From the NCBI GenBank assembly GCA_938040315.1, contig CALHQW010000006.1, forward strand, positions 1,113 through 65,112: 64,000 bases of DNA, given 5' to 3'. Made by a program: the position numbers and the translations under genes. Shown here piece after piece: positions 1 to 64,000 of this stretch. The notes beneath the pieces are model-generated. The model made no database searches and had not been told where the DNA came from. It worked only from the letters and a program-made list of their open reading frames with translations. Every line of letters starts with the position of its first letter. Positions within the stretch are counted from its first letter, which is position 1. Origin of the DNA: an uncultured bacterium. GTDB taxonomy: Bacteria; Hydrothermota; Tepidihabitantia; Tepidihabitantales; DTDR01.

Positions 1-1843
1 GGAGATTCCTTATGGCGTCCTAACACCAAAAAGAATTCTCAAAGGAGTGGTAAGTGGAGTAAGAGATTACGGAAATAGAATGGGAATACCAACTGCCTCT
101 GGTGCGGTATATTTTCATAAAAATTTTTTATGTAATCCTTTAGTCTTTTGTGGGACCTTAGGAATTATTCCGAAAGATAAGATTGAAAAGAGGGTTATTC
201 CTAACGATGTAATAGTGTTGGTTGGTGGTGATACTGGTAGAGATGGTATTCATGGCGTTACTTTTGCTTCTGGTGAATTAAAGAGGGAATCAAGGAAAGT
301 GGCTTATTCAGCAGTCCAAATTGGTAATCCGATAGAGGAGAAGAAAATTGTTGATGTTATTTTACAAGCGAGGGATGAAAACCTTTTTAATGCGATTACT
401 GATTGCGGTGGTGGTGGACTCTCTTCAGCAATTGGTGAACTTAGCGAAGAAACTGGTGCCGAGGTTTATTTAGAAAAAGTTCCCTTAAAATATGCCGGAT
501 TAAGTTATACCGAAATCTGGATTTCTGAATCCCAAGAAAGAATGATTTTATTTATGCCAGAGAAAAACTTTGAAAGATTTAAAGAAATCTGTGATTTACA
601 TAATGTAAAAGCAACTATTATTGGTAGATTAAGGGATGATAAGAAATTGATTTTAAAATATGAAGATAAGGTTGTTGGTGAAATAGATTTAGATTTTCTT
701 CATAATGGAATGCCCCAAGTAAAAAGAAAGGCAATTTGTAAAAGAAAAGAAAAATTAGCAAAGATTGATTGGGAGATAAAAGATTATAATCAAGTTTTAA
801 TAGATATCTTAAAAAATGAGAATGTTGCCTCTAAAGAATGGATTATTAGACAATATGATTTAGAAGTTCAAGGAAGAACGGTTTTAAAACCCCTTTTAGA
901 AGGTAGTCCTTCTGACGGAGTAGTTTTAAAACCATTGAGGGACAAGGATATCGGAATAGCGGTTGCCTGCGGAATAAACCCTTCTTATGGCGAGATATCA
1001 CCCTATTGGATGGCAGCATCAGTTGTTGATGAGGCATTAAGAAATATTACTTGTTTGAGCGGTGATATCAATAGAACAGCAATATTGGATAACTTCTGTT
1101 TTTCTAATCCGGAAAGAGAAGAAGTGATGGGTGATATTGTTGAGACCTGTTTTGGGGCCTATTTTGCGGCCAAAGGTTATGGTGTTCCTTTTATTTCTGG
1201 TAAAGATTCTTTATATAATGAGTTTAAAAGTGGTAAGAAAATAATCACTATTCCACCAACTTTATTAATTTCAGCAGTTGCCTTTGTTCCTGATATTAAT
1301 AAAACACCAACCACTTATTTTAAGAGACCAAAATCAAAAATTGTTTTGGTCGGCGAGACCTACGATGAACTCGGTGGTTCAATATATTTTTCTTTATATA
1401 ACAAAAATTTTGGTAAGGTTCCAAGAGTAAATCCAGAGAAAGGAAAGAGAATTATGGAAAAGATTTTTCAAGCAATCAATCAAGGTTTAATCATTTCTAT
1501 TCATGATTTATCAGAAGGTGGTTTAGGAGTTAGTTTGGCAGAAATGACTTTCACGAATAATTTGGGCTGTAAAGTTGATTTAGAAAAAGTTTTGTTAGGT
1601 GAAGAGATTAAAAGACCGGATATTATTTTATTTTCTGAGTCTAATACCCGTTTTCTTTGCGAAGTTGCCGAAGATAAAATTGAAAAATTTTTAAGTTTTA
1701 TGGGTGATATAAAATTGGCAATTATCGGTGAAGTATTAGCAGAAGGGCGATTGATAATTAACTACCAAAACAAAAATCTTGTTGATTTAGAAATAAAGAT
1801 TTTAAAAGAAAGTTGGGAAAAAGGATTAACCTCCAAGATTTAG
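1..1843 (+). CDS. purL: Phosphoribosylformylglycinamidine synthase subunit PurL (FGAM synthase II), 5'-truncated by the window edge
   Basis: Open in frame from the window start. Contains VSGVRDYGNRMGIPT and the AIR-synthase-related fold motifs typical of PurL. About 610 aa of a roughly 740-aa protein. Confidence 0.9.
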   Translation, partial: EIPYGVLTPKRILKGVVSGVRDYGNRMGIPTASGAVYFHKNFLCNPLVFCGTLGIIPKDKIEKRVIPNDVIVLVGGDTGRDGIHGVTFASGELKRESRKVAYSAVQIGNPIEEKKIVDVILQARDENLFNAITDCGGGGLSSAIGELSEETGAEVYLEKVPLKYAGLSYTEIWISESQERMILFMPEKNFERFKEICDLHNVKATIIGRLRDDKKLILKYEDKVVGEIDLDFLHNGMPQVKRKAICKRKEKLAKIDWEIKDYNQVLIDILKNENVASKEWIIRQYDLEVQGRTVLKPLLEGSPSDGVVLKPLRDKDIGIAVACGINPSYGEISPYWMAASVVDEALRNITCLSGDINRTAILDNFCFSNPEREEVMGDIVETCFGAYFAAKGYGVPFISGKDSLYNEFKSGKKIITIPPTLLISAVAFVPDINKTPTTYFKRPKSKIVLVGETYDELGGSIYFSLYNKNFGKVPRVNPEKGKRIMEKIFQAINQGLIISIHDLSEGGLGVSLAEMTFTNNLGCKVDLEKVLLGEEIKRPDIILFSESNTRFLCEVAEDKIEKFLSFMGDIKLAIIGEVLAEGRLIINYQNKNLVDLEIKILKESWEKGLTSKI

Positions 1844-2562
1844 AAAAGATACCTGATTTAACCTTAGTTGGTATTGTTAAAAGAAAGAAGGATTTTGAAA
1901 TTATTAAAAAGGAAAAATGGTATCGGATACCAGTAAAAAGCGCTCCGAAAGAGATTTCTCAAATTAAATATCTTGCCTTTTATTTTCCACAAATCTTTGG
2001 AGAGAAAAAATGGCAGATTTTATATTACGGAAAAGTAAAAAAGATAGAAATTTTGAAGAGAATTGATTTATTACCTAATGAAAAAGTCCATCCCAATGCC
2101 TTAGAAGATTATTATAAGATAAATATAGAAAAATTAATAAAATTAAAAAATCCGATAGTTTCTCAAAGAGGACGAAGAATTGTTTTTATTATTACTACTT
2201 TAAAAAAGTTATTAAATAGTAAAGAGATAAACGATTTATTTATCACTTCACCAATTGAGGAAAAACTTTATTGTGAATTAAAGAAAAATAAGATTCCTTG
2301 CGAAAGGCAATACTTTGTAAAAGAGGGCAACGATTTTTATTCTTTAGATTTTGCTATCTTTGGTAAGAAGGGAAAGATTGCTATTGAATGTGATGGTGAG
2401 AAATACCATTTAAAAAAGAAAGCAATTCTTTACGATCGGGAAAGAGATAACCAATTAGTAAGTGCTGGTTGGCGGATATTAAGATTTTATTCTAAGGATA
2501 TCAAAAAATCACCAGAGAGATGCATAAGATTGATAAAGAAGACGATAGAAAGAATATCTTGA
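1813..2562 (+). CDS. DUF559 (Vsr/restriction-endonuclease-like fold) domain protein with an approx. 130-aa N-terminal extension of unknown function
   Basis: C-terminal ...IAIECDGEKYH...YDRERDNQLVSAGWRILRF is the DUF559 signature. The N-terminal half has no recognisable family. Overlaps the purL 3' end by 31 nt. Confidence 0.6.
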   Translation: MGKRINLQDLEKIPDLTLVGIVKRKKDFEIIKKEKWYRIPVKSAPKEISQIKYLAFYFPQIFGEKKWQILYYGKVKKIEILKRIDLLPNEKVHPNALEDYYKINIEKLIKLKNPIVSQRGRRIVFIITTLKKLLNSKEINDLFITSPIEEKLYCELKKNKIPCERQYFVKEGNDFYSLDFAIFGKKGKIAIECDGEKYHLKKKAILYDRERDNQLVSAGWRILRFYSKDIKKSPERCIRLIKKTIERIS

Positions 2563-2598
2563 CTTTTAAAATAGTTTGTTTTATAATAAACTAATTAA

Positions 2599-2865
2599 AT
2601 GGAGGAAAAAATGGAGATAAGAGTTGGTAAGGTTACTCATTATTATTCCAAAATTGGTGTGGCGATTGTGGAGATAACTGATGAAAGTTTAAATATTGGC
2701 GACACGATTAAAATAAAGGGACATTCAACCGATTTTACCCAAACAGTTGATTCCATGCAAATTGAACATCAGCCAATTAATAAAGCCGAAGTGGGCAATA
2801 TAATCGGTTTAAAGGTAAAAGAAAAATGTCGAGAAGGCGATATTGTTTATAAAGTGTTACCCTAA
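2599..2865 (+). CDS. Small beta-barrel protein resembling translation-elongation-factor domain 2 (EF-Tu D2-like); the true start is probably the ATG at 2611, which follows a GGAGG
   Basis: 84-88 aa. GKV..Y..IGVAIVEI.D..L..GD.I.I.G.....Q.V.SMQI.H....A..G..IGLKV resembles standalone GTP_EFTU_D2-like proteins. An SD GGAGG lies 6 nt before the second ATG. Confidence 0.4.
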   Translation: MEEKMEIRVGKVTHYYSKIGVAIVEITDESLNIGDTIKIKGHSTDFTQTVDSMQIEHQPINKAEVGNIIGLKVKEKCREGDIVYKVLP

Positions 2866-2880
2866 TAAAAAAGGAGGAAG

Positions 2881-3045
2881 ATGGCAAGGAGTAAAAGTAA
2901 ACAGAAAAGAATGAGGCATATAAGATGGTTAAAATTCAAAAGAAGGATCGAAAAGAAAAAGGAATTAGAAAAATTAATGTCTCAAAATATTAGTCAAAAT
3001 AAAGAAGCCGAAGTAACAAGCGAAAACAAAGAGAATAAAGAATAG
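2881..3045 (+). CDS. Unannotated 54-aa highly basic small protein (MARSKSKQKRMRHIRWLKFKRRIEKKK...), translationally coupled to addB
   Basis: Strong SD AAAGGAGGAAG 5 nt upstream of the ATG. The stop TAG abuts the addB GTG start (TAGGTG). The N-terminus is lysine/arginine-rich and looks nucleic-acid-binding. Below the ORF-track length cut-off. Confidence 0.4.
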   Translation: MARSKSKQKRMRHIRWLKFKRRIEKKKELEKLMSQNISQNKEAEVTSENKENKE

Positions 3046-5790
3046 GTGCGCTTTCTTTATCGGATTACCGATAGTAGTGAAGGAGTAATTAAGAAGGTCT
3101 TTCAAGAGCTTCTTAATTTTTATCCCAAAGATACTAAGAATGATTTTTCAAAAATTTATCATTTTGGTAGTAGTGGATTACAGAACCTTTTTGCTTCTCT
3201 TATTTTTGGTAATTTGATAAAGCCAAACTCATTTATTCCGCCCCATTTTTTCACCTTAAAAGAATTTGCTTTAACTATTTTGGAAAGAGAAGGAATATTA
3301 AGAGATTATAAGATAATTAATAATAGTTTAAAGCCAATTATTATTTTAAATCTTTTAGAGGAAAAAGAAAAAGAGAAAGTTAGTTTTGGTTATAGTGTTA
3401 TTCTTTCCGAATTTATTAGTGAAATCAAACAATATTATTATGAAGAAGATATAAAGGATAACTTTTTGAAAAAATTAGAAATCTATCCCCAGGCTTATGA
3501 GAATTTAGAATTTGCCTTTAAGATAAAAGAAAGATATGAAGAATATTTAAAGAAAAATAGATTTTTAGATGAAGAAGATTGTCAGTATTTAGCAAATAAG
3601 ATAATTAAAGAAAAGAAGATTAGTTTTCCTTTTTTGGTGATTAATGGGTTTATTGACTTCACTAATTTAGAGAAAAATTTAATTTCTACTTTGATAAAAA
3701 ATAGTGAATATACTTTTGTCCTTTCTTTGGTGGAAGAAAGTAAAACTTTTGATTTTTATCTATCCTGTGGTGATTTTACCCAGATTGAATATCAAAAGAA
3801 TTCTTTTTCCAAAGAGGATTTTTTAAAATCACCGATTTATACCTATTCAACCATTGAAGAAGAGATTGAAGGGATTTTAAAAAGAATAAAATTGCGCCAT
3901 TTTAAGAATGAAAAGGATTTAGGTTCAGTAATTTTAGTTTCTCCTAATTTAAAAAAATATTGTTATATTTTAGAAAGAATCTTTCGGCGACTTGATTTAC
4001 CTTATGGAATATTCAAAACCTTAAAATTAAAAGACCTACCGCCTTTTTCCTTTTTAATCGATGTTTTGAAAACAATTGATGAGAATTACCCTCGTTTAAA
4101 AACTTCTTTAATTTTTTCTTTGCCCTATTTTGGAAAATTTTCTTCCGAAACAAAAAAATATATAAATTACTTATCAAAAATGGCAAGGGTGATTTATGGG
4201 AAAAGTGATTGGCTTTCTTTAAAAGATGTTCTTTTAAAAACTAATGATGCTAAAATAAAGGAACTCTTTAAAAAAGGAATAATTGATAGGGTAATGAGAG
4301 ATATAAAAAAATTTTTTGACCTAACTGAAAATTTAATAGAAAATAAGAGAACTTTAAGCGAATTTGTTTTTGGTTTTCGAAAATTTCTTGAAGAATTAAA
4401 ATTTCTAAAAGGAAAAGATTACGGAGAGATTATTTATGAGGCGCTTTTAAAATTTTACGAAATTTTATCTAACTTAGAAGATTTTAATATTCCGATTGAT
4501 TTTCCTAAATTTATTAAGATTATTGATTACCATTTCTCTTATATTCCAGTGAGAATTGAAAAAGAGTTTTCCGGAATTAAAGTAATTGATCTCCACGATT
4601 TAGTAATTTGGGATTTTGCTTTTTTGAAAGATTATGAGTTTTATCTTTTTGGTTTAGTGGAAGAAGATTTACCTTCTCATTATCGTCCAGAACCATTAAT
4701 TCCCGAACATTTGAAAAAGGAATTTAATCTACCCAACTCAGACCTTCATCTTTTTCGAGAAAAGAGTTATTTATACTCCTTTTTAAAAACCGCTTATAAA
4801 AATTGTTATCTTTCTACCCATAATTATGAAAATGAAAATCCGGTATTACTGACACCCTTTTTAGAAGGCAAGAAAATAAAACCAAAAGAGTTAGAGCAAA
4901 TTTTAGGAGTAGAAGAATTTTCAATATTAAAAGGGGAAAGAGAACTTCCTTTCTTTAATATAAAAAAGACCGATATTAATTTAGAAAACTGGGCAACAAA
5001 AGAAAAGCCCCTTTCCATAACGGACTTGGTAAAATATCTTAAATGTCCTTTTCAATTCTATTTAGAAAAAGTGTTGGGACTTTCCTTAGAAGAAGAAAAA
5101 TCAGTAGCAATTGAAAAATGGGAATGGGGAAGGTTGGTCCATTCAGTAATGCAAAAACTTTATAAAGATAAAAAAGTTCCTGAGATTAATGAATTAGAAA
5201 AAGTAATTAAAGAGAAATTAGAGGAGGCAATAAGAGAGGAAGTTAGTTTTGAAATTTTACCAATTTGGCAAGATTTTATTAATAAATTATTTAATGAGAA
5301 AATAATTCCTCTGGTTTTAAAAGTTGAAGAAACTTTGCGAGAAAAGGGGTTTTTACCTTGGCCAGAAAAGATGGAATATTCTATTGAAGGCGAAATAATT
5401 GACGGGATATATTTAAAAGGAAGAATTGACCGAATTGATAGAAATGATAAAAATCGAAGCGTTTTTATAATAGATTATAAAACCACAAAGGAAAAACCTT
5501 TTTCTTTAAGAGAGATGGAAAAGGAAAAAGATTTAATCCAAATTGTTGCTTATGCCTCTTTATGGAATAGATTATCTGATTTAAAATATGAAAATTTGGG
5601 AATATATTATTTACCGGAAGCCAAATTGAAGGTGCCAAAGGAAAAAGAATTGAAAGGAATGGAGGAATATCTTTTAGTGACAATAAAAGAGGGTGTAGAA
5701 AGATTAAGAAGAGGTGATTTTTCGGTTGATAATATAGATGAAAATAAATGCTATATGTGTAATTATCAATTTCTTTGTGAAAGGAGATAA
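3046..5790 (+). CDS. addB: ATP-dependent helicase/deoxyribonuclease subunit B (AddB/RexB-type: inactive helicase-like N-terminus, C-terminal PD-(D/E)XK nuclease with a 4-Cys Fe-S cluster)
   Basis: C-terminal GRIDRIDRN...IIDYKT nuclease motif, plus Cys ligands (CPFQFY ... KCYMCNYQFLCE). 914 aa. Sits immediately upstream of addA. GTG start. Confidence 0.8.
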   Translation: MRFLYRITDSSEGVIKKVFQELLNFYPKDTKNDFSKIYHFGSSGLQNLFASLIFGNLIKPNSFIPPHFFTLKEFALTILEREGILRDYKIINNSLKPIIILNLLEEKEKEKVSFGYSVILSEFISEIKQYYYEEDIKDNFLKKLEIYPQAYENLEFAFKIKERYEEYLKKNRFLDEEDCQYLANKIIKEKKISFPFLVINGFIDFTNLEKNLISTLIKNSEYTFVLSLVEESKTFDFYLSCGDFTQIEYQKNSFSKEDFLKSPIYTYSTIEEEIEGILKRIKLRHFKNEKDLGSVILVSPNLKKYCYILERIFRRLDLPYGIFKTLKLKDLPPFSFLIDVLKTIDENYPRLKTSLIFSLPYFGKFSSETKKYINYLSKMARVIYGKSDWLSLKDVLLKTNDAKIKELFKKGIIDRVMRDIKKFFDLTENLIENKRTLSEFVFGFRKFLEELKFLKGKDYGEIIYEALLKFYEILSNLEDFNIPIDFPKFIKIIDYHFSYIPVRIEKEFSGIKVIDLHDLVIWDFAFLKDYEFYLFGLVEEDLPSHYRPEPLIPEHLKKEFNLPNSDLHLFREKSYLYSFLKTAYKNCYLSTHNYENENPVLLTPFLEGKKIKPKELEQILGVEEFSILKGERELPFFNIKKTDINLENWATKEKPLSITDLVKYLKCPFQFYLEKVLGLSLEEEKSVAIEKWEWGRLVHSVMQKLYKDKKVPEINELEKVIKEKLEEAIREEVSFEILPIWQDFINKLFNEKIIPLVLKVEETLREKGFLPWPEKMEYSIEGEIIDGIYLKGRIDRIDRNDKNRSVFIIDYKTTKEKPFSLREMEKEKDLIQIVAYASLWNRLSDLKYENLGIYYLPEAKLKVPKEKELKGMEEYLLVTIKEGVERLRRGDFSVDNIDENKCYMCNYQFLCERR

Positions 5791-5793
5791 AAA

Positions 5794-8658
5794 ATGGAAG
5801 CAAAATTAATTTTGGCACCGGCCGGCAGTGGTAAGACAAAGAGATTAGCCGAAAATTATTTAGCCCTTTTGAAAAAAGGCGTACCAATTGAAAAAATCTT
5901 GGCAATCACCTTTACCGAAAAGGCTGCTTACGAGATGAAAGAAAGAATTTTTAATATGGCAAAAGAGGAGCCAGAAATCTTTAAAAAATTGAAGGAGAAT
6001 TTAAATAAAATCAGAATCTCCACAATTGATTCTTTCTGTCTCTCTTTAATTAAAAGATTTTCTTTTCTTCTAAATCTTTCTTCCTATTTGGATGTGATTG
6101 AATATCCCCGAAATCTTCAGGAAAAGGCAATCATCCTAGCTTTCCGCTCCTTAAAAGAAGATGAAGAATTTTATAAACTTCTTCTTGATTTCTTTATCCA
6201 ATTTAATTTTGAAGGATATAAAAAATTAAAGAGAGATTTTTTGCTTCCCTTTTTTGAGAAAAGATTATTTTCTAATAGAAAAGAAATAATAACTGAAGAA
6301 AAACTTAATAAAATAGATAAGAATAATAAAAAAGAAATTGAGAAAATTTTAAGTAGAAAATTGGGTAATATTGCTTTTCGTTTTTTTAAGGAAAAGGTTG
6401 AAAAATTTTATGAAGAAGAGAAATTAAAAAGGGAGATTTTAGATTTTTCTGATTTGGAACTTCTTGCTTACTCTCTTCTAAAGGAACATCCCGAATGTAA
6501 TAATATTTTAGATGCCTTTGATGAGCGAACTGATCATATTTTGGTTGATGAATTCCAAGATACCAATTACTTACAATGGGCAATAATTGATAAACTTACT
6601 GAAGAATGGCGAGCCGGCAAAGGTAGAAAATATGAATTGGGAATAAGACCTTCCCTTTTTTTGGTAGGCGATGAGAAGCAATCTATCTATTATTTTCGCG
6701 GTGCCAATGTAGAAATAGTTAATTATGCTCAAAAAAGATTAAAAGAATGGTTGGCCAATGAATTCCAATTAGAGATTGTTCAAGAGAATTACCGAAGTTT
6801 AAAGGCGATTATTGATTTTACCAATATTTTATTTTCCGAAATCTTTGGCAAAGATTATACTCCTTTTTTAAAAAGAAGAAATAATGAGGCAATCGGTAAA
6901 GTGGAGATTATTCTTTTGGAAGGAAATAATAGCACCAGAGAGAAAAGAGAGTTAGAGGCCGAAGTTATTTGCAAAAAAATAAAATCAATTGTGAATAATT
7001 TAGAACTTTATAGTTTAAATGAAGAGAAAAGATATATTTGTGATTATAAAGATATTACAATTTTGATTAGAAAAAGAACCCATTTAAGAATATTAGAAGA
7101 AAAATTGAGAGAATATGAGATTCCCTTTGTGGTTGTTAAAGGAACGGGTTTTTATGATGAGCCCGAGATTCAATTTCTTTTAAGTTTTATCCGTTTTTTA
7201 AATGAACCAGTATCTTCCTATAATCTTTATCTTCTACTAAAAAGTCCTTTGTTTAATTTTAGTGAAGAAGAGATTATAAAAATTAATCAAGAAAAAGGCT
7301 TAAATCTTTACGAAAAGTTATTAAACTATTCTCAATATTGTGATAACAATCGGAAAAGGGATATTGAATATTTGAAATCTCTTTTAAAGGAATATCAAAA
7401 AGAACGAATGTCGATCTTTATTGAAAGGGTATTAAAAGAAAGAGATGTTTATAAATGGCTAACCGATCCCCAAAGAGAAGCCAATGTGAAAAAGTTTCTA
7501 AATCTTTTAGAAAAATTAGAAAGCGAAAATCAATCTCTTTTAAATATTATTCAATTCTTCCAATTTGTTAAAGAAGATGAACCAAAAGCAAATGTCAATA
7601 CTGAAGAGATGAATGTAGTAAAAATAATGACCATTCATGAAGCAAAGGGGTTACAATTTCCAGTAGTTTTTGTGCCTTTTTTAGATGAATCGGTGAGGTC
7701 GCGGTTAAATCAATCCTTTCTTTTTATTGAAGAAAGCGAAGATCGGGTAAGATATGTGGGAGAAGGGATAAAGGAATATTGCCGAAATTCAGAAGATTTT
7801 ATAATCCATCAAAATAAGGAAGTAGAAGAAGAGAAAAGGATTTTCTATGTTGCTGTTACTCGAGCACAAGACGCCCTTTATCTTTCAGGTGTTTTAAGTG
7901 ATAGGATAGAGGAATCAAAATTACTTTGGTTGATGGATAAACTCCAAATTAAAAAAGTCGATAATCATTATGAATTAGGGAAAAAAATTGAAGGAGTTAG
8001 AATTTTAACTAAAGAGGAGGTGGAAAGAGAATATGAGAAAATAAAGGGAGAAGTAGAAATAAGAGAAGAAAAGAAAATTTCTCCGATAAAAATTGAAAAA
8101 ATAACTGGATTGAAAAAAGGGATAAAATACATAGAAGTTACTAAAGTCTTACCCAAAGAAAGAAGGCACCATTCTTTAGAATGGATAATTTTTGGCGATG
8201 TTTTACATGCAATTTTGGATGAGATAAGTAAGGGTTATTTAAAAGAAGAAGAGATTGAAAATCGAAGTAGAGAACTTTTGAAAAGAAAAGGCATTAGTAA
8301 TCTTAATTTAGATAAATGGGTAAAAACAATTTGTGAACATTTTCAAAAATTAAAAGAAAAAGATTTATTAAAAATTGTTGAAAGAAAAGAAAATAGTTTT
8401 TCCGAGCTTCCTTTTGTTCTCAAAAAGGGAAATAAGTTTTATTCAGGCAGAATTGATAAAATAGTTATTGAAAATGATACCATTTATTTATATGATTACA
8501 AAACCTTTCCAGTTAAAGAAAAGGAATTAGAGAAAATTGCTAAAAGTTATTTACCCCAATTAAAGATTTACGAAATTGCTTTGAAGAAAATCTTTAATAA
8601 AGAAGTTAAAAAATATATTATTTTTACATCTCTCGGTGAATTAGTCTCTGTCGCATAA
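5794..8658 (+). CDS. addA: ATP-dependent helicase/nuclease subunit A (UvrD-like SF1 helicase with C-terminal PD-(D/E)XK nuclease)
   Basis: Walker A LAPAGSGKTK, UvrD/Rep motifs (VDEFQDTN, TIHEAKGLQFPVVF, VAVTRA), and a C-terminal GRIDKI...YLYDYKT nuclease motif. 954 aa, shorter than the roughly 1200 aa of Bacillus AddA. Confidence 0.85.
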   Translation: MEAKLILAPAGSGKTKRLAENYLALLKKGVPIEKILAITFTEKAAYEMKERIFNMAKEEPEIFKKLKENLNKIRISTIDSFCLSLIKRFSFLLNLSSYLDVIEYPRNLQEKAIILAFRSLKEDEEFYKLLLDFFIQFNFEGYKKLKRDFLLPFFEKRLFSNRKEIITEEKLNKIDKNNKKEIEKILSRKLGNIAFRFFKEKVEKFYEEEKLKREILDFSDLELLAYSLLKEHPECNNILDAFDERTDHILVDEFQDTNYLQWAIIDKLTEEWRAGKGRKYELGIRPSLFLVGDEKQSIYYFRGANVEIVNYAQKRLKEWLANEFQLEIVQENYRSLKAIIDFTNILFSEIFGKDYTPFLKRRNNEAIGKVEIILLEGNNSTREKRELEAEVICKKIKSIVNNLELYSLNEEKRYICDYKDITILIRKRTHLRILEEKLREYEIPFVVVKGTGFYDEPEIQFLLSFIRFLNEPVSSYNLYLLLKSPLFNFSEEEIIKINQEKGLNLYEKLLNYSQYCDNNRKRDIEYLKSLLKEYQKERMSIFIERVLKERDVYKWLTDPQREANVKKFLNLLEKLESENQSLLNIIQFFQFVKEDEPKANVNTEEMNVVKIMTIHEAKGLQFPVVFVPFLDESVRSRLNQSFLFIEESEDRVRYVGEGIKEYCRNSEDFIIHQNKEVEEEKRIFYVAVTRAQDALYLSGVLSDRIEESKLLWLMDKLQIKKVDNHYELGKKIEGVRILTKEEVEREYEKIKGEVEIREEKKISPIKIEKITGLKKGIKYIEVTKVLPKERRHHSLEWIIFGDVLHAILDEISKGYLKEEEIENRSRELLKRKGISNLNLDKWVKTICEHFQKLKEKDLLKIVERKENSFSELPFVLKKGNKFYSGRIDKIVIENDTIYLYDYKTFPVKEKELEKIAKSYLPQLKIYEIALKKIFNKEVKKYIIFTSLGELVSVA

Positions 8659-8988
8659 AGGACATTGCCAATCAGGTTCTTTAGGAATTGGATGGGGTTG
8701 GCCATTACGGTTTAACCGATGCCACAATTCACATTCTAATAAAAAGGCTTCATAAGCAGTTTCGGTTGTTTTTGCCCAAAAATAGGCATAAGCCGCATCA
8801 ATTCCCCTAACTGTTTCCGTTAACTTTTTTAAAACTCCATAAAGATCTTCATCAGCACGACCAATTTTTATTGGTACTTCCCCATCATTGGATAATAAGA
8901 AAACACCAGGCTTTTTTTCGTCTTCAATAAAATAATAATCAATCCATTCTAAACGACGGAATTTAATCCCCTCCATCTCCAACATCAT
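8641..8988 (-). CDS. GIY-YIG-like nuclease superfamily small protein with a C-terminal CxxC
   Basis: KPGVFLLSNDGEVPIKIGRADE matches the GIY-(10-11)-YIG-R spacing, with downstream conserved E and H. Convergent with addA and overlaps its 3' end by 18 nt. Confidence 0.4.
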   Translation of the reverse strand: MMLEMEGIKFRRLEWIDYYFIEDEKKPGVFLLSNDGEVPIKIGRADEDLYGVLKKLTETVRGIDAAYAYFWAKTTETAYEAFLLECELWHRLNRNGQPHPIPKEPDWQCPLCDRD

Positions 8989-9059
8989 CCCTCCTTTTTA
9001 ACACACACCTCTATATATATTATAATAAAAAATTTTTAAATGTCAAGAAATTTAATTTT

Positions 9060-9087
9060 TTGACTTTAAAATCTTTAATTTTATAAT
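9060..9087 (+). promoter_or_regulatory. Near-consensus sigma70 promoter: TTGACT -16- TATAAT. The -10 ends 7 nt before the ATG at 9095, so a leaderless transcript is predicted.
   Basis: TTGACT at 9060-9065 and TATAAT at 9082-9087, read directly from the sequence. Confidence 0.5.
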
Positions 9088-9094
9088 TTTTTAT

Positions 9095-10303
9095 ATGCTT
9101 TTTATTTTTATTATTTCTTTCTATTCAAAATTGGTTATCACCGAAGTGATGGCTAATCCTAAAGGAAAGACTGGAAGATATTATCCGGAAGATAGGAATG
9201 AGTTTGTGGAAGTTTATAATGTTTCTGATGATACGCTGGATATAAGTACTTATAAAATTACTGATTTGGATGCCACTGATTCAATTGTTCCTTGGAAAGA
9301 TTCTTCAATATTGATTAAGTATCCCACATTAAAAATAAATACTACAAAAATTCCTCCTCATTCTTATTGTGTTATTCTTGATCCGGAATACACTTTTCCT
9401 GAACCCCAAGGAGGTGAAATCCAACCTTATATTTTTCCAGAAAGTTTAATAATAGTTACTGTCGGAAATACTACTATTGGCAATGAACTTCAGCAGAACG
9501 ATCCCATAATCCTCTTTTCCTCTAATGATACTTCTACTTTTGGCACACCCTTTGAAAATGATAGTTTTCCAATAAATATTAAAGATGGTTATTCTTATGA
9601 AAGAGTATCTTTTTATACTGAGGATAAAAAAGAAAATTGGTTTCCTTCCCTTTGGGAATATGGAACACCAGGAAGGGATAATAGTATTCTTTTCTTTTCT
9701 GATCCAGCAATATTAAGTTTAACTTGCAAGGAGTTTGATGAAGAGAGAAATTTTGGTATTTTTAAAATCAAAGTTTTTAATAATGGTTTTGTTAATAGTG
9801 AGAGTTTAAAAATTAAAATTTTTAATAATAGTAAATATAAAAAAGAAATCTTTTTAGATATTTTAGAACCAAAAAAGGAAAGCCTGCTTTCTTTAGCAAT
9901 TGATTCTTTTGATTTTGGATATAATAAGTTAGAAGTAAAATTATTTGCTAAAAAGGATTTTGATACCACCAATAATTATTATTATTTAGAACTATCTTTG
10001 TTTAAAAAGAATGAGTATTTTATAATTAAGCCAGAAATATTTTATAAAAACTTAGATAGAATAATAAAATTTGAATTTTCTTTGCCCGAAAAAGGAAATT
10101 TAACTTTGGAGATTTTTGATTTAAAAGGAAGATTAATTAAAAAATTTAACAAAAAAATTGATAATAAAGAATTTTTTCTTGTTTGGCAACCAATAGAAGA
10201 AAACTTAAAAAATGGTATTTATGTAGTCGTTATGCGTTATAAGTATAATGGTAAAATAATTGAAGAGAAAAAGAGTTTTATAGTTAGTTATGGAGGAGAT
10301 TAA
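9095..10303 (+). CDS. Secreted lamin-tail-domain (LTD) protein with a T9SS C-terminal sorting domain
   Basis: N-terminal ITEVMANP...EFVEVYNVSD is the LTD signature. The C-terminus GRLIKKF...NGIYVVVMRY...SF is T9SS CTD-like. Central CARDB-like beta-sandwich region. Confidence 0.7.
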   Translation: MLFIFIISFYSKLVITEVMANPKGKTGRYYPEDRNEFVEVYNVSDDTLDISTYKITDLDATDSIVPWKDSSILIKYPTLKINTTKIPPHSYCVILDPEYTFPEPQGGEIQPYIFPESLIIVTVGNTTIGNELQQNDPIILFSSNDTSTFGTPFENDSFPINIKDGYSYERVSFYTEDKKENWFPSLWEYGTPGRDNSILFFSDPAILSLTCKEFDEERNFGIFKIKVFNNGFVNSESLKIKIFNNSKYKKEIFLDILEPKKESLLSLAIDSFDFGYNKLEVKLFAKKDFDTTNNYYYLELSLFKKNEYFIIKPEIFYKNLDRIIKFEFSLPEKGNLTLEIFDLKGRLIKKFNKKIDNKEFFLVWQPIEENLKNGIYVVVMRYKYNGKIIEEKKSFIVSYGGD

Positions 10304-10775
10304 ATTTCTTTGTGATTTTATGCTCGGTAAATTGGCAAAATATTTGAGGATGTTTGGTTTTGATACTAAATATGAAAAAGGAATAGATAAAATAAAAATG
10401 GAATTTATCGCTAAAACCGAAAATAGAATAATTATCACAAGAAATAGTTATTATAAAGAGAAAGAAAATTGTTTATTCTTAGAGACGGATAATCCTAAAG
10501 AGCAGTTAATCATTGTTCTTGATAAGTTTAATTTATATGAGAAAATAAAGTTAGCGACCCGTTGTTTAATTTGTAATGAGTTAGTAAAAAGAGTAGATAA
10601 AAAAGAAGTGAAGGGTAAAGTTCCTTATTATGTTTATCAGACAAAAGATGAGTTTAGTTATTGTCCAATTTGTCAGCGAATTTACTGGGCTGGAACTCAT
10701 TATAAAAATATGAAGGAGTTTTTAGAAAAAATAAAAAATGCCGGGGGCCGGAGTCGAACCGGCACGGACTTTTAA
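10290..10775 (+). CDS. Mut7-C RNase domain (DUF82/PF01927) protein with a C-terminal zinc ribbon
   Basis: N-terminal KFLCDFMLGKLAKYLRMFGFDT is the Mut7-C/DUF82 signature. C-terminal CLICN...CPICQ. The last roughly 12 codons read across tRNA-Leu on the opposite strand, with no earlier stop. Confidence 0.6.
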   Translation: MEEIKFLCDFMLGKLAKYLRMFGFDTKYEKGIDKIKMEFIAKTENRIIITRNSYYKEKENCLFLETDNPKEQLIIVLDKFNLYEKIKLATRCLICNELVKRVDKKEVKGKVPYYVYQTKDEFSYCPICQRIYWAGTHYKNMKEFLEKIKNAGGRSRTGTDF

Positions 10776-10826
10776 TAGTCCAGCGGATTTTAAGTCCGCT
10801 GCGTCTTCCAATTCCGCCACCCCGGC
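10739..10826 (-). tRNA. tRNA-Leu (anticodon UAA) with a long variable arm, about 88 nt
   Basis: Manual fold: acceptor GCCGGGG/CCCCGGC, D-arm GCG..CGC, anticodon stem GCGGA/TCCGC with loop CTTAAAA (anticodon TAA), long variable arm GGACT-ATTAAA-AGTCC, T-arm GCCGG-TTCGACT-CCGGC, discriminator A. No encoded CCA. Confidence 0.85.
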
Positions 10827-10868
10827 GTTTGAATTAATAATAATGAATTTGAAAGAAAAGTCAAGAAG

Positions 10869-11741
10869 ATGAGAATCGGTATTCCAAGAGGCCTTTATTA
10901 CTATTATTATCAAGACTTCTTAATTGAATTTTTTAAAAATCTAAAAGAAGAGATTGTTTTATCACCAGAAACAAATCAAAAAATTATTGAGGAAGGTTCA
11001 AAACTGGCTCCTTCTGAGATTTGTCTACCAGTAAAAGCATTTTTTGGACACATAAAATATTTGCTTGATAAATGTGATTATCTTTTTTTGATAAGATTTG
11101 TAAAAAAATATGTTAATAAATTTCCTTTATTCGGTTGTCCTAAATTTATCGGTTTGCCCGATTTAATTAAAGTAAATTTCAATAACCCTCCTATATTAGA
11201 ATTGGTAATTGATGAAGATAAAGAAAAAGAAGAAGAAAGCTATCTTTCCCTTTTTTCCAAGTTTAACCTTTCTAAAAAGGAGATTAAAGAGGCATATGAA
11301 AAAGCAAAGAAAAAAAATGTGATAAATAATAAATATATTAAAGATGCTGAAATTTTGGTTATTGGTCATCCTTATGTTCTGTTTGATAAAAGATTAAGTT
11401 TGGATTTGTTAAATATTTTGAATAAAAGGAAAATTAAATATATTACCAGTTTCCAATTTTATGAAAAGGGTTTTGATTTTGAGAAAGAAAAAGAATATTG
11501 CTGGTATTTTCATCGCCACCTATTATTTTCCAGTTATTGGGCAAAAGAGAACAATATTTCTGGTATAATTATTATTAGTAATTTTCCTTGCGGAACTTCA
11601 CCAGTTATTAATCAACGAATAAAATATATTTGTCAAGATATTAATATTTTAGAATTAATTATTGATGAACATACTCAAAAAGAGAGTTTTTTAACCCGTT
11701 TAGAATCTTTTTGGGATATGATTAAAATAAAAAAGAAATGA
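10869..11741 (+). CDS. DUF2229 (CoA-substrate-specific enzyme activase, uncharacterised domain) protein
   Basis: N-terminal MRIGIPRGLYYYYY is the hallmark of the DUF2229 N-terminus. Overlaps the next gene by 4 nt. Confidence 0.6.
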   Translation: MRIGIPRGLYYYYYQDFLIEFFKNLKEEIVLSPETNQKIIEEGSKLAPSEICLPVKAFFGHIKYLLDKCDYLFLIRFVKKYVNKFPLFGCPKFIGLPDLIKVNFNNPPILELVIDEDKEKEEESYLSLFSKFNLSKKEIKEAYEKAKKKNVINNKYIKDAEILVIGHPYVLFDKRLSLDLLNILNKRKIKYITSFQFYEKGFDFEKEKEYCWYFHRHLLFSSYWAKENNISGIIIISNFPCGTSPVINQRIKYICQDINILELIIDEHTQKESFLTRLESFWDMIKIKKK

Positions 11742-12814
11742 AAGCAACTTTTCCTTATATGGGCAATATTTATATTCCCTTATCCACTTTATTAAAAAAT
11801 TTAGATATTGAACCAGTTATTCCGCCACCGCCTGATAAAGAGACTTTAAGTTTGGGCACAAAATATTCACCAGAATTAATGTGTATTCCTTTTAAATTGA
11901 CTCTTGGTAATTTAATTAAAGCATTAGAAATGGGTGCTGATACAATTATTCATTGTAGTGGTTTTTGGTCTTGTCGTTATGGTTATTATCCCTATCTCCA
12001 TCATCAAATTTTAAAAGAAAGGGGTTATAAATTTGAGTATATTATTTTAAAAAAAGAAGAATGGCAAAATATTTATTTTATTTTAAAGAAAATTTATAAG
12101 AAGGATTATAAGGTTATTAACAAATTTATTAAAGCAATAATAAAAACTTATTATAAATCAAAAATTATGGAAGAATTGGAAAGAAAAGCAATGGAGATAA
12201 GACCAAAGGAAAAGAAAAAAGGAATAACTACTAAAGTTTTAAATAAATATTTAAAAAAACTCTATGAAGAGGATAATATTTTTAAAATGGAAAAAATTAA
12301 AAAAAGGGGAATAGAGGAGTTAGCAAATTTAACTGATAAGAAGAAAGAGAATTCTTTTATTCCCAAAATAAAGATTGTTGGCGAAGCCTTTTGTGTTGTT
12401 GAGCCTTATGTTAATTTTCGAATTATTGAGAAACTGGGTGAATTAGGATTTCATGCTGATCCATTTTTAACTGCTCATTCTTGGCTCGGTTTTCATTCAA
12501 TAAGATTAGGAAATAATATTTATAAAAAAGTTAGGGAATTGGCAAAAGAATATTGGCAATATAATGTTGGCGGTGAAGATACCAATACAATTGGTCATAG
12601 TTTATTAGCAATAAAAGAGGGTTATATGGGTATTATCCATCTTCATCCTTTTGGTTGTATGCCTCAGACAATGGCAAGCGGAATTTTAGAAAAAATAAGT
12701 AAAGAATATAATATCCCAATATTAGATATTTCTTTGGACGAGCATACCGCCGAGAATCTAATTGATACGAGACTATCCGCTTTTTGCGAAATTATAAAAA
12801 AACGAATTGAATAA
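11738..12814 (+). CDS. Acyl-CoA dehydratase activase-related protein, second half of the unit (2-hydroxyglutaryl-CoA dehydratase D-component-like)
   Basis: MKATFPYMGNIYIPLSTLL...CSGFWSCRYGYY resembles the C-terminal portion of large CoA-substrate-specific enzyme activase proteins. Translationally coupled to the preceding DUF2229 gene. Confidence 0.5.
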   Translation: MKATFPYMGNIYIPLSTLLKNLDIEPVIPPPPDKETLSLGTKYSPELMCIPFKLTLGNLIKALEMGADTIIHCSGFWSCRYGYYPYLHHQILKERGYKFEYIILKKEEWQNIYFILKKIYKKDYKVINKFIKAIIKTYYKSKIMEELERKAMEIRPKEKKKGITTKVLNKYLKKLYEEDNIFKMEKIKKRGIEELANLTDKKKENSFIPKIKIVGEAFCVVEPYVNFRIIEKLGELGFHADPFLTAHSWLGFHSIRLGNNIYKKVRELAKEYWQYNVGGEDTNTIGHSLLAIKEGYMGIIHLHPFGCMPQTMASGILEKISKEYNIPILDISLDEHTAENLIDTRLSAFCEIIKKRIE

Positions 12815-12826
12815 GTAAGTTTCTTA

Positions 12827-12855
12827 TTGACTTTTATTTTGTAAATTTATATAAT
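12827..12855 (+). promoter_or_regulatory. Sigma70 consensus promoter TTGACT -17- TATAAT for the Kelch gene (31-nt leader with a GGAGG SD)
   Basis: TTGACT at 12827-12832, TATAAT at 12850-12855, GGAGG at 12876-12880, ATG at 12887. Confidence 0.55.
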
Positions 12856-12886
12856 TTAAAGTTAATGTTTAAAATGGAGGTAAAAG

Positions 12887-15172
12887 ATGAAAAAAATACT
12901 TATATTTTTTGTAATTTTTTTATTTTCTTTTCTATTCGCAAATAATCCTTCCTTTACTCCTCCTTCCCAAATTGTTGATGACCGAATTCCAGAAGCAATT
13001 AACTTAATGGCACCTTCTTTATTAGGACCTTTAAATCTACCCCAGGAAATAAGGTGGCAAATAATTGATTCTTCACCGCCACCTGGTCGTTATTGGTGTC
13101 CGGCAACTGGTGTTGTAAGAGATACTATTTACTTTTTAGGTGGAAGGGCTAATGGTGGTTATGCCAATTCAGTTCGTTCAATTTACGCTTACGTGCCAAG
13201 TACTAATACCTGGATTACTACTGGTTTGCCAACATTATTAAGAACAAGAAGAGCAGGTGCTGGTGGTGTAATTGGTAATAAAATATATGTCGCCGGTGGA
13301 AGAGATTCGACTCATACAACCTTAAATACTTGTGAAGAATTTGATGTAGATACAAAGATAGTTACTCAAAAGGCAAATATGCCAAGTGGCAGATGGGCTT
13401 GTTGTGGTGCGGTAGCAAATGGTAAACTTTATGTTATTGGTGATGAGAATAGAACCGGAACTACTTATGAATATGACCCAGTTCAAAATACCTGGACAAC
13501 AAAAGCCAGTTTACCGGTCGGTAGAGGATGGGCAGCAGCCGCTGGTGCTGGTGGCAAAATTTATGTTTTTGGTGGCTCTGATGCTTCTGGTAATACTCTT
13601 AGTGATTGTTGGGAATATGACCCAGTTCAAAATACTTGGACCCAAAAGGCAAATATGCCGGGACCAAGAATTTATCATAGTGCTGTGAGTTATTATGATA
13701 CAGTGATTTATGTTATTGGTGGTTCAGTTACTGGTAGTTCAAATGCTGATAACCTTGTCTATAAATATCATATTGCAACTAATACTTGGACACAAGAAAC
13801 ACCAATGAATATTCCGAGAGGTTGGTTAATGACGAATGTTTGGAATGGAAAAATTTATGCTACCTATGGTTCTAATACTACCACTCCTACTTATTTAAAA
13901 GCCAATGAGGAAGGAAGTTTTATACCGCCGGCGCCAACCGATGTTGGCATTTCAGCAATAAGAAATCCATCAGCAATTGTTGACCCAAATAGTAATATTA
14001 CTCCGCTTGCGGTGGTGAAAAATTTCGGCACCTCTCCACAATCTAATATTCCTATTTATTGTTGGATTGATTCAAGTAATGTGAGAATTTATAATCAGAA
14101 TATAAACTTTCCTGGTCCACTAAATCCGGGCGAAACTGCGCAAGTTTCTTTTCCTAATTGGCTTACTGGTCCAGCAGGTACTAATTATCAAATTACTATT
14201 TTTACCGCATTAGAAAATGATACTAATAGAATAAATGATACGGTGAAAGGAATTACTACTACTTTTTTAGTAAGGGATACTTTAATTGCTCCTTTTGCTC
14301 GGGTAATACCAAATGTTGACGGTAATATTGAAGAATCTGAATGGTACGATGCGTTAAAATGGGATATTTCCGATGTTTTAAATATGCAAGGTAGTGGTGC
14401 CCGTCCTGCTGGTAGTGTTTTTCTTTATGTAAAGCACGATTCTAATAATGTCTATTGGGCACTTGACTTTGTAGCAAAAACTACACGAGATAACTATGAT
14501 CAATTTGGCTGTTATTTAGATGAAAATTACAGCCGGACATGGGCAACCGATTCTTCAGAAGGCAATCATTGGTTTGTGTGGTTAAATCAAGATACAGTTG
14601 TTTATCGTGCTTTAATTGGGCCAGGAAATCTTCCAAGTGGTTATTGGGCAAGATGGGTAAGTGGAAATGGTATTTCTCGAGCAAATACCGTTTCTGGTCA
14701 TCTTCAATTTGAGGCAGTTGTGGCAAAAGGAACACAAAAATGGAATTATAATATCAATCAGACTTCAGACACAGTTGGTTTTTACGTTTATGCCGCCGCC
14801 GCTCCGGGTACTGTGATGTGGGGAACTTGGCCAACAACAATGCCCGGTAGTAATTGGAATAACGCTGCTACTTATGGAACTTTGATCTTTAGTGATTTAC
14901 CTTCTGGTGTAAATGAAGAAAAAACAATTATCTTAAAAGAAATAAAGAAGAATAACATACTAAGAATTCCGCTTTTGGTAAAGAATGTAAGAAGTCTATC
15001 TCTCTATGATGTGAGCGGTAAGTTGATAGTAAATCTAAATAACTCTAACGAAAAAAATCTGTATTGGAACGGAAAAGATATGAATGGCAAACTTGTTCCC
15101 AATGGTATCTATTTCTTAAAGATAAAAACTGAGGAAAGCGAAATTACTACTAAGGCAATAATTCTTAAATAA
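12887..15172 (+). CDS. Secreted Kelch-repeat beta-propeller protein with CARDB-like domain(s) and a T9SS C-terminal sorting domain
   Basis: Signal peptide. Repeated GG...W...(A/G)GG...IYV.GG Kelch blades. C-terminal SLSLYDVSGKLIV...NGIYFLKIKT...KAIILK is a T9SS CTD. Confidence 0.75.
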   Translation: MKKILIFFVIFLFSFLFANNPSFTPPSQIVDDRIPEAINLMAPSLLGPLNLPQEIRWQIIDSSPPPGRYWCPATGVVRDTIYFLGGRANGGYANSVRSIYAYVPSTNTWITTGLPTLLRTRRAGAGGVIGNKIYVAGGRDSTHTTLNTCEEFDVDTKIVTQKANMPSGRWACCGAVANGKLYVIGDENRTGTTYEYDPVQNTWTTKASLPVGRGWAAAAGAGGKIYVFGGSDASGNTLSDCWEYDPVQNTWTQKANMPGPRIYHSAVSYYDTVIYVIGGSVTGSSNADNLVYKYHIATNTWTQETPMNIPRGWLMTNVWNGKIYATYGSNTTTPTYLKANEEGSFIPPAPTDVGISAIRNPSAIVDPNSNITPLAVVKNFGTSPQSNIPIYCWIDSSNVRIYNQNINFPGPLNPGETAQVSFPNWLTGPAGTNYQITIFTALENDTNRINDTVKGITTTFLVRDTLIAPFARVIPNVDGNIEESEWYDALKWDISDVLNMQGSGARPAGSVFLYVKHDSNNVYWALDFVAKTTRDNYDQFGCYLDENYSRTWATDSSEGNHWFVWLNQDTVVYRALIGPGNLPSGYWARWVSGNGISRANTVSGHLQFEAVVAKGTQKWNYNINQTSDTVGFYVYAAAAPGTVMWGTWPTTMPGSNWNNAATYGTLIFSDLPSGVNEEKTIILKEIKKNNILRIPLLVKNVRSLSLYDVSGKLIVNLNNSNEKNLYWNGKDMNGKLVPNGIYFLKIKTEESEITTKAIILK

Positions 15173-15194
15173 TAATAAAACTATAAAATATAAA

Positions 15195-15230
15195 GAGAAA
15201 GCGGAAGTCTTTCTCCCGCCTTTTATTTTT
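15195..15230 (+). terminator. Putative rho-independent terminator after the Kelch gene (GAGAAAG-loop-CTTTCTC / GCGG..CCGC followed by TTTTATTTTT)
   Basis: Inverted repeat and T-tract read from the sequence. Confidence 0.45.
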
Positions 15231-15347
15231 ATACTATTATCGGAAACTGTATAAGAAACGGTTATAGGGTTATCCCTATACCCTAAAAACTTCTTAATTT
15301 ATGAGCACCAATAAATATATCCCTTTCTCCTATTATTAATTATCTTA

Positions 15348-15375
15348 TTGATTTTTATTATTAATATTGTATAAT
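15348..15375 (+). promoter_or_regulatory. Promoter TTGATT -16- TGTATAAT (extended -10) for the 15411 gene
   Basis: Read from the sequence. A GGGAGG SD lies 7 nt before the ATG. Confidence 0.45.
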
Positions 15376-15410
15376 AATAAAGTTATGAAAAAATATAAAG
15401 GGAGGTTATT

Positions 15411-17123
15411 ATGAAAAAATATTTATTAATCTCTTTTTTATTTTTATCATTAATCTTTGCTAACGAAAGAGAAGTTTCTTATATTGAAAATTTCGCAATT
15501 CCCTGTCCTATTTTTAAGCCAGAGATTGTTCCTTTGCCGTCGGGTAATCAAGATTCTCCTGATTATGATACCTTGATTTACGATGAGAATCTTCGGGCAA
15601 CTGCTTGGGCTTGGAATGCTCGTGGTAATGGTTGGGGAATGAAATTTATATCTCCTGCTCCTAATATTCGTTTATATGGTGCTTTAGTAATGCTGTGGGA
15701 TACTACTTGGCCTGTTCCCGGTGGCAGAAGATTTTTAGTTAGAGTTTTAAAAGATGATGGTCCTAATGGCGCACCAGGAACCATTGTTTATGAATCAGAT
15801 ACTATTTTAGGAACTCGTGGTACTTGGAATTTTGTTTTAATTGATACACCGATCGTTAATAGTAATTTCTATATCTTTTATATTCAACCCGATTCTTATC
15901 CTCTTTGTCCGGGTTTATGTATTGACGGCAATAGCAATGCTCCGGATAATGTCTTATGGCAATATTTGGCAGGAAGTTATTCCATTGATAAAAGAAGAGG
16001 AGAATGGATGATAAGGGCAATAATTGATTGGACACCACAAAATAATAACTTGATGACAACTGTTTTTGGTGGAATGCCCTTTGATACTGTTCCAAGAATT
16101 AATCTCACTTTAAGAGCAACAGTAAGAAATATCGGAACCCAGACAATTCCCAGCGGTGTGCCGGTGAAGTTAAGAATTGTTGGTCCCCAAGGTTATATTT
16201 ATGAAGATATTGATCAGGCAACCACAACTAATTTAAATAGAAGACAATCCCAAACAATTACTTTCACTCCTGCCTGGCGTATTCCTGATACCAGCGGAAC
16301 CTATCAAATAATTGTTTGGCATGAATTTAGAGATGATGAATATCCTTTTAATGATACAATTAAAAGAAGTTTAGGAGTTGCCACTTGGATTACCTATGCT
16401 AATTGGAATAATCCTGCTTACCTTACTTGGGGAGGTCCGCAAAGGGCAACAAGATTTAATCCAGCAGATTTTCGTTTAACTTACCCCTTTGAGATTACCC
16501 GATTAAAACATCAATTCTATTGGCATCAGCAATATCCCTGGCCAGATAGCATTTTCCAATTTAGAATTTATGCTGATGATGGTCAAACTTTGTTATATGA
16601 ATCAGATACTATTCGTGCGGTTTCTTATCCATTACATATTGAACATCCGGTTGAACCACCGGTTAGAATAAATTCTGGAACATTTTATGTAGCAGTGATG
16701 CCGAGAAGTTATTCTGGTCATCCTTCAACATTAGCAGACAACCAACCCTTAGGAAAATCTTTTTATGGTAGTCCAGGTAGTTGGGTATCTTGGACATATG
16801 GTGAATATTTTAATGCGGTTTCAGTGAGGCAACTGGCAGTGATTGAAGAAGTTGATAACTATCCAGTAGAATTTGATGTTACCGAAATTACCAATCCAAA
16901 GAAAGAAATAAGGATTAAATGGCAAATTCCAAAAGGCATGTGGGTAAAAATTAGTTTAAACGATGTTGCTGGTAAGAGAGTAAAATATTTTTATAAGACT
17001 GCGGAAAATACTGCTCAAAAGGGAGTAATCACATTAGATAATAATACTTTACCAAAAGGTGTTTATCTTCTCCACTTTGAAACATCAACTTATAAGAAGA
17101 TAAGGAAAATAGTTCTTTTTTAA
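15411..17123 (+). CDS. Secreted hypothetical protein with a CARDB-like domain and a T9SS C-terminal sorting domain
   Basis: Signal peptide MKKYLLISFLFLSLIFA. C-terminal VKISLNDVAGKRV...KGVYLLHFET...IVLF is a T9SS CTD. Confidence 0.6.
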   Translation: MKKYLLISFLFLSLIFANEREVSYIENFAIPCPIFKPEIVPLPSGNQDSPDYDTLIYDENLRATAWAWNARGNGWGMKFISPAPNIRLYGALVMLWDTTWPVPGGRRFLVRVLKDDGPNGAPGTIVYESDTILGTRGTWNFVLIDTPIVNSNFYIFYIQPDSYPLCPGLCIDGNSNAPDNVLWQYLAGSYSIDKRRGEWMIRAIIDWTPQNNNLMTTVFGGMPFDTVPRINLTLRATVRNIGTQTIPSGVPVKLRIVGPQGYIYEDIDQATTTNLNRRQSQTITFTPAWRIPDTSGTYQIIVWHEFRDDEYPFNDTIKRSLGVATWITYANWNNPAYLTWGGPQRATRFNPADFRLTYPFEITRLKHQFYWHQQYPWPDSIFQFRIYADDGQTLLYESDTIRAVSYPLHIEHPVEPPVRINSGTFYVAVMPRSYSGHPSTLADNQPLGKSFYGSPGSWVSWTYGEYFNAVSVRQLAVIEEVDNYPVEFDVTEITNPKKEIRIKWQIPKGMWVKISLNDVAGKRVKYFYKTAENTAQKGVITLDNNTLPKGVYLLHFETSTYKKIRKIVLF

Positions 17124-17146
17124 TTTAATTAACTATTAAAAGGATA

Positions 17147-17184
17147 GAGGAGAGGCTTAAAAATCGCCTCTCCTCTTTATTTTT
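17147..17184. terminator. Bidirectional rho-independent terminator: perfect 10-bp stem GAGGAGAGGC/GCCTCTCCTC flanked by T-runs, between convergent genes
   Basis: Read from the sequence at 17147-17175, with TTTATTTTT downstream. Confidence 0.7.
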
Positions 17185-18070
17185 AAAATCCTCGATATAA
17201 TCCAAGTTTTTTAGCATAATTGATAACCTCTTCGTATTCTTCCTTTTTAATTCTTCTATTTAATTCTAAATAATGATTTGCTAAATAACAGGGTCGGTAC
17301 TGAAGCATTATATTCACATAAGAATCTTTAGAAATTTCCTTTACAATAAAATCTGAGATTTCAAAAGACCCAGCAATTTTATTTGGCAAAACTAAATGTC
17401 TTATCAATAAACCGCAGTAGGCAATACCATTAACAATTTTTAAATCACCCACTTGGCGATACATTTCTTTTATTGCCTCTTTATTAATTTCTGAATATTT
17501 TTTGGCCTTTGAATATTTTAAACCATATTCGTTATTGCTATATTTCATATCAGGCATATAAATATCAATTATTCCTTCTAAAATTCTTAAAATCTCTACT
17601 TTATCATAACCACCGGAATTATACACAATTGGTAATTTAAGTCCCTTTTCCTTGGCAATAATTAGGGCTTCTAAAATTTGGAAAATTACATGGGTAGGAC
17701 TTACTAAGTTAATATTATGACAGCCCATCCTTTGTAATCTTAACATCATTTCTGCCAGTTCTTCCGGTTTTACTTCCCTTCCTTCTACATATTGGCTAAT
17801 TTCATAATTCTGACAATAGACACAATGGAGATTACAGCCCGAAAAGAAAATCGTTCCTGAACCATTTTCACCAACCAACTCTCTTTCCTCACCAAAATGG
17901 GGTCCAAAACTACTCACAATTGCGTATCGACCAATTTGGCAATCTCCTTTTTCATTATTTAATCTTAAAACATTACATTCTCTGGGACAGATTCTACAAG
18001 GAGAAAAAAATTTTTCTAACTTCTTTAATCTTTCTTCTAAATTAATTTTCAAAAATTTTGGTTGGTACAT
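17183..18070 (-). CDS. Radical SAM protein, PflX-like (pyruvate formate-lyase activating enzyme homologue)
   Basis: CNLHCVYCQN matches the Cx3Cx2C motif. Length and overall similarity fit the COG1313 family. Confidence 0.65.
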   Translation of the reverse strand: MYQPKFLKINLEERLKKLEKFFSPCRICPRECNVLRLNNEKGDCQIGRYAIVSSFGPHFGEERELVGENGSGTIFFSGCNLHCVYCQNYEISQYVEGREVKPEELAEMMLRLQRMGCHNINLVSPTHVIFQILEALIIAKEKGLKLPIVYNSGGYDKVEILRILEGIIDIYMPDMKYSNNEYGLKYSKAKKYSEINKEAIKEMYRQVGDLKIVNGIAYCGLLIRHLVLPNKIAGSFEISDFIVKEISKDSYVNIMLQYRPCYLANHYLELNRRIKKEEYEEVINYAKKLGLYRGF

Positions 18071-20007
18071 TTCTTTAAAAAACTAATGAGACAGTTAATA
18101 TTATCGGTAATTTTCACTCCTTTTGGTAAGGAACTAAGAAAATATTTGCCATAAGATTTTTCGCGTATTCGCCTATCTAAAATTACAATTGCTCCATAAT
18201 CTTCTTTACTTCTAATTAATCGACCAAATCCTTGTCGAAATTTTAAAACAGCGTTAGGTAACTGATAATGCAAAAAGGGGTCTAAATTTTCTTTTTTTAA
18301 TTTCTCTTTAATTCCTTCAATTCTTGGTTCATCGGGTACATCAAAAGGCAAACGGGTTATTATTAAACAAGAAAGGGATTCACCCGGAACATCAATACCT
18401 TGCCAAAAAGAGCCAGTAGCAAAAAGAGAAGCATTAATTTCTCTTTTAAATTCGGATAAAAGTTGAGTAGGAGAAGCATCTTCATCCTGTAATAAAATTT
18501 TATATTCTTTATATTTTGTCTTATCGCATAACTCATAAACTCTTTTTAATGCTTCGAAACTAGTGAATAAAACCAAAGTTCTTCCTTTTGCGTGATAGAT
18601 AATATCATCAATTATTTTCGCTGCTTTTTCATAAAAAAATTCTTCTTCAGTGGGAGAAGGAATGTTTTTTTCAATGTAAACTAAGGCTTGTTGAGAATAA
18701 TCAAAAGGTGAAGGAAAATAATTTTTATCATATTTTTTAATTCCTAAACGAGAGGTAAAAAATTCAAAATTAGAATCTTTTCCTATCCTTAATGTTGCAG
18801 AAGTAAAAATTATTGGTATCTCTTTATTAAAAAGATTTTCCTTCATAACTTCTTGAACATCCACTAAGGCAGCATTTAAAGAAAGAGAATTTTTTTCTTC
18901 AGCGATCCAAAAAACAAAATTAGCCTTTTCCTTATAAAAATCTTCAATATTTTTTATTTTTTCTTCCACTTCTTTCATCCAAGCAACAAATTCAATGGCT
19001 ATCTCTTCATTTTCCATTTTTGAAACATCCTTAACGATTTTTTCTTTAAGATTTTTTAAGGGAATAAGAAAATTAGGTAAAATTGTTAAATCACCTTTTA
19101 TTCTTTTCTTCTTTTCACTTTCAAGAAAATCTTTTATTCTTTGAAAATAATTATTTAAATTATCAAGAACATTAAAAATTTCCCTTTGGTATTCTTTTAA
19201 TTTTTTATTTTCTAATTTTAAAATTTTTAATAAGCCCTTTTTTGTTTTAGGATTATATAATCGGAAAAGGAGATTTTTAAGATAATTCTCACTGATTGAA
19301 AATCCAAAAGAGTTAGCACAAATATCTTCTATTGAATGGGCTTCATCAAAGATTACTGCCTCGTATTCGGGTAAAATTGGATATTTTAAATTAGTAAAGA
19401 ATAATGCATGATTTACAATCAAAAGATTACATTCTTTCCATTTCTTCCTCTCTATTTGGTAAACACATTCTTTATAATATTTACATTTCTCATTAAGACA
19501 AGCTTCTGAGGCGGAAGCGATTTTTTCTTTAAGAAAGGGATAATTTTCTAAGAGATCTATTGGTATTCCTCTATCGGTAGTTAATTGTTCATAAATTTTT
19601 TCTTCATCAGAAAATTCAAAAAGTTGATAATTATAAATTTGCTTTATTCTTCTTTTACAAGGATAATTTTCTCTTCCGTAAGCGACTGCGTAAGAAAAAT
19701 CAAAATCAAATATCTTTTTTGCTAATAAAATATCAGAATTTAAAATTTGGTTTTGTAATACCTTTGTATAAGTAGAGATGATTATTCTTTTGTTATATTT
19801 TTTGGCGCAAAAAATTGCTGCTAAAAGATAGCCCAAAGTTTTACCAATACCGGTTTCGGCTTCAATAACTAAAATTTTATTATTTTCTAAAGCATTACAA
19901 ATTGCCAAAGCATAATCCTCCTGTTCCTTTCTCTCTTCATATTTTTTATTACGAGAAGAAAAAGCCTGTTGAAGATTATATTTTTTAAATATTTCTCTAC
20001 ATTCCAT
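18049..20007 (-). CDS. dinG: DinG/Rad3-family ATP-dependent DNA helicase (Fe-S, DEAH)
   Basis: Walker A AETGIGKTLGYL, a VIFDEAHSIED DEAH box, Cys-rich insert (CLNEKCKYYKEC), and a C-terminal helicase domain. Confidence 0.75.
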   Translation of the reverse strand: MECREIFKKYNLQQAFSSRNKKYEERKEQEDYALAICNALENNKILVIEAETGIGKTLGYLLAAIFCAKKYNKRIIISTYTKVLQNQILNSDILLAKKIFDFDFSYAVAYGRENYPCKRRIKQIYNYQLFEFSDEEKIYEQLTTDRGIPIDLLENYPFLKEKIASASEACLNEKCKYYKECVYQIERKKWKECNLLIVNHALFFTNLKYPILPEYEAVIFDEAHSIEDICANSFGFSISENYLKNLLFRLYNPKTKKGLLKILKLENKKLKEYQREIFNVLDNLNNYFQRIKDFLESEKKKRIKGDLTILPNFLIPLKNLKEKIVKDVSKMENEEIAIEFVAWMKEVEEKIKNIEDFYKEKANFVFWIAEEKNSLSLNAALVDVQEVMKENLFNKEIPIIFTSATLRIGKDSNFEFFTSRLGIKKYDKNYFPSPFDYSQQALVYIEKNIPSPTEEEFFYEKAAKIIDDIIYHAKGRTLVLFTSFEALKRVYELCDKTKYKEYKILLQDEDASPTQLLSEFKREINASLFATGSFWQGIDVPGESLSCLIITRLPFDVPDEPRIEGIKEKLKKENLDPFLHYQLPNAVLKFRQGFGRLIRSKEDYGAIVILDRRIREKSYGKYFLSSLPKGVKITDNINCLISFLKKCTNQNF

Positions 20008-20397
20008 TTATTTTTTTTGAATGTTTTTTTTAATTGCTTCTTTGGATGGAAATTGATATTTTTTTATAAACTCTTCTTCAAAATCAAAAAAATTAATAAA
20101 ATCTTCTTTTTTATCCTCTTCTCTTTTTGTTAAAATTCCTACTTCACAGAGATTAAAAACAATTTCGCCTATATTATCAGTAGATTTTATTCCCCAATAT
20201 TCTAAAACAGTTTTTGCTAAAAGACCAAATTCTTTCTGGGCTAATTCTTTAAAACCTAAAAGTAATTCTTTACCAGAAATATGATTAGTAGTTTTTAACT
20301 TCCTTTTGGTATATTCTAAGGCATCTAGAAGGAATAAATAAGCCTCTCTTTTATATTGGGAATTTTTTTTAATAATTTCATTGATTTTATCGTTCAT
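20008..20397 (-). CDS. Conserved hypothetical small protein (129 aa)
   Basis: An ORF with an N-terminal Y..EAYLFLLDALEYT motif. No confident family assignment. Abuts dinG (1-nt gap) and overlaps the downstream gene by 4 nt. Confidence 0.4.
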   Translation of the reverse strand: MNDKINEIIKKNSQYKREAYLFLLDALEYTKRKLKTTNHISGKELLLGFKELAQKEFGLLAKTVLEYWGIKSTDNIGEIVFNLCEVGILTKREEDKKEDFINFFDFEEEFIKKYQFPSKEAIKKNIQKK

Positions 20398-21569
20398 ACT
20401 TTGGCTAAAGCTTGTTCTAAATCTTCGATTATATCTTCGGCATCTTCAATTCCCACTGACATACGAACAAGTCCTTCACTAATTCCTGATTTTTCTAAAT
20501 CTTCTTTAGAATAAGTAAAATGAGTCATCGAAGCAGGATGCTCAATTAGTGTTGCGGTATCTCCTAAACTTACTGCACAAAGGCATAATTTAATATTATT
20601 CATTAATTTTCTTCCAGCTTCTCGACCACCTTTTAATTCAAAGGCAATCATACCTGAAAATCCCCTCATCTGTTTTTTAGCAATTTCATGTTGAGGATGG
20701 GAAGGAAGTCCAGGATAAGAAACCCATTTTACTTTTGGATGATTTTCTAAAAACTGAGCAACCTTTAATCCGTTTTCATTATGCTTATTCATTCTTAGGG
20801 CTAAAGTTTTCAACCCCCTTAATAATAACCAAGCATTAAAGGGGCTAATTATTGCACCAAAATTTCTAATTAGATTTTCTTTTAAGTTTTTAATTGTTTC
20901 TTTATCGCTGATTACTACTCCTCCCAAAGTATCTCCGTGACCGGAGATATATTTTGTAGCGGAGTGAAGAGAGATATCGGCTTTTAGTTTTAAAGGTTTT
21001 TGATTAAAGGTAGTAGCAAAAGTATTATCAACAACAACTTTTGCCTCATATTGGTGAGCAATTTCGGAAATTTCTTTAATATCAATAATTTCAATTGTTG
21101 GATTTGTAGGAGTTTCAATAAAGATGATTTTTGTTTTTTTATTTATCTTCTTTTTTAATTCTTCTGAAAAATTTTTAGCCCTAAGCCATTCAATTTTAAT
21201 TCCCAAATTTGAAAGAATAGAAGTAAAAAGAGAATAAGTACAGCCATAGATAGGATAAGAGGCTAAAATTTCCTCGCCAGGTTTTATTAAGGCAAAAATT
21301 ACTGCACTTATTGCTGCCATTCCAGAAGCAAAAGCGCAGGCGTCTTCTCCTTCTTCTAAAAAAGCCATTTTTTCTTCAAAAGCCCTAATAGTGGGGTTTC
21401 CTAAACGAGTATAAAAGTAACCTTCTTTTTCTTTAGCAATAATACTAGCACCTTCTTCTGCAGAAGAGAAGGTAAAAATTGCTGTTTGATAAATTGGTAC
21501 CGATAAAGAACGTGTAAATTTCTCTCCCAAAATTTCTTTTCCATGAACATATTTAGTAAATTCCCGCAT
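20394..21569 (-). CDS. PLP-dependent Cys/Met-metabolism enzyme (methionine gamma-lyase / O-acetylhomoserine sulfhydrylase family)
   Basis: The Cys_Met_Meta_PP family pattern is present, with the PLP-lysine region SATKYISGHGD. Confidence 0.8.
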   Translation of the reverse strand: MREFTKYVHGKEILGEKFTRSLSVPIYQTAIFTFSSAEEGASIIAKEKEGYFYTRLGNPTIRAFEEKMAFLEEGEDACAFASGMAAISAVIFALIKPGEEILASYPIYGCTYSLFTSILSNLGIKIEWLRAKNFSEELKKKINKKTKIIFIETPTNPTIEIIDIKEISEIAHQYEAKVVVDNTFATTFNQKPLKLKADISLHSATKYISGHGDTLGGVVISDKETIKNLKENLIRNFGAIISPFNAWLLLRGLKTLALRMNKHNENGLKVAQFLENHPKVKWVSYPGLPSHPQHEIAKKQMRGFSGMIAFELKGGREAGRKLMNNIKLCLCAVSLGDTATLIEHPASMTHFTYSKEDLEKSGISEGLVRMSVGIEDAEDIIEDLEQALAKV

Positions 21570-21638
21570 AAATTCTCCTTTTTTAAAAAAATATTAACAA
21601 ACTACTTTTAAAAATCAATAATTTTTGTATAATATAAA

Positions 21639-22229
21639 ATGAAAAGTAAAGAAGAAATCAGAAAGGAGATTTGGGAATATATGGAGAGAAATAACCTTGT
21701 TAGTTTCCCTCGACCTTGTTACGGAAGAATTCCTAATTTTATTGGTAGCGAAAAAGCCGCAAGAAAATTATATGAAATTAAAGAATTTTTGAAAGCCAAC
21801 GGTGTTTTTTCTGCTCCTGACAATGTTTTAAAGGAGGCAAGAAGAATAGTATTAAAGGAGGGCAAAAGTCTAATTGTTGCTTTACCTCATATTGAAGGGT
21901 ATTTAGAAATAAAAGGAAGAGAAATAGCCGATAAAGCAATAACAATTAAAAATTTTAAAAAATATGGTAAAGAACCAGAGACTTTCGTTGAAGTTTTTAT
22001 TCAAGGTAGTGTAGCGGTAGATTTAAAAGGAAATCGTTTAGGAAAAGGAAAGGGATATGGCGATAAAGAATATTATGATTTGAAGAATAAAGGGTTAATT
22101 AAAAAGCCTTTAGTAATTACTATTGTTCATGATTGTCAAGTTTTAGAAGATTTTTCTTATTTAGTTGAGCCTCACGACATAAGAGTAGATGTAATATTAA
22201 CTCCCACAAGAATAATCAGAATTAATTAA
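21639..22229 (+). CDS. 5-formyltetrahydrofolate cyclo-ligase family protein
   Basis: The RIPNFIG motif and overall MTHFS-family similarity. TGTATAAT (21626-21633) lies 5 nt before the ATG. Confidence 0.7.
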   Translation: MKSKEEIRKEIWEYMERNNLVSFPRPCYGRIPNFIGSEKAARKLYEIKEFLKANGVFSAPDNVLKEARRIVLKEGKSLIVALPHIEGYLEIKGREIADKAITIKNFKKYGKEPETFVEVFIQGSVAVDLKGNRLGKGKGYGDKEYYDLKNKGLIKKPLVITIVHDCQVLEDFSYLVEPHDIRVDVILTPTRIIRIN

Positions 22230-22757
22230 CAAATTAGTTATTTCTTCTTTTAGAATTTTTAATAGTTGATTTCGGTTTTCAAAAGTTGTTTCGTAGATTT
22301 TTACTTTTGGTGATGCTTTTAGATTTTCAATAAATTCAATTTTGGAAATTGGAATAGTGGCAATGATAATTTTATTTAATTGGAAGATTTCAACTATTTT
22401 CTCTTTAAAATTTTTGGAAAAAAGTTCCATTTTACCAATTTCATCTATTAAAATAATTTTTCTTTTATTTACTAAGTTTAACTCAGGAATTATTAATTTT
22501 TCAAACCTTTGAATATTCACATAGTATTTAGAAATTTTGTAGGGTGAAGGAAAATTGATATGGGCTAAGATTCCTTCGCCATTATTTAAGGTAATAATTT
22601 TAAAACCCACTCTTTCATTTTTTTCTCTTATTTCTTCGGTATAAAATCCACAAATATCTTTTAAATCAAAACATAAAGCCAGTTTTTTAATCAAAGTTGT
22701 TTTTCCAATACCTGGTTTACCAGTAATTAGGAATATTGATTTGTTTAAAAATTTCAT
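22197..22757 (-). CDS. NTPase (THEP1/COG1618-like P-loop nucleoside-triphosphatase)
   Basis: Walker A GKPGIGKTTL and a Walker B ILIDEIGKME. Confidence 0.6.
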   Translation of the reverse strand: MKFLNKSIFLITGKPGIGKTTLIKKLALCFDLKDICGFYTEEIREKNERVGFKIITLNNGEGILAHINFPSPYKISKYYVNIQRFEKLIIPELNLVNKRKIILIDEIGKMELFSKNFKEKIVEIFQLNKIIIATIPISKIEFIENLKASPKVKIYETTFENRNQLLKILKEEITNLLINSDYSCGS

Positions 22758-22772
22758 TATTATAATTTAAAA

Positions 22773-22846
22773 GGGCGGTTAGCTCAGTTGGTTAGAGCGT
22801 CGGTCTCACATACCGAAGGTCAGAGGTTCAAGTCCTCTACCGCCCA
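22773..22846 (+). tRNA. tRNA-Val (anticodon CAC)
   Basis: Manual fold: acceptor GGGCGGT/ACCGCCC, D-arm GCTC-AGTTGGTTA-GAGC, anticodon stem TCGGT/ACCGA with loop CTCACAT, T-arm AGAGG-TTCAAGT-CCTCT, discriminator A. Confidence 0.85.
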
Positions 22847-22866
22847 TTAGAAGTTAAAAATTTAAA

Positions 22867-23190
22867 TTAATCTTCCGGAGGAGGATGAATTTTAAGAATT
22901 TCAATTTCTGTTAATAAAGGTCGAAAACCTTTTTTCCGGCGATAATTTTCTCTTCTCCGAAATTTAAAAACGATAATTTTTTTCCCTTTAAAATGAGATA
23001 ATACTTTGGCTTCAATTGAAGCTCCTTTAACTTTTGGTGTGCCTACCCAAACTTTATCATTTGACTTTAAAAATAGTATCTCATTAAATTTAACAATCTT
23101 TCCGATTTCTGCTTTAATTCGGGGAATGATTAATTTTTCTCCTTCTTTTACAAAATACTCAAATCCTTTGATTTCCGCAATCGCAAACAT
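22867..23190 (-). CDS. rplU: 50S ribosomal protein L21 (bL21)
   Basis: KFRRRENYRRKKGFRP and overall alignment to bL21. Confidence 0.9.
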   Translation of the reverse strand: MFAIAEIKGFEYFVKEGEKLIIPRIKAEIGKIVKFNEILFLKSNDKVWVGTPKVKGASIEAKVLSHFKGKKIIVFKFRRRENYRRKKGFRPLLTEIEILKIHPPPED

Positions 23191-23191
23191 T

Positions 23192-23467
23192 TTATCTTCC
23201 TTGTTGTTGAGTAGTGGTTGTTCTTTGTGGAGTTTTTTGAATTTTAGGTTGAGAGGTTAATACCAAACCTACTGATGTGATTAAAAGTAAAGTAGCCACT
23301 GCCGAGGTTAGTTTCACCATAAAAGGAGAAATACCACCACCACCAAAAATTGATTCACCACCGCCAAAAATTAAAGACAATCCACCTTTCTCAGGTTGTT
23401 GTAAAAGGATAATAAATATTAAAATTAAGCATGTAAAAATATGTAAAATTAATAAAAAAGTAAACAT
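23192..23467 (-). CDS. secG: Preprotein translocase subunit SecG
   Basis: LLQQPEKGG...FGGG glycine-rich motif and two TM segments. Positioned after tpiA as in many bacteria. Confidence 0.8.
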   Translation of the reverse strand: MFTFLLILHIFTCLILIFIILLQQPEKGGLSLIFGGGESIFGGGGISPFMVKLTSAVATLLLITSVGLVLTSQPKIQKTPQRTTTTQQQGR

Positions 23468-23490
23468 TTTTTTATTTTAACAAAAAATTT

Positions 23491-24246
23491 TTATAAATCA
23501 AGATTAATAATTTGAGCAAATTCATTTAATTTTATACTAACACCACCAATTAAGGCACCATCAATTTCTTCCTCTTTTAATAAATCTTTAATATTATCTT
23601 TATTCACACTTCCACCATAAATAATTCTTAAATTTTCACTAATTTTCTTTCCATAATTTTGAGAAATAAACTCGCGAATAAAACTATGAACTTCGTTTGC
23701 TTGTGCAGGAAGAGCATTTATACCCGTTCCGATCGCCCAAACCGGTTCATAAGCAATTACCATTCCGTTTAGTTCTTTTATATCTTTTAATCCCTTTTTT
23801 AATTGGTTTTCAATAACTTGTAAAGTTTCTCCCTTTTCTCTTTCTTCCAAATTTTCTCCTACACAGAAGACGGGTTTTAGATTAGTACTTAAAGATTTTT
23901 TAATTTTTTTGTTTATCATTTCATCATTTTCTAAAAAATATTTTCGCCTTTCCGAATGACCGATTATCACATATTCACAACCTAAAGCAATTAAAAATTG
24001 TGGAGAAATTTCTCCGGTAAAGGCTCCTTTATCTTCCCAATGAACATTTTGGGCACCTAATTTGATTTTACTATTTTTAATAACTTCAGATACAGTAAAA
24101 AGCGTAGTAAAAGGTGGGAAAATAACAATTTCTTTTTTCTCATTGTTTCTAATTAACTGTAAAAGTTTCTCGACAAATTCTTTCCCTTCTAAATGGTTAA
24201 GATTCATTTTCCAATTACCACCAATAAAAACTTTTCTTTTTTTCAT
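23491..24246 (-). CDS. tpiA: Triosephosphate isomerase
   Basis: FIGGNWKMN, GHSERR and AYEPVWAIGTG motifs. Confidence 0.92.
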   Translation of the reverse strand: MKKRKVFIGGNWKMNLNHLEGKEFVEKLLQLIRNNEKKEIVIFPPFTTLFTVSEVIKNSKIKLGAQNVHWEDKGAFTGEISPQFLIALGCEYVIIGHSERRKYFLENDEMINKKIKKSLSTNLKPVFCVGENLEEREKGETLQVIENQLKKGLKDIKELNGMVIAYEPVWAIGTGINALPAQANEVHSFIREFISQNYGKKISENLRIIYGGSVNKDNIKDLLKEEEIDGALIGGVSIKLNEFAQIINLDL

Positions 24247-25416
24247 TTAACTATCAAGAGCTTTTAAACCCGGCAGTTCTTTTCCTTCCAAAAATTCCAA
24301 CGTAGCACCGCCAGCCATAGAGAGAAAAGAAAATTTATTAGCGTAATTAAATTTATTTATTGCTGCGATAGTATCTCCACCACCTGCTAGACTAAAAGCA
24401 CCTTTTTCGGTGGCTTGCGAAATAGCTTTTATAATTTCTCTGGTTCCGTAACTGAAAGGCTCAATTTCAAATATTCCTAAAGGACCACAGAGAATAATTG
24501 TTTTTGCTTCACTAATTATTTTTATGTATTGGGCAACAGTCTCTTTGCCAATATCCACTCCATAATAATCCTTTCTTATCTCTTTTATTGAGGTGTTATA
24601 ATAATCGGCCTTTTGGGAGATTTCAGAGGCAATTAGAACATCAACAGGTAAAATTAACTTTTCTTCTTTGGCTAAATCCTTACCTTCTTTTAGAAGATTT
24701 TCTTCATAAATTGATTTACCAATTTCATATCCTAAAGCTTTAAAAATGGTAAAAATTACACCACCGCCTAAGAGAATCTTATCCACCTTTGGTAAAAGAT
24801 TTTTTATTACTCCTAATTTATCAGAAATTTTTGCTCCACCAATAATTAAAATCGCTGGTCCTTTAACATTTTCTAATATCTTTTTTAAATTTTCTACTTC
24901 CTTCAAAAGTTGAAAACCAGCACATTTTTCCTTTATAAATTGAGTAATACCAACGATAGAAGCATGTGCTCGGTGGGAAGCGGAAAAGGCATCATTTATA
25001 TATACCTCTATCTCTTTCGCTAATTCTTTGGCAAAATTTAAATCATTTTTTTCTTCTTCTTGATAAAATCTTAAATTTTCTAATAAATAAATTTCACCGG
25101 GTTTGGCTTTTTTCTTTTTTTCTAAAACTTTCTCACCTACACAATCGTCTAAAAAAATTACTTCTCTATTTAAAAGTTTTGATAAGTGAGAAGCAATAGG
25201 AAATAAAGAAAATTCTTTTTTTCTTTCACCTTTTGGTTTTCCTAAATGGGAGGCGATAAAAAGAGTATTAGAAAAATTTAAAATATAAAAAATAGTTTCC
25301 AAAGACGCTTTAATTCGTGAATCATCAAGAATTTCTCCATCTTTTAAAGGCACGTTGTAATCTACTCTTAAAAATATTTTTTTGGTTTCTAAATTAACAT
25401 TTTTTAGTGATCTCAT
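24247..25416 (-). CDS. pgk: Phosphoglycerate kinase
   Basis: RVDYNVP, GGGASLEFLEGK-like C-terminus. 389 aa. Confidence 0.92.
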   Translation of the reverse strand: MRSLKNVNLETKKIFLRVDYNVPLKDGEILDDSRIKASLETIFYILNFSNTLFIASHLGKPKGERKKEFSLFPIASHLSKLLNREVIFLDDCVGEKVLEKKKKAKPGEIYLLENLRFYQEEEKNDLNFAKELAKEIEVYINDAFSASHRAHASIVGITQFIKEKCAGFQLLKEVENLKKILENVKGPAILIIGGAKISDKLGVIKNLLPKVDKILLGGGVIFTIFKALGYEIGKSIYEENLLKEGKDLAKEEKLILPVDVLIASEISQKADYYNTSIKEIRKDYYGVDIGKETVAQYIKIISEAKTIILCGPLGIFEIEPFSYGTREIIKAISQATEKGAFSLAGGGDTIAAINKFNYANKFSFLSMAGGATLEFLEGKELPGLKALDS

Positions 25417-25420
25417 AATA

Positions 25421-26431
25421 TTATTTTAAATTCTTTGCCACAAGTTCAATTAATTCAACTACTCGGCAAGAGTACCCCCACTCGTTATCATACCACGCAT
25501 ATACTTTTACAAAATTACCATCGATTACTTCCGTAAGGGTAGCATCAAAAATACAAGAAAAAGGATTACCAATAAAATCTTGAGAGACAAGTTCTTCTTC
25601 AATATATTGAAGATATCTACTTAAATAAGTCTCGCTCGCTTTTTTAAAGGCCTGATTTACTTCCTCTTTGTTTGTTTGTTTCTCAACAACGCATGATAAA
25701 TCTACTATTGACACATTTGCTACCGGAACTCTTATAGCAATTCCCGAAATTTTTCCTTTTAATTCGGGAAAGATAATACCAATCATTTTTGTGGCACCGC
25801 TACTGGTAGGAATTATTGATAGTCCACAAGCTCGTGCTCGCCGTAAATCTTTATGGGGTGCGTCTAAAATTCGTTGGTCATTGGTATAAGCGTGAATCGT
25901 GGTCATATAACCGGTAAGAATTTTAAAATTTTCGTGGAGAACCTTTACTAATGGAGAAAGACAATTAGTAGTACAAGAAGCATTAGAGATAATATGATCT
26001 TTTTCTGGTTCATAATCTTTTTCGTTTATTCCTAAAACAAAAGATTTAATCTCTTTTTCATCTTTTGGAGGAGCTGTTAGAATTACTTTTTTAGCACCCC
26101 TTTTTAGATGATTTTCTAATTCTTCTTTTTTGCGAAATATGCCAGTAGCTTCGACCACGATGTCCACTTTTAATTTTTCCCAAGGTAAATTTTTAATATC
26201 TTTTTCATTTAAAACAAGAATTTCTCGACCATTCACCACTAATTTGTCTTTTTCACCTTTAACTTCGTAAGGAATTTGGCGATGAATAGAATCGTACTTA
26301 AAGAGATGAGCCAAAATTTTACCATCCGCTACATCATTAATTGCTACAAATTCTAAATTTTTATTTTCTAATCCAATTCTTAATACTAACCTTCCAATTC
26401 GGCCAAATCCATTTATGGCTACTCTTACCAT
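25421..26431 (-). CDS. gap: Glyceraldehyde-3-phosphate dehydrogenase (type I)
   Basis: INGFGRIGR and the active-site SCTTNC. Confidence 0.95.
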   Translation of the reverse strand: MVRVAINGFGRIGRLVLRIGLENKNLEFVAINDVADGKILAHLFKYDSIHRQIPYEVKGEKDKLVVNGREILVLNEKDIKNLPWEKLKVDIVVEATGIFRKKEELENHLKRGAKKVILTAPPKDEKEIKSFVLGINEKDYEPEKDHIISNASCTTNCLSPLVKVLHENFKILTGYMTTIHAYTNDQRILDAPHKDLRRARACGLSIIPTSSGATKMIGIIFPELKGKISGIAIRVPVANVSIVDLSCVVEKQTNKEEVNQAFKKASETYLSRYLQYIEEELVSQDFIGNPFSCIFDATLTEVIDGNFVKVYAWYDNEWGYSCRVVELIELVAKNLK

Positions 26432-26464
26432 TTTTTACCTCCCAAATGATTTTTTATTATAAAG

Positions 26465-26487
26465 AAACTTGAAAAAAAATCAAGTTT
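26465..26487. promoter_or_regulatory. Perfect palindrome AAACTTGA-A7-TCAAGTTT overlapping the predicted -35 of the gap-operon promoter (minus strand), 16 nt upstream of thyX; candidate repressor operator
   Basis: 8-bp perfect inverted-repeat arms read from the sequence. On the minus strand TTGATT -17/18- TATAAT and a GGGAGG SD precede the gap ATG. Confidence 0.4.
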
Positions 26488-26502
26488 TGGTATTTTTAAA
26501 TA

Positions 26503-27882
26503 ATGAAAGTAAATTTGGCTGGCTATAACGTAGATACAAAAATTTTAAAAAAAATACCTTCTCAGTATAAAAAGTTTTTAACACCAGAAAGTTTATCTTG
26601 TGCTTATGCGCGAATTAGTCGTTATGATTTGCCGATTGATAAATTAAGAGAAATTGCTTTAAAAGAAATTGAAAAAGCAAGAAAGACCAATCAAAGAGTT
26701 ATTTTTGAAATGGGTCATTCTTCAATTGCTGAACACAGTGTTTTTAATATTGATATTATTAATATATCCCGATTAGCCGTGGAAGAAGTTGAACATTTTC
26801 GTTTAGCCTCTTATACCGAAAAATCACAAAGATATGTAAGGTTAAAAGAAGGCTTTTTTATTCCTCAAGAAATAAAGAATACCAAAATGGAGAAAAGATA
26901 TAAAAAAATAATTAAAAAACTTTTTAATACTTATAAAGATTTCATTCAGAAAGGAATTGCGAAAGAAGATGCTCGCTATCTTTTACCTTTGGCTACTTAT
27001 ACTCAATTAGGAATGACAATAAATGCTCGTAGTTTAGAATATATGTTAAGGAAATTCTCTGCTTCACCATTATTGGAAGTTAAAAAGTTAGGTAAAAAGA
27101 TTTTTAATAAAGTGAAAAAAATTGCTCCATCCCTTTTAAGGTATTACCAGGCAACTGATTACGAATTAAAAGCCAAAGAAGAGTTAAAAAGTTTTTCTAA
27201 AAAAAATTTTCAATTTAGAAATATTGAAGAAGAAATTGAAAATGTTCGATTAGTTGCTTATTATCACAATGACTTGATTCCCAAGGCACTTTTCTATTCT
27301 TATTTTGATGGTTCTTTTCCTCAAAATTTATCTTTAAGCATTGAAGAAAAAGAAGCAATTATTAAAAAGAGTTTAGAATATTTGGAATTTTATAACGCTG
27401 TTCCTCGGGAATTTGAATTAGGATTTTTAGTATTCGAAATTGTAATAAGTGCTGCTGCCTTTGCTCAATTGAAAAGGCATCGGTTAATGACTTTAATAAG
27501 TCAATATTATAATCCAAAATTAAAATTTACTATTCCTCCTTCTATTATTGAAAAAAACTTAGAAAAAGAGTTTAAAGAAAATATAGAAGAAGCGGAAGAA
27601 TTATTCTATTCTTTGAAAGAAAAATTGGAAATAGAAGAAGCCCAATATATTTTAACAAATGCTCATCGAAAAAGGGTTTTAATCGGTTTAAATCCGAGAG
27701 AACTTTATCATATTTCGCGATTAAGAGAAGATAAAGAAGCCCAATGGGAAATTAGAGAAATTGTGCAAAAAATGAGCAATTTAGCTAAACAAAAAATGCC
27801 CGAAGTGTTTCTTTTAATTGGCGGTAAAGATAAATACCGAGAAATTTATTATTCTATTTATAATAAATATCCCCAATTTTAA
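26503..27882 (+). CDS. thyX: FAD-dependent thymidylate synthase ThyX with a tandem duplicated ThyX domain (second copy degenerate)
   Basis: First domain: HSVFNI...FRLASYTEKSQRY matches the ThyX RHR..SY.E.S.RY motif. The second domain (about aa 240-459) repeats the fold (FEIV...LKRHRLMTLISQYY ... NPRELYHISRLREDKEAQWEIREI) but lacks the first catalytic Ser. Confidence 0.8.
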   Translation: MKVNLAGYNVDTKILKKIPSQYKKFLTPESLSCAYARISRYDLPIDKLREIALKEIEKARKTNQRVIFEMGHSSIAEHSVFNIDIINISRLAVEEVEHFRLASYTEKSQRYVRLKEGFFIPQEIKNTKMEKRYKKIIKKLFNTYKDFIQKGIAKEDARYLLPLATYTQLGMTINARSLEYMLRKFSASPLLEVKKLGKKIFNKVKKIAPSLLRYYQATDYELKAKEELKSFSKKNFQFRNIEEEIENVRLVAYYHNDLIPKALFYSYFDGSFPQNLSLSIEEKEAIIKKSLEYLEFYNAVPREFELGFLVFEIVISAAAFAQLKRHRLMTLISQYYNPKLKFTIPPSIIEKNLEKEFKENIEEAEELFYSLKEKLEIEEAQYILTNAHRKRVLIGLNPRELYHISRLREDKEAQWEIREIVQKMSNLAKQKMPEVFLLIGGKDKYREIYYSIYNKYPQF

Positions 27883-29077
27883 AATTGACAAATTTTTTAT
27901 TTTTAAATATAATATAAAAGTGAAAGTAAAATTAGGGAAAAAATTTTTAGTTAGTTATTTTATCTTTATTTTTCTACTTTTGGCGATAATCTTTTTTATT
28001 GTTTCTTCTTTTCTTTTTCGAAAATTAGAAGAAGCGATAACTTTGCGGTCACGAATTTTTGCTAAATATATGTCCAAAACTCAAGAAGAAAATTGGGAAG
28101 GCGGTTCTTACGAATTAGATATAATTTTTGAGGAAGTGATAAAAAAAATTGATTTTCCAGTAATTGTTACTGATGATAAAGGTGAAATCGTTGCTTATCG
28201 GAATGTTGGTAAAAATCCAACAAAGGAAAGATTGAGAAGGAAAATAGAAAGTTTAAAAAAAGAGAGACCACCGATTCCGATTTTGGTTAATCTTAGAGAT
28301 ACTACTAAATTTCTCGGTGAAATTTATTATGGTTTATCTCCCTCAGCAAAATTTGTTCGACTTTATCCTTATTATTTAATTTTAATTTTATTGGTATTTA
28401 TTTTTTTAGGAATTTGGGCAATTTTTGTTTATAAAAAAAGGGAGGAGGAAAAGTTGTGGACTTTTTTAGCTAAAGAAACTGCCCATCAAATGGCGACACC
28501 ACTTTCTTCTCTAATGGGTTGGCTTTTGACATTAAAAGATAAGATTGAAAAAGAATACTATGAAGAGATATCTTTAGATATAAAGAAAATGGAAACTGTT
28601 TTAGAAAGATTTTCGCGAATAGGATTACCGCCCAAATTGGAAAAAATACCGATAAGAAAAATTATTGAAAATGTTTGCCAACATTTCCAAAAAAGAATGC
28701 CCTTAAATATTGAATTAATTTTGAATTTAAAAACTAACCCTCTTTTGCCTTTAGATGAAGTTCTCTTCGGTTGGAGTTTGGAAAATTTGTTAAAAAATAG
28801 TGTTGACGCTATTGGTAATAACCCAGGAAGAATAGAAATAAAAGAAATTCCCAACGGTGCTTATTATGAAATTCAAATAATCGATAGTGGTGAAGGGATA
28901 AATAAAAAAATTAAAAATAAAATTTTTAAGCCAGGCATAACAACCAAAAAATATGGTTGGGGAATAGGATTATCTTTGACGAAAAGGATTATTGAGGAAT
29001 ATCATAAAGGGAAGTTAATATTAAAGGAATCAAAAAAAGGAAAAACTATTTTTTCTATTCTTTTAAGAAAAAAATGA
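27818..29077 (+). CDS. Sensor histidine kinase (PorY-like partner of the adjacent PorX-like regulator). Start ambiguous: ATG 27818 overlaps thyX by 65 nt, with an alternative in-frame GTG at 27920.
   Basis: N-terminal TM segment(s), an H-box ETAHQMATPLSSL, and HATPase_c motifs (NLLKNSVDAI, IIDSGEGI, GWGIGLSL). Confidence 0.8.
   Translation: MAVKINTEKFIILFIINIPNFKIDKFFIFKYNIKVKVKLGKKFLVSYFIFIFLLLAIIFFIVSSFLFRKLEEAITLRSRIFAKYMSKTQEENWEGGSYELDIIFEEVIKKIDFPVIVTDDKGEIVAYRNVGKNPTKERLRRKIESLKKERPPIPILVNLRDTTKFLGEIYYGLSPSAKFVRLYPYYLILILLVFIFLGIWAIFVYKKREEEKLWTFLAKETAHQMATPLSSLMGWLLTLKDKIEKEYYEEISLDIKKMETVLERFSRIGLPPKLEKIPIRKIIENVCQHFQKRMPLNIELILNLKTNPLLPLDEVLFGWSLENLLKNSVDAIGNNPGRIEIKEIPNGAYYEIQIIDSGEGINKKIKNKIFKPGITTKKYGWGIGLSLTKRIIEEYHKGKLILKESKKGKTIFSILLRKK
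27884..27913 (+). promoter_or_regulatory. Sigma70 consensus promoter TTGACA -18- TATAAT inside the thyX 3' end. The -10 ends 6 nt before an in-frame GTG (27920) of the sensor kinase gene.
   Basis: Read from the sequence. Confidence 0.45.
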
Positions 29078-30585
29078 AAATTCTTTGGATTGATGACGAA
29101 ATCGAACTTTTGAAACCCTTTATTTATTTTCTCAAAGAAAAAGGGTATGAAGTAAGAGCGGTGAGTAATGGAGTTGATGGTCTGAATAAAATAAAGGAAG
29201 AAAATTTTGATTTAGTTTTGGTAGATGAGATGATGCCTGGATTAGATGGGTTAGAAGTTGCTCAAAAAATAAAGAATTATGACCCAAGTATTTTTGTTGT
29301 AATGGTGACCAAAGTAAGCGATGAGGCTTTTATTGATGAAGTTTATGCTAATCTAATTGATGACTTTATTTTGAAGCCCTTAAATTCAATGCAAATATTA
29401 GCGGTAATTAAAAGATTATTAGAAAAGAAAGAAATTTTTAAAGAGAGTTTAGTAAGAGAGTATTTAAGAATTCTTTCAAGTACAAAAAATTTTGAAAGAA
29501 TAGAGGAATGGTATGATTTTTATCAACAATTGATAAAATGGAGAGAGTATATTGTTCGTTTTTCCCTTGATGATTTAAGAGAAAGTTATGAAGATATTTT
29601 AAGAGAAGCAAATGAAAATTTTGCTCAATTTATTGAAGAGAATTATATTTATTGGTTGAAAAATAATTCTGGTCCAATTTTCTCTCACCAGTTTTTTGAA
29701 AAGTTTATTAAACCCAATCTAGATAAATTACCTCTTTATTGGATAATTTTTGATTCGTTAAGACTTGACCAAGGAGTTATTATTTATAATATTTTAAAAG
29801 AACATTTCTTAATAAAACAAAATTTTTACTGCTCCATTCTTCCTTCAGCAACTCCTTATTCTCGTAATGCTTTATTGAGTGGTTTAACACCCGAAAAAAT
29901 TTTTAAATATTACCCTAACTATTGGGTTTTTGAAAATACTGGACAAAATCGATATGAAGAAGAACTTTTCCAAAAACTTTTGATGAGAGAAAAAATTTCA
30001 TTGAAGTATATTTATTTAAAGGTTTTGAAAATAGAAGATTTGATAGAAAAGTTAGATTATCTTTTAAATTCCGATGCTGGGATAATTGTAATTATTGTCA
30101 ATTTTTTAGATTTTCTTATTCATTCTGCTAAAGAGGGTGTGTTTATCAAAGAAATTGCGGAGAACGAAGATTCTTTATTGGAATTTACGAAAATCTGGTT
30201 TAATTCTTCTTGGATATTTCAATTTTTGAAAAAACTAAAACAAAAGAAAAGGAAAATTATTATCACCTCTGATCATGGATTTATTAAAGTTAAAAAACCA
30301 ACAGTTATCCATGGTGGAAAAGAGATTTCTCTTAATCTTCGGTATAAATCAGGCGGTGGATTAAGGGTTGATAAGAAAGCGGCTTGGCTTTTGGCTCCAA
30401 AAGATTTAGAACTGCCACAAGAATTTTTAGGCGAAGAGTATGCAATTTGTAAAAGTGATTATTATTTTATTTATCCAACAAAACCAAGAGAATATGAAAA
30501 AACTTATAAATTTACTTATCAGCATGGCGGAATTTCTATGCAAGAAATGATTTTGCCTGTGGGAATATTATCTCCTCTTGATTAA
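29074..30585 (+). CDS. Response regulator with CheY-like receiver plus C-terminal PglZ/alkaline-phosphatase-superfamily domain (PorX-like)
   Basis: REC domain (phospho-acceptor LVLVDEMMPGLDG). PglZ-like motifs WIIFDSLRLD, TPYSRNALLSG, ITSDHGF. This domain architecture is that of the Porphyromonas gingivalis T9SS regulator PorX. ATGA overlap with the kinase gene. Confidence 0.7.
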   Translation: MKILWIDDEIELLKPFIYFLKEKGYEVRAVSNGVDGLNKIKEENFDLVLVDEMMPGLDGLEVAQKIKNYDPSIFVVMVTKVSDEAFIDEVYANLIDDFILKPLNSMQILAVIKRLLEKKEIFKESLVREYLRILSSTKNFERIEEWYDFYQQLIKWREYIVRFSLDDLRESYEDILREANENFAQFIEENYIYWLKNNSGPIFSHQFFEKFIKPNLDKLPLYWIIFDSLRLDQGVIIYNILKEHFLIKQNFYCSILPSATPYSRNALLSGLTPEKIFKYYPNYWVFENTGQNRYEEELFQKLLMREKISLKYIYLKVLKIEDLIEKLDYLLNSDAGIIVIIVNFLDFLIHSAKEGVFIKEIAENEDSLLEFTKIWFNSSWIFQFLKKLKQKKRKIIITSDHGFIKVKKPTVIHGGKEISLNLRYKSGGGLRVDKKAAWLLAPKDLELPQEFLGEEYAICKSDYYFIYPTKPREYEKTYKFTYQHGGISMQEMILPVGILSPLD

Positions 30586-30613
30586 TTTTAAAATTTATTT
30601 ATAATAATAATCA

Positions 30614-31120
30614 ATGTCAGAATTCACATTTTTAGAGATTTTAAAAAAAGAACATTTTTTGATTGAAAGGGCTTTAAGAGTAATGAATATATTTATAATC
30701 CGAGAACAATTTTTGGAAAAAGAATTTACTTTGCTTTATCGTTTAATTAAAAATTTTGTTGAAGAAAACCATTGTGCAAAAGAAGAAAGAGTTTTATTTC
30801 CACTAATAAGGGAATATGAGATAGATGCACAATTAGTTATGGCCAATGAAAAAGAAAAGAGAAAGGAGATTATTGAAAATTTAGCAACTGGATTAAGAGA
30901 GCTTGATAAGGAAAAATTTTTTATGGGCTTGCAAAATTTTATAGAAATTTTTGCTCGCCATATTTTTAAAGAGGAAGGCCTTATTTTTCCTGCATGTGAG
31001 GCCCTTTTGTCCTCTGATATAAATGAAAAAATTATTGAAGATTTTAAAGAATATGAAAAAAATGAAGAAAATTATGAGTACTTTCTAAAAATTGTAGAAG
31101 ATTTAGAAAAACTCATATAA
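30614..31120 (+). CDS. Hemerythrin-like (HHE cation-binding) domain protein
   Basis: Repeated H..(K)EE..LFP motifs (HCAKEERVLFPLI, HIFKEEGLIFPAC). Its stop lies 3 nt before the uvrA start. Confidence 0.65.
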   Translation: MSEFTFLEILKKEHFLIERALRVMNIFIIREQFLEKEFTLLYRLIKNFVEENHCAKEERVLFPLIREYEIDAQLVMANEKEKRKEIIENLATGLRELDKEKFFMGLQNFIEIFARHIFKEEGLIFPACEALLSSDINEKIIEDFKEYEKNEENYEYFLKIVEDLEKLI

Positions 31121-31123
31121 TAA

Positions 31124-33961
31124 ATGACTCAAAACAATTATATTTTTATTAAAGGAGCAAGAGAACATAATTTAAAAAATCTTACTTTAAAAATTCCTCG
31201 AAATAAAATGGTAGTTATCACTGGAATTTCTGGTTCAGGAAAGTCTTCTTTGGCTTTTGATACTATTTATGCCGAAGGGCAAAGAAGATATATTGAATCT
31301 CTTTCTTCTTATGCTCGACAGTTTTTGGGAGTATTAGAAAAACCGGATGTTGATCAGATTGAAGGTCTTTCGCCAGCGATTGCTATTGAACAACGAACCG
31401 CAGCCAAAAATCCTCGTTCCACTGTTGGCACCGTTACCGAAATTTATGATTATTTAAGAGTTCTTTTTGCTCGAATTGGTACTCCCTTCTGTCCTTACTG
31501 TAATAAAGAAATTGCTCACCAAACCTTAGACCAAATAATTGATCAAATAACTCTTTATCCTCCAAATACAAAGTTAATAATATTAGCACCAGTAATAAGG
31601 GGAAGAAAGGGAGAATATCAGAACCTTTTAGAAAAAATTAAGAAAAAGGGATTTTTGAGAGTAAGGGTAGATGGGAAAATTTCTGAAATTTCTGAAGTTA
31701 AAAATTTAGAAAGATATAAAAAACATAACATTGAAATCCTTATTGACCGTTTAATTTTAACTAAAGAAAATCAGAAAAGATTAGTTGAATCAGTAGAATT
31801 AGCATTAAAAGAGGGACAAGGGTTATGTGTAGTAATTTTTGATGAAAAAGAGGAAAAAATTTTTTCTGAAAAATTTGCCTGTGTAGACTGTGGTTTTTCC
31901 TATGAAGAAATTTCCCCCAGACTATTTTCTTTTAATTCTCCTTACGGAGCTTGTCCGAGTTGTCATGGATTAGGAACAAAAATGGAAATTGATCCAGAAA
32001 GATTGATTGTTGACCCTAATCTCTCAATTAATGAAGGAGTAATTGAAGTATGGGGTGAACCAAAAGGTAGGTGGTTTACTTCTCTTTTGAAGGCATTAGC
32101 AAAAAATTATAATTTCTCTTTAAACACTCCTTGGAAAAAATTACCGAAGGAAGTAAAAAAAATAATTCTTTATGGTACTAATGAAGAAATTCTTGTGGAA
32201 CATGAAAGATGGGACGGAACTCGTTATCATTTTTATGAAGAATTTGAAGGTGTGATTCCCCATTTAATGCGGATTTATCAAACAACCGAATCAGAAAGTA
32301 CTCGAGAATGGATCGAGCGGTATATGTCAATTTTACCTTGCCCAGAATGTTTGGGAGCTCGGCTTAAAAAAGAAGCCTTATCAATTAAAATTGCTGGTTA
32401 TTCTATTTATGATGTTTGTAAGTTATCTATTAAAGAATGTTATCTTTTCTTTGATAATCTGAAAATGAAGGAACAAGAAAGAAAAATTGCTGGTGAGTTG
32501 ATTAATGAAATTAAAAAACGGTTAAATTTTTTAATTGAAGTTGGTGTTGATTATTTAACTTTGGAAAGAAGAACAGATACTTTAGGTGGCGGTGAAGAAC
32601 AAAGGGTAAGATTAGCCACACAAATTGGTTCAGGTTTGGTCGGTGTTACTTATATTTTAGATGAGCCAAGTATTGGTTTACATATGAGGGATAATCATAA
32701 ATTGATTCAAACATTATTAAAGTTGAGAGATTTAGGAAATACAGTAATTGTGATTGAGCACGATCGCGACACAATTTTAAGTAGTGATTATGTGATTGAT
32801 TTAGGACCGGGTGCTGGTGAAAGAGGTGGTTATGTAGTTGCGATGGGTACACCTTCCGAAATAATGAGAAATCCGAATTCTTTAACCGGAGCTTATTTAA
32901 TAGGTAAAAAAGAAATTCCTTTACCAAAAAAGAGAAGAATCCATCAGGGAAAATTTTTGGTGGTAAAAGGTTGTAGTGAAAATAATTTAAAAAATGTTGA
33001 TATTTCCATACCTTTAGGACTATTTGTCTGTCTTACCGGAGTGTCTGGTTCAGGTAAAAGTACCTTCATGAATGATATTCTTTATAAAGCGTTGGCAGAA
33101 AAGTTTTATGGTTCGAAAGAGAAACCAGGAAAATTTAGAGAGATTATTGGTTGGGAAGAGATTGATAAAGTAATTAATATTGATCAATCACCAATTGGTC
33201 GAACTCCTCGTTCTAATCCGGCAACATATACTAATGTTTTTACACCGATAAGAGAACTTTTTGCTCAGACAAAAGAAGCCAAAATTCGGGGTTATCCTCC
33301 TGGGAGATTTTCTTTTAATGTTCGAGGGGGACGATGTGAAGATTGTGGTGGCGATGGAATAAAAAAAATTGAAATGCATTTTTTGCCAGATGTTTATGTG
33401 ACTTGTGAAGTTTGTAAGGGAAAGAGATATAATCGGGAAACTTTAGAAATAAAATATAAAGGGAAAAATATTTATGAAGTTTTAGAGATGACTGTTAATG
33501 AAGCATTAGAGTTTTTTTATAATATACCACCAATCCGAAGAAAATTGGAGATGTTAAGAGATGTTGGATTGGGTTATATAAAATTAGGACAACCGGCAAC
33601 AACTTTATCGGGTGGCGAAGCGCAAAGAGTAAAATTGGCAAGGGAATTATCCAAAATTGGTACGGGAAGAACTTTGTATCTTTTAGATGAGCCAACTACT
33701 GGTTTGCATTTTGAGGATATTCGGCTCCTTTTGATTGTCCTTAATCGCTTAGTAGATAAAGGAAATACGGTGGTTGTCATTGAACATAACTTAGAAGTGA
33801 TAAAGTGTGCTGACTGGATAATTGATTTAGGACCAGAAGGAGGTGAAAAAGGTGGATATGTTGTTGCTTGTGGTCCTCCCGAAGAGATTGCCAGATGCGA
33901 AAAATCTTATACTGGAAAATTTCTGAGAGAAGTATTAAGAAGGCACGGAGTCAAAATTTAG
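31124..33961 (+). CDS. uvrA: Excinuclease ABC subunit A
   Basis: Two ABC ATPase modules ([32 protein letters not shown] twice) and zinc-finger Cys clusters. 945 aa. Confidence 0.95.
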
Positions 33962-34738
33962 ATATTTTTCACAAATCCTCTCAATTTTTTCTGCTTTATA
34001 AGTAGATAAATTGATTTCTATCAAAACTCCTTCTATTTTAAAATCTGAATCTGCCGGATTAAGACGGTAATTAATTCCGTAGAGAAGTCTTTTTAAAGAG
34101 TCCTCAATTTTCATTCCTAAAACAGAATTTATTGCTCCGCACATTCCCACGTCAGTAATATAGGCAGTTCCTTTTGAGAGAATTTCTTCGTCAGCCGTTG
34201 GAATATGGGTATGGGTTCCTAAGACAGCACTTACTCGGCCATCCAAAAAATATCCCATTGCTTTTTTTTCAGCAGTCGCTTCTGCGTGGAAATCAATAAT
34301 TATAATTCCTTTTTCATTCATTTTTGTTAATTCCTCGTCAATTCTTCGGAAAGGACAGTCTACCGGTTTCATAAATACTCTACCAATAAGATTTATTACT
34401 ATTACTGGTTTTTCTGATTTTTTAGTTAGATAAACACCCTTTCCAGGGGTACCAAAAGGATAATTTAGTGGTCGGATTATATTTTTTTCTTTTTCTAAAT
34501 AAGGGATAATTTCTTTTCGGTCAAAACTATGGTCGCCAAGAGTGATACAGTCAATTCCTAAGGAAAAAAGTTCTTCAGCAATCTTTGGAGTTATTCCAAA
34601 TCCTCCGGCGGAATTTTCACCATTGGCGATAATAAAATCAGGTTGGTATTTATTTTTTAAAATTTTTATTCCTTTGGCGAGCGCTTTTCTTCCTGCTTCG
34701 CCACAAATATCGCCCAAAAAAAGAATTTTATAACCCAT
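33935..34738 (-). CDS. ymdB: YmdB-family metallophosphoesterase (2',3'-cyclic-nucleotide phosphodiesterase, TIGR00282-like)
   Basis: [28 protein letters not shown] and GDHSFD motifs. Overlaps the rny 3' end by 11 nt, as in the Bacillus rny-ymdB pair. Confidence 0.8.
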
Positions 34739-36254
34739 AGATTAAGTTAATTTTGATTTCTCCTAAGAAAGGTAATTCATTTCTTATCCTTTGTTGAAGA
34801 GTTCTTATTAATAAACTTCCCTCTTTTTCATTAATTTTATCTGTATTTAGTAAAATCCGAATTTCTCTTCCTAATTGGAAAGCATAAGCTTTTTTTACTG
34901 AATGCGTTTCTTCACAAAGTTCTTCAATCTTGGTTAACCTTTTGAAAATTTCGTCAAATTTAATTGTTTTACCAGCTCCGTATAAATGAGAAAGGTAATT
35001 AGCCATTGAAATTAAATAACTTTCTGGATAAGAAAAATCAGATGATTGATGGTGATTAGCAATTGCTTGAATTACAATTTCATTTTCGCCAAACCTTTTG
35101 ACAAAATTAGCACCGATTAATTGATGGGGTAAATTTTCTTGGTTAGGAAGAATTTTTCCAATATCATGCAGAAGACCCGCACGTAAAACGTTTATTGGAG
35201 AAAAGCCGAGATTAAGGGCTAAATTTTTACCAATAAGGGCTACTTCTTTAGAATGGGCAAGAAGATTTTGACCATAAGTAACATAAAAATTCATCTCGCC
35301 AATAACTTTTATCAACTCTTTAGGAAAATTTTCAATTCCCAATTCATTACAAGCACTTAAACCAATTTGAAAAGTCTTTTCATCAAACTCCATTAATATT
35401 TTTTGGAAGGTTTTTTCAATAATTTCAGTGGTAATTTCTTCGTTATTCATAATTTCATTAATTAATAATTTAGCGAGCATCCTTCTTTTAGGATGAAAAG
35501 AAAAAATAAAAATCTTCTTTGGAGTATCGTCAATAATAATTTCTGTACCGGTAAGATTTTCAATCAAAAGCACATTTCGCCCTTTCCGACCAATTAATTT
35601 TCCTTTAAACTCTTCATTAGGAATTTCTATCCAGCAAGCCGTATGCTCTTTGGCTGAAGGCAAACCAATTTTTTGGCAGGCTTCTAATATAATTTTTTGA
35701 GCAATAACCTTGACCTCTTCATGGACTTTTTCTTTTATTTTCTTTAATTCTTCAAAATGCTCATCCCAAACTTCTTTTTCAAAAGTTTTTTTTAATTCTT
35801 CTTTTATTTCTTTAATACTTAGGTTAGAGATCTTTAATAATCGGTTTTGATATTCATTTATTAATTTATCAAGATGTTCAATTTTTATTTTATAAACCTT
35901 TTCGGTAGTGAGAAGTTCATTTTCTTTTTTCTGAATACGATTTAACTGAGAAGAATATTCTTTTTCCTTTTTGTGATAAAAACTAATAAGTTCTTCTAAT
36001 TCTTGCTTTTTTTGTGTTAATTCCTTTAATTTTTCTTCATAGATTTTTAAAAATTTTGTTTTTTCTGTTTCTAATTCTTTTTTAATTTCTTCAATTAATT
36101 TTTCTTCTCTTTTTTTATTTTCCTCTTGGAGGTTCTTTTTATACTCATCGAGTTTTTGTTTTTCTTTTTCATATTTTTTCTGCCAAAAATTTTTGGTTAA
36201 TAAATAAGTAAATAAAAAACATAAAAATAATAAAAATAAAAATAAATACTCCAT
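34728..36254 (-). CDS. rny: Ribonuclease Y
   Basis: N-terminal TM segment, long coiled coil, KH domain (GKLIGRKGRNV), and HD domain (LLHDIGK). 508 aa. Confidence 0.85.
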   Translation of the reverse strand: MEYLFLFLLFLCFLFTYLLTKNFWQKKYEKEKQKLDEYKKNLQEENKKREEKLIEEIKKELETEKTKFLKIYEEKLKELTQKKQELEELISFYHKKEKEYSSQLNRIQKKENELLTTEKVYKIKIEHLDKLINEYQNRLLKISNLSIKEIKEELKKTFEKEVWDEHFEELKKIKEKVHEEVKVIAQKIILEACQKIGLPSAKEHTACWIEIPNEEFKGKLIGRKGRNVLLIENLTGTEIIIDDTPKKIFIFSFHPKRRMLAKLLINEIMNNEEITTEIIEKTFQKILMEFDEKTFQIGLSACNELGIENFPKELIKVIGEMNFYVTYGQNLLAHSKEVALIGKNLALNLGFSPINVLRAGLLHDIGKILPNQENLPHQLIGANFVKRFGENEIVIQAIANHHQSSDFSYPESYLISMANYLSHLYGAGKTIKFDEIFKRLTKIEELCEETHSVKKAYAFQLGREIRILLNTDKINEKEGSLLIRTLQQRIRNELPFLGEIKINLIYGL

Positions 36255-36277
36255 CTTTTCCCCTTTTTAAAACTTAA

Positions 36278-36454
36278 GGCTCTCCGTAGCATCGTGTTGG
36301 CGATGGTCTCTGAACCCTAAAAATAAAAATTGGCGTCCTAAGGTGGGTTCTATCTTTGGAGGAGAACCTCCTGATAGTAAGCACCATCGGACATCCATTA
36401 TTTAGGTGTTGGCTCAAGACCATATTTTGCCAATCACGAATACTACCGAGAGCC
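36278..36454 (-). ncRNA. ssrS: Candidate 6S RNA (SsrS-like): about 177-nt rod-like RNA with a long closing stem, central bubble and terminal hairpin. Strand is tentative.
   Basis: A GC-rich island (about 47% GC against about 30% background) in an intergenic position. The ends pair as GGCUCUCGGUAG.../...CUACGGAGAGCC, extended by CGUGAUUGGC/GCCAACACG and AUGGUCU/AGACCAU. On the minus strand one position is a G-U pair where the plus strand would have A-C. The internal hairpin is CUAUCAGGAGGUUCUCCUCCAAAGAUAG. It lies directly downstream of zapA, as E. coli ssrS does. The 67-aa ORF 36274-36477 called here is most likely spurious. Confidence 0.45.
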
Positions 36455-36718
36455 TTTATTATTTGCCAATTTTTCAATGAGCAAATCTAATCTTTCTTTT
36501 AAAACTTTTTCTTTTTTTTCATAGGTGTCAAGTAATTCTTCAATCAGATTAAGGGAACCAAAAAAAATTATTTCGCTAAAATCTAAATAAGGAAACTTTT
36601 CTTTTATTTCTTTAACTTTGACTTCTAAAAGATTAAATAAATTTTTTAAATATTCTTCACTCTTATCACTTTTGATTTCATACACCTGATCTAAAAATTG
36701 AAGACGATAGATATTCAT
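36443..36718 (-). CDS. zapA: Cell division protein ZapA
   Basis: MNIYRLQFLDQVYEIKSDKSEEYLKNL...KFPYLDFSEI aligns with B. subtilis ZapA (IYGQQFTIVGDESKSHMRYVA...NPYLDINKLAV). Confidence 0.75.
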   Translation of the reverse strand: MNIYRLQFLDQVYEIKSDKSEEYLKNLFNLLEVKVKEIKEKFPYLDFSEIIFFGSLNLIEELLDTYEKKEKVLKERLDLLIEKLANNKGSR

Positions 36719-36912
36719 ATTTTAAGTTTACTAAAACTCTTTAATTTTTCAATAATAAATTTTAATTTTTTTAAACTTTTATCGATTTTCTCTTGATAAT
36801 TTGCTAACGCTTTTTTTAGATTTTTATTTTCTTCTTCTAAACTTTCTTTTTCTTTTAAAATTTTTTCCACCAATTCTTCTAAGGTTTTTAATTTTTTTTC
36901 AATTTCGTTCAT
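36715..36912 (-). CDS. Small coiled-coil protein (possible ZapB-like cell-division factor)
   Basis: 65 aa, all heptad-repeat coiled coil (LKTLEELVEKILKEKESLEEENKNLKKAL). Translationally coupled between pheT and zapA. Confidence 0.35.
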   Translation of the reverse strand: MNEIEKKLKTLEELVEKILKEKESLEEENKNLKKALANYQEKIDKSLKKLKFIIEKLKSFSKLKI

Positions 36913-39155
36913 TTTTTTCTTAATTGAACAGGAAAGTTACTTTCAATAGAAGAAATAATTTCGTTTAATAATTTTTCGATTTCTTCTTTAGTGTAGGGCC
37001 GTTCTTGGGGATAGAAAAAAAGACGGATACCCAAGTTTCTTTTGCCTGGCGGTAGCGGTTGCCCAACAAAAGAATCAAAAATTAGAATTTCTTTCACAAA
37101 GGAAAGGTAATTTTTTTTAATCCAATTAATTATCTCCTGGGCACAGAAATTCTCTTCGGTGATAAAAGATAAATCTCGATAAATAGGTAAAAAAATGGGA
37201 AGGGGCTGATAAATTTTTTCTTTTGGTAAATATTGATAAAGTTTTTCTAAATCTATTTCTGAGTAAAAAATTTCCTCTTCAATTTTATAAGGAAGAAGTA
37301 AATTCTCACTTATTTTTCCTAAATAACCAATCTCATCGTCTTTATAAACAATGGCAATGGAAGGAAAGGAAGAGAAAAAGGGATATTTTTTTAATAAATA
37401 ATCAATTTCCAAAATATTTAAAAAATTAAAAATCTCTTCAATAATTCCTTTTAAATCAAAATAGTCTACCTTTTTAGGTTTCGTATCAAAATTAATTGGT
37501 AAATTATTACCGGTTAACGCCAGAGCTAATAGGTATTTCTCTTTTTTATAAACTTTACCGATTTCAAAAATTCTTAAATCTCTATTATTAAAAGAATGAT
37601 TGTGGGCGATTACCGATAATAAAGAATGAATAAGGGTATTTCTTAAAACCGCTAATTTTTCATTTAAAGGGTTTAACAATTGAATACTCTCTTTTATATT
37701 TTCGGGCAAGAGACTAATAGTAATTACCTCATAAAAACCTCTGCCGATAAGAAAATTTCTTAGGTTATTTAAAAAAGCAGTAAAAGGTTGGATGCCACCA
37801 ATTTTTTTTATTTTTAGATAAAAGAAAGAAGGAAAATTTTCATAGCCATAATAGCGAGCAATCTCTTCTACCAAATCAATTGGCAATTTTAAATCTTGGC
37901 GCCAACTTGGCGGTTGGTAAATAAGTTCTTTCTCATTAGTTTTAATAATTTTACCACCAATTTTCTTAAGGATATTCAAAAGATAATCTACAGAAAAATT
38001 AATTCCTAAAATTCTTTGGGGATAATTGAAAGGAAGAGTAATCATTTCTTTTTCTAATTCTTTTTTAATTATTTTTCTTTCTTTAATAATTTTTCCATCA
38101 CTCCAGCGGGCTATTAAGTTAGCAGCATAATCAGCAAAATAATTTAAATTCTCATAATCAATTCCTAATTCAAATCTTCTGGCTGCTTCGGTTCTTAAAT
38201 TTAGAAAATTAATTCCTTCTCTTATTGCTTCTTGGGAGAAAAAGGCACATTCCAAAAGCACCTCTTTGGTATTTTCAATAATTTCGGTATTTTGACCACC
38301 AATTATTCCGGCAATTGCGATTACTCTTTTACTATCAGCAATACAAAGAACCTTTTCGGAAACTTCTCTTTCTATACTGTCAATAGTTTTAATTTTTTCT
38401 CCCTTTTTTCCTTGTCGGACATAAATTTTATTTCCAAATATTCTTCTTAAATCAAAGGGATGTAGGGGTTGACCAAATTGGATAAGGGTATAATTAGTCG
38501 CATCTACAACATTATTTACTGGTCTTAATCCGGAAAGGAAAAGGCGCCATTGATAAAAGAGGGGAGAGGGTTTTATTTTTAAATCAATAATTTTAGTTGC
38601 GATATAAATTGGACATCTTTCTAAATCTTCAATATTTATTTCAATATCATTCTTTTCTTCTATTTCATATAGATTATTGTTTACTTCGGGTAAAATTAAA
38701 TTTCTATTTGTAAAACAAGCAATCTCACGAGCAAGACCAAAAACAGAAAAGAGGTCTGCTCGATTAGGAGTAATTTCTACTTCCAAAAATAGATTATCAA
38801 GATAATTAAAAACCTTCTCACCTTCAACACCCTCTTCAAAAATTAAATAAACTTCATTAGGAAAAGATAAATCACTACCTTTTAATAATCGCTTTTCTTT
38901 TAAATGATAACCAACTTTTTCTCCTAATTTCGCTGGAATATTCTCCTTAATTACAAATTCCTCATTACCAATCTTTAAGATGGTTTTATTATTTTCTTTT
39001 TCAACAATTGTTGCTAAGAGATAATAAGAAAAATCTTTTAAATAATTATAAAAATTAACTATCTCAATCCCCTTTTTTTCTAATAAATCTAAAAGTTCTT
39101 TTTCGTTAATCTTTGGCTCTAAAAATTCATTTAGCCAATTCAAAGTAAGTTTCAT
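36909..39155 (-). CDS. pheT: Phenylalanine--tRNA ligase beta subunit
   Basis: N-terminal MKLTLNWLNEFL and the tRNA-binding, B3/B4, B5 and FDX-ACB domain order. 748 aa. Confidence 0.9.
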   Translation of the reverse strand: MKLTLNWLNEFLEPKINEKELLDLLEKKGIEIVNFYNYLKDFSYYLLATIVEKENNKTILKIGNEEFVIKENIPAKLGEKVGYHLKEKRLLKGSDLSFPNEVYLIFEEGVEGEKVFNYLDNLFLEVEITPNRADLFSVFGLAREIACFTNRNLILPEVNNNLYEIEEKNDIEINIEDLERCPIYIATKIIDLKIKPSPLFYQWRLFLSGLRPVNNVVDATNYTLIQFGQPLHPFDLRRIFGNKIYVRQGKKGEKIKTIDSIEREVSEKVLCIADSKRVIAIAGIIGGQNTEIIENTKEVLLECAFFSQEAIREGINFLNLRTEAARRFELGIDYENLNYFADYAANLIARWSDGKIIKERKIIKKELEKEMITLPFNYPQRILGINFSVDYLLNILKKIGGKIIKTNEKELIYQPPSWRQDLKLPIDLVEEIARYYGYENFPSFFYLKIKKIGGIQPFTAFLNNLRNFLIGRGFYEVITISLLPENIKESIQLLNPLNEKLAVLRNTLIHSLLSVIAHNHSFNNRDLRIFEIGKVYKKEKYLLALALTGNNLPINFDTKPKKVDYFDLKGIIEEIFNFLNILEIDYLLKKYPFFSSFPSIAIVYKDDEIGYLGKISENLLLPYKIEEEIFYSEIDLEKLYQYLPKEKIYQPLPIFLPIYRDLSFITEENFCAQEIINWIKKNYLSFVKEILIFDSFVGQPLPPGKRNLGIRLFFYPQERPYTKEEIEKLLNEIISSIESNFPVQLRKK

Positions 39156-39583
39156 AACTTAATAAAGATAATGATTTTTATTCAAAAGTCAAGAAAAGAA
39201 AATAAAGCGGGTTGAAAAAATTCCTTTCCTTTTATAAATTTTGTCAAAATAAGATGGGAAATAATATCAGACTCTTGGGAAGTGCTTTCTAATTTACCTT
39301 TTAAAGTACTTAATAACATTATTTTTTAGCACTTTCTTTTTATAGTTTTGAAACTCTTATTTTTTGAGATTCAAAGGCTTTTTAATAAAAAAGTTCTGAA
39401 GTTTTTTATTTTTCTGTTTTAAAAGTTCTTTATTTGCCATTTTTAGGAAGCCCTACTCCCTATTATACTCCTCCTTCCTACTCTTTTCCTTCTTTCTTCC
39501 AAAAGATTTTTGAGATATTAAAACTAATATAGTAAAAAATTGAAAAAAGTCAAGAGAAAAGAAATAAAAAAATTTTATTCTTT

Positions 39584-39611
39584 TTGACATAAAGAGATTT
39601 AAGATTATAAT
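39584..39611 (+). promoter_or_regulatory. Sigma70 consensus promoter TTGACA -16- TATAAT for metK (29-nt leader with an AGGAG SD)
   Basis: Read from the sequence. Confidence 0.5.
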
Positions 39612-39640
39612 TTTATATCCTTTATAAAAAGGAGATTAAA

Positions 39641-40804
39641 ATGAGAATAGATTTTTTTACATCTGAATCAGTTACCGAAGGGCATCCGGATAAAATTTGT
39701 GATCAAATCTCTGATGCGGTTTTGGATGAAATTTTAAGACAGGATGAATTTGCTCGGGTTGCCTGCGAAACTTTTGTTACTGTTGGATTAGTGATTGTTG
39801 GTGGTGAGATAACTACTAAGGGATGGGTTGATTTACAAAAAGTTGTAAGAAGTTTGTTAAAAGAAATTGGTTATACAAGCACTAAATATGGTTTATCGGC
39901 TGATAATTGTGCAATATTAAATGCTATTGGTACTCAATCACCGGATATTGCTATTGGTGTTGATCGGGGTGGAGCCGGGGATCAAGGTTTAATGATTGGT
40001 TATGCTATTAACGAAACAAAGGAATATATGCCTTTACCAATTATGTTGGCTCATAAATTAACAAAAAGATTGGCAGAAGTAAGAAAGAAGAAAATTTTGC
40101 CCTATTTAGGGCCTGACGGAAAATCGCAAGTAACAGTTGAATATCGTGATGGTAAGCCAGTGAGGATTGATAGTGTAGTAATTGCTGCTCAGCATACTGA
40201 GGATGTTCTTGATAAAACTGGCGAAAAGATGAGTGAAGAGGCAAAAGAAGAGATTATTGAAAAGGTAATAAAAGCGGTTATTCCGGAAGAATACCTTGAT
40301 AAAAATACTAAATTTTATGTAAATGAAACTGGCAAATTTATTATTGGTGGTCCTCAATCAGATACTGGAATGACCGGAAGGAAAATAATTGTTGATACCT
40401 ATGGTGGTAAAGTAAGGCATGGTGGAGGTGCCTTTTCGGGTAAAGATCCCACAAAAGTTGATAGAAGTGCTTCTTATATGACAAGATATGTAGCAAAAAA
40501 TTTGGTAGCAAGTGGAGTTTGTGAAGAAGTAGAAGTTAGCGTTGCTTATGTTATTGGTCGCCCTGATCCCCTTCATATTAGTTTAAATACTTTTAATACG
40601 GGAAAAGTAAAAGATGAAGTTCTTTTAAAATTGGTAAAAGAGATGTTTGATTTTACACCACGCGGAATGATTGAATATTTAAAACTAAGAAGACCAATTT
40701 ATTTACCAACTGCCTGTTATGGTCATTTTGGTCGGAATGAAGAAAACTTTACCTGGGAGAAATTAGATATGGTAGAGGAAATAAGAAGAAAGTTAGGAAT
40801 TTAA
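39641..40804 (+). CDS. metK: S-adenosylmethionine synthase
   Basis: [37 protein letters not shown]. Confidence 0.95.
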
Positions 40805-40807
40805 AAA

Positions 40808-42064
40808 ATGAAATTTCATATAAAAGATATTAATTTGTCGCCAATCGGTAAAAAACGGGTAGAATGGGCAGGAAAATTTATGCCGGTATTGAAACTAATT
40901 GGCGAGAGATTTGAAAAAGAAAAATCTCTAAAAGGTATAAAAATATCTGCCTGTCTTCACATTACTACCGAAACAGCCAATTTACTTCTTACTTTAAAAA
41001 AGGGAGGAGCCATTATTAGCGTATGTGCTTCTAATCCACTTTCTACCCAAGATGATGTGGCTGCTTATCTTGTTAAAGAAATAGAAATACCAGTGTTTGC
41101 AATTAAAAAGGAAGATAGAAAAACTTATTATAATCATATTCATCAAGTTTTAGAACAAAAACCGCAGATCACAATTGATGACGGTGCTGATTTAGTTTCA
41201 ACTTTACACAAAGAGAGAAATGATTTAATGAGGAATATAATTGGTGGAACCGAGGAAACGACGACTGGAGTTATTCGCTTGAAAAATATGGAAAAAGAAG
41301 GAGTTTTAAAATATCCGATAATTGCCGTAAATGATTCCTATACTAAATATCTTTTTGATAATCGTTATGGAACAGGTCAATCAACAATTGATGGAATTTT
41401 ACGAGCAACAAATTTTCTTTTTGCTGGTTCAACAGTGGTGGTTTGTGGTTATGGTTGGTGTGGTCGCGGTATTGCGATGCGAGCAAAAGGAATGGGAGCT
41501 AAGGTAATAATTTGTGAAATAGATCCAATTAAGGCATTAGAGGCAAAGATGGATGGCTATGAAGTGATGAAATTAACCGAAGCCTCGCAAATTGGCGATT
41601 TATTTATTACTGCTACAGGTAATATTAATGTAATAACCAAAAAGCATTTTCTATTAATGAAAGATGGAGCAATTTTATGCAATGCTGGCCATTTTGATGT
41701 GGAGATTGATAAAAAGGGATTAAAAGAAGTGAGTATTAAAAGAAGAAAGATAAGAGAATTCTGTGAAGAATATTTATTAAAAAATAAGAAGAAGATTTAT
41801 CTTTTAAGTGAAGGAAGATTAGTAAACCTTTCTTCAGCAGAAGGTCATCCAGCAATGGTAATGGATATGTCTTTTGCTAATCAAGCCTTGGCCTGTGAAT
41901 ATTTAGTAAAAAATCACAGTAAATTAGAAAAAAAAGTTTATAAATTGCCTTTAGAAATTGATAAAGAAATTGCTTATTTAAAATTGAAATCAATGGGAAT
42001 AGAAATAGACAGGTTAACAAAAAAACAAAAGAAATATCTTATTTCTTGGCAAGCAGGAACCTAA
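40808..42064 (+). CDS. ahcY: Adenosylhomocysteinase
   Basis: NAD-binding [11 protein letters not shown] and overall SAHH similarity. 3 nt after metK. Confidence 0.9.
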
Positions 42065-42080
42065 CTTAAAAATTTTTTAC

Positions 42081-42989
42081 TTATTCTATAAAAACAGGAA
42101 TTTGGTAAAGATGATAAATAAATTTTTCTTTAAAATAAAAAAGGGTTTGAGGAGATAAGATTTCAATTGTTAAATAATTTATTCCCTTTTTATTTAGTTT
42201 TATTTTTAAATAGAAAATATTGTTATTTCTTTTAAATAATACTCTTTGGTTTGAATAATGAAGAAAGACAAGATAATCTTTTAAACTATCTTTTTTAATT
42301 TTTATCTCAATTGTAATTGAATCATTAATGGAAAAATTGGGGAGTTCTTCCAAAGAGAAGAAATTTTTAAAGAAACCTGAATCAATAGTAATTGAAAATT
42401 TATTTTTTAGATTAATAAAATCAATTTCGGGAGCGGTATCTAAATTTGGGAAGAAAGAGTTTGTAGGTGAGATTTTATAAAATTGATATTTGCCAGATTG
42501 TTTTTTAAAAATAATTCTTTTTTTTGCTCGAATAGGATAAATTTTTTCATATTCTTTTATACCATAATTAATTTTTTTTATGCTTTCTAATACCCCGATA
42601 TCATTAAAAAATATCTGCCAAAGAGAGTCGTATTGAATAATGGCAATTGTATGACGGTTAGAATCTAAATGGGTAATTTCACAAAAGGTGTCTTTATTTT
42701 CAATAAAAAATCTTAATGAATCAAAAGAAGAGGTATCGTAACTAAGGCGATAAAAACTAAGGAGATGAGCAATTTTCTCAAAAACTTTTTGATTTTGGTA
42801 AGTAGTATCCGAAGGAAGAAGAAAAGAAGAATAGGAAAAATCAATCGGTCTTTTTTCTAAAAAAGAATAAATTGAAATCATTTCTTTATTCTCTTTTAAA
42901 ATTTGATTAACCAGTTCTTTATCATTTTCAAAAGTATCTTTCTTTTGACAGAAGATAAAAAGGATTATAAAAAATAATATTTTTCTCAT
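42081..42989 (-). CDS. Hypothetical lipoprotein
   Basis: Signal peptide with Cys (FIILFIFC) and no recognisable domain. Confidence 0.4.
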   Translation of the reverse strand: MRKILFFIILFIFCQKKDTFENDKELVNQILKENKEMISIYSFLEKRPIDFSYSSFLLPSDTTYQNQKVFEKIAHLLSFYRLSYDTSSFDSLRFFIENKDTFCEITHLDSNRHTIAIIQYDSLWQIFFNDIGVLESIKKINYGIKEYEKIYPIRAKKRIIFKKQSGKYQFYKISPTNSFFPNLDTAPEIDFINLKNKFSITIDSGFFKNFFSLEELPNFSINDSITIEIKIKKDSLKDYLVFLHYSNQRVLFKRNNNIFYLKIKLNKKGINYLTIEILSPQTLFYFKEKFIYHLYQIPVFIE

Positions 42990-42990
42990 A

Positions 42991-43040
42991 AAATAAAAAA
43001 GGGAGACGGATTAAAAAAACCGCCTCCCTTTCTTTTTTAG
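42991..43040 (-). terminator. Rho-independent terminator for the upstream BNR gene (minus-strand stem GGGAGGCGG/CCGUCUCCC then UUUUUUAUUU)
   Basis: Inverted repeat at 43001-43028 with flanking A/T runs. The G-U wobble forms only on the minus-strand transcript. Confidence 0.6.
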
Positions 43041-43043
43041 ACT

Positions 43044-44789
43044 TTAGTGGTTAATTATCAACTTATATCTTTCAGTTAAAGTGTTGGCCTTTATTGTTAA
43101 GAAGTAAATTCCGTTTCTTAATTCTTTTGAAATTCGGAACTGGTAATTGTGATTACCTTTTGAGAGATTTTTGTCTAATAAGTTCATAACTATTCTACCA
43201 TTAATATCGGTCAAAAAGATATTTACCTTTGTCTCTTTTTCTAAACTAATTGAGAGATAAGCACGATTTCTAATTGGATTAGGATAAACTTTTAAATTAA
43301 ACAACTTATTACCTTTTGTTTCTGCAATACCGGTTTCATCTAAATATCGTCTGGGAACTTGGTGAACAACAAAAGCACAAGTAGCTAAAGAATGTTCACC
43401 TTGGACATAGAAACCAGCAATTGGGTCAATTAAATAGGTAATCCAGCACATATCATCAACAATTGGAGCCAAGAAAGGAAATCTTTTTGAAGTTTGATCA
43501 GGTTCAGTAATTCTTTTTGGTGGCAACCAAGTTAAACCACCATCAGTAGAAGCAGTTCCCCAAATATCGGCTCTTAGACGTTGGGTTTGAGGTTCATAAT
43601 TTACTGGGTCAAATTGTTCCCAAACAACATAAAGATTTCCGTTCTGTAAGTTTTGACCAATAGATGGACGACCAGCAAAAATAGCATTATAACCAACGGT
43701 TGCCGCTAAAGTATCAGGCATAATTCGGCAGATTCTTGTTAATTCAGGATTTCTTCCCGGAACATAATGCCACATTTCTACAGGAATTATTCTACCAGTA
43801 TCTCTTATATTAGGCGTGAAGCAAAGGACGAAGTTTGGTCTATCTTCTCGATCAAAGAAACCACCAACCGAAGGTAACCAAAGTTCAGGTAAAGTTTCGC
43901 TTCCGGGTGTAAAGATTTCAGGAAATGGGAAAGGAATCACATCGCTCCAAGTTTCGCCACCATCAGTAGAAATTCTATAAGCACCGCTATCCGGTCCTGT
44001 GCCATCCCATTCGGTCCAGTAAATCACTACTTTATTACTTATTTTAGAAGCAAAAATTCCTTGGCTATTACCTTGGGGAGCGATTGGTTGTCCAGGTTCA
44101 GGAGCGATTAATACTGGTTCTTCAGGGGTTGGCCAATCTCTCATTCTAATATAAAAAATTCTGTCCCGTGCTTGTCCAGGATCGTCTTCCACAGCAGCAA
44201 CATGGACCCAGCCATTATTTGTAATAGCAATTGGTGGCCAAAGATAGCCTTCTTGACAATCGGCATAATCAAAAATTCCTTGTCCAGGAGCAATATCTTT
44301 TCCAATTCTTGGAATAAAACGTTGAGTTCCTGCTACATGTCCAACAATAAATTCATTTCCTTCCATGGGGTTAACATCAAGATTTCCAAAGCCAGCACGA
44401 GCATTTAATGCATCAATTCCATCTTGACCAAATGCCCAAGACTGGGTAGCGCGGTCATAAAAATTATATCTCATATTTCTATCAGGAAAAGGACTTGCTT
44501 GAAGAGAAGTTATTCCCGTTACGTGAACACCTCTTTGTGGATCATTGTAAATTCTTTGCCATCCATGAGAATTAAATTGCCAGTCATAAGTGGAAAAGAA
44601 CACCGTATCTACTCTGCCAATAGGTTGCCAAGAAGAAAAAGAATTTCTTTCTTTAATTATTTTTGTTTCCTTTATTTTAGGAAGGTCGGCTTTAAGTTCG
44701 GGCGGAAGGGTTTTTATTGGGATAAGATATTCTTTGGGAAGAGCAAAAATAATTAATAAAGGAATAAAAAAGATTACTAATTTACGCAT
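43044..44789 (-). CDS. Secreted BNR/Asp-box repeat (sialidase-like beta-propeller) protein with a T9SS C-terminal sorting domain
   Basis: Signal peptide. Asp-boxes STDGGETWS and STDGGLTW. C-terminal NIFLTDINGRIV...NGIYFLTIKA...LIINH is a T9SS CTD. Confidence 0.65.
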   Translation of the reverse strand: MRKLVIFFIPLLIIFALPKEYLIPIKTLPPELKADLPKIKETKIIKERNSFSSWQPIGRVDTVFFSTYDWQFNSHGWQRIYNDPQRGVHVTGITSLQASPFPDRNMRYNFYDRATQSWAFGQDGIDALNARAGFGNLDVNPMEGNEFIVGHVAGTQRFIPRIGKDIAPGQGIFDYADCQEGYLWPPIAITNNGWVHVAAVEDDPGQARDRIFYIRMRDWPTPEEPVLIAPEPGQPIAPQGNSQGIFASKISNKVVIYWTEWDGTGPDSGAYRISTDGGETWSDVIPFPFPEIFTPGSETLPELWLPSVGGFFDREDRPNFVLCFTPNIRDTGRIIPVEMWHYVPGRNPELTRICRIMPDTLAATVGYNAIFAGRPSIGQNLQNGNLYVVWEQFDPVNYEPQTQRLRADIWGTASTDGGLTWLPPKRITEPDQTSKRFPFLAPIVDDMCWITYLIDPIAGFYVQGEHSLATCAFVVHQVPRRYLDETGIAETKGNKLFNLKVYPNPIRNRAYLSISLEKETKVNIFLTDINGRIVMNLLDKNLSKGNHNYQFRISKELRNGIYFLTIKANTLTERYKLIINH

Positions 44790-44804
44790 TTTTTTCCTCC
44801 TTTT

Positions 44805-46637
44805 CTAATTTATTATTATTTTTTTCTTATATATTTTATTTCCATCATCAAAAAGGCAGAAATAAGTGCCTTTTCTACCTTTAGTATTCCAGGTTAATTT
44901 ATAATTTCCTTTTTCTTTTCTTTTATTTTCTAAAATTTCCACCATTTTGCCACTAATGTCAAAAATGGCAATTGTTATTGATGAAGATTGAGATAACGAG
45001 TAAGTAATATTTACCTTTTTACTTGTTGGATTAGGGAAAATAGAAAAATTAGTTTTTGGAGAATATTTATTATTCTCTTGTGCAATACCAACTTCAACAA
45101 GCAATGTACAAGGAACTCGGAAATAAAGAACTGGATTATTAGTGACTACTCCTTCATTTTGTGGAACACCACCGGCATCTTTGTCATTAATATAAGTAAT
45201 ATGCAGATAACCACCAACAGCAAAAGGCGCTAAGGAAAAATAATCGTCGTCTTCACACATTCCTGGAGAAGCACCCGGACTTGGAGAATTTGTAAGATTT
45301 AATACTTCGCCAATTCGTCCTTTTACTCCCCAGGTTCTTCCGCCATCAGTAGAAACTGCTGCATATAATTCACCATTTATTCTTCTTCCTTGAGAAATGT
45401 CAGTAGTATCTAAATTACCGACCCAAACACAATAAAGATTACCATAATTATCAATTGCTAATTGTGGTCGGTCAGCCGGTCTTCGCCAAGCATCGTTCTG
45501 AACATTAGGATAAGGCGAATACCACCAAGAATCTCCAACTACTTGTAAATGTCCGATACCAGATACCAAAGTTATTCCGGTTTGTTCGCTCCAATGTCTA
45601 ATTCTTGAAAAACCAGGATAAGTCGCTGGTCCTCGGCTACCAACCATTGATAGGATTTCTGTCCATACTACATGTAAATTGCCATTCAAATCGTAAATGG
45701 CATCACAATCTGCATAGGCAAATTCGTGGGGTAAGGTATCGGTTGGATATTGATAATTTGTAATTTGTCTTGGCGGTTGCCAAGTAGCACCTCGGTCATA
45801 GGATTCTCTTATCCAAACATTTTGTAAAACTTGTGAATGTCTTTCTGGTAAATTAGAGGTATAAGCAACGACAACTTTGTCTCCATCAGGTTGAGCATAT
45901 ATATCACCAGAAAGGCATGCCATTACCGTGTCATTCATTATTGGCATCCAGTTACTAAAAGTATTGCCACCATCGGTGGAACGAGAGTAATAGAAATCTT
46001 CAGAAGCACCAGCAGTTGGTGGTCTTCCATATCCTAACACATGAATAATTCCATTATTGCCAATAGTTCCGTGAGGCCAGATAATTTCATTTCCATAAGG
46101 AGAAAGATTTACATCCGGCTCAATGGGATCGCCAAATATTCCAGTTTGAGGAGCAATTTCAATTGTTAAAGCCGAATAAAATACACCTTCTCTTGAATGA
46201 TGGAAAAAGCAACAAGCCTTTCCATCAGGAAACATTCCAAAAGTTACATAACCTGCCCGATACATACCACTTGCTTGGACACCCATTCCTAATTGGACAG
46301 TATCATCAAAATAAGCATTATAATAACAATAACGATTCGGATAAGAAGGATTTGAATCAGGAGAGTGCATCCAATCAAATCCCCAAGTATTATTGGCAAA
46401 TTCTATTCTTGAGCCAAGGGTGCCGTTAGATTGATAATCAATAAAAGTTCGAGAAAGAAGAATTCCAGGAGAAGTGGTAAAGGTAGGAGAAATGTTAACT
46501 GGTAAAGAGATTTTTTCTAAACCAGTAGAAAGGGGAAGAGGAGAATAAAGTTGTTGATGTTTAGGACTCAAAAATTCACTTTTTGGTAAAGAAAATAAAA
46601 AAGAGATTAAAAAGATAAAAATACTCATTTTTTTCAT
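44805..46637 (-). CDS. Secreted BNR/Asp-box repeat protein with a T9SS C-terminal sorting domain (paralogue of the downstream gene)
   Basis: Asp-boxes SRSTDGGNTFS, SYDRGATWQ, STDGGRTWG. C-terminal ITIAIFDISGKMV...GTYFCLFDD...KIIIN is a T9SS CTD. Confidence 0.65.
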   Translation of the reverse strand: MKKMSIFIFLISFLFSLPKSEFLSPKHQQLYSPLPLSTGLEKISLPVNISPTFTTSPGILLSRTFIDYQSNGTLGSRIEFANNTWGFDWMHSPDSNPSYPNRYCYYNAYFDDTVQLGMGVQASGMYRAGYVTFGMFPDGKACCFFHHSREGVFYSALTIEIAPQTGIFGDPIEPDVNLSPYGNEIIWPHGTIGNNGIIHVLGYGRPPTAGASEDFYYSRSTDGGNTFSNWMPIMNDTVMACLSGDIYAQPDGDKVVVAYTSNLPERHSQVLQNVWIRESYDRGATWQPPRQITNYQYPTDTLPHEFAYADCDAIYDLNGNLHVVWTEILSMVGSRGPATYPGFSRIRHWSEQTGITLVSGIGHLQVVGDSWWYSPYPNVQNDAWRRPADRPQLAIDNYGNLYCVWVGNLDTTDISQGRRINGELYAAVSTDGGRTWGVKGRIGEVLNLTNSPSPGASPGMCEDDDYFSLAPFAVGGYLHITYINDKDAGGVPQNEGVVTNNPVLYFRVPCTLLVEVGIAQENNKYSPKTNFSIFPNPTSKKVNITYSLSQSSSITIAIFDISGKMVEILENKRKEKGNYKLTWNTKGRKGTYFCLFDDGNKIYKKKIIIN

Positions 46638-46649
46638 ATTTTCCTCCTT

Positions 46650-47267
46650 CTATCTAAGTCTAAATTTATAAGGAATACTTACCCAAACTCTTACCGGCAT
46701 ATCTCTTTGTTTTGCCGGTGTAAATTTTGCTTGTCGAGCAGCATCCATTGCTGCTTTATCAAGTTCCGGATTTCCAGAAGATTTTAAAATTCTCACATCA
46801 GCAACACTTCCGTCTATATCTACCAATGCTTCTACCACTACATCTCCTTCATGACCTAATTGGCGAGCAATTTCTGGATATACCGGTTTTGGCAAATAGA
46901 CTTCTTTTGGTTTTATTTCTACTTTCCAAAAAGGAACAATTGGTATTTCTGTCTCTTCAGTTTTTTTATATATCTCAGTAAATTCAGTTTTTCCTATGGT
47001 AGTGACATCTTCAGCCTCTTCACCAGTTTGTGCTTCGGAAACCACTGCGATTTTTGGTCTTTCTACCGGTGGTGGTTCAGCGATTTGTTCTAACTCAGGA
47101 GGTAACTGTTCTAAAACAGTACCAATTTCTTTTTTCGGAATATAAGGCCGATAAAAAAATTCTTTGGGGAAAACTATAAAAACTAATAAGACAAAGGCCA
47201 AAGCAATTATTAAACCAATTCGAAACATTATTGAATAATATTCATCCCATTCAAAAACTTTATTCAT
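46650..47267 (-). CDS. tonB: Energy transducer TonB (TonB C-terminal domain protein)
   Basis: N-terminal TM anchor, Pro/Glu-rich linker, and a C-terminal YPEIARQLGHEGDVVVEALVDIDGSVADVRILKSSGNPELDKAA TonB_C domain. Confidence 0.7.
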   Translation of the reverse strand: MNKVFEWDEYYSIMFRIGLIIALAFVLLVFIVFPKEFFYRPYIPKKEIGTVLEQLPPELEQIAEPPPVERPKIAVVSEAQTGEEAEDVTTIGKTEFTEIYKKTEETEIPIVPFWKVEIKPKEVYLPKPVYPEIARQLGHEGDVVVEALVDIDGSVADVRILKSSGNPELDKAAMDAARQAKFTPAKQRDMPVRVWVSIPYKFRLR

Positions 47268-47269
47268 GA

Positions 47270-47686
47270 TTAACCTCCAATTTTTTTATATTCCGTAGCA
47301 AAAACAACTTTAAAAGCCTGGGCTTCTTTTAAGGCTTCTAATAGGTCATTTATTCTTCCATAATCCACACCGCTATCCGCCATGATTTCTGCTACTAATT
47401 CTGGATTATCAGCGATTTTTAAAAGCATCACATTGGTAACCCCAGCAAGGTCTAATACATTATCATCAATAGTGATTTTTCCTGTTTTATCTACCCAGAT
47501 ATGAACTACATTCTTTCTTTTTATCAATCTTTCCGTTGCCTCTGCTTGTGGTAGATCTACTTTTAATCCTGTTTCCGTTCTTAAAACCGTAGTGAGCATA
47601 AAGAAGATAATCAAAAGAAAAGCAATATCACCAGTAGAAGCACTGGGTATCTCGGGAGTTTCTCTTTTTATTAAAAACTTTCTCAT
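47270..47686 (-). CDS. exbD: Biopolymer transport protein ExbD/TolR
   Basis: N-terminal TM segment (DIAFLLIIFFM) plus an ExbD periplasmic domain. Confidence 0.75.
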   Translation of the reverse strand: MRKFLIKRETPEIPSASTGDIAFLLIIFFMLTTVLRTETGLKVDLPQAEATERLIKRKNVVHIWVDKTGKITIDDNVLDLAGVTNVMLLKIADNPELVAEIMADSGVDYGRINDLLEALKEAQAFKVVFATEYKKIGG

Positions 47687-47689
47687 ATT

Positions 47690-48100
47690 TTATTCCTCTT
47701 TTACCGGCGTTAAACTAATCTTTTCAGCCTTTGCCAATTTTAATTGATCAAAAGCATCAATCATAATTTTATAAGGAGCCTTTCGGGAAACTTTTAAAGC
47801 AACAACTAATTCGGGATTTTTGTTTAATGCTTCCTGCACAATTGGTTTAATTTCGGGAATAGTTACTTTTTGTTCCCCAATCAATACTTCACCGTAAGGA
47901 TTTACGGTTACTACTAAAATATTCTCTTTTTTTACCTTTACCTCGGCTCCTTTTGGTGGCAAAACAATTTTCAAACCTTTTTCTCGAGAGAAAATAGAAG
48001 TTACCATAAAGAAAATAATTAGAAGAAAAGCAATATCCCCGGTAGAAGCAGTGGGGATTGAAATTTTTTGTTCTTTTTTTCTTTTAAACATAATAAACAT
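47690..48100 (-). CDS. exbD: Biopolymer transport protein ExbD/TolR (second copy)
   Basis: A paralogue of the adjacent gene with the same TM motif. Confidence 0.75.
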   Translation of the reverse strand: MFIMFKRKKEQKISIPTASTGDIAFLLIIFFMVTSIFSREKGLKIVLPPKGAEVKVKKENILVVTVNPYGEVLIGEQKVTIPEIKPIVQEALNKNPELVVALKVSRKAPYKIMIDAFDQLKLAKAEKISLTPVKEE

Positions 48101-48102
48101 AA

Positions 48103-48711
48103 TTATTGTCGCTTTGTTAAATATTCAATTAAAGTGGCTGCTGAAGTTTCTAAATCTCGAGTGTAACTATTAATTTTCATTTGATAAAGAATATGAATTA
48201 TTGCTAATGGAGCAGCAATCATTAAGCCCCATTTAGTCGTGATTAATGCTTCCGAAATACCTGATGCTACAACTGCTGGTTCAACTTCACCTACTGCTGC
48301 CACTGCCGCAAACGCCCGAATCATACCAGTAACAGTTCCTAAAAAACCAAAGAAAGGAGCAACCATCGTTAATCCACCCATTAGATTCATTCCTCGGTCA
48401 AGAAAGCCAAGTTCACTAACTCCGGCTCTTGTTACCGCTTCTTCCATTGCACTTTTACCTTCTTTCGCTTTTTCTAATGCTGCTAAAAGAACTCGAGCTA
48501 CCGGACTTTTTGTCTTTTGACAAAGTTTAACTCCGCTTTCCACTCCCTCTTTTTCAATTATTGAAATGAGGTTTTGAGTAAATTTTTTAGCATTTAATGA
48601 GGCAACGATAAAAAGGGTAATAAACCGTTCAATAATTAAGGCAATACCTAAAATAGCACAGGCTAATAAAAACCACATTATGCCACCGCCTTTAATGAAT
48701 TCCTGTATCAT
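48103..48711 (-). CDS. exbB: MotA/TolQ/ExbB proton-channel protein
   Basis: Three TM segments and the conserved region GLLGTVTGMIRAF. Confidence 0.8.
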   Translation of the reverse strand: MIQEFIKGGGIMWFLLACAILGIALIIERFITLFIVASLNAKKFTQNLISIIEKEGVESGVKLCQKTKSPVARVLLAALEKAKEGKSAMEEAVTRAGVSELGFLDRGMNLMGGLTMVAPFFGFLGTVTGMIRAFAAVAAVGEVEPAVVASGISEALITTKWGLMIAAPLAIIHILYQMKINSYTRDLETSAATLIEYLTKRQ

Positions 48712-48776
48712 TTTTCCTCCTTATTTTTTGTTTCATTTACTTAAATATAAATAAAAATAATAAAAAGTCAATAAAA

Positions 48777-50270
48777 TTAAATTTCTTCCAAAAATTTATA
48801 TTCGTCATATTTAAATTTGGAATTTATTTTTAATTCCAGATGAACTTCGATTTTTTTAATAAGTTGAGTTAATCTTTCATTCCATTCATTTGTTAGGAAC
48901 TCATAAAGATAGGGCGAGACTAATAAAAGAATTTTTTTCCCCTTTAATCTTTCTGCTTTATTTATTAATTCATTTTCAATTTTTAAACAAACTTCATATC
49001 GGTCTAAAATTCTTCCTCTTCCTTTACAAGCAGGACATTCTTCACAAAGAGTAAAAAATATACCTGGCCTAATTTTTTCTCGTGTCATTTCCACTAATCC
49101 AAAACGGCTTAGTTTACCAAAATCGGCTTTTGCCCGGTCATTGGTTAAACATAATTTTAATTCTTGATATACTCGTTCTCGATTTTTTAACTCTCGCATA
49201 TCAATAAAGTCAATAATAATTAAACCGGATAAATCTCGTAATCTAATTTGCCGAGCAATTTCTGCTGCGGCTTCTAAATTTGTTTGCAAGATTAATGTTT
49301 CTGGGTCTTCCTCCGATGCAAAACTACCGGTGTTTACATCAATAGTAACGAGTGCCTCTGTTTGATCAATAGTGATAAATCCACCGCTTTTTAAGGGAAT
49401 TTCTCGTTCCAATGCTTTTTCTAATTCTTCATCAATTTTAAATTTTTTAAAAAGAGGTTCCTTTTCTTCATAAAGAATAATTTTGTCCTTATCAAATAAT
49501 TCGGGAGTATAATTTTTTATATAATTGTTTATTTCATAATAAAGATTTCGATCATCCACATAAATGGCTTCGGTATCCAGAGTGTATAAATCCCGAATAA
49601 TTTTTAATGCTAATTTGGGTTCTTTATAAAGCAGTCGGGGAGCCCGAGATTTTTGAAATTCCCTTTCAATTTCTTCCCATTTACCTTCTAAATAATGATA
49701 ATCCCTGACAATTACTTCTTCCGGCATGTTTTCCGCAGCGGTCCTAATAATTAATCCCCGATTTGCTTTTTTTAATTTCTTTGCAATCTCTTTTAAACGA
49801 TTTCTTTCTTTTCGGTTAGCAATTCTTTGAGACACACCGATTCGGGAAATCGTGGGGAAAAAAACCACATATTTCCCTGGTAAATGAATAAAAGAAGTTA
49901 ATCGGGCACCTTTGTCACCGAATTGCTCTTTAACAACTTGACAAAAAATTTGGTCACCAATACTTATTGGTAATTCTTCTTTTTTTATTTTCCTTACTTT
50001 TTCGTCTTCCTCCTCTAAATCAATTCCAAATATTTCTTCAGGTATTTCGGCTAAAGGTAAAAATCCGTTTTTTCTTAAACCGATGTTTACAAAGGCTCCC
50101 CGTAATCCCTTTACAATATTTTCCACCCGTCCTTTAAAAATTTTTCCTACATTATTTTCAATTCCCTCCCGCTCAATATAAAACTCTACTAAACGATCGT
50201 TTTCCAAAATTGCTATCCGCGTATCATTAAATTTATGAGTGATCACAATGATAGTTTTAAATTTAATCAT
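48777..50270 (-). CDS. rng: Ribonuclease E/G family protein (RNase G-like)
   Basis: S1 domain and an RNase E/G catalytic core. 497 aa, which is RNase G size. Confidence 0.8.
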   Translation of the reverse strand: MIKFKTIIVITHKFNDTRIAILENDRLVEFYIEREGIENNVGKIFKGRVENIVKGLRGAFVNIGLRKNGFLPLAEIPEEIFGIDLEEEDEKVRKIKKEELPISIGDQIFCQVVKEQFGDKGARLTSFIHLPGKYVVFFPTISRIGVSQRIANRKERNRLKEIAKKLKKANRGLIIRTAAENMPEEVIVRDYHYLEGKWEEIEREFQKSRAPRLLYKEPKLALKIIRDLYTLDTEAIYVDDRNLYYEINNYIKNYTPELFDKDKIILYEEKEPLFKKFKIDEELEKALEREIPLKSGGFITIDQTEALVTIDVNTGSFASEEDPETLILQTNLEAAAEIARQIRLRDLSGLIIIDFIDMRELKNRERVYQELKLCLTNDRAKADFGKLSRFGLVEMTREKIRPGIFFTLCEECPACKGRGRILDRYEVCLKIENELINKAERLKGKKILLLVSPYLYEFLTNEWNERLTQLIKKIEVHLELKINSKFKYDEYKFLEEI

Positions 50271-52626
50271 CTTCCAAAGGAGTTATCAATTTATCATTTT
50301 TTATTAAATATTGTTCAATTCTTTTGATTAGTAGTAATTTTACAATTTCTTCTTCTAATCCTAAAATTTTGGTGAGAGTAGGATAGAGTTTTACTCCCGA
50401 CTGAAAAGGTAAAAGAATTTCTCCTACATTATCATAAAGTCGAAAATAATAAGAAGTAGTATTTAAATTTATTTTTTTAATAATTGAATCTGGGAAAAAA
50501 ATTTCGTATTTCAAAAATTTAATAGATTTTCCTAAACTTGGTTTATCCCTTTTTATTTCTTTAAAATCAATAACTATTAAATCTTTGGGCATAAAATTGC
50601 CTAACTCTTTTATTAAATTACCATTATAATCAATTTTTAAAAAAATGTCAAAATATTCACTTTCCGAGATGACTCCAACGGGTAAAGGAGGACCAAAAGA
50701 AATTAAATATCGGGGTGAAAACCCTCCTGAATGAATCACTGGTAAGCAAGCGCGCCTGACAGTTCGATAAATTGCTCGAACAATATCTAAATGGGAAGCA
50801 AAGCGAAAGTTTTCTCCTACTTTAAATTTTACTCGGACCCTTTTATAAATGGGATAAAAAGCCGGTTGTTTTTTAAAAGAGGGAAGTTTTTTAGAGAAAA
50901 AATTCTCTTTTTTGGCAAATTTAAGAGAATCAAAATTTTCTATTTCCTGATTAGATAAAGCTTTTTGATAATTTTCAATAAAAAAATTCTTTGGTATGCC
51001 TACATCAATAAATTCCCAAGGTAAATTTCCTTTTAGGTTTTTTTCTTTTAAGTAATTTTCTTTATCAATTTGATTTTTAGAAAAACTATCTAACCAAAGT
51101 TGATATTGAAAGTGTTCAGTCCAGTCTTGAAAGATTCCTTGGCTTTTAAATACTTCTTCAATAATTAACGACAGTTTTTCATCACCCCTTGCTAAAATTG
51201 CTTGAATTTCTGCTTGGTCTAGATTTTCATATTTTATTCGAATATTTTTAAATTTTACTAAATTTTTTAATGTTCTAATTTTTTCTAAAAGGATGGTTTT
51301 ATCCTCAAAACTGCAAAATTGAAAAGGGGTATGAGGTTTGGGAATAAAAGGAGAGATAGAAATTCGCAACTCTTTACTTTTAATGTTCTTACCTAAAAAA
51401 TTTAAAAAATAAGCAATCTCTTTTATATCTTCTTCTTTCTCAGTTGGCAAGCCAATCATAAAATAAAATTTGATTCCTTGCCAGTTATTATTTATTAAAT
51501 TTTCTACGGCTTGAATAATCTTTTCATTAGAAATTTCTTTGTTGATAACTTTTTTTAAACGGGAAGAGATGGTTTCGGGAGCAAAAGTAATTCCTGTTTT
51601 TTTGATTAATCCAAGTTGGTTTACAATATCTTCATCAAAATCTTCGCCGCGTAATGAAGGCAAAGAAAGAGCAACTAAATAGGGATTTAAAATTTCGTTT
51701 AAAGAACTTAAAAGCAAAGATAAATTAGGATAATCACCTGCGGAAAAGGAAAGCAGAGAAAGTTCTTCATAACCCGTAGCCTTTATTGCCCTTAAAGCTA
51801 GTCTTTTAATTTCTTCAACTGGACGAATTCTTACCGGCCGATTAATAAATCCTGCTTGACAAAAACGACATCCCCGGCCACAGCCACGGGAAATTTCAAT
51901 AGTTAAATGGTCATGAACGATTTCGCATATTGGTACTAAAGGTGGAAAAGGAAAATCCTCTTCTTTTAATTCTTTTACATATCTTTTTTTTATAATTTTT
52001 TCTTTTTTATGAATTAATGGAACATACACACCTTCTAAATTTGCTAAATTTTCTAATATTGCCTTTTTATTATTTTTGAAATTACGATAAATTTCAACAA
52101 TTTCTAAAATCACTTCTTCACCATCTCCAATAACAAAAGCATCGATAAATGGTGCCATTGGTAGAGGGTTAACCGTACAAGGTCCGCCAGCAATAATCAA
52201 TGGGTAATTGCTGTTAATCCGCTCTTCGGTGCGGAGAGGTATTTTGCCTAAAGAGAGACAATATAAAACATTAGGATAATTTAATTCCGATTGTAAAGAA
52301 AAACCAATAATATCGAATTTAAATAAAGGAAGTTTATTTTCTAAAGAGAAGAGCGGTAAATTATACTCTTTTAATTTTTTGCCAAAATCAATAGCAGGTG
52401 CGTAACTTCTTTCACAAATAGTATTCTTATGACGATTTAATTTTGAATAAAGAATTTTTAATCCATAATTAGACATGCCAATTTCATAAATTTCCGGAAA
52501 AATTAGACATACCTTAATGGTATTTTTTTTTATTGGAAGGGGAAAAAGGTTATATTCGCCGCCAGTATATCTAATAGGTTTTGTTACAAGCGGCAAAAAA
52601 TTTAAAAAAAATTTATTCACCTTCAA
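50263..52626 (-). CDS. B12-binding-domain radical SAM protein (TIGR03960-like) fused to a C-terminal DUF2344 (TIGR03936-like) domain
   Basis: N-terminal LVTKPIRYTGGEYN, a radical-SAM cysteine triad CGRGCRFCQAGF, and an approx. 200-aa C-terminal extension. 787 aa. 8-nt overlap with rng and 14-nt overlap with hypA. Confidence 0.7.
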   Translation of the reverse strand: MKVNKFFLNFLPLVTKPIRYTGGEYNLFPLPIKKNTIKVCLIFPEIYEIGMSNYGLKILYSKLNRHKNTICERSYAPAIDFGKKLKEYNLPLFSLENKLPLFKFDIIGFSLQSELNYPNVLYCLSLGKIPLRTEERINSNYPLIIAGGPCTVNPLPMAPFIDAFVIGDGEEVILEIVEIYRNFKNNKKAILENLANLEGVYVPLIHKKEKIIKKRYVKELKEEDFPFPPLVPICEIVHDHLTIEISRGCGRGCRFCQAGFINRPVRIRPVEEIKRLALRAIKATGYEELSLLSFSAGDYPNLSLLLSSLNEILNPYLVALSLPSLRGEDFDEDIVNQLGLIKKTGITFAPETISSRLKKVINKEISNEKIIQAVENLINNNWQGIKFYFMIGLPTEKEEDIKEIAYFLNFLGKNIKSKELRISISPFIPKPHTPFQFCSFEDKTILLEKIRTLKNLVKFKNIRIKYENLDQAEIQAILARGDEKLSLIIEEVFKSQGIFQDWTEHFQYQLWLDSFSKNQIDKENYLKEKNLKGNLPWEFIDVGIPKNFFIENYQKALSNQEIENFDSLKFAKKENFFSKKLPSFKKQPAFYPIYKRVRVKFKVGENFRFASHLDIVRAIYRTVRRACLPVIHSGGFSPRYLISFGPPLPVGVISESEYFDIFLKIDYNGNLIKELGNFMPKDLIVIDFKEIKRDKPSLGKSIKFLKYEIFFPDSIIKKINLNTTSYYFRLYDNVGEILLPFQSGVKLYPTLTKILGLEEEIVKLLLIKRIEQYLIKNDKLITPLEDD

Positions 52627-52957
52627 TACTTTCTAAATAATAATCGTCACCCTTTTTCAAAAAAATTTTAAAGGAAAAACATTTTGGACACATATAAGGA
52701 AATTCTAAATTTCCTTCCCCATAATAACCACAATTTTTACATTCAATTTCTGGTTTTTCTTCAATAGTGACTATTTGGTTATTCTCGGCTAAAGTATCTT
52801 TTAACCCCTCTTTTAACCAAAAAACAAACTGTTCTTTATTGATTAATGTTAAACTACCAATTTTTATATTTATTTTATAAATTTTCTTAATCTGATATTT
52901 TTTACAAACTTGATAAATTACTTTAATAAGATGCTGGGCACAGGAGAATTCATGCAT
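52613..52957 (-). CDS. hypA: Hydrogenase/urease nickel-incorporation protein HypA
   Basis: N-terminal MHE nickel-binding motif and a zinc finger CKNCG...CPKC. 114 aa. Confidence 0.75.
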   Translation of the reverse strand: MHEFSCAQHLIKVIYQVCKKYQIKKIYKINIKIGSLTLINKEQFVFWLKEGLKDTLAENNQIVTIEEKPEIECKNCGYYGEGNLEFPYMCPKCFSFKIFLKKGDDYYLESIEGE

Positions 52958-53621
52958 TTTTTAAAAAATTTATTATCTTTTCTACCCCTTTGCCTTTACG
53001 AGCAACTGTTTCTATAATAGGAATAAAAGGTTTAATTTTTTTGATATCTCTTTTTAATTTAGTCAAAGAAACTTTCATATTTTTTGCTAAATCTATTTTA
53101 TTAATAACAACCATATTAGCCTCTTTGAAAATATAAGGATGTTTTATCACTACGTAAGGACCTTCGGTACAAGAAAAGACGACAATTCGATAATGAGCAC
53201 CCAAAGGAAATTCTCCGGGACAAATAAGATTACCCACATTTTCAATAAAAAGCAAATCAATCTCTTTTAAAGGCAGATTTTTTATTGCCTCGCTTACTAA
53301 TTTAGCATCCAAATGACATTCTTTTCCGGTATTAATCTGGATTACTTGGGCACCATTTTTTTTAATTAGGTCAGCATCAATGGTGGTAGTTAAATCACCA
53401 GTAATTACTCCGATTCTATAATCCTTTTTCAATTTTTTAACAATCTGGCACATTAATGTTGTTTTTCCGCTTCCAATTGAACCAAGAATATCAATTGCTT
53501 TTATATCGTATTGATTGAAAATTTTTTTATTTTCTTCTGCCAGTTCTCTATTTTTTTTAAGCAGACTTTCTTCTAATTCAATATCAAATATTTCACCACT
53601 TTTTGGTTTAATAATTTTCAT
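52950..53621 (-). CDS. hypB: Hydrogenase nickel-incorporation GTPase HypB
   Basis: P-loop GSIGSGKTTLM and an ENVGNLICP motif. No His-rich N-terminus. Confidence 0.8.
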   Translation of the reverse strand: MKIIKPKSGEIFDIELEESLLKKNRELAEENKKIFNQYDIKAIDILGSIGSGKTTLMCQIVKKLKKDYRIGVITGDLTTTIDADLIKKNGAQVIQINTGKECHLDAKLVSEAIKNLPLKEIDLLFIENVGNLICPGEFPLGAHYRIVVFSCTEGPYVVIKHPYIFKEANMVVINKIDLAKNMKVSLTKLKRDIKKIKPFIPIIETVARKGKGVEKIINFLKNA

Positions 53622-53641
53622 AATTAAATTTTAATCACAAA

Positions 53642-53670
53642 TTGACTTTTTTCAATAATAAAATTATAAT
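53642..53670 (+). promoter_or_regulatory. Sigma70 consensus promoter TTGACT -17- TATAAT. The -10 ends 7 nt before the nnr ATG, so a leaderless transcript is predicted.
   Basis: Read from the sequence. Confidence 0.5.
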
Positions 53671-53677
53671 TTGGTAA

Positions 53678-55249
53678 ATGAAACGAATAGTAAATCAAAA
53701 AGAAATGTCGGAGATAGATCAGGAATCGGCTGAAAAGTTAGGTATTTCCACAATGATTTTGATGGAGAATGCCGGAAGAAGTATTGTAGAATATTTACAA
53801 AGAATTTTTAATATTAATGAAAAAGATTTTTCTCATAAAAATTTCTTAATCTTTTGTGGCAAAGGAAATAATGGAGGAGATGGTTTTGTGGCGGCTCGTT
53901 TTTTATTAAATAAAAAGGCTAAGGTTAAGGTAATTTTAATAGGGAAATTTGCTGAATTAAAAGGCAATGCTAAAATAAATGCTGAGCGGTATAAAAATAT
54001 GGGTGGAGAAATAATTGAATTAGAAAAAGAGGATTTTTCATTAGATTTTCTTAAAGAAAATAAGAAGGAGACGTATATAATTGATGCTATTTTTGGAACA
54101 GGATTTAAAGGTGAGATAACGGGAATATATAAGAAAGTTATTGAATTTATTAATCAAATTAATTTTCCTGTGATCGCGGTAGATGTACCTTCTGGTGTAA
54201 TGGATAATGGTGAAATTGCTAATGTTTGTGTAAAAGCGGATTTTACAATCACAATGGGGTTTATAAAAAGAAATTTAGTTTTACCTCCAGGCCGAGATTT
54301 TGCTGGAAAAATATTTGTGGCGGATATTGGAACTTTTTATGATTATTTTAATAACCGTGGTAATACTTATCTAATAGAAGAATCAGATGTAAAAGAATTT
54401 CTTCCTAAAAGAGTAAGTTGGGGACATAAAGGAACTTTTGGTACTTGTTTGATAATCGCTGGTTCCAAGGGTTATAGTGGAGCTGCTTGTCTCGCTGCTT
54501 TGGGAGCTTTGAAGATCGGCTCCGGGTTAGTATATTTAGCTTCACCAAATACAATTATTGATGTTGTGGAGATGAAACTTACAGAAGTAGTGAAGATTCC
54601 TTTAGATTGGGAAGATGGGTATACTTTAGAAAACATAAATAAAATTAATAAAATTTTTTCAAAAATTGACGTTGTGGCAATTGGTCCTGGCATTGGAACT
54701 GCTCAAAACACAAGGATGTTTATAAAGAAATTGTTAATCTCAATTAGCGAAAGAAAAATCCCTGCTGTCATTGATGCCGATGGGATTAATTGTTTAAGTG
54801 AAGAAATTAATTTGTTAAAAGATTTCGCTAAAAATACTTCAATAATTTTGACTCCCCATCCCGGAGAACTCAGTCGGTTAATTAAAATTTCGCCAGAAAA
54901 AATTAATGAAGATAGAATAGAAATTGCTCGTTCTTTTAGCCAAGAATGCGGTGTTTATTTAGTGTTGAAAGGTTCACCGACAGTAATTGGAATTCCCCAA
55001 GGAATTGTATATGTGAATCCCACAGGAAACTCAGGATTAGCCAGTGGTGGCACTGGAGATGTGTTAACTGGTTTCATCACAGGTTTGTTAGCCCAAAAAT
55101 TATCACCACAGAAAGCCGCAATAGTTGGTGTCTATCTGCATGGTCTCTCGGCTGACTTAGCCTTAGAAGAAAGAACTGAATACGATTTTATCGCTTCGGA
55201 TATTTTGACCTATCTTCCGAAAGCAATAAAAAAAGTTTTGGATGCTTAA
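53678..55249 (+). CDS. nnr: Bifunctional NAD(P)H-hydrate repair enzyme Nnr (YjeF N-terminal epimerase plus C-terminal ADP-dependent dehydratase)
   Basis: YjeF_N (CGKGNNGGDG) and carbohydrate-kinase-like C-terminal (GPGIG, GGTGDVLTG) domains. 523 aa. Confidence 0.8.
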   Translation: MKRIVNQKEMSEIDQESAEKLGISTMILMENAGRSIVEYLQRIFNINEKDFSHKNFLIFCGKGNNGGDGFVAARFLLNKKAKVKVILIGKFAELKGNAKINAERYKNMGGEIIELEKEDFSLDFLKENKKETYIIDAIFGTGFKGEITGIYKKVIEFINQINFPVIAVDVPSGVMDNGEIANVCVKADFTITMGFIKRNLVLPPGRDFAGKIFVADIGTFYDYFNNRGNTYLIEESDVKEFLPKRVSWGHKGTFGTCLIIAGSKGYSGAACLAALGALKIGSGLVYLASPNTIIDVVEMKLTEVVKIPLDWEDGYTLENINKINKIFSKIDVVAIGPGIGTAQNTRMFIKKLLISISERKIPAVIDADGINCLSEEINLLKDFAKNTSIILTPHPGELSRLIKISPEKINEDRIEIARSFSQECGVYLVLKGSPTVIGIPQGIVYVNPTGNSGLASGGTGDVLTGFITGLLAQKLSPQKAAIVGVYLHGLSADLALEERTEYDFIASDILTYLPKAIKKVLDA

Positions 55250-56660
55250 TTTTTTATTAATTTTAATCTTTACAATTTATAATGAAAAATTATGGATAAA
55301 TTATTTGGCCTTTGATACTGTTTTAACAATCACGGGAAATGAAAAAACCGTTTATATTGGAACTCCTGATGGAATTTTATTATTTGATGCCCAAAAAATA
55401 AAATACTTAAAAACTCTTACAAAATTTGATGGAATTTTAGAAAATTTGAAATTTGTAGTTTATGACCGGGAGATAAACTCTCTTTGGTTAGTAGATAATT
55501 ATTCCAATATGATGAATTATCACCCAATTACAAAGAAAAAAGAATCTTTTAAGTTAAGGATATTACCAAAAGCAATAGGTGTCGGCAAGCAATTTTTATA
55601 CTTTGTTGCTAATGGTGATACTTATCAATGGGATAAAAGAAAGAAAAAGTTGTTGAAAATTGAAAATACGAAAGATACCACTATTTTTTGGTACGGTGAA
55701 AAGAAAAAGAATTTGCTAAGAAATTTCCCTTTTCTTGCTCCTTATTATTATTTAGATGATAACTTGAATAAATATTTTTATAAAGAAGTATTTTTAACAA
55801 ACCGAAATTTATGGGTAAGTGCTAGTGGATACGGAATTTTGGTTTTTGATATAATATCCAAAAATTTGGTAAAGGTTTTTCCTTTTAATAAGAGTTTAAG
55901 TAGAATCAAAAAAATTTTAAAATTTGACAACACTATTTGGCTATTGAGTAATGATTTCTTTATAAAAACTGCTAATGAAATTTCTGATTGGCGTTTTTAT
56001 CCAATTAGATATGATAAATTCTATGAAGAGAATGAGCCTTTATTAAAAAATAAATTTTTAGAGATATTTTTTAAAAAGACTATTTCTAATTTTGCTAATT
56101 CAAAAAATTCCGTTGCTTGTGCTTTTGAAAATAGTATTTATCTTTTTTTAGAAAATTATTCAGAACCGATTGAGATTCAAGTTCCTTCAAAAGTAGAAAA
56201 TTTATATTTTTTAAAAGATACTTTAATAATTTTAACCCAAGAGGGTATTTATCTCTTTGATTATAAAGATAACAAATTTTTAGATTTAGTTGATCAACCG
56301 GCTGAAGCAAAATTTGGTGTTTTTTCTTTTTTGCCCATAAAAAAGGGCTGGTATTTTGGAATTCGGGGCGGTTTTTTAATATATCAAAATCAAAAATGGG
56401 AAAAAGTAATTATCCCGGGTAGTGATTTATCAATACCTATCGAAGAGTTAGCCCATTTTGATAATTTTTTGATAGCAAAAATAAATAATCGAATTCTTTT
56501 ATTTGACACCAGAAAAAAATTATTTCAATTTTTAACAAAAGAGGATGGTTTAATTAGCGAAAATATTTATTGTTTAAAAGTAGTTAATAATAAGTTATGG
56601 ATTGCTCATGAAAAAGGCATTTCCCTTTATGATTTAACTTTAAAGAAGAAAAAGAATTAA
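55242..56660 (+). CDS. Hypothetical membrane-anchored protein, possible beta-propeller (two-component-regulator-propeller-like repeats)
   Basis: N-terminal hydrophobic anchor and repeated Y/W-rich segments. No confident family assignment. Confidence 0.4.
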   Translation: MLNFLLILIFTIYNEKLWINYLAFDTVLTITGNEKTVYIGTPDGILLFDAQKIKYLKTLTKFDGILENLKFVVYDREINSLWLVDNYSNMMNYHPITKKKESFKLRILPKAIGVGKQFLYFVANGDTYQWDKRKKKLLKIENTKDTTIFWYGEKKKNLLRNFPFLAPYYYLDDNLNKYFYKEVFLTNRNLWVSASGYGILVFDIISKNLVKVFPFNKSLSRIKKILKFDNTIWLLSNDFFIKTANEISDWRFYPIRYDKFYEENEPLLKNKFLEIFFKKTISNFANSKNSVACAFENSIYLFLENYSEPIEIQVPSKVENLYFLKDTLIILTQEGIYLFDYKDNKFLDLVDQPAEAKFGVFSFLPIKKGWYFGIRGGFLIYQNQKWEKVIIPGSDLSIPIEELAHFDNFLIAKINNRILLFDTRKKLFQFLTKEDGLISENIYCLKVVNNKLWIAHEKGISLYDLTLKKKKN

Positions 56661-56661
56661 A

Positions 56662-57714
56662 GTGAGAAAGAAGATATTTCTCAGCCTTTTATTAGTTTTC
56701 TTTTTAATTTTATTAGTTTTTCTTTTATATCAAAAAAAGAAAAAAATATTGTTAATAGAATATCCAAAATATTCCTCTAATTTAGAAAGTAAAACAAATA
56801 TTCTTTTAATTGCGAAAGATGCTTTAATAATAAGGGGAAAAAAGTTACCAAATGAAAAGGAAGAGTTAATTTTAGAAAAGAAATCAAGAAGTGATATTAT
56901 TAATATTGTTCACATAGATTTTAATAATGGAAAAGTTAAAATCTTAAATATCCCTCGAGATATGTTAGTGAGTATTCCTAATTATACTAAAGAAAAATCA
57001 AAAAAGGATTTTAATAACTTAGATAAAATAACTCATAGTTATTTTTATGGCGGAGAAGATTTATTGATAAAAACGATAAAAAAGAATTTTGATATTGATA
57101 TTGACCGTTATATAACAATTGATTTTATCAGATTTCAAAAACTGGTTAATCTTTTAAAACCTTTTGTGAAAATCTTCCGAATAAGGAATTTAACAGTGAG
57201 TGAGCCAGCGGTTGTTCAAGAACTTTTAAGAAATCGGTATCGGTATCCTCATGATGATATTGACCGGAGTCGCAATTCATTATTTTTTATTAAATATCTT
57301 TGTGAAAAAATCTACCCCCAAGTTAATCCTATAAACTTTCCCATTTTTAAAAAAATCTTTTGGGAAGTTTTTCAAGGAGCCACTAATCTTACTGATAGTG
57401 ATATAAATAAAATTTTTATTGAATTAAAAGAAAAGAACTTTGAACCACAAAAAGATATTGAATTAGGTGTGATGATTGGTTATCAAGCCAATGTCTATTT
57501 AAATCGTTTCTCACAAAAGCTTTCCTGCTATTTACCAATTTATGAAGAAATTGAAAAACAGATAAAATATTTTATTTATGATTCAATTAATATTACTCCT
57601 AAATTTTATCTTGATGATAAAGAAAGATTTTTTATTCCGGAATATGTGAGAAAGGATTACACTTTATTTTTGGATACAGTTAGTTTAAAAATAAATGTTG
57701 AAATTCTTAAATAA
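56662..57714 (+). CDS. LytR-CpsA-Psr (LCP) family cell-envelope phosphotransferase
   Basis: N-terminal TM segment and LCP core motifs (NIVHIDFNNGKVKILNIPRDMLV, YFYGGEDLLIKTI). Confidence 0.65.
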   Translation: MRKKIFLSLLLVFFLILLVFLLYQKKKKILLIEYPKYSSNLESKTNILLIAKDALIIRGKKLPNEKEELILEKKSRSDIINIVHIDFNNGKVKILNIPRDMLVSIPNYTKEKSKKDFNNLDKITHSYFYGGEDLLIKTIKKNFDIDIDRYITIDFIRFQKLVNLLKPFVKIFRIRNLTVSEPAVVQELLRNRYRYPHDDIDRSRNSLFFIKYLCEKIYPQVNPINFPIFKKIFWEVFQGATNLTDSDINKIFIELKEKNFEPQKDIELGVMIGYQANVYLNRFSQKLSCYLPIYEEIEKQIKYFIYDSINITPKFYLDDKERFFIPEYVRKDYTLFLDTVSLKINVEILK

Positions 57715-57726
57715 CTCTTTATTTTA

Positions 57727-57754
57727 TTGACAATTAAAAATTTATCATTATAAT
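57727..57754 (+). promoter_or_regulatory. Sigma70 consensus promoter TTGACA -16- TATAAT ending 6 nt before the thrS GTG start
   Basis: Read from the sequence. Confidence 0.45.
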
Positions 57755-57760
57755 AATAAC

Positions 57761-59614
57761 GTGAAAATTCTTAATTTATTTAACGATGAAAGAATCGTGG
57801 CAGGAAAGATTGACGAAAAATTGGTGGATTTAACTTTAGAAATTAATGAAGAGGAGAAAGATAAAATCAAGCCAGTATATTTTGATAGTGAGGAAGGAAA
57901 GAGTGTCTTTTGGCATTCTTCGGCGCATCTCTTAGCCCACGCAGTAAAATTACTATTTCCTTCAGTAAAATTGGGAATTGGTCCGGCAGTGGAGGATGGT
58001 TTTTATTATGATTTTTATAAAATTCCGCCTTTTTCCGAGGAAGATTTTTCTTTAATTGAAGCGAAAATGAAAGAAATTGTTGAGCTAAATTTACCTATTG
58101 AGCATTTATATTTGGATAGAGAAGAGGCGATTAAATATTTTAAGGAAAGGGGAGAGGATTTTAAATTAGAGATTCTGAATGAGATACCGGATAAAAAAAT
58201 TTCAGTATATAAACAGGGTGATTTTATTGACCTTTGTTTAGGTCCCCATTTGCCAACAACTGGAATGATTAAGGCTTTTAAACTTTTAAGTGTTGCTGGT
58301 GCCTATTGGAAAGGTGATGAAAAAAATCCGATGTTATCAAGAATATACGGTGTTTCTTTCCCAACAAAAGAAGAGTTAGAAGAACATCTGAAATTCTTAG
58401 AAGAGGCTAAAAAACGGGATCATCGAAAATTGGGAGCATCTTTAGAACTCTTTTCTTTTTTTGAAGAAGCTGGTAGTGGTTTAGTTTATTGGCTACCAAA
58501 AGGAGCTATTTTACGAAGAATTATTGAAGAATATTGGATTGAAAAACATTTAGAAAGGGGCTATCAACTTGTTTATACTCCTCATATTGGTCGGGAAAAA
58601 TTATGGCAGATTTCTGGTCACACAAAATATTATAAAGAGAATATGTATTTTATTCCTCAAGAGAACGAAAATTATGTATTAAAACCAATGAATTGTCCTG
58701 GTCATATCTTAATTTATAAATCAAAAGTTAGAAGTTATAAAGATTTACCTTTAAGAATTTGTGAGTTAGGTACTGTTTATCGACAAGAGAGAAGCGGAGT
58801 TTTATACGGAACTTTAAGGGTGAAAGGTTTTACCCAAGATGATGCTCATATTTTTGTAACTCCGGAAATGGTGGAAGAGGAAATTATAAACATCTTAGAT
58901 TTTTCTTTGGAGATGTTAAAAGATTTTGGCTTTAAAGATTTTGATTTTGAACTTTCTTTGCGAAGTTTGTCAGAAAAAGAAAAATATATGGGAAGTGAAA
59001 AAGAATGGGAGATGGCAGAAGGTTCGTTAATAAATGCTTTAAAAAGACTAAACCTTTCGTATAAAGAGGCTTATGGCGAAGCAACTTTTTATGGACCAAA
59101 GATTGATTTAAAATTGCAAGGATTTATGAAAAAAGAACAGGCAACAACAATTCAGTTTGATTTTAATCTTCCTAAACAATTTAGAGTCACCTATATGGGA
59201 AAAGATGGTTACCATCATGAAACAGTGATTATCCACCGAACAATTCTTGGCTCTTTAGAAAGATTTTTAGGAATACTGATTGAATATTATGGCGGTATTT
59301 TCCCGGTTTGGCTTTCACCAATTCAAGCAGTAGTGATGACCATTACTGAGAAAGAAATTCCTTATGCCCAAAAAATTTATGAAGAAATAAAGAAAGAAAA
59401 AATAAGAGTAGAAACGGATTTTCGTTCAGAAAAAATTAATTATAAAATTGCTGAACATGAAAGAATGAAGGTTCCTTATATGATAATAATTGGTAAAAAG
59501 GAAGTGGAGAATAATTGGGTTAGTGTTCGAAAGAGAAAAGAAGGTGATTTGGGAAGAATGGATTTAGAAGGAGTTATTAGAATGATAAAAGAAGATATTG
59601 AAAAAAGGAGGTAA
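57761..59614 (+). CDS. thrS: Threonine--tRNA ligase
   Basis: TGS, editing, class II core and anticodon-binding domains. GTG start. Confidence 0.95.
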   Translation: MKILNLFNDERIVAGKIDEKLVDLTLEINEEEKDKIKPVYFDSEEGKSVFWHSSAHLLAHAVKLLFPSVKLGIGPAVEDGFYYDFYKIPPFSEEDFSLIEAKMKEIVELNLPIEHLYLDREEAIKYFKERGEDFKLEILNEIPDKKISVYKQGDFIDLCLGPHLPTTGMIKAFKLLSVAGAYWKGDEKNPMLSRIYGVSFPTKEELEEHLKFLEEAKKRDHRKLGASLELFSFFEEAGSGLVYWLPKGAILRRIIEEYWIEKHLERGYQLVYTPHIGREKLWQISGHTKYYKENMYFIPQENENYVLKPMNCPGHILIYKSKVRSYKDLPLRICELGTVYRQERSGVLYGTLRVKGFTQDDAHIFVTPEMVEEEIINILDFSLEMLKDFGFKDFDFELSLRSLSEKEKYMGSEKEWEMAEGSLINALKRLNLSYKEAYGEATFYGPKIDLKLQGFMKKEQATTIQFDFNLPKQFRVTYMGKDGYHHETVIIHRTILGSLERFLGILIEYYGGIFPVWLSPIQAVVMTITEKEIPYAQKIYEEIKKEKIRVETDFRSEKINYKIAEHERMKVPYMIIIGKKEVENNWVSVRKRKEGDLGRMDLEGVIRMIKEDIEKRR

Positions 59615-60188
59615 GTCTATTAACAATAAAAATTGGCGAGTAAACGAAAATATAAAGGCTTTAAAAGTAAGGGTAATTGATGAGAATAAAAGGAATTTGG
59701 GAATTATGCCAATAAAAGAGGCTTTAAAATTGGCAAGAGAAAAAAATTTAGATTTGGTAGAAATCGTTTCTAATGCTTCGCCGCCGGTCTGTTATATTGT
59801 TGATTATGGTAAATTTAAATATGAACAGCAACAAAAAGAAAAGGAATTAAAAAAGAAACAGCAAAGTTCTGTTTTAAAAGAGATAAGGCTTTCACCAAAA
59901 ATAAATGAGCATGATTATCAAACAAAATTGAATCAGATAAAAGAATTTTTAGAAACTGGTCAAAGAGTAAGGGTGACAATAATGATGCGCGGACGAGAAT
60001 CAATTCATAAAGAATTAGGAGTAAATTTAATGGAAAAACTTATTAAGAATATTGAAGAATTTGGTTACTTAGAAGGAAAACCAAAGTTTTTAGGTGAAAG
60101 TGGGCATGTTATTCAGTTAACCTTTTTGCCCAGCAAAAGAATTATTAAAAAGGAAGAGGAGAGAAAAGATGAAGTTAAAAACCCATAG
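59598..60188 (+). CDS. infC: Translation initiation factor IF-3, with a non-AUG (TTG) start overlapping the thrS 3' end by 17 nt
   Basis: The N-terminus (M)KKGGKS... aligns with E. coli IF3 MKGGKR (which starts at AUU). Conserved ...LDLVEI...PPVCYIVDYGKF. An alternative in-frame ATT lies at 59619, after a GGAGG. Confidence 0.85.
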   Translation: MKKGGKSINNKNWRVNENIKALKVRVIDENKRNLGIMPIKEALKLAREKNLDLVEIVSNASPPVCYIVDYGKFKYEQQQKEKELKKKQQSSVLKEIRLSPKINEHDYQTKLNQIKEFLETGQRVRVTIMMRGRESIHKELGVNLMEKLIKNIEEFGYLEGKPKFLGESGHVIQLTFLPSKRIIKKEEERKDEVKNP

Positions 60189-60363
60189 CGGTTTAAAAAA
60201 GAGAATTAAAGTAACTGGTAAAGGAAAAATTTTACATTGGCGAGCCGGTAAATCTCATTTATTGGCAAAAAAAACCAGCAAAAGAAAAAGAAGGTTGGCA
60301 TTAAAAAAAGAGTTTAGTAAAAAAGACGAAAAAAGGATTAGAAGATTAATACCAGGAGTTTAG
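60169..60363 (+). CDS. rpmI: 50S ribosomal protein L35
   Basis: KVTGKGK...KKTSKRKRRL aligns with bL35. Confidence 0.85.
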   Translation: MKLKTHSGLKKRIKVTGKGKILHWRAGKSHLLAKKTSKRKRRLALKKEFSKKDEKRIRRLIPGV

Positions 60364-60374
60364 GAGGTGAAATT

Positions 60375-60731
60375 ATGCCAAGGGTAAGAACTGGACCTTC
60401 TACGAGAAAGAGAAGAAAAAAATGGTTAAAATATGCAAAAGGTTATTGGGGCGGTAAACATCGACTTTATAAAACCGCACGATTACAAGTAATGAAGGCT
60501 TGGCTTTCATCTTATCGGGAAAGAAAGCGTAAAAAAAGAGTTTTTAGAAGATTATGGATTCTTCGACTTAATGCGGCTTTAAGACCTTATGGAATTAGTT
60601 ATTCTAAGTTTATTCATGGTTTAAAGTTGGCTGATATCTCTCTTAATAGAAAAGCTCTCTCCGAAATGGCAATTAATCATCCTGAAGAATTTGAAAAAAT
60701 TGTTGAATTAGTGAAAGAAAAGTTAAGTTGA
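60375..60731 (+). CDS. rplT: 50S ribosomal protein L20
   Basis: MPRVRTG...KRRKK N-terminus and bL20 similarity. Confidence 0.9.
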   Translation: MPRVRTGPSTRKRRKKWLKYAKGYWGGKHRLYKTARLQVMKAWLSSYRERKRKKRVFRRLWILRLNAALRPYGISYSKFIHGLKLADISLNRKALSEMAINHPEEFEKIVELVKEKLS

Positions 60732-61732
60732 TTAAAGAATTAGAGAAAATTATTCAGGAAGCAGAAAAGGAGTTTCCTTTAATAAATAATTTAACGGATT
60801 TAGAAAATTTCCGAATTAAATATTTAGGAAGAAAAGGTAAATTAACAACTTTTTTAAGAAAGATAAAAGATTTATCAATTGAAGAGAAAAAAATTATCGG
60901 AAAAAGGGCAAATGATTTTAAAGAATATTTAGAAAGAAGAATTGAAGAAAAAAGGGCTTATTTAAAAGAGGAGAAAATAGAAGTTTCTTTTGATTATACC
61001 TTACCAGGTAGAAAATTCTTTCTGGGACATAAGCATCCAATAACGCAAGTGATGGAAGAATGTATAGATATTTTTGTGCGGATGGGGTTTAAGGAAGAGC
61101 AAGGTCCAGAAATTGAAGACGAATGGCACAATTTTACTGCCTTAAATATTCCGCCTCTACACCCAGCAAGGGATATGTTTTCAACTTTTTATCTTCCCGA
61201 TGGTAGATTATTAAGAAGTCATACCTCACCAGTCCAAATAAGGGTGATGGAAAAAGAAAAGCCACCAATAAGAATTATTGCTCCGGGTAGGGTTTTTCGA
61301 CCTGATGATTTTGATGCTTCCCATTCGCCAGTTTTTCACCAAATTGAAGGACTTTATATTGATAAGGATGTTACTTTTTTAGACTTGAAAGCAACAGTGG
61401 AAGAATTTTGTCGGATTTTTTTTGGTAAAGAAGTGATTATCAAATTTACTCCTTCTTATTTTCCTTTCACGGAACCAAGTGCGGAGGTGTCCATCTCTTG
61501 TTTAAACTGCTTAGGCAAAGGTTGTGAACGTTGTCGCCATAAAGGTTTTTTAGAGATTTTAGGTTGTGGAATGGTCCATCCCCAAGTGTTAAAGAATGTA
61601 AATATTGATCCAGAAATCTATACGGGTTTTGCCTTTGGTTTAGGGGTGGAAAGGTTAGCAATGATAAAATTTCAAATTGATGATATAAGGCTCTTTTATC
61701 AAAATGATATTAGATTTTTATCCCAATTCTAA
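60728..61732 (+). CDS. pheS: Phenylalanine--tRNA ligase alpha subunit
   Basis: Class II motifs (FRPDDFDASHSPVFHQIEGL, GFAFGLGVERLAM). 334 aa. Confidence 0.9.
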   Translation: MIKELEKIIQEAEKEFPLINNLTDLENFRIKYLGRKGKLTTFLRKIKDLSIEEKKIIGKRANDFKEYLERRIEEKRAYLKEEKIEVSFDYTLPGRKFFLGHKHPITQVMEECIDIFVRMGFKEEQGPEIEDEWHNFTALNIPPLHPARDMFSTFYLPDGRLLRSHTSPVQIRVMEKEKPPIRIIAPGRVFRPDDFDASHSPVFHQIEGLYIDKDVTFLDLKATVEEFCRIFFGKEVIIKFTPSYFPFTEPSAEVSISCLNCLGKGCERCRHKGFLEILGCGMVHPQVLKNVNIDPEIYTGFAFGLGVERLAMIKFQIDDIRLFYQNDIRFLSQF

Positions 61733-62607
61733 AATCCGTAAACAGTTTTCTTAATAAATTGGGCATCCTTTCGCCAGTTTTCTTTCACTTTTATCCAGAG
61801 TTCTAAATAAACCTCTTTACCGAAAAAGGCTTCAATTCTTTTTCTTGCCATAATACCTAATTTTTTAAGGGCTTTACCATCTTTGCCAATAATGATTTTT
61901 TTCTGAGAAGGTTTTTCTACATAAATTGTTGCTCTTATATAATCTTTCCCTTTTTCTCTTTCTTTAAATTCTTCTACTTCTACTGTTGTAGAATAAGGAA
62001 CTTCTTCACCATAAAGAGTAAAAATTGCTTCTCTAATAAATTCACTAACAAAAAATCTTTCATTTTTTTCACTAATAATATCAGTTTCGTAATAGGGGTC
62101 GCCTTCTTTTAGATATTTGACAATTCCTTCTTTTAGTTCTTCAATACCAACCCTTTTTAAAGCGGAGATGGGATAAATTTCCGAAAATCCCATTTGGTAA
62201 TAAGTGTCAATTAATGGTAAAAGCAAATCCTTTTTTACCAAATCAATTTTATTTATTACAATCAAACAAGGTTTTTCTTTCTCTTTTATTTTTTTAATTA
62301 TTTCATTTTCTAATTCATCAGGTGGACCAAAGGGTTCACAGACAAAAAGGGCAATATCGGAAGATTCTAAACTTTCGTTAATCTCTTTTAACATAAATTC
62401 CTGTAATAAATATTTTGGTTTTAAAACTCCCGGAGTATCTAAAAAGATAATTTGGTAATCTTTTTCAGAAAGAATACCTAAAATTTTATGTCGAGTGGTC
62501 TGTGGTCTCTTAGAGACAGCAGATAAAGGAGTATTTAATAACTGGTTTAATAAAAGGGATTTTCCGACATTTGGTCTGCCAAAAATTCCACAATAGCCAA
62601 CTTTCAT
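61729..62607 (-). CDS. era: GTPase Era
   Basis: G1 [11 protein letters not shown]3 DTPG, G4 NKIDL, plus a C-terminal KH domain. Confidence 0.9.
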
Positions 62608-63530
62608 ATACCCATCCTTCTAAATTTTTCAATCCGCTCATTTAGAATTTCCTCTTTTGATAGTTTTATTACTTCCTTTAAATTTCTTAAAATTACTTCT
62701 TTTAAAATTCTTGCCGATTCATCCCAATCTTGATGGGCACCGCCGAGAGGTTCTTTAACAATTTCGTCAATAACACCAAATTCTAATAATTCCAAAGCGG
62801 TTAATTTAAGCATTTCCGCAGCCTTTTCGGCTTTTGTGCCATCCCGCCATAAAATTGAGGCACACCCTTCTGGTGAAATAACTGAATAAATTGCATTCTC
62901 CATCATTAAAATCCGATTACCAATCGCAATTGCTAAGGCACCTCCTGAACCACCTTCACCAATTATTACTACAATAATCGGAACAGTTAAAAGGGACATT
63001 TCTTTAATAGTCTCAGCAATTGCCTCGGCTTGCCCTCTCTCCTCAGCACCAATTCCCGGAAAGGCACCAGGAGTATCAATAAAACTAATTATTGGTAAAT
63101 TATATTTTTCAGCAAGTTTCATTATTCTTAAGGCTTTCCGATAACCTTCGGGATGAGGCATTCCAAAATTTCTTCTTAACTTCTCTTTTGTATCCCTTCC
63201 TTTTTGATGACCAACAATTACACAACTAAATTCATCAATCTTTCCTATGCCACCAATAATTGCTAAATCATCACCAAATCTTCTATCACCATGAAGTTCA
63301 ATAAAATCATCAGTAATTCTTTCAATATAATCTAAAGTATAAGGTCTTTGCGGATGTCTTGCTAATAAAACCCTTTGCCAAGGAGTAATTTTTTCAAAAA
63401 TTTTTTTCTTGACTTTTATTAAAGCATTTTCCAATCTTTTTAATTTATCTTCATTACCCTTTTTCTTTGCTTCTTCAATCTTTTCGATTAATTTTACAAT
63501 TGGTTTCTCAAAATCTAAATATTCTTTCAT
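62604..63530 (-). CDS. accA: Acetyl-CoA carboxylase carboxyltransferase subunit alpha
   Basis: AccA family pattern (RPYTLDYI..., GGAxxGxxxG region). Confidence 0.9.
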
Positions 63531-64000
63531 CTTATCTTTCCGAAACTAATGCCTAAATGATGAGAGGAAGGTAGCGATTTAAAAATTTGGTAGGCATAAG
63601 AGATTTTGAGAATATTTTCTTTTAAAAGTTTTATTGAAAAACCGACCTTAAAACTACTATTATAAAAATTATAACCAGTTTTTAAATCAACTAAAATATG
63701 GGGTTTCAATTCTAAGCCTAATTTTAAATAACTCTCTTTTTCTCTTAAATTCTTACTTAATTCTAAATAATTTTTTAAAAAACTTATTGGTGAGATTTTT
63801 AAAGTTAGGTTTAAATTGTTTGGTGGATAGAAATTTTGAGAGATATAATGTAATGGTAAAGAGAGATTGGTGAAACTTAAAGAGGTTGTTAGATATTTAA
63901 TGGGCAAATAGTCTATTCCAAAATCAAAACCAAAAGAATAGTCAGAGTAAATATATAAAGTGGAATAATAAAATTTTAAAGAAAAACCAGCATTAAAATT
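63527..64000 (-). CDS. Hypothetical beta-strand-rich protein (possible outer-membrane beta-barrel), 5'-truncated by the window edge
   Basis: The reading frame stays open to the window edge on the minus strand. Alternating aromatic/hydrophilic pattern ([14 protein letters not shown]). 4-nt overlap with accA. Confidence 0.35.

Follow-up and report, generated by a model that had tools for sequence, protein, structure and literature searches.

A predicted porY-porX operon in a candidate division WOR-3 bacterium and linkage of the two genes across the phylum

The sensor histidine kinase gene located at positions 27920-29077 (+ strand) and the response regulator gene located at 29074-30585 (+) of the window, that is, the whole stretch of 64,000 nucleotides analysed here (contig CALHQW010000006.1), probably constitute a translationally coupled two-gene operon, and the hemerythrin and uvrA genes that follow them most likely belong to a separate unit. 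On the basis of sequence comparisons, the two encoded proteins are predicted to be the counterparts of PorY and PorX. PorX is essential to type IX secretion and virulence in Porphyromonas gingivalis, and efforts to target it with drugs are under way. A PorY-type kinase gene was found directly 5' of porX in most of the WOR-3 species loci that could be assessed.

Gene layout and identity of the regulator

In protein similarity searches, the best homologue matches all came from candidate division WOR-3, which agrees with the attribution of this DNA by the initial annotation to a non-Bacteroidetes lineage. The source organism is a member of WOR-3, a low-GC bacterium outside Bacteroidota. Five co-directional ORFs follow each other on the + strand, no gap between them exceeding 37 nt: thyX (26503-27882; tandem Thy1 domains in Pfam and NCBIfam), the kinase gene (385 aa), the regulator gene (503 aa), a gene coding for a hemerythrin HHE-domain protein (30614-31120; 168 aa) and uvrA, coding for excinuclease ABC subunit A (31124-33961; 945 aa). 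The stop codon of the kinase gene and the start codon of the regulator gene are combined in the ATGA at 29074-29077, giving a 4-nt overlap. The spacer between the regulator and hemerythrin genes is 28 nt long (30586-30613) and 3 nt separate the hemerythrin stop from the uvrA start; these distances, already reported in the initial annotation, were read directly. The co-directional neighbour of the kinase gene on its 5' side, thyX, lies outside the porY-porX unit. Among the related loci it occupies this place only in L005 and L008, and a divergent LTD gene is found instead in L001/L007. The Rfam scan revealed no RNA element in the region and only two tRNAs in the whole window.

The regulator is an orthologue of PorX. 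It consists of a receiver domain (REC) carrying the phospho-acceptor D51, a helical linker and a PglZ/alkaline-phosphatase-type phosphodiesterase domain, and the same order of REC, helical bundle and PglZ is found in P. gingivalis PorX. Both the Response_reg domain (80.9 bits) and the PglZ domain (61.7 bits, gathering score 25) passed in Pfam. The PorX equivalog model of NCBIfam, NF052313, for which the cut-off is 300 bits, was matched with 503.1 bits over model positions 2-511 of 513. The PorX-like combination of a CheY receiver with PglZ, first proposed from the letters alone, is thereby confirmed at the level of domain models; its description as rare had to be dropped, thousands of homologues having been found. 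The regulator also aligned end to end with the PorX structures 7PV7 and 8TED/8P6F (E ~1e-93), and the match to F. johnsoniae PorX (PDB 8P6F; 8TED series), which has the same domain order, was equally strong over its whole length (E ~2e-92).

In 26 WOR-3 homologues, no variation is seen at the residues D51, D227, T260, D346, H350, D400, H401 and H484. Their PorX counterparts are, in the same order, D58, D239, T272, D361, H365, D415, H416 and H500 (PMC9757075), so that the window regulator retains the phospho-Asp of the P. gingivalis protein together with its complete set of seven metal/catalytic residues. The REC residues D7/D8, T79 and K101 are conserved as well. The BREX-3 PglZ family (NF033449) shares the PglZ/alkaline-phosphatase fold and the metal ligands, but the regulator scored 91 bits against this model and failed its cut-off of 250. 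Unlike the window regulator, BREX PglZ proteins are devoid of a receiver domain, exceed 600 aa and act in phage defence.

Linkage of porY and porX in WOR-3 and the role of the pair

A PorY-type kinase is encoded directly 5' of porX in 68 of the 76 assessable WOR-3 species loci (~90%), the two genes overlapping with a distance of -4 nt in 37 of these loci and of -1 nt in five others, and porX is an orphan in 8 WOR-3 loci. It is the only family of porX neighbours that is kept phylum-wide. Because the same kinase family adjoins porX in so many species loci, the adjacency is well above chance.

In P. gingivalis, by contrast, porX and porY are unlinked, as had been correctly stated beforehand, and lie about 1000 genes apart (PMC5005315), whereas the WOR-3 pair overlaps by 4 nt and shares a predicted promoter. 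Linkage is likewise lacking in T. forsythia, F. johnsoniae and C. hutchinsonii (PMC5005315, PMC5445135, PMC11611037). Work on F. johnsoniae PorX has treated it as an orphan regulator whose target is the GldL/PorL motor, and an adjacent kinase was not described (PMC10951265). Literature searches on WOR-3 with a T9SS, or on any organism carrying porX and porY in a single operon, returned nothing. Recent structural papers have expressed doubt that PorY is the real kinase of PorX, the genes being unlinked and the mutant phenotypes different (PMC9757075, PMC11320123). As a pattern of gene order, the WOR-3 linkage provides comparative support for this debated pairing, in line with the proposal of the initial annotation that linkage would favour a PorXY pair outside Bacteroidetes. 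Because the operon and its stop/start overlap are conserved in these 68/76 loci, we infer a phosphotransfer from PorY to PorX, in which WOR-3 PorY would phosphorylate the adjacent PorX.

The Por_Secre_tail domain passed in Pfam for four genes of the window, at 12887-15172, 15411-17123, 43044-44789 (-) and 44805-46637 (-). Five T9SS-CTD cargo genes had been announced, but the remaining candidate, 9095-10303, reached only 17.3 bits and stayed under the gathering score of 27. Since four CTD cargo genes are present in the window, the genome evidently uses T9SS. By analogy with Bacteroidota, we infer that PorXY may be linked to T9SS in WOR-3 too, and a mechanism can be drawn from the work on Porphyromonas and Flavobacterium. 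A periplasmic cue would be perceived by the PAS/PDC-like sensor loop of PorY, which would autophosphorylate at H189, and the phosphoryl group would be transferred from H189 to D51 of PorX. Dimerisation of PorX would then switch on the PglZ oligonucleotide phosphodiesterase and would also lead to protein contacts, which in P. gingivalis involve SigP and PorL, and T9SS would be tuned in this way.

None of the 80 loci carries a T9SS structural gene beside porYX. Other neighbours of porYX are tig-clpP-clpX, GGDEF, YkuD, LutABC/Ldh_2 and a gene for an SBP_bac_5-TonB_C protein. The GGDEF gene, coding for a diguanylate cyclase with an intact GGDEF motif, is located immediately upstream of porY and in the same direction in ~18-19 WOR-3 species loci. 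These neighbourhoods, the fully conserved catalytic site of PorX and the known binding of pGpG and cleavage of oligonucleotides by PorX (PMC9757075) would all be compatible with WOR-3 PorYX being mainly a nucleotide-signalling module, in which the oligonucleotide phosphodiesterase activity of PorX would serve, for instance, the turnover of pGpG/c-di-GMP or of nanoRNA. We consider this unlikely as the main role of the pair: the window porY is preceded by thyX and not by a GGDEF gene, PorX and T9SS co-occur across the FCB group (PMC9757075), and T9SS cargo is encoded in the genome. The nucleotide-signalling and T9SS roles of PorYX can coexist. It may tentatively be proposed that the porY-porX operon of WOR-3 is ancestral and that the orphan genes of Bacteroidota are derived; the extension of the operon by GGDEF in one WOR-3 subclade would suggest that the PglZ domain of PorX takes part in a c-di-GMP/pGpG circuit gating secretion.

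Transcription units and the hemerythrin-uvrA genes

Promoters were recognized here as consensus matches backed by conservation and by the contrast between first and internal genes, rather than as mapped transcription starts. Between positions 26300 and 34300, the sole 12/12 site is TTGACA-17-TATAAT at 27885-27913 (+), in front of porY-porX. Only 6 nt lie between its -10 hexamer and the GTG of porY, so that the transcript would have no leader or hardly any. A leaderless GTG start is unusual. The site is conserved in L005, L007 and L008, and the DNA further 5' diverges. It is of one class with other promoters found at first genes of the window. A second promoter-like site, TTGATT-16-TATAAT (10/12), is present at 30578-30605 (+), where it overlaps the last codons of porX and the spacer; its -10 hexamer ends 8 nt before the ATG of the hemerythrin gene. 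It is invariant in 5/5 related genomes.

Across this window, sites of at least 10/12 were detected upstream of 13 of the 25 first genes versus none of the 29 internal genes. The spacing between the -10 hexamer and the start codon is bimodal, being either 6-8 nt or 24-35 nt, the latter mostly with a Shine-Dalgarno sequence, and the hemerythrin site shares the leaderless-type geometry with five other first genes of the window. These observations suggest that hemerythrin and uvrA are most likely driven by their own leaderless-type promoter inside the end of porX. Since no terminator-like site was found between thyX, porYX and hemerythrin-uvrA, read-through across all these genes is possible.

The hemerythrin protein matched PF01814 with 43.4 bits (gathering score 25.3). 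When its ligands are read against the pattern H/HxxxE/H/HxxxE, H14, H53xxxE57 and H116xxxE120 are recovered, with no His between residues 57 and 116. Only 11 homologues, each at least 78% identical, were obtained in a word-indexed search, which detects close homologues. The assignment of uvrA is based on 1531.9 bits against NF001503 of NCBIfam (cut-off 1147) and on strong scores for all UvrA Pfam domains. Only the five closest species-level relatives, in which PorX is 83-90% identical, carry hemerythrin and uvrA 3' of porX. The four-gene order was found in L005, L006, L007 (= L001/L002) and L008 and is absent from the other 76 species loci. In a relative with a PorX 55% identical, a convergent transglutaminase-like gene occupies the 3' side of porX, and neither uvrA nor hemerythrin flanks porX at PorX identities of 55% or less. 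The comparison of gene order in relatives was thus favourable for porY-porX, with its 68/76 loci, and unfavourable for hemerythrin-uvrA, which is confined to close relatives.

The initial annotation had placed porY, porX, hemerythrin and uvrA in one transcription unit. An operon of these four genes, perhaps with thyX, would couple the regulation of T9SS to the sensing of O2/NO or iron and to nucleotide excision repair, and it would be in agreement with the common direction of the genes, their short gaps, the lack of a terminator-like hairpin between them and the preservation of the four-gene order in five related species-level genomes. It is nevertheless improbable, to a greater degree than a mainly nucleotide-signalling PorYX: the order is restricted to the relatives of highest PorX identity and lost at 55%, the invariant site preceding the hemerythrin ATG is of a type seen at first genes and not at internal ones, and the hemerythrin has few detectable close homologues. 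Because of the internal promoter-like site and of an order limited to close relatives, both of which had been named in advance as findings that would speak against it, the single four-gene unit is unsupported. Two separate units, porY-porX and hemerythrin-uvrA, are most likely, and their adjacency seems to be a chance product of tight gene packing in this clade. The supposed link of porY-porX to hemerythrin and DNA repair being unsupported, no new biology should rest on that grouping.

Identity of the kinase and significance of the pair

The kinase gene had initially been started at TTG 27818. This codon merely gives the longest ORF; it would overlap thyX by 65 nt and the promoter-like site would fall within the extension. 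The start is almost certainly GTG 27920, which replaces it: relatives have an ATG at the equivalent position, and on a near-identical contig the kinase was independently called with 385 aa too. In Pfam, HATPase_c was recognized at residues 287-383 (54.6 bits) and HisKA remained under its gathering score (19.4 versus 26.9 bits), so that the domain check proposed for the kinase succeeded for the first domain and failed for the second. The two predicted TM cores, at residues ~10-28 and ~152-170, enclose a periplasmic sensor of about 120 aa, and the phospho-acceptor H189 is part of the H-box KETAHQMATPLSSLMGW, which precedes HATPase_c. All the elements of a PorY-type architecture are present, namely a size of about 390 aa, two TMs on either side of a periplasmic loop of about 115 aa, the DHp phospho-His and HATPase_c, with no further cytoplasmic sensor domain.

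P. gingivalis PorY is 395 aa long, with TMs at residues 14-36 and 149-173 and with H193 as phospho-acceptor (PMC5005315). The window kinase is similar to it in size (385 aa) and in two-TM topology, with a homologous periplasmic sensor and an H-box; its second TM (~152-170) and H189 correspond to residues 149-173 and H193. The PorY reference was taken from a metagenome contig (L086:1201-2385, 395 aa) and contains the AERRSEQNR primer site and H193. In BLASTP, the window kinase and this protein were 33% identical over 378/385 residues (E 5e-65), in an alignment spanning TM1, the periplasmic loop/sensor and TM2; their hosts belong to different phyla, WOR-3 and Bacteroidota. The sensor region by itself matched P. 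gingivalis PorY with an E of 1e-11. A profile built solely from WOR-3 sensors matched residues 14-181 of P. gingivalis PorY (E 4e-15), and a profile of this kind, run against 1.84 billion proteins, retrieved only 307 representative clusters, PorYs of the Bacteroidota type among them. Among the matches listed, 56 of the 142 resembling either kinase are closer to P. gingivalis PorY than to the window kinase, and sensor-profile matches reach 44-45% identity to PorY end to end.

Characterised non-PorY kinases did not exceed 87 bits against the window kinase. No PorY structure was found in the PDB, where the top kinase matches were at most 64 bits, and the N-terminal half of this kinase by itself gave no meaningful match. 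The initial description of the kinase as PorY-like is upheld by the full-length identity and by the sensor-only profile, and these one-directional comparisons identify it as a genuine member of the PorY family and a predicted orthologue of P. gingivalis PorY. That it is instead a generic adjacent histidine kinase, PorY-like through the shared core, with a linkage uninformative for the pairing in Bacteroidota, is very improbable, for although NCBIfam has no PorY model (P. gingivalis PorY itself matches only generic kinase models, and both kinases match AtoS/ZraS/KinD under the cut-offs), HisKA is sub-threshold and the homologues are labelled 'HAMP domain-containing sensor histidine kinase' in GenBank, the alignment covers TM1, loop and TM2, the sensor alone is matched by BLASTP and by profile, and a sensor-only profile finds proteins 44-45% identical to P. 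gingivalis PorY among 1.84 billion representatives.

Canonical operons of the phoRB or envZ-ompR type also combine an adjacent kinase and regulator with overlapping stop and start codons, and such an arrangement therefore implies translational coupling and cognate pairing. The window pair differs from them in that the kinase comes first and in that the output domain is an enzyme instead of a DNA-binding domain.

PorXY is a known system, and it is its linked arrangement in WOR-3 that is informative. A phylum-wide porY-porX operon outside Bacteroidota represents independent evolutionary evidence for a cognate partnership, and the linked WOR-3 pairs offer many natural pairs for co-variation analysis. 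The T9SS regulatory module would be extended to WOR-3, a subject on which no paper was found. If the operon is ancestral, hundreds of linked pairs could train an analysis of the residues determining kinase-regulator specificity, and they could decide if PorX has its true cognate kinase in P. gingivalis PorY.

Regulator and kinase of the porY-porX pair

The protein encoded at 29074-30585 (+ strand) carries the CheY-type receiver and PglZ domain ascribed to it in the initial annotation, with Pfam scores of 80.9 bits for Response_reg and 61.7 bits for PglZ (gathering score 25). With 503 bits it clears the cut-off (300) of the NCBIfam equivalog model "T9SS response regulator signal transducer PorX", and it was aligned end to end with the PorX proteins crystallised from P. 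gingivalis (structure 7PV7, E 1.4e-93) and from F. johnsoniae (8TED, 8P6F). The PorX phospho-acceptor D58 and the metal/catalytic residues D239, T272, D361, H365, D415, H416 and H500 (Schmitz et al., PMC9757075) correspond, respectively, to D51 and to D227, T260, D346, H350, D400, H401 and H484 of the window regulator. Aligning 26 WOR-3 homologues showed no variation at D51 or at any of these seven positions.

The kinase matched Pfam HATPase_c (54.6 bits), HisKA below threshold and, in NCBIfam, generic kinase models only. The libraries contain no PorY model, and authentic PorY matches just AtoS and ZraS, below the cut-offs. The metagenome collection was scanned with the porY-specific portion of a cloning primer (Vincent et al. 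supplement, PMC5005315) and five P. gingivalis contigs were recovered. P. gingivalis PorY is encoded at 1201-2385 of contig L086, where AERRSEQNR marks residue 173 and KETAHQ contains H193. The two kinases are of similar size (385 aa in the window, 395 aa for PorY) and 33% identical over 378 residues (BLASTP, E 5e-65), in an alignment spanning TM1, the periplasmic loop, TM2, the H-box (KETAHQMATPLSSLMGW in the window kinase, KETAHQLGTPISSLMAW in PorY) and the ATPase domain. TM2 (about 152-170) and H189 have their PorY counterparts at 149-173 and H193 (PMC5005315). The PorY-like designation of the kinase was thus borne out, sensor included.

The N-terminal 178 residues alone matched PorY with E 1e-11, and a profile of this region from about 118 WOR-3 homologues matched PorY residues 14-181 (E 4e-15). 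In a search of 1.84 billion representative proteins at E <= 1e-3, a profile of the sensor only (A4) gave just 307 matches, mostly proteins of 350-430 aa in which the domain covers approximately residues 30-160. Among the matches listed, 56 of the 142 representatives matching either kinase are closer to P. gingivalis PorY than to the window kinase, the best of those retrieved by A4 reaching 44-45% identity with PorY end to end. We conclude, from sequence comparison, that Bacteroidota PorY and the kinases of WOR-3 form a single family, of which the sensor domain is the defining feature. The structure model of the sensor loop, of moderate confidence (pLDDT 67.7), weakly resembles extracytoplasmic PAS/PDC sensor domains. 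One A4 match, P0268 (2216 aa), is matched by the profile of the PorY sensor domain at 13 separate places and therefore appears to be a long protein of tandem sensor-domain copies.

Gene layout and transcription units

In this region of 28-34% GC, five ORFs lie head to tail on the + strand: thyX (26503-27882), the histidine kinase gene, the response regulator gene, the gene of a 168-aa hemerythrin-domain protein (30614-31120) and uvrA (31124-33961), the 3' end of which is overlapped by a convergent ymdB-like gene. The junctions described initially proved exact on re-reading, namely an ATGA stop/start overlap between kinase and regulator (29074-29077) and spacers of 28 nt before the hemerythrin gene and 3 nt before uvrA. 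The kinase start had to be corrected. TTG 27818 merely opens the longest ORF and intrudes 65 nt into thyX. GTG 27920 is retained (27920-29077) because three related genomes have ATG at this position, the product called independently on a near-identical contig is 385 aa long and a perfect TTGACA-17-TATAAT lies ahead of it at 27885-27913. The thyX product (459 aa) has two Thy1 matches and thus is a tandem-domain ThyX; the usual ThyX is a single-domain protein of roughly 220-250 aa.

UvrA is unambiguous (NCBIfam, 1532 bits). Pfam assigns the 168-aa protein to Hemerythrin (43.4 bits), and on direct reading just H14, H53xxxE57 and H116xxxE120 are present; its only 11 detectable homologues are all at least 78% identical. 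The position of the two genes after porX is confined to the five closest relatives at species level (loci L005, L006, L007 (= L001/L002) and L008), in which PorX is 83-90% identical. Where PorX identity is 55%, a convergent transglutaminase-like gene comes after porX, and neither the hemerythrin gene nor uvrA was found in any other porX flank of the scanned WOR-3 loci. The porX-hemerythrin spacer is almost invariant in the five genomes and varies less than the flanking wobble positions; it holds TTGATT-16-TATAAT, the end of which lies 8 nt upstream of the ATG.

Sigma-70-like sites scoring >=10/12 were counted in the window upstream of 13 of the 25 first genes (those after a gap of at least 25 nt) and of 0 of the 29 internal genes. 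Their -10-to-start-codon spacing is bimodal. In six genes (sites upstream of 9095, 27920, 30614, 52950-53621 on the minus strand, 53678 and 57761), two of which start with GTG, 6-8 nt separate the end of the -10 from the start codon and there is no Shine-Dalgarno, a leaderless type that includes porY (6 nt) and the hemerythrin gene (8 nt). In the second class, the -10 lies 24-35 nt upstream of the start, mostly followed by a GGAGG-type Shine-Dalgarno.

The initial annotation had joined T9SS regulation, hemerythrin and uvrA in one unit. No terminator-like hairpin was found between porY-porX and hemerythrin-uvrA, so that read-through from porX could occur; Rfam detected no RNA element in the region. 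The most economical reading is that of two putative units, porY-porX and hemerythrin-uvrA, owing to the promoter-like site before the hemerythrin gene, the restriction of such sites to first genes and the occurrence of this order in close relatives only. The single unit is therefore unlikely, and the grouping of T9SS regulation with hemerythrin and DNA repair is in all likelihood incidental.

Linkage of porY and porX across WOR-3

Close homologues of both proteins all come from candidate division WOR-3 MAGs. The scan of one genome per GTDB species yielded 80 loci labelled WOR-3, Stahlbacteria or TA06. Enough upstream DNA is present in 76 of them, and in 68 of these tblastn places a full-length kinase orthologue (38-89% identity) immediately before porX; the genes overlap by 4 nt in 37 loci and by 1 nt in 5, and are spaced by 0-8 nt in 10. 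When all neighbours were clustered, the kinase was the sole phylum-wide conserved family, the next-best ones reaching at most 23 loci. In eight species (L066, L067, L068, L076, L077, L079, L081, L084) porX is an orphan: no PorY-type kinase was found within its flank, and the neighbours are housekeeping genes, either YkuD L,D-transpeptidase and RuvB or LutABC (lactate utilisation, CCG/LUD) and Ldh_2.

A gene for a GGDEF protein (610-830 aa, some GAF-GGDEF, motif intact) stands directly upstream of porY-porX, co-directionally, in the adjoining 2 kb or so, in about 18-19 WOR-3 species (L049, L050, L052-L057, L060, L064, L069-L075, L078) and is absent from this position in the window. This suggests a three-gene unit in which PorX, as oligonucleotide phosphodiesterase, may be coupled to a diguanylate cyclase. 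In 23 species (L043 and 22 other loci), tig, clpP, clpX and the gene of a protein of about 247 aa without Pfam match precede the pair co-directionally, about 1-6 kb upstream of porX. Nine other WOR-3 loci, such as L021, have a UvrD-PDDEXK gene convergent to porX; it is similar to the AddA/UvrD-like helicase-nuclease gene of the window, which forms a tandem with an AddB-like gene (PD-(D/E)XK, ADDB_N), the two together lying at 3046-8658 (+ strand).

Type IX secretion and the PorXY pairing

Of the five T9SS-CTD cargo genes first claimed, four encode products passing Pfam Por_Secre_tail and the fifth is just marginal; because of these four, the source organism is predicted to use type IX secretion. 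A tight co-directional string on the minus strand (43044-48711) contains exbB (48103-48711), two exbD (47690-48100 and 47270-47686), tonB (46650-47267) and two genes for BNR-repeat proteins with a T9SS C-terminal sorting domain (44805-46637 and 43044-44789); a 302-aa ORF without Pfam match comes next (42081-42989, minus strand).

The porY-porX operon, with its own conserved putative promoter, stop/start overlap and intact phospho-relay and catalytic residues, is shown as a presumptive translationally coupled pair. By analogy with Porphyromonas and Flavobacterium (PMC4800418, PMC5005315, PMC9757075, PMC10951265), PorY would sense a periplasmic cue, autophosphorylate on H189 and transfer the phosphate to D51 of PorX, the dimerisation of which would activate the PglZ oligonucleotide phosphodiesterase along with the contacts that PorX makes with an ECF sigma factor and/or the motor of the secretion system.

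Whereas the window genes overlap, porX and porY are separated by about 1000 genes in P. gingivalis (PMC5005315) and unlinked in T. forsythia (Tanf_12330, Tanf_13050; PMC5445135), F. johnsoniae (Fjoh_2906, Fjoh_1592; PMC5445135) and C. hutchinsonii (CHU_1040, CHU_0334; PMC11611037). Our literature search found no paper tying WOR-3 to T9SS and none with porX and porY in one operon. Judged by its genes, the window pair represents the known PorXY system, here in a new phylum and arranged as a predicted operon of canonical type. Two recent structural papers have doubted that PorY is the (only) kinase of PorX (PMC9757075, PMC11320123). The importance of the finding is modest: operon linkage conserved in a second phylum provides independent support for the PorY-PorX pairing, and the linked WOR-3 pairs are a resource for specificity analysis.

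Follow-up and report, generated by a model that had tools for sequence, protein, structure and literature searches.

6S RNAs form a widespread family of small RNAs that bind and inhibit bacterial RNA polymerase. In E. coli, 6S RNA (SsrS) is a ~180-nt rod whose closing and apical arms are separated by a large central bubble flanked by GAGCC and GGUUC, with the 3′ side of the bubble harboring a long self-complementary hairpin; the RNA is processed from a precursor that extends into ygfA. For 6S-1 (BsrA) of B. subtilis, whose gene is not known to reside beside zapA or rny, the pRNA reads 5′-GUUCGGUCAAAACU, with a G initiating opposite a C of the 5′ bubble strand. A rod-with-bubble architecture is likewise found in 6S-Flavo (RF01685) and actinobacterial Ms1, and RNA polymerase binding has been described for Ms1 and 6S (PMC9130861). 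With respect to genomic context, a zapA-6S-ygfA synteny has been reported to be widespread, especially in Gammaproteobacteria (PMC9788540). In the E. coli genome (NC_000913), ssrS is located 41 nt past the zapA stop codon on the same strand and is followed by fau/ygfA, confirming the zapA-ssrS order to which an earlier note on the DNA analyzed here had appealed.

This DNA, hereafter the window, is a contiguous stretch of 64 kb from a candidate division WOR-3 bacterium. With a probability of roughly 0.93, we assign its positions 36277-36454 on the minus strand to the 6S RNA (ssrS) gene of this organism. The earlier note had proposed a 6S RNA between zapA and rny, and a full-length family match, compensatory base changes and synteny all speak in favor of that proposal. 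Searching the region 36150-36600 with Rfam, we obtained a match to RF00013 (6S/SsrS) on the minus strand only (36277-36454; 43.2 bits, E = 1.6e-7), with the alignment covering model positions 1-187 of 187. The extent originally suggested, 36278-36454, was essentially right, the covariance-model match beginning at 36277. From the set of models named in that note for comparison (6S, SRP, RNase P and tmRNA), only 6S was recovered, its 43.2 bits falling 3.2 bits below the gathering score of 46.4 bits, which is a curation cut-off and not a biological feature. SRP, RNase P, tmRNA and 6S-Flavo gave no match in 36150-36600 even at E ≤ 10, and other Rfam families reached nothing better than E = 0.4 on either strand of this region. 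Given its score, the copy in the window is missed by a default Rfam scan, which reported two tRNAs and nothing else above the gathering score across all 64 kb; the 6S match surfaced only when an E-value threshold was applied to the local region. The motifs flanking the bubble, UGAGCC and GGGUUCA, align to the RF00013 consensus (5′ uGAgCC and 3′ GGuUCa) and are invariant in the clade to which the window belongs. The element also forms the GC-rich island that had been pointed out, with 46.1% GC as compared to 30.4% in the whole window and 19-31% in flanking 150-nt windows. It is an ordinary member of the 6S family and leaves the known working principles of 6S RNA unchanged. Its value for annotation is that candidate division WOR-3, an uncultured and under-studied lineage from hot springs, thereby gains a confidently assigned 6S RNA; in the literature, we found no paper mentioning both 6S RNA and WOR-3.

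Features of the window, with the parts of the 6S RNA listed from its 5′ to its 3′ end (nt, position within the RNA)
Feature	Coordinates	Strand	Position in RNA or gene context	Evidence and details
tRNA-Leu(UAA)	10739-10826	minus		Rfam, above gathering score
tRNA-Val(CAC)	22773-22846	plus		Rfam, above gathering score
pheT	36909-39155	minus	first gene of tightly packed run	B3_4, B5, tRNA_synthFbeta and FDX-ACB domains
ORF65, 65-aa coiled-coil ORF	36715-36912	minus	between pheT and zapA	only sub-threshold coiled-coil matches
zapA, 91 aa	36443-36718	minus		Pfam PF05164, 44.4 bits
6S RNA (ssrS homologue), 178 nt	36277-36454	minus	5′ end at 36454	RF00013, MFE z, model R1, clade covariation
Closing arm, 5′ strand	36411-36454	minus	nt 1-44	pairs with nt 139-177; 35 pairs, 4 with compensatory double changes in the clade
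Predicted pRNA template	36408-36423	minus	nt 32-47	start at the position aligned with E. coli U44
Central bubble, 5′ side, 13 nt	36398-36410	minus	nt 45-57	AACACCUAAAUAA; consensus structure
Apical arm	36331-36397	minus	nt 58-124	21 pairs; UUCU terminal loop at 36363-36366; MFE and consensus structure
Central bubble, 3′ side, 14 nt	36317-36330	minus	nt 125-138	consensus structure
Closing arm, 3′ strand	36278-36316	minus	nt 139-177	MFE and consensus structure
Spacer, 22 nt	36255-36276	minus		A/U-rich; AAGGGG ribosome-binding site of rny
rny (RNase Y, 508 aa)	34728-36254	minus		TIGR03319, 373 bits; Pfam RNase_Y_N, KH and HD
ymdB-family metallophosphoesterase	33935-34738	minus	11-nt overlap with rny end	PF13277, 351 bits
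uvrA	31124-33961	plus	convergent with ymdB	

In silico folding of the minus strand yielded a minimal free energy (MFE) of -87.3 kcal/mol, as compared to an average of -44.3 for dinucleotide shuffles (z = -10.4; none of 200 shuffles as good). The resulting structure is one long irregular hairpin, or rod, in which a large central bubble sits between the closing arm and the apical arm, as in E. coli SsrS. In the MFE fold, the outer closing helix pairs GGCUCUC-G-GUAG with CUAC-G-GAGAGCC around a single G/G 1x1 loop, the next one CGUG-A-UUGGC with GCCAA-CACG, leaving one bulged A, and the inner one AUGGUCU with AGACCAU, extended by UGAGCC with GGGUUCA; the closing arm is interrupted by the G/G loop, two single-base bulges and a 5/1 internal loop. 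The tip of the apical arm is formed by CUAUC-A-GGAGG-UUCU-CCUCC-AAA-GAUAG. Every helix described in the earlier note, as well as its terminal hairpin, is present in this fold, with the closing helix comprising about 35 pairs instead of the ~30 bp first estimated. Within the bubble, the AACACC portion of the 5′ side is invariant in the clade and recurs in the 6S RNAs of Hippea alviniae and a further uncultured bacterium (L021; see below). The 3′ side is U-rich and the most variable portion of the RNA; it is also A/U-rich and lacks a long self-complementary hairpin of the kind seen in the E. coli bubble.

As for the coding strand, a single G-U pair had been claimed to be specific to the minus strand. 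The strand was correctly called; the number was not, the window copy containing three such pairs (RNA positions 13/164, 42/141 and 62/120) that would turn into C-A mismatches on the opposite strand. All clade members retain the pairs at 42/141 and 62/120 unchanged. Since these invariant pairs and an alternation between U-A and U-G fit the minus strand only, the RNA is encoded on that strand.

To trace the evolution of the element, we gathered relatives by Rny-based searches, resulting in a WOR-3 clade of hot-spring metagenome-assembled genomes (MAGs) and metagenome contigs. This clade is isolated: in a collection of 5.8 billion clusters, Rny sequences are 69-100% identical within it, the next best homologues (including another lineage labelled WOR-3) drop to about 35-36%, and none fall in between. 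ZapA as a probe reached the same clade only (at least 71% identity). In every clade member, a full-length RF00013 match lies between zapA and rny, with scores of 49.0 bits (L001, above the gathering score), 45.8 (L002), 42.2 (L003), 41.1 (L014), 40.8 (L004), 39.2 (L013) and 37.2 bits (L012). A second WOR-3 lineage (L015), whose Rny is 34% identical, displays the same gene order and carries a 49.8-bit 6S RNA between zapA and rny. Seven of the nine WOR-3 copies, including that of the window, thus lie under the gathering score (37-46 bits), with L001 and L015 passing it; that is, the Rfam threshold overlooks most copies in the clade.

Ten clade sequences could be aligned unambiguously using MAFFT (91% mean column identity), and RNAalifold derived a consensus of 56 pairs from them. 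Standard base pairs fill 560 out of 560 pair cells and five pairs exhibit changes on both sides, values that none of 500 column shuffles reached; when the 3′ partners were slid by 1-3 columns, 39-46% pairing and 0-1 compensated pairs remained. The five compensated pairs (numbered by alignment columns) are 2/180 (G-C to A-U), 6/176 (U-A to C-G), 13/169 (U-A, U-G and C-G), 23/161 (U-A to G-C) and, in the apical arm, 71/114 (G-C to A-U, in L003), although in a clade this shallow (~91% identity) covariation represents few independent events. At the DNA level, the RNA is the best conserved part of the locus (87-96% identity to the window, as compared to 78-90% for zapA and 75-88% for rny). Adding the 6S RNAs of L015, Hippea alviniae (L019) and L021 in a model-guided alignment, from which antisense rows had been removed, revealed many pairs with two to three pair types and few mismatches, bearing in mind that an alignment fitted to a model leans towards structure. 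A MAFFT alignment including these outgroups was set aside because it misplaced the distant sequences in their 3′ halves. Covariation among orthologous zapA-downstream regions, proposed earlier as a check, is therefore borne out in ten WOR-3 sequences, with compensatory changes and no broken pair: the pairing of this RNA is kept by selection.

As a reciprocal test, a covariance model (R1) was built using five sequences, all of them from the clade of the window, and searched with filters off. R1 identified a single locus within the 64-kb window and recovered outgroup 6S RNAs at the exact coordinates given by Rfam, namely those of L015 (44.1 bits, E = 4e-10; 49.8 bits in Rfam), Hippea alviniae (41.6 bits, E = 2e-9; 72 bits in Rfam) and L021 (27.3 bits, E = 1e-5; 69.5 bits in Rfam). 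These three RNAs each fold on their own as long closed hairpins (z = -7 to -8.5) and have the 5′ bubble sequence GCCAACACC in common with the window's clade. The Hippea alviniae and L021 RNAs hence resemble that of the window in being detected by R1, in carrying GCCAACACC and in belonging to a wider neighborhood upstream of rny-ymdB. They differ in scoring far above the gathering score, in having no zapA directly upstream and in that a 5-formyl-THF cyclo-ligase gene (in L021 also rarA) precedes rny, whereas in the window rny follows directly.

By homology, the RNA is predicted to act on RNA polymerase and to template pRNA synthesis. Its rod with a large central bubble would mimic an open promoter and sit in the active-site cleft of the RNA polymerase holoenzyme containing the housekeeping sigma factor, sequestering the enzyme when growth declines. 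During outgrowth, the 5′ bubble strand would serve the polymerase as template, with synthesis predicted to start opposite C47 and to yield 5′-GUUGGCUCAAGACC; this short pRNA would unzip the inner closing arm, refold the RNA and free the polymerase. Based on the RF00013 alignment, the pRNA from C47 would read 5′-GUUGGCUCAAGACCAU, and small-RNA reads derived from it would begin with 5′-GUUGGCUCAAG. In that alignment, UGAGCCAAC of the window stands opposite UGAGCCGAU of E. coli, and the predicted pRNA has a GGCUCA core in common with the E. coli pRNA, 5′-AUCGGCUCAGGGGACU. The predicted start, a G opposite a C, resembles that of B. subtilis 6S-1. When nt 34-47 were blocked in silico, the bubble collapsed via A/U-rich pairs and a four-pair hairpin formed in the released 3′ strand, a refolding qualitatively like that of an E. 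coli control, but weaker.

The RNA is embedded in a tightly packed run of genes on the minus strand, in which the neighbors named in the earlier note, zapA and rny, are confirmed by their family matches (PF05164, 44 bits; TIGR03319, 373 bits). Start and stop codons overlap at pheT/ORF65, ORF65/zapA and rny/ymdB (by 4-11 nt), with ORF65 overlapping both of its neighbors by 4 nt. As in E. coli, zapA is located immediately upstream of the 6S RNA on the same strand, and with RNase Y and YmdB the host resembles B. subtilis rather than bacteria with an RNase E-based system. Two differences from E. coli concern the flanks: the RNA in the window overlaps the last 12 nt of zapA instead of starting 41 nt after its stop codon, and it is followed after 22 nt by rny instead of fau/ygfA. 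The 5-formyl-THF cyclo-ligase gene (ygfA/fau) is not found immediately downstream of the window 6S RNA and is absent from the gene run. Given the published zapA-6S block, its recurrence here is corroboration, not discovery.

Other phyla provided further arrangements. The Hippea alviniae locus (L019 3239-5563) contains 6S, cyclo-ligase and rny-ymdB, the 72-bit 6S RNA residing just upstream of the cyclo-ligase gene; L021 (1-5542) has the order pheT, 6S (69.5 bits), rarA, cyclo-ligase, rny; and in an Omnitrophota MAG (L017 3313-5551) the cyclo-ligase gene is directly upstream of rny-ymdB. Together, this suggests a mosaic neighborhood of pheT, zapA, 6S, rarA, ygfA, rny and ymdB across phyla; in WOR-3, the order resembles this neighborhood minus the cyclo-ligase gene. 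Three things are thereby linked, i.e. the published zapA-6S-ygfA block, the ygfA-rny-ymdB adjacency in other phyla, and the WOR-3 order without ygfA in which 6S abuts rny, and such linkage could be of use when divergent 6S RNAs are sought by synteny. In Caldisericia and Thermoanaerobacter, the rny loci had the order recA-recX-rny and no 6S RNA.

Since the RNA starts within the codons of zapA and ends 22 nt before rny (14-28 nt in orthologues, the spacer being A/U-rich), there is no room for a promoter or terminator of its own. A scan of the locus for intrinsic terminators found none, and inspection of the zapA 3′ end by eye revealed no convincing promoter. The only nearby sigma-70-like match (TTGGCA-18-TAGTAT, 36469-36440) was rejected as a promoter, as the start would fall inside the conserved closing arm. 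With neither signal evident, the 6S RNA is probably excised from the operon transcript. As judged from gene packing, a zapA-RNA-rny co-transcript is plausible, and ribonucleases would cut the 6S RNA out of a pheT-ORF65-zapA-6S-rny-ymdB transcript. Like its E. coli counterpart, it would then probably mature from a longer transcript reaching into the downstream gene. A cut at the mature 5′ end would strip zapA of its stop codon. That the 6S RNA of this clade lacks a transcription unit of its own and is carved from the operon transcript, with its output mechanically coupled to ZapA and RNase Y expression, goes a step further, and we regard it as rather unlikely. If true, the zapA message would lose its stop codon upon 6S release, cleavage at the 3′ end of the RNA would generate the 5′ terminus of the mRNA for rny, 6S output would be tied to a cell-division protein and to the cell's main endoribonuclease, and RNase Y may process its own upstream neighbor. 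Work on B. subtilis failed to demonstrate that RNase Y has a specific role in 6S maturation (PMC10578484), and a role for the adjacent rny is therefore not to be assumed here. We consider these local peculiarities (overlap with the zapA stop codon, direct adjacency to rny, no transcription signals of its own) mildly interesting.

The same packing lends some appeal to a different interpretation, namely that the structure acts mainly in cis within the operon mRNA and only resembles 6S, either as a 5′ leader controlling or stabilizing the rny mRNA or as a site at which RNase Y processes the transcript or regulates itself. In every clade member, just 14-28 nt separate the end of the RNA from the rny start codon, and this spacer is A/U-rich and single-stranded; a separate promoter or terminator was not seen; and the element sits directly upstream of rny in two WOR-3 lineages, with two Ignavibacteriaceae loci showing only a weak match (31.7 bits, below the gathering score) at this position. 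However, the same family precedes the cyclo-ligase gene or rarA in Hippea alviniae and L021 and fau/ygfA in E. coli, which argues that the RNA is not tied to rny, and the similarity to 6S extends over the full length including the bubble-flanking GAGCC/GGUUC motifs. We therefore deem a mainly cis-acting element very unlikely. The RNA of the window may nevertheless combine both roles, 6S RNA and cis-acting mRNA element.

Hardly any weight attaches to a hairpin element of another kind, be it a mobile element of the miniature inverted-repeat type, an RNA of the plus strand or a member of another structured RNA family (SRP, RNase P, tmRNA, 6S-Flavo or Ms1-like): long imperfect inverted repeats fold on both strands, and the plus strand indeed reached -76.2 kcal/mol (z = -7.4), yet this fold is weaker than that of the minus strand and loses G-U pairs to C-A mismatches, the element occurs once in the 64-kb window and occupies the same syntenic place in every relative, nothing else in Rfam matched at E ≤ 0.1 on either strand while the 6S match is confined to the minus strand, and the 6S-like models outside RF00013 (6S-Flavo RF01685 and actinobacterial Ms1) gave no match at E ≤ 10.

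The 6S RNA gene had been described as mis-called as a 67-aa ORF. Such a frame, with a TTG start, is open in the window (36274-36477, minus strand), as a mechanical ORF; of a gene call there was no sign, the exact sequences of the 67-aa and a 43-aa ORF being absent from about 15 billion predicted proteins, a collection that does contain the neighboring ZapA from the same contig. That the region encodes a 67-aa protein, or the products of inner 43-aa or 44-aa ORFs, is practically refuted already, as the 67-aa frame carries at least one stop codon in nine out of nine orthologues, no other frame is open across the element, no Pfam or NCBIfam match was obtained, and substitutions track base pairing and not codon positions. 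Conservation of the ORF, which the earlier note had singled out for inspection, is thus not observed. Interrupted in orthologues and without family match or protein record, the 67-aa ORF is a chance ORF, and this spurious frame can be removed from consideration.

The claimed overlap with the stop and last codons of zapA, in turn, is real. RNA nt 1-12 (36443-36454) read GGC UCU CGG UAG and thereby encode the Gly-Ser-Arg-stop end of ZapA, i.e. the last three codons plus TAG lie inside the RNA, and in ten out of ten clade members these 12 nt likewise comprise the zapA 3′ end with its TAG. In L013 (2802-2813), ZapA ends in Asp-Ser-Gln instead of Gly-Ser-Arg, and a compensatory change in the 3′ strand re-establishes the RNA pair. 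It is thus the RNA, and not the protein, that appears to constrain the last codons of zapA, suggesting that RNA pairing dictates the C-terminal codons of ZapA. As a minor curiosity, the overlap with the stop codon poses a question about how the RNA matures.

Several neighboring observations concern more distant loci. In Ignavibacteriaceae (L005 2724-2935 and L011 2724-2935), the gene order is pheT, coiled-coil ORF, ZapA-sized ORF, a 212-nt weak 6S match (31.7 bits, fold z = -4.4) and rny. R1 did not detect this candidate, and its Rfam score is below the gathering score; the element may be a divergent 6S RNA that standard annotation would miss. Locus L016 has the order pheS, pheT, small ORF, zapA, a 195-nt gap, rny and ymdB, and its zapA-rny gap (3806-4000) contains neither an Rfam nor an R1 6S match nor a stable fold (z = -0.4), so that here the 6S RNA is either encoded elsewhere in the genome or too divergent to be detected. 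Likewise, the gap upstream of the cyclo-ligase gene in the Omnitrophota MAG (L017) yielded no Rfam or R1 6S match and no stable fold (z = -0.8). Near an HU gene of the same MAG (2716-2873), sub-threshold Thr_leader (37.4 bits) and L20_leader (31.8 bits) matches overlap on opposite strands and are probably chance matches in A/T-rich sequence. Finally, a gene is called at the position of ORF65 in L013, L014, L015 and L016, a small ORF takes this place in the WOR-3 relatives, in L016 (86 aa) and in Ignavibacteriaceae (107 aa), and ORF65 may represent a ZapB-like partner of ZapA.

Follow-up and report, generated by a model that had tools for sequence, protein, structure and literature searches.

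The minus strand of the window (the whole 64-kb stretch of DNA that was analyzed) carries four open reading frames in a row: hypB, hypA, a gene for a radical-SAM fusion protein (rSAM), and rng. These genes, the domains of the fusion protein, and the promoter-like sites are as follows.

53628-53655, minus strand: promoter-like site upstream of hypB, TTGAAA-16 nt-TAAAAT (10/12 in a consensus scan)
52950-53621, minus strand: hypB, 223 aa, nickel-insertion GTPase of the G3E family
52613-52957, minus strand: hypA, 114 aa, nickel metallochaperone
50263-52626, minus strand: TIGR03960::TIGR03936/DUF2344 radical-SAM fusion, 787 aa from a TTG start, 785 aa from the GTG at 52620
52018-52464, minus strand: Radical_SAM_N2, a B12-binding-like Rossmann-type domain of the fusion (residues 55-203; PF19864, 180 bits)
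51412-51900, minus strand: radical-SAM core of the fusion (residues 243-405; PF04055, 71 bits) with the cluster motif CGRGCRFC (CX3CX2C)
50878-50928, minus strand: shortened, disordered linker of the fusion, with the Cys motif of relatives deleted (pLDDT <50 at residues 565-581)
50266-50874, minus strand: DUF2344/TIGR03936 domain of the fusion (residues 585-787), modeled with a TruA/Pus1/Pus3-like fold (AF2 pLDDT 93.3)
50623-50651, minus strand: candidate internal rng promoter within the DUF2344 coding region, TTGACA-17-TATAAT (12/12 to the sigma-70 consensus)
48777-50270, minus strand: rng, 497 aa, Rne/Rng-family ribonuclease of RNase G size
48744-48771, minus strand: promoter-like site in the 65-nt gap past rng, TTGACT-16-TATATT (10/12 in a consensus scan)

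Each gene of the string overlaps the next, by the 8, 14 and 8 nt that the first-pass annotation had reported. hypB and hypA share 8 nt (ATGCATGA), as do the rSAM gene and rng (ATGATTAA). The middle overlap is 14 nt when counted from the farthest TTG start and 8 nt with the GTG start of the 785-aa NCBI product. In two relatives from the same genus (L002 and L011) the rSAM gene starts 2 nt past the end of hypA, and these genes do not overlap. The genome is compact, with 30% GC, and gene overlap is the norm in the window rather than something special to hypBA-rSAM-rng: 16 of the 42 same-strand neighbor pairs overlap, functionally unrelated pairs among them, and a further 11 are spaced by 0-5 nt.

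TIGRFAM and Pfam profile matches bear out the identities assigned to all four products. HypB scores 263 bits on TIGR00073 (cutoff 121) and also matches PF02492. Its translation contains a Walker A motif (GSIGSGKTT), the ECH metal motif, NLICP and NKID, and its N-terminus has neither CXXCGC nor a His-rich tract. HypA matches PF01155 (76 bits, cutoff 29) and falls slightly short of the cutoff on TIGR00100 (83.2 bits, cutoff 88.1); its nickel site is an MHE sequence at the N-terminus, and it also has a zinc site of the form CxxC-x13-CxxC. HypB shares 60-66% identity with its counterparts from other phyla; within the genus, identities are 80-87% for HypB and 72-82% for HypA. Judged by sequence, the two proteins are orthodox, with intact metal and GTPase motifs and without new domains. 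The ribonuclease scores 474 bits on the Rne/Rng model TIGR00757 (cutoff 326) and 331 bits on PF10150, and is under the cutoff of the RNase G equivalog PRK11712 (406, cutoff 594). Its translation contains an S1 domain, the catalytic aspartates of IDVN and DFIDM, and a CPACKGRG zinc-link.

The fusion protein scores 551 bits on TIGR03960 (cutoff 462) and 112 bits on TIGR03936 (cutoff 72), the latter over profile positions 1-119 of 209 only, and matches PF19864, PF04055 and PF10105 in Pfam. The full-length AF2 model has a pLDDT of 86.8, and the best PDB fold matches of its rSAM part are MgmA, TokK, CysS, MiaB and RimO (E 5e-15 to 2e-8). In common with MgmA/TokK/CysS and MiaB/MtaB/RimO, the protein has an N-terminal Rossmann-like domain followed by a CX3CX2C radical-SAM barrel. 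However, its scores are far under the cutoffs of the class-B methylases and of the MiaB/MtaB/RimO families, and it has a PUS-like C-terminal domain where MiaB and RimO have TRAM. In the model, the Radical_SAM_N2 domain resembles cobalamin-dependent rSAM enzymes and MiaB-type enzymes in fold, and cobalamin binding is only putative. Across 66 homologues, the cluster cysteines C247, C251 and C254 do not vary. The homologue alignment contains no conserved Cys in the N-terminal domain, and therefore no MiaB-type auxiliary cluster is expected there. The TIGR03960/TIGR03936 family is large (6606 clusters at 50% identity, E<=1e-3), and we found no experiment or paper in the literature that defines its substrate.

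Compared to other TIGR03960/TIGR03936 pairs, the two parts are fused here, as in all WOR-3. What separates the window from other fused relatives is the pair of nickel-chaperone genes that precedes the fusion and a linker without their invariant Cys motif. That motif, C-x5-C-x2-C-x2-C(P), is present at the linker position in all relatives from outside the genus and deleted within it; three linker Cys occur in 100% of 59 such relatives and in 0% of seven sequences from the genus. The clade that gained hypBA upstream is also the clade that lost this motif, a coincidence that the reading favored below does not account for.

The DUF2344 domain most closely resembles pseudouridine synthases. In a Foldseek search of the PDB, the 23 best matches to the model all belong to the TruA family of pseudouridine synthases; for the TruA/Pus1/Pus3 matches, E is 1e-6 to 1e-4, the probability 1.0 and TMq 0.5-0.6. 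Pfam likewise assigns DUF2344 to clan CL0649, the clan of TruA/Pus1/Pus3 (PMC7955657). There is no detectable similarity to TruA by sequence (hhalign probability <1%), which prevented the mapping of a catalytic Asp, and none was identified in the domain. DUF2344 is also shorter than TruA (~200 aa vs ~250-270 aa) and, unlike TruA/Pus1/Pus3, always has a radical-SAM enzyme as its partner. Its invariant residues include several arginines (R596, R615, R767) along with H610 and Y618, and these would fit nucleic-acid binding. We presume from the modeled fold that DUF2344 is an RNA-binding module.

The neighborhood of these genes in relatives separates the string into two parts. In WOR-3, the gene immediately after rSAM/DUF2344 is rng in 71/71 loci. 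Among unrelated metagenome loci with an unfused DUF2344, which range from 24 to 68% GC, 58/63 and 66/70 have the order rSAM, DUF2344, Rng, and in 10 of these loci rplU comes after Rng. Thus the linkage of rSAM/DUF2344 to RNase E/G, described initially as recurrent, is near-universal. HypA and HypB are a different matter. Apart from the window itself, they lie within 10 kb of rSAM-rng in only 4/80 WOR-3 species loci; all four share 76-87% identity with the window and complete synteny between nnr and exbB. The adjacency is absent from the other 76 WOR-3 loci and from 80/80 unfused-family loci, and in relatives at 45-51% identity the upstream position is taken by other genes (fusA, a surA-like gene, xerC). 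The only widely conserved pair is therefore the rSAM/PUS-like enzyme and RNase G, and hypBA adjacency is restricted to one genus-level, hot-spring WOR-3 clade. Among the findings that the annotation had named as counting against its reading are an ordinary rSAM-rng context in relatives and an adjacency unique to this genome. The ordinary context is what we see; the adjacency extends beyond one genome, to that single clade. hypBA has been kept upstream of the rSAM gene under purifying selection in at least five species-level genomes. However, the clade is syntenic over the full stretch between nnr and the T9SS cargo genes, and at so short a divergence the retention of hypBA carries no functional signal.

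We favor, at a probability of roughly 0.65, the interpretation that the string consists of two unrelated modules, an RNA-directed rSAM::DUF2344-rng pair and passenger hypBA, brought together in a compact, low-GC genome of a hot-spring WOR-3 bacterium. hypB and hypA would have arrived just upstream in the ancestor of the genus-level clade and are most likely accidental neighbors of rSAM-rng. The 8-nt overlaps would then reflect genome compaction and translation by termination-reinitiation, and not a common pathway. The PUS-like fold of DUF2344, together with the likeness of the N-terminal part to class-B rSAM methylases and MiaB, points to RNA, and not a metallocenter, as the substrate of rSAM::DUF2344. 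We postulate that structured RNA, a precursor of rRNA or tRNA, binds to the PUS-like domain, which brings one of its nucleotides to the active site of the radical-SAM part; that active site resembles those of class-B methylases and MiaB/RimO. The modification could be coordinated with processing by RNase G as ribosomes or RNAs mature. The annotation had proposed either an RNA-processing or a metallocenter-assembly substrate. The former is favored by the fold and by the conserved rng/rplU neighborhood, and the latter loses its clue, since hypBA is confined to one clade.

A substrate that is itself a protein (RNase G, for example, or L21/L27), with the PUS-like domain as a docking or scaffold module, seems unlikely to us. 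The structural relatives do include MgmA, which acts on methyl-coenzyme M reductase, and RimO, which acts on ribosomal protein S12; rplU often follows rng; and PUS-fold assembly factors without catalytic function occur among the Foldseek matches, in the trypanosome mt-SSU assemblosome (6sga, 9hny). However, tRNA-acting MiaB matches equally well, every top PDB match uses the pseudouridine-synthase fold for RNA binding and catalysis, and the invariant residues named above fit nucleic-acid binding. Far less probable is that the rSAM::PUS-like/RNase G system of this genus has taken on HypB and HypA as functional partners, making the four genes a true pathway operon in which HypAB, for instance, deliver or hold metal to make up for the Cys cluster missing from the linker, or metallate the RNase G zinc-link. 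Overlapping genes with one conserved upstream promoter-like site in common, an arrangement maintained across several species, Cys loss in the hypBA clade only, and a 64-kb window with no nickel enzyme would all agree with recruitment. Against it are the rarity of the adjacency, the synteny of the entire region, the orthodox HypB and HypA, and the commonness of overlaps between unrelated genes. In addition, the homologue alignment contains no compact genus-specific Cys/His motif in the rSAM protein, and hypBA gain and Cys loss amount to one coincident event on one branch.

Pfam scans of 54 ORFs detected no hydrogenase, urease, CODH or hypCDEF gene in the 64 kb, in agreement with the earlier statement that hydrogenase and urease structural genes are missing, and UreE/G genes are absent from the window as well. 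The likeliest client of HypBA is not the rSAM enzyme but a nickel enzyme whose gene lies elsewhere, probably a [NiFe]-hydrogenase. HypAB go with a [NiFe]-hydrogenase in most organisms, and the score and motifs of HypB are those of the hydrogenase equivalog. A Syntrophaceae-type locus (L090) encodes a HypB 65% identical to that of the window, in the same B-then-A order and with GTPase, CH...C, MHE and CxxC motifs intact. There the cassette abuts hypE-hypD-hypC-hypF-hycI and genes for the [NiFe] large and small subunits, whereas in the window it runs into rSAM-rng. HypA and HypB of Helicobacter pylori serve urease as well as hydrogenase, a precedent for nickel delivery to another client; unlike the H. 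pylori proteins, HypAB of the window have no evident client. Orphan chaperones in a hydrogenase-free genome, acting on another nickel client or in storage or homeostasis and unrelated to rSAM-rng, are a doubtful alternative given the hydrogenase-type HypB. Two related organisms do have hypB-hypA without a nearby hydrogenase (none within 10 kb in L088; none in the 10 kb upstream in L089, where the contig ends right past hypB). NiFe hydrogenases are reported to be widespread in WOR-3 but are not universal, with mvhADG and hdrABC in only 34/181 MAGs (PMC12542636). At least one WOR-3 MAG of that survey is scored as having hypA and hypB but lacking hypC, hypD and mvhA, which MAG incompleteness could explain (PMC12542636).

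The promoter-like sites suggest how the region could be transcribed. Upstream of hypB, the -10 hexamer ends 6 nt ahead of the ATG and there is no Shine-Dalgarno sequence, and therefore the hypB mRNA may be leaderless. hypBA would be co-transcribed from this short putative promoter, and the intergenic sequence that contains it is nearly identical in four genus relatives (L008-L011). The candidate internal promoter lies ~350 nt upstream of rng; both of its hexamers are invariant in L001 and L008-L011, a conservation inseparable from coding constraint. Past rng, exbB has a strong ribosome-binding site (AAGGAGG) downstream of the third site. Pfam identifies ExbB, ExbD and TonB beyond it, and the third site is probably where a separate exbB-exbD-exbD-tonB unit begins.

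The locus belongs to a known triad of uncharacterised function and is an ordinary example of it. The triad consists of a radical-SAM (rSAM) enzyme, a DUF2344 domain and an Rne/Rng ribonuclease, and here it is accompanied by a lineage-specific cassette, hypB-hypA, that is probably a passenger. The features that bear on this reading are the following.

53622-53677, 56 nt: divergent hypB/nnr intergenic region with two overlapping, back-to-back promoter-like sites
52950-53621, minus strand: hypB, 223 aa
52613-52957, minus strand: hypA, 114 aa
50263-52626, minus strand: rSAM fusion (TIGR03960 fused to TIGR03936/DUF2344), 787 aa
50878-50928, minus strand: Cys-less linker of the rSAM fusion, placed by alignment
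50623-50651, minus strand: sigma-70 consensus TTGACA-17-TATAAT, 12/12 matches, inside the DUF2344 coding region
48777-50270, minus strand: rng, Rne/Rng ribonuclease, 497 aa

The four minus-strand open reading frames had been placed exactly by the first-pass annotation, and profile scans uphold their family identities. The overlaps that it described between neighboring genes of the string are also real when checked in the sequence. hypB and hypA overlap by ATGCATGA, and the rSAM gene and rng overlap by ATGATTAA. hypA and the rSAM gene overlap by 14 nt if the farthest TTG start is used and 8 nt with the GTG start, which yields the 785-aa product in the NCBI protein record (P0001). However, such overlaps are a habit of the genome and not a sign of common function. 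The window is ~30% GC and its genes are densely packed: 16 of the 42 same-strand neighbor pairs overlap and another 11 are spaced 0-5 nt apart. Unrelated genes overlap too (nnr and an unknown ORF by 8 nt, thrS and infC by 17 nt), and in two relatives from the same genus-level clade (L002 and L011) hypA ends 2 nt ahead of the rSAM start.

The nearest proteins carry the annotation candidate division WOR-3, and hot springs are the source of the related MAGs. In one survey, WOR-3 hot-spring MAGs of low GC (29-30%) belong to Hydrothermia/Hydrothermaceae (PMC12542636). Two loci of the window's own clade (L001 and L002; rSAM fusion 77-100% identical) keep the order nnr, hypB, hypA, rSAM, rng, exbB entire, and their synteny continues via tonB and type IX secretion (T9SS) cargo genes up to ahcY. 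Relatives whose rSAM protein is 45-51% identical retain rSAM-rng, with xerC, fusA or a surA-like gene upstream and no hyp genes. We sampled 80 WOR-3/Stahlbacteria loci, one genome per GTDB species, identifying genes by local phmmer with the window proteins. Rng immediately follows the fusion in 71 of the 71 loci with sufficient downstream DNA. HypA/HypB lie inside 10 kb in only four of the 80, all from one clade; these are the four loci closest to the window (76-87% identity), with none at 53%-76% identity.

To sample outside the phylum, we searched with the DUF2344 domain against 1.84 billion cluster representatives and found 6606 clusters (50% identity) at E<=1e-3, in stand-alone (~200-260 aa) and fused (~800-900 aa) forms. 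A 33-sequence alignment of stand-alone members was too diverse for locus scanning, and a six-sequence subset was used instead to fetch 80 metagenome loci (gut, termite and bioreactor; GC 24-68%). A TIGR03960-like rSAM gene is directly upstream of the stand-alone gene in 58/63 of these loci and Rng is directly downstream in 66/70, with rplU next in 10; HypA/HypB occur in none of the 80. Thus, the conserved unit is rSAM, DUF2344 and Rng, sometimes followed by rplU, whereas hypBA is an addition confined to one clade. The recurrent adjacency of rSAM/DUF2344 to RNase E/G that had been stated at first pass is therefore borne out in both fused and unfused loci. The hypB-hypA-rSAM-rng order is not conserved across the divergent lineages of the two samples.

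Judged from their sequences, HypB and HypA of the window are orthodox proteins. The whole HypB protein matches the curated equivalog TIGR00073 at 263.2 bits (cutoff 121.2), and its translation contains GSIGSGKTT (Walker A), ECH, NLICP and NKID, the marks of a G3E GTPase with a Cys-His...Cys metal site; an N-terminal CXXCGC or His tract is absent from it. HypA matches PF01155 at 76.4 bits (cutoff 28.9) and TIGR00100 at 83.2 bits, slightly below the cutoff of 88.1. It begins with MHEFS, providing the Met-His-Glu nickel site, and has the zinc site C73-x2-C76...C90-x2-C93 (CxxC-x13-CxxC). HypB is 60-66% identical to HypB of Syntrophaceae, Poribacteria and other WOR-3. Within the genus, identity to the window is 80-87% for HypB, 72-82% for HypA, 76-87% for the rSAM protein, 79-85% for Nnr and 91-94% for Rng, and the values for HypB and HypA indicate ordinary purifying selection.

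Outside the genus, the hypB-hypA cassette is found in varied company. In L090, a locus of Syntrophaceae/Thermodesulfobacteriota type, it adjoins hypE-hypD-hypC-hypF-hycI and the genes for the [NiFe] large and small subunits; the 120 HypF matches listed with L090 as query are all relatives of that locus at 75-100% identity. In L088 it is isolated among unrelated neighbors, as it is in L089 within the contig's extent. The cassette is therefore a small movable module that often lies apart from its client. In the window hypB precedes hypA (52613-53621), and the order is the same in L088 (9876-10899) and L090 (7332-8380), the two nearest out-of-genus loci examined with both genes. The order in E. 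coli is the opposite, hypA-hypB.

The absence of hydrogenase and urease structural genes noted at first pass holds: none of the 54 ORFs scanned with Pfam across the 64-kb window is a hydrogenase, urease, CODH or hypCDEF gene. An Rfam scan of the window returned two tRNAs only, with no NiCo riboswitch, cobalamin riboswitch or leader RNA. NiFe hydrogenases are reported to be widespread in WOR-3, although mvhADG with hdrABC was found in only 34 of 181 WOR-3 MAGs (PMC12542636). A tie of hypBA to the ExbB-ExbD-TonB genes downstream, as in TonB-dependent nickel uptake, was also considered. We rejected this idea on two grounds: exbB is likewise adjacent in this genus alone, and it has a promoter-like site and a ribosome-binding site to itself. 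Both sites, the latter a strong AAGGAGG, lie in the 65-nt gap before exbB, and exbB-exbD-exbD-tonB is therefore probably a separate unit.

In the divergent hypB/nnr region, each -10 hexamer ends 6-7 nt ahead of an ATG, a Shine-Dalgarno sequence is missing from both genes, and relatives carry an almost identical sequence. This placement and near-invariance suggest that the hypB and nnr mRNAs could be leaderless. The 12/12 sigma-70 site within the DUF2344 coding region lies ~350 nt upstream of rng, and five genus genomes show no change in either of its hexamers. It could serve rng as an internal promoter, or may just reflect coding constraint. A terminator scan gave no convincing site at the junctions of the four genes or past rng.

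The rSAM fusion scores 550.6 bits against TIGR03960 (cutoff 462.3) and also matches PF19864 (Radical_SAM_N2), PF04055 and PF10105. Its CX3CX2C motif is CGRGCRFC, and C247, C251 and C254 are invariant among the aligned homologues. An AlphaFold2 model of the full-length protein (pLDDT 86.8) has disordered linker residues 565-581. The first ~560 residues of the model match the cobalamin-dependent rSAM methylases MgmA, TokK and CysS, as well as MiaB, MtaB and RimO. By fold the N-terminal part resembles cobalamin-dependent enzymes, with putative B12-type binding. A PDB sequence search with the fusion found distant rSAM cores only and no solved structure of the family, and a literature search found no functional study for DUF2344, TIGR03960, TIGR03936, PF10105, PF19864 or "radical SAM-linked protein".

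The DUF2344 domain is fused to TIGR03960, the pairing expected of TIGR03936, and scores 111.8 bits against that profile (cutoff 71.9), the match covering just positions 1-119 of 209. AlphaFold2, given 65 homologues, models residues 585-787 with a mean pLDDT of 93.3. The top 23 Foldseek matches of this model in the PDB are all the pseudouridine synthases TruA, Pus1 or Pus3, several of them tRNA-bound (E 1e-6 to 5e-4, probability 1.0, TMq 0.5-0.6), and others are pseudouridine-synthase-fold assembly factors for a mitochondrial small ribosomal subunit. The predicted structure is that of a pseudouridine-synthase fold (clan CL0649), in agreement with Pfam, which puts DUF2344 in the PseudoU_synth clan (PMC7955657). 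When the DUF2344 profile was compared with E. coli TruA by hhalign, no alignment reached significance, and the catalytic Asp is therefore not mappable. H610, D612, R615, Y618, E655, Y656, D658 and R767 are all invariant in WOR-3 homologues; most of these eight positions are invariant or nearly so in stand-alone members, D658 being nearly invariant. Together these residues look like a putative active site or binding site.

Where the rSAM part joins the pseudouridine-synthase-like domain, the linker is peculiar to the genus. All 59 aligned relatives outside it carry C-x5-C-x2-C-x2-C(P) there, with three of the Cys 100% conserved, and this motif is probably an auxiliary metal site, Fe-S or Zn. 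In the seven genus sequences, from the window and its six nearest relatives, the linker is shorter and these Cys are all absent. The motif of the WOR-3-type fusion has thus been deleted from the window protein, and the alignment contains no compact compensating Cys/His motif in the genus rSAM proteins.

The best inference is that the fusion acts on RNA, perhaps an rRNA or tRNA precursor. This reading draws on the combination of a B12-like domain, an rSAM barrel and a pseudouridine-synthase-like domain, on the fixed RNase G neighbor and on the recurring rplU. We postulate that the pseudouridine-synthase-like domain would dock the RNA and present a base to the rSAM enzyme. A protein substrate is less likely but possible, since two structural matches of the fusion, MgmA and RimO, modify proteins. 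The first-pass annotation, noting the coupling to HypA/HypB, had proposed that the rSAM enzyme may act on a substrate in RNA processing or in metallocentre assembly. The RNA-processing half of that proposal is strengthened by our results. The nickel-coupled half is left unsupported because the hypBA adjacency is limited to one genus-level clade and overlaps are routine in this genome.

There is one reading under which the nickel chaperones would matter. A single branch combines the loss of the linker Cys with the gain of hypBA upstream, and on this basis it could be argued that the genus fusion lost a four-Cys metal site and gained hypB-hypA as translationally coupled upstream partners, so that the metal of the RNA-modifying enzyme or of RNase G would be supplied or held by HypA/HypB. 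HypA, itself a Zn/Ni CxxC protein, is invoked in this argument. If true, it would reveal a new, non-hydrogenase, RNA-linked client of the Hyp nickel chaperones. We consider it very unlikely; the two changes are indistinguishable from coincidence because they amount to one event on one long branch. The coupling of nickel chaperones to the rSAM gene most likely arose by an accident of gene order in one lineage, and therefore teaches little about either of them.

Of more lasting value are the rSAM/DUF2344 family itself and its Cys-less variant. The family joins a class-B/MiaB-like rSAM enzyme to a pseudouridine-synthase fold, is very widespread (>6000 clusters at 50% identity) and lies directly upstream of an RNase G-type nuclease in nearly every sampled genome. 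It is a testable candidate for a new RNA modification linked to processing by RNase G or to the maturation of ribosomes. Whether the enzyme needs the linker metal site is a question for which the Cys-less variant provides a natural experiment.

The nuclease matches TIGR00757 at 474.4 bits (cutoff 325.95), as well as PF10150, PF00575 and PF20833. Its translation contains IDVN, DFIDM and the zinc-link CPACKGRG, and both S1 and catalytic domains are present. Its score against PRK11712, the E. coli-type RNase G equivalog, is 406 bits, below the required 594, and the safe name is therefore Rne/Rng family, RNase G-sized. RNase Y and YmdB are encoded as an overlapping pair at 33935-36254 (minus strand), so RNase Y coexists in this organism with an enzyme of RNase G type.

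Several other genes in the window deserve mention. A second, small radical-SAM gene lies at 17183-18070 (minus strand). metK-ahcY, for SAM synthesis and SAH hydrolysis, is at 39641-42064 (plus strand), ~7 kb downstream of rng and past exbB-tonB and the T9SS genes. At least four large secreted proteins, one with Kelch repeats, carry a T9SS C-terminal sorting domain (Por_Secre_tail; 12887-17123 and 43044-46637), and similar cargo genes flank the stand-alone hypB-hypA of L088 and L089. A Mut7-C RNase-domain ORF (10290-10775, plus strand) overlaps an opposite-strand tRNA gene (10739-10826) by ~37 nt. At 10869-12814 (plus strand) is a DUF2229/HGD-D protein pair with a 4-nt overlap, relatives of the 2-hydroxyacyl-CoA dehydratase/activase family. 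The ThyX ORF (26503-27882, plus strand; 459 aa) has two Thy1 matches and is ~2x the usual length, a duplicated or tandem flavin-dependent thymidylate synthase. A histidine-kinase-type ATPase protein and a response regulator-PglZ (alkaline-phosphatase-like) fusion follow at 27818-30585 (plus strand), overlapping by 4 nt.
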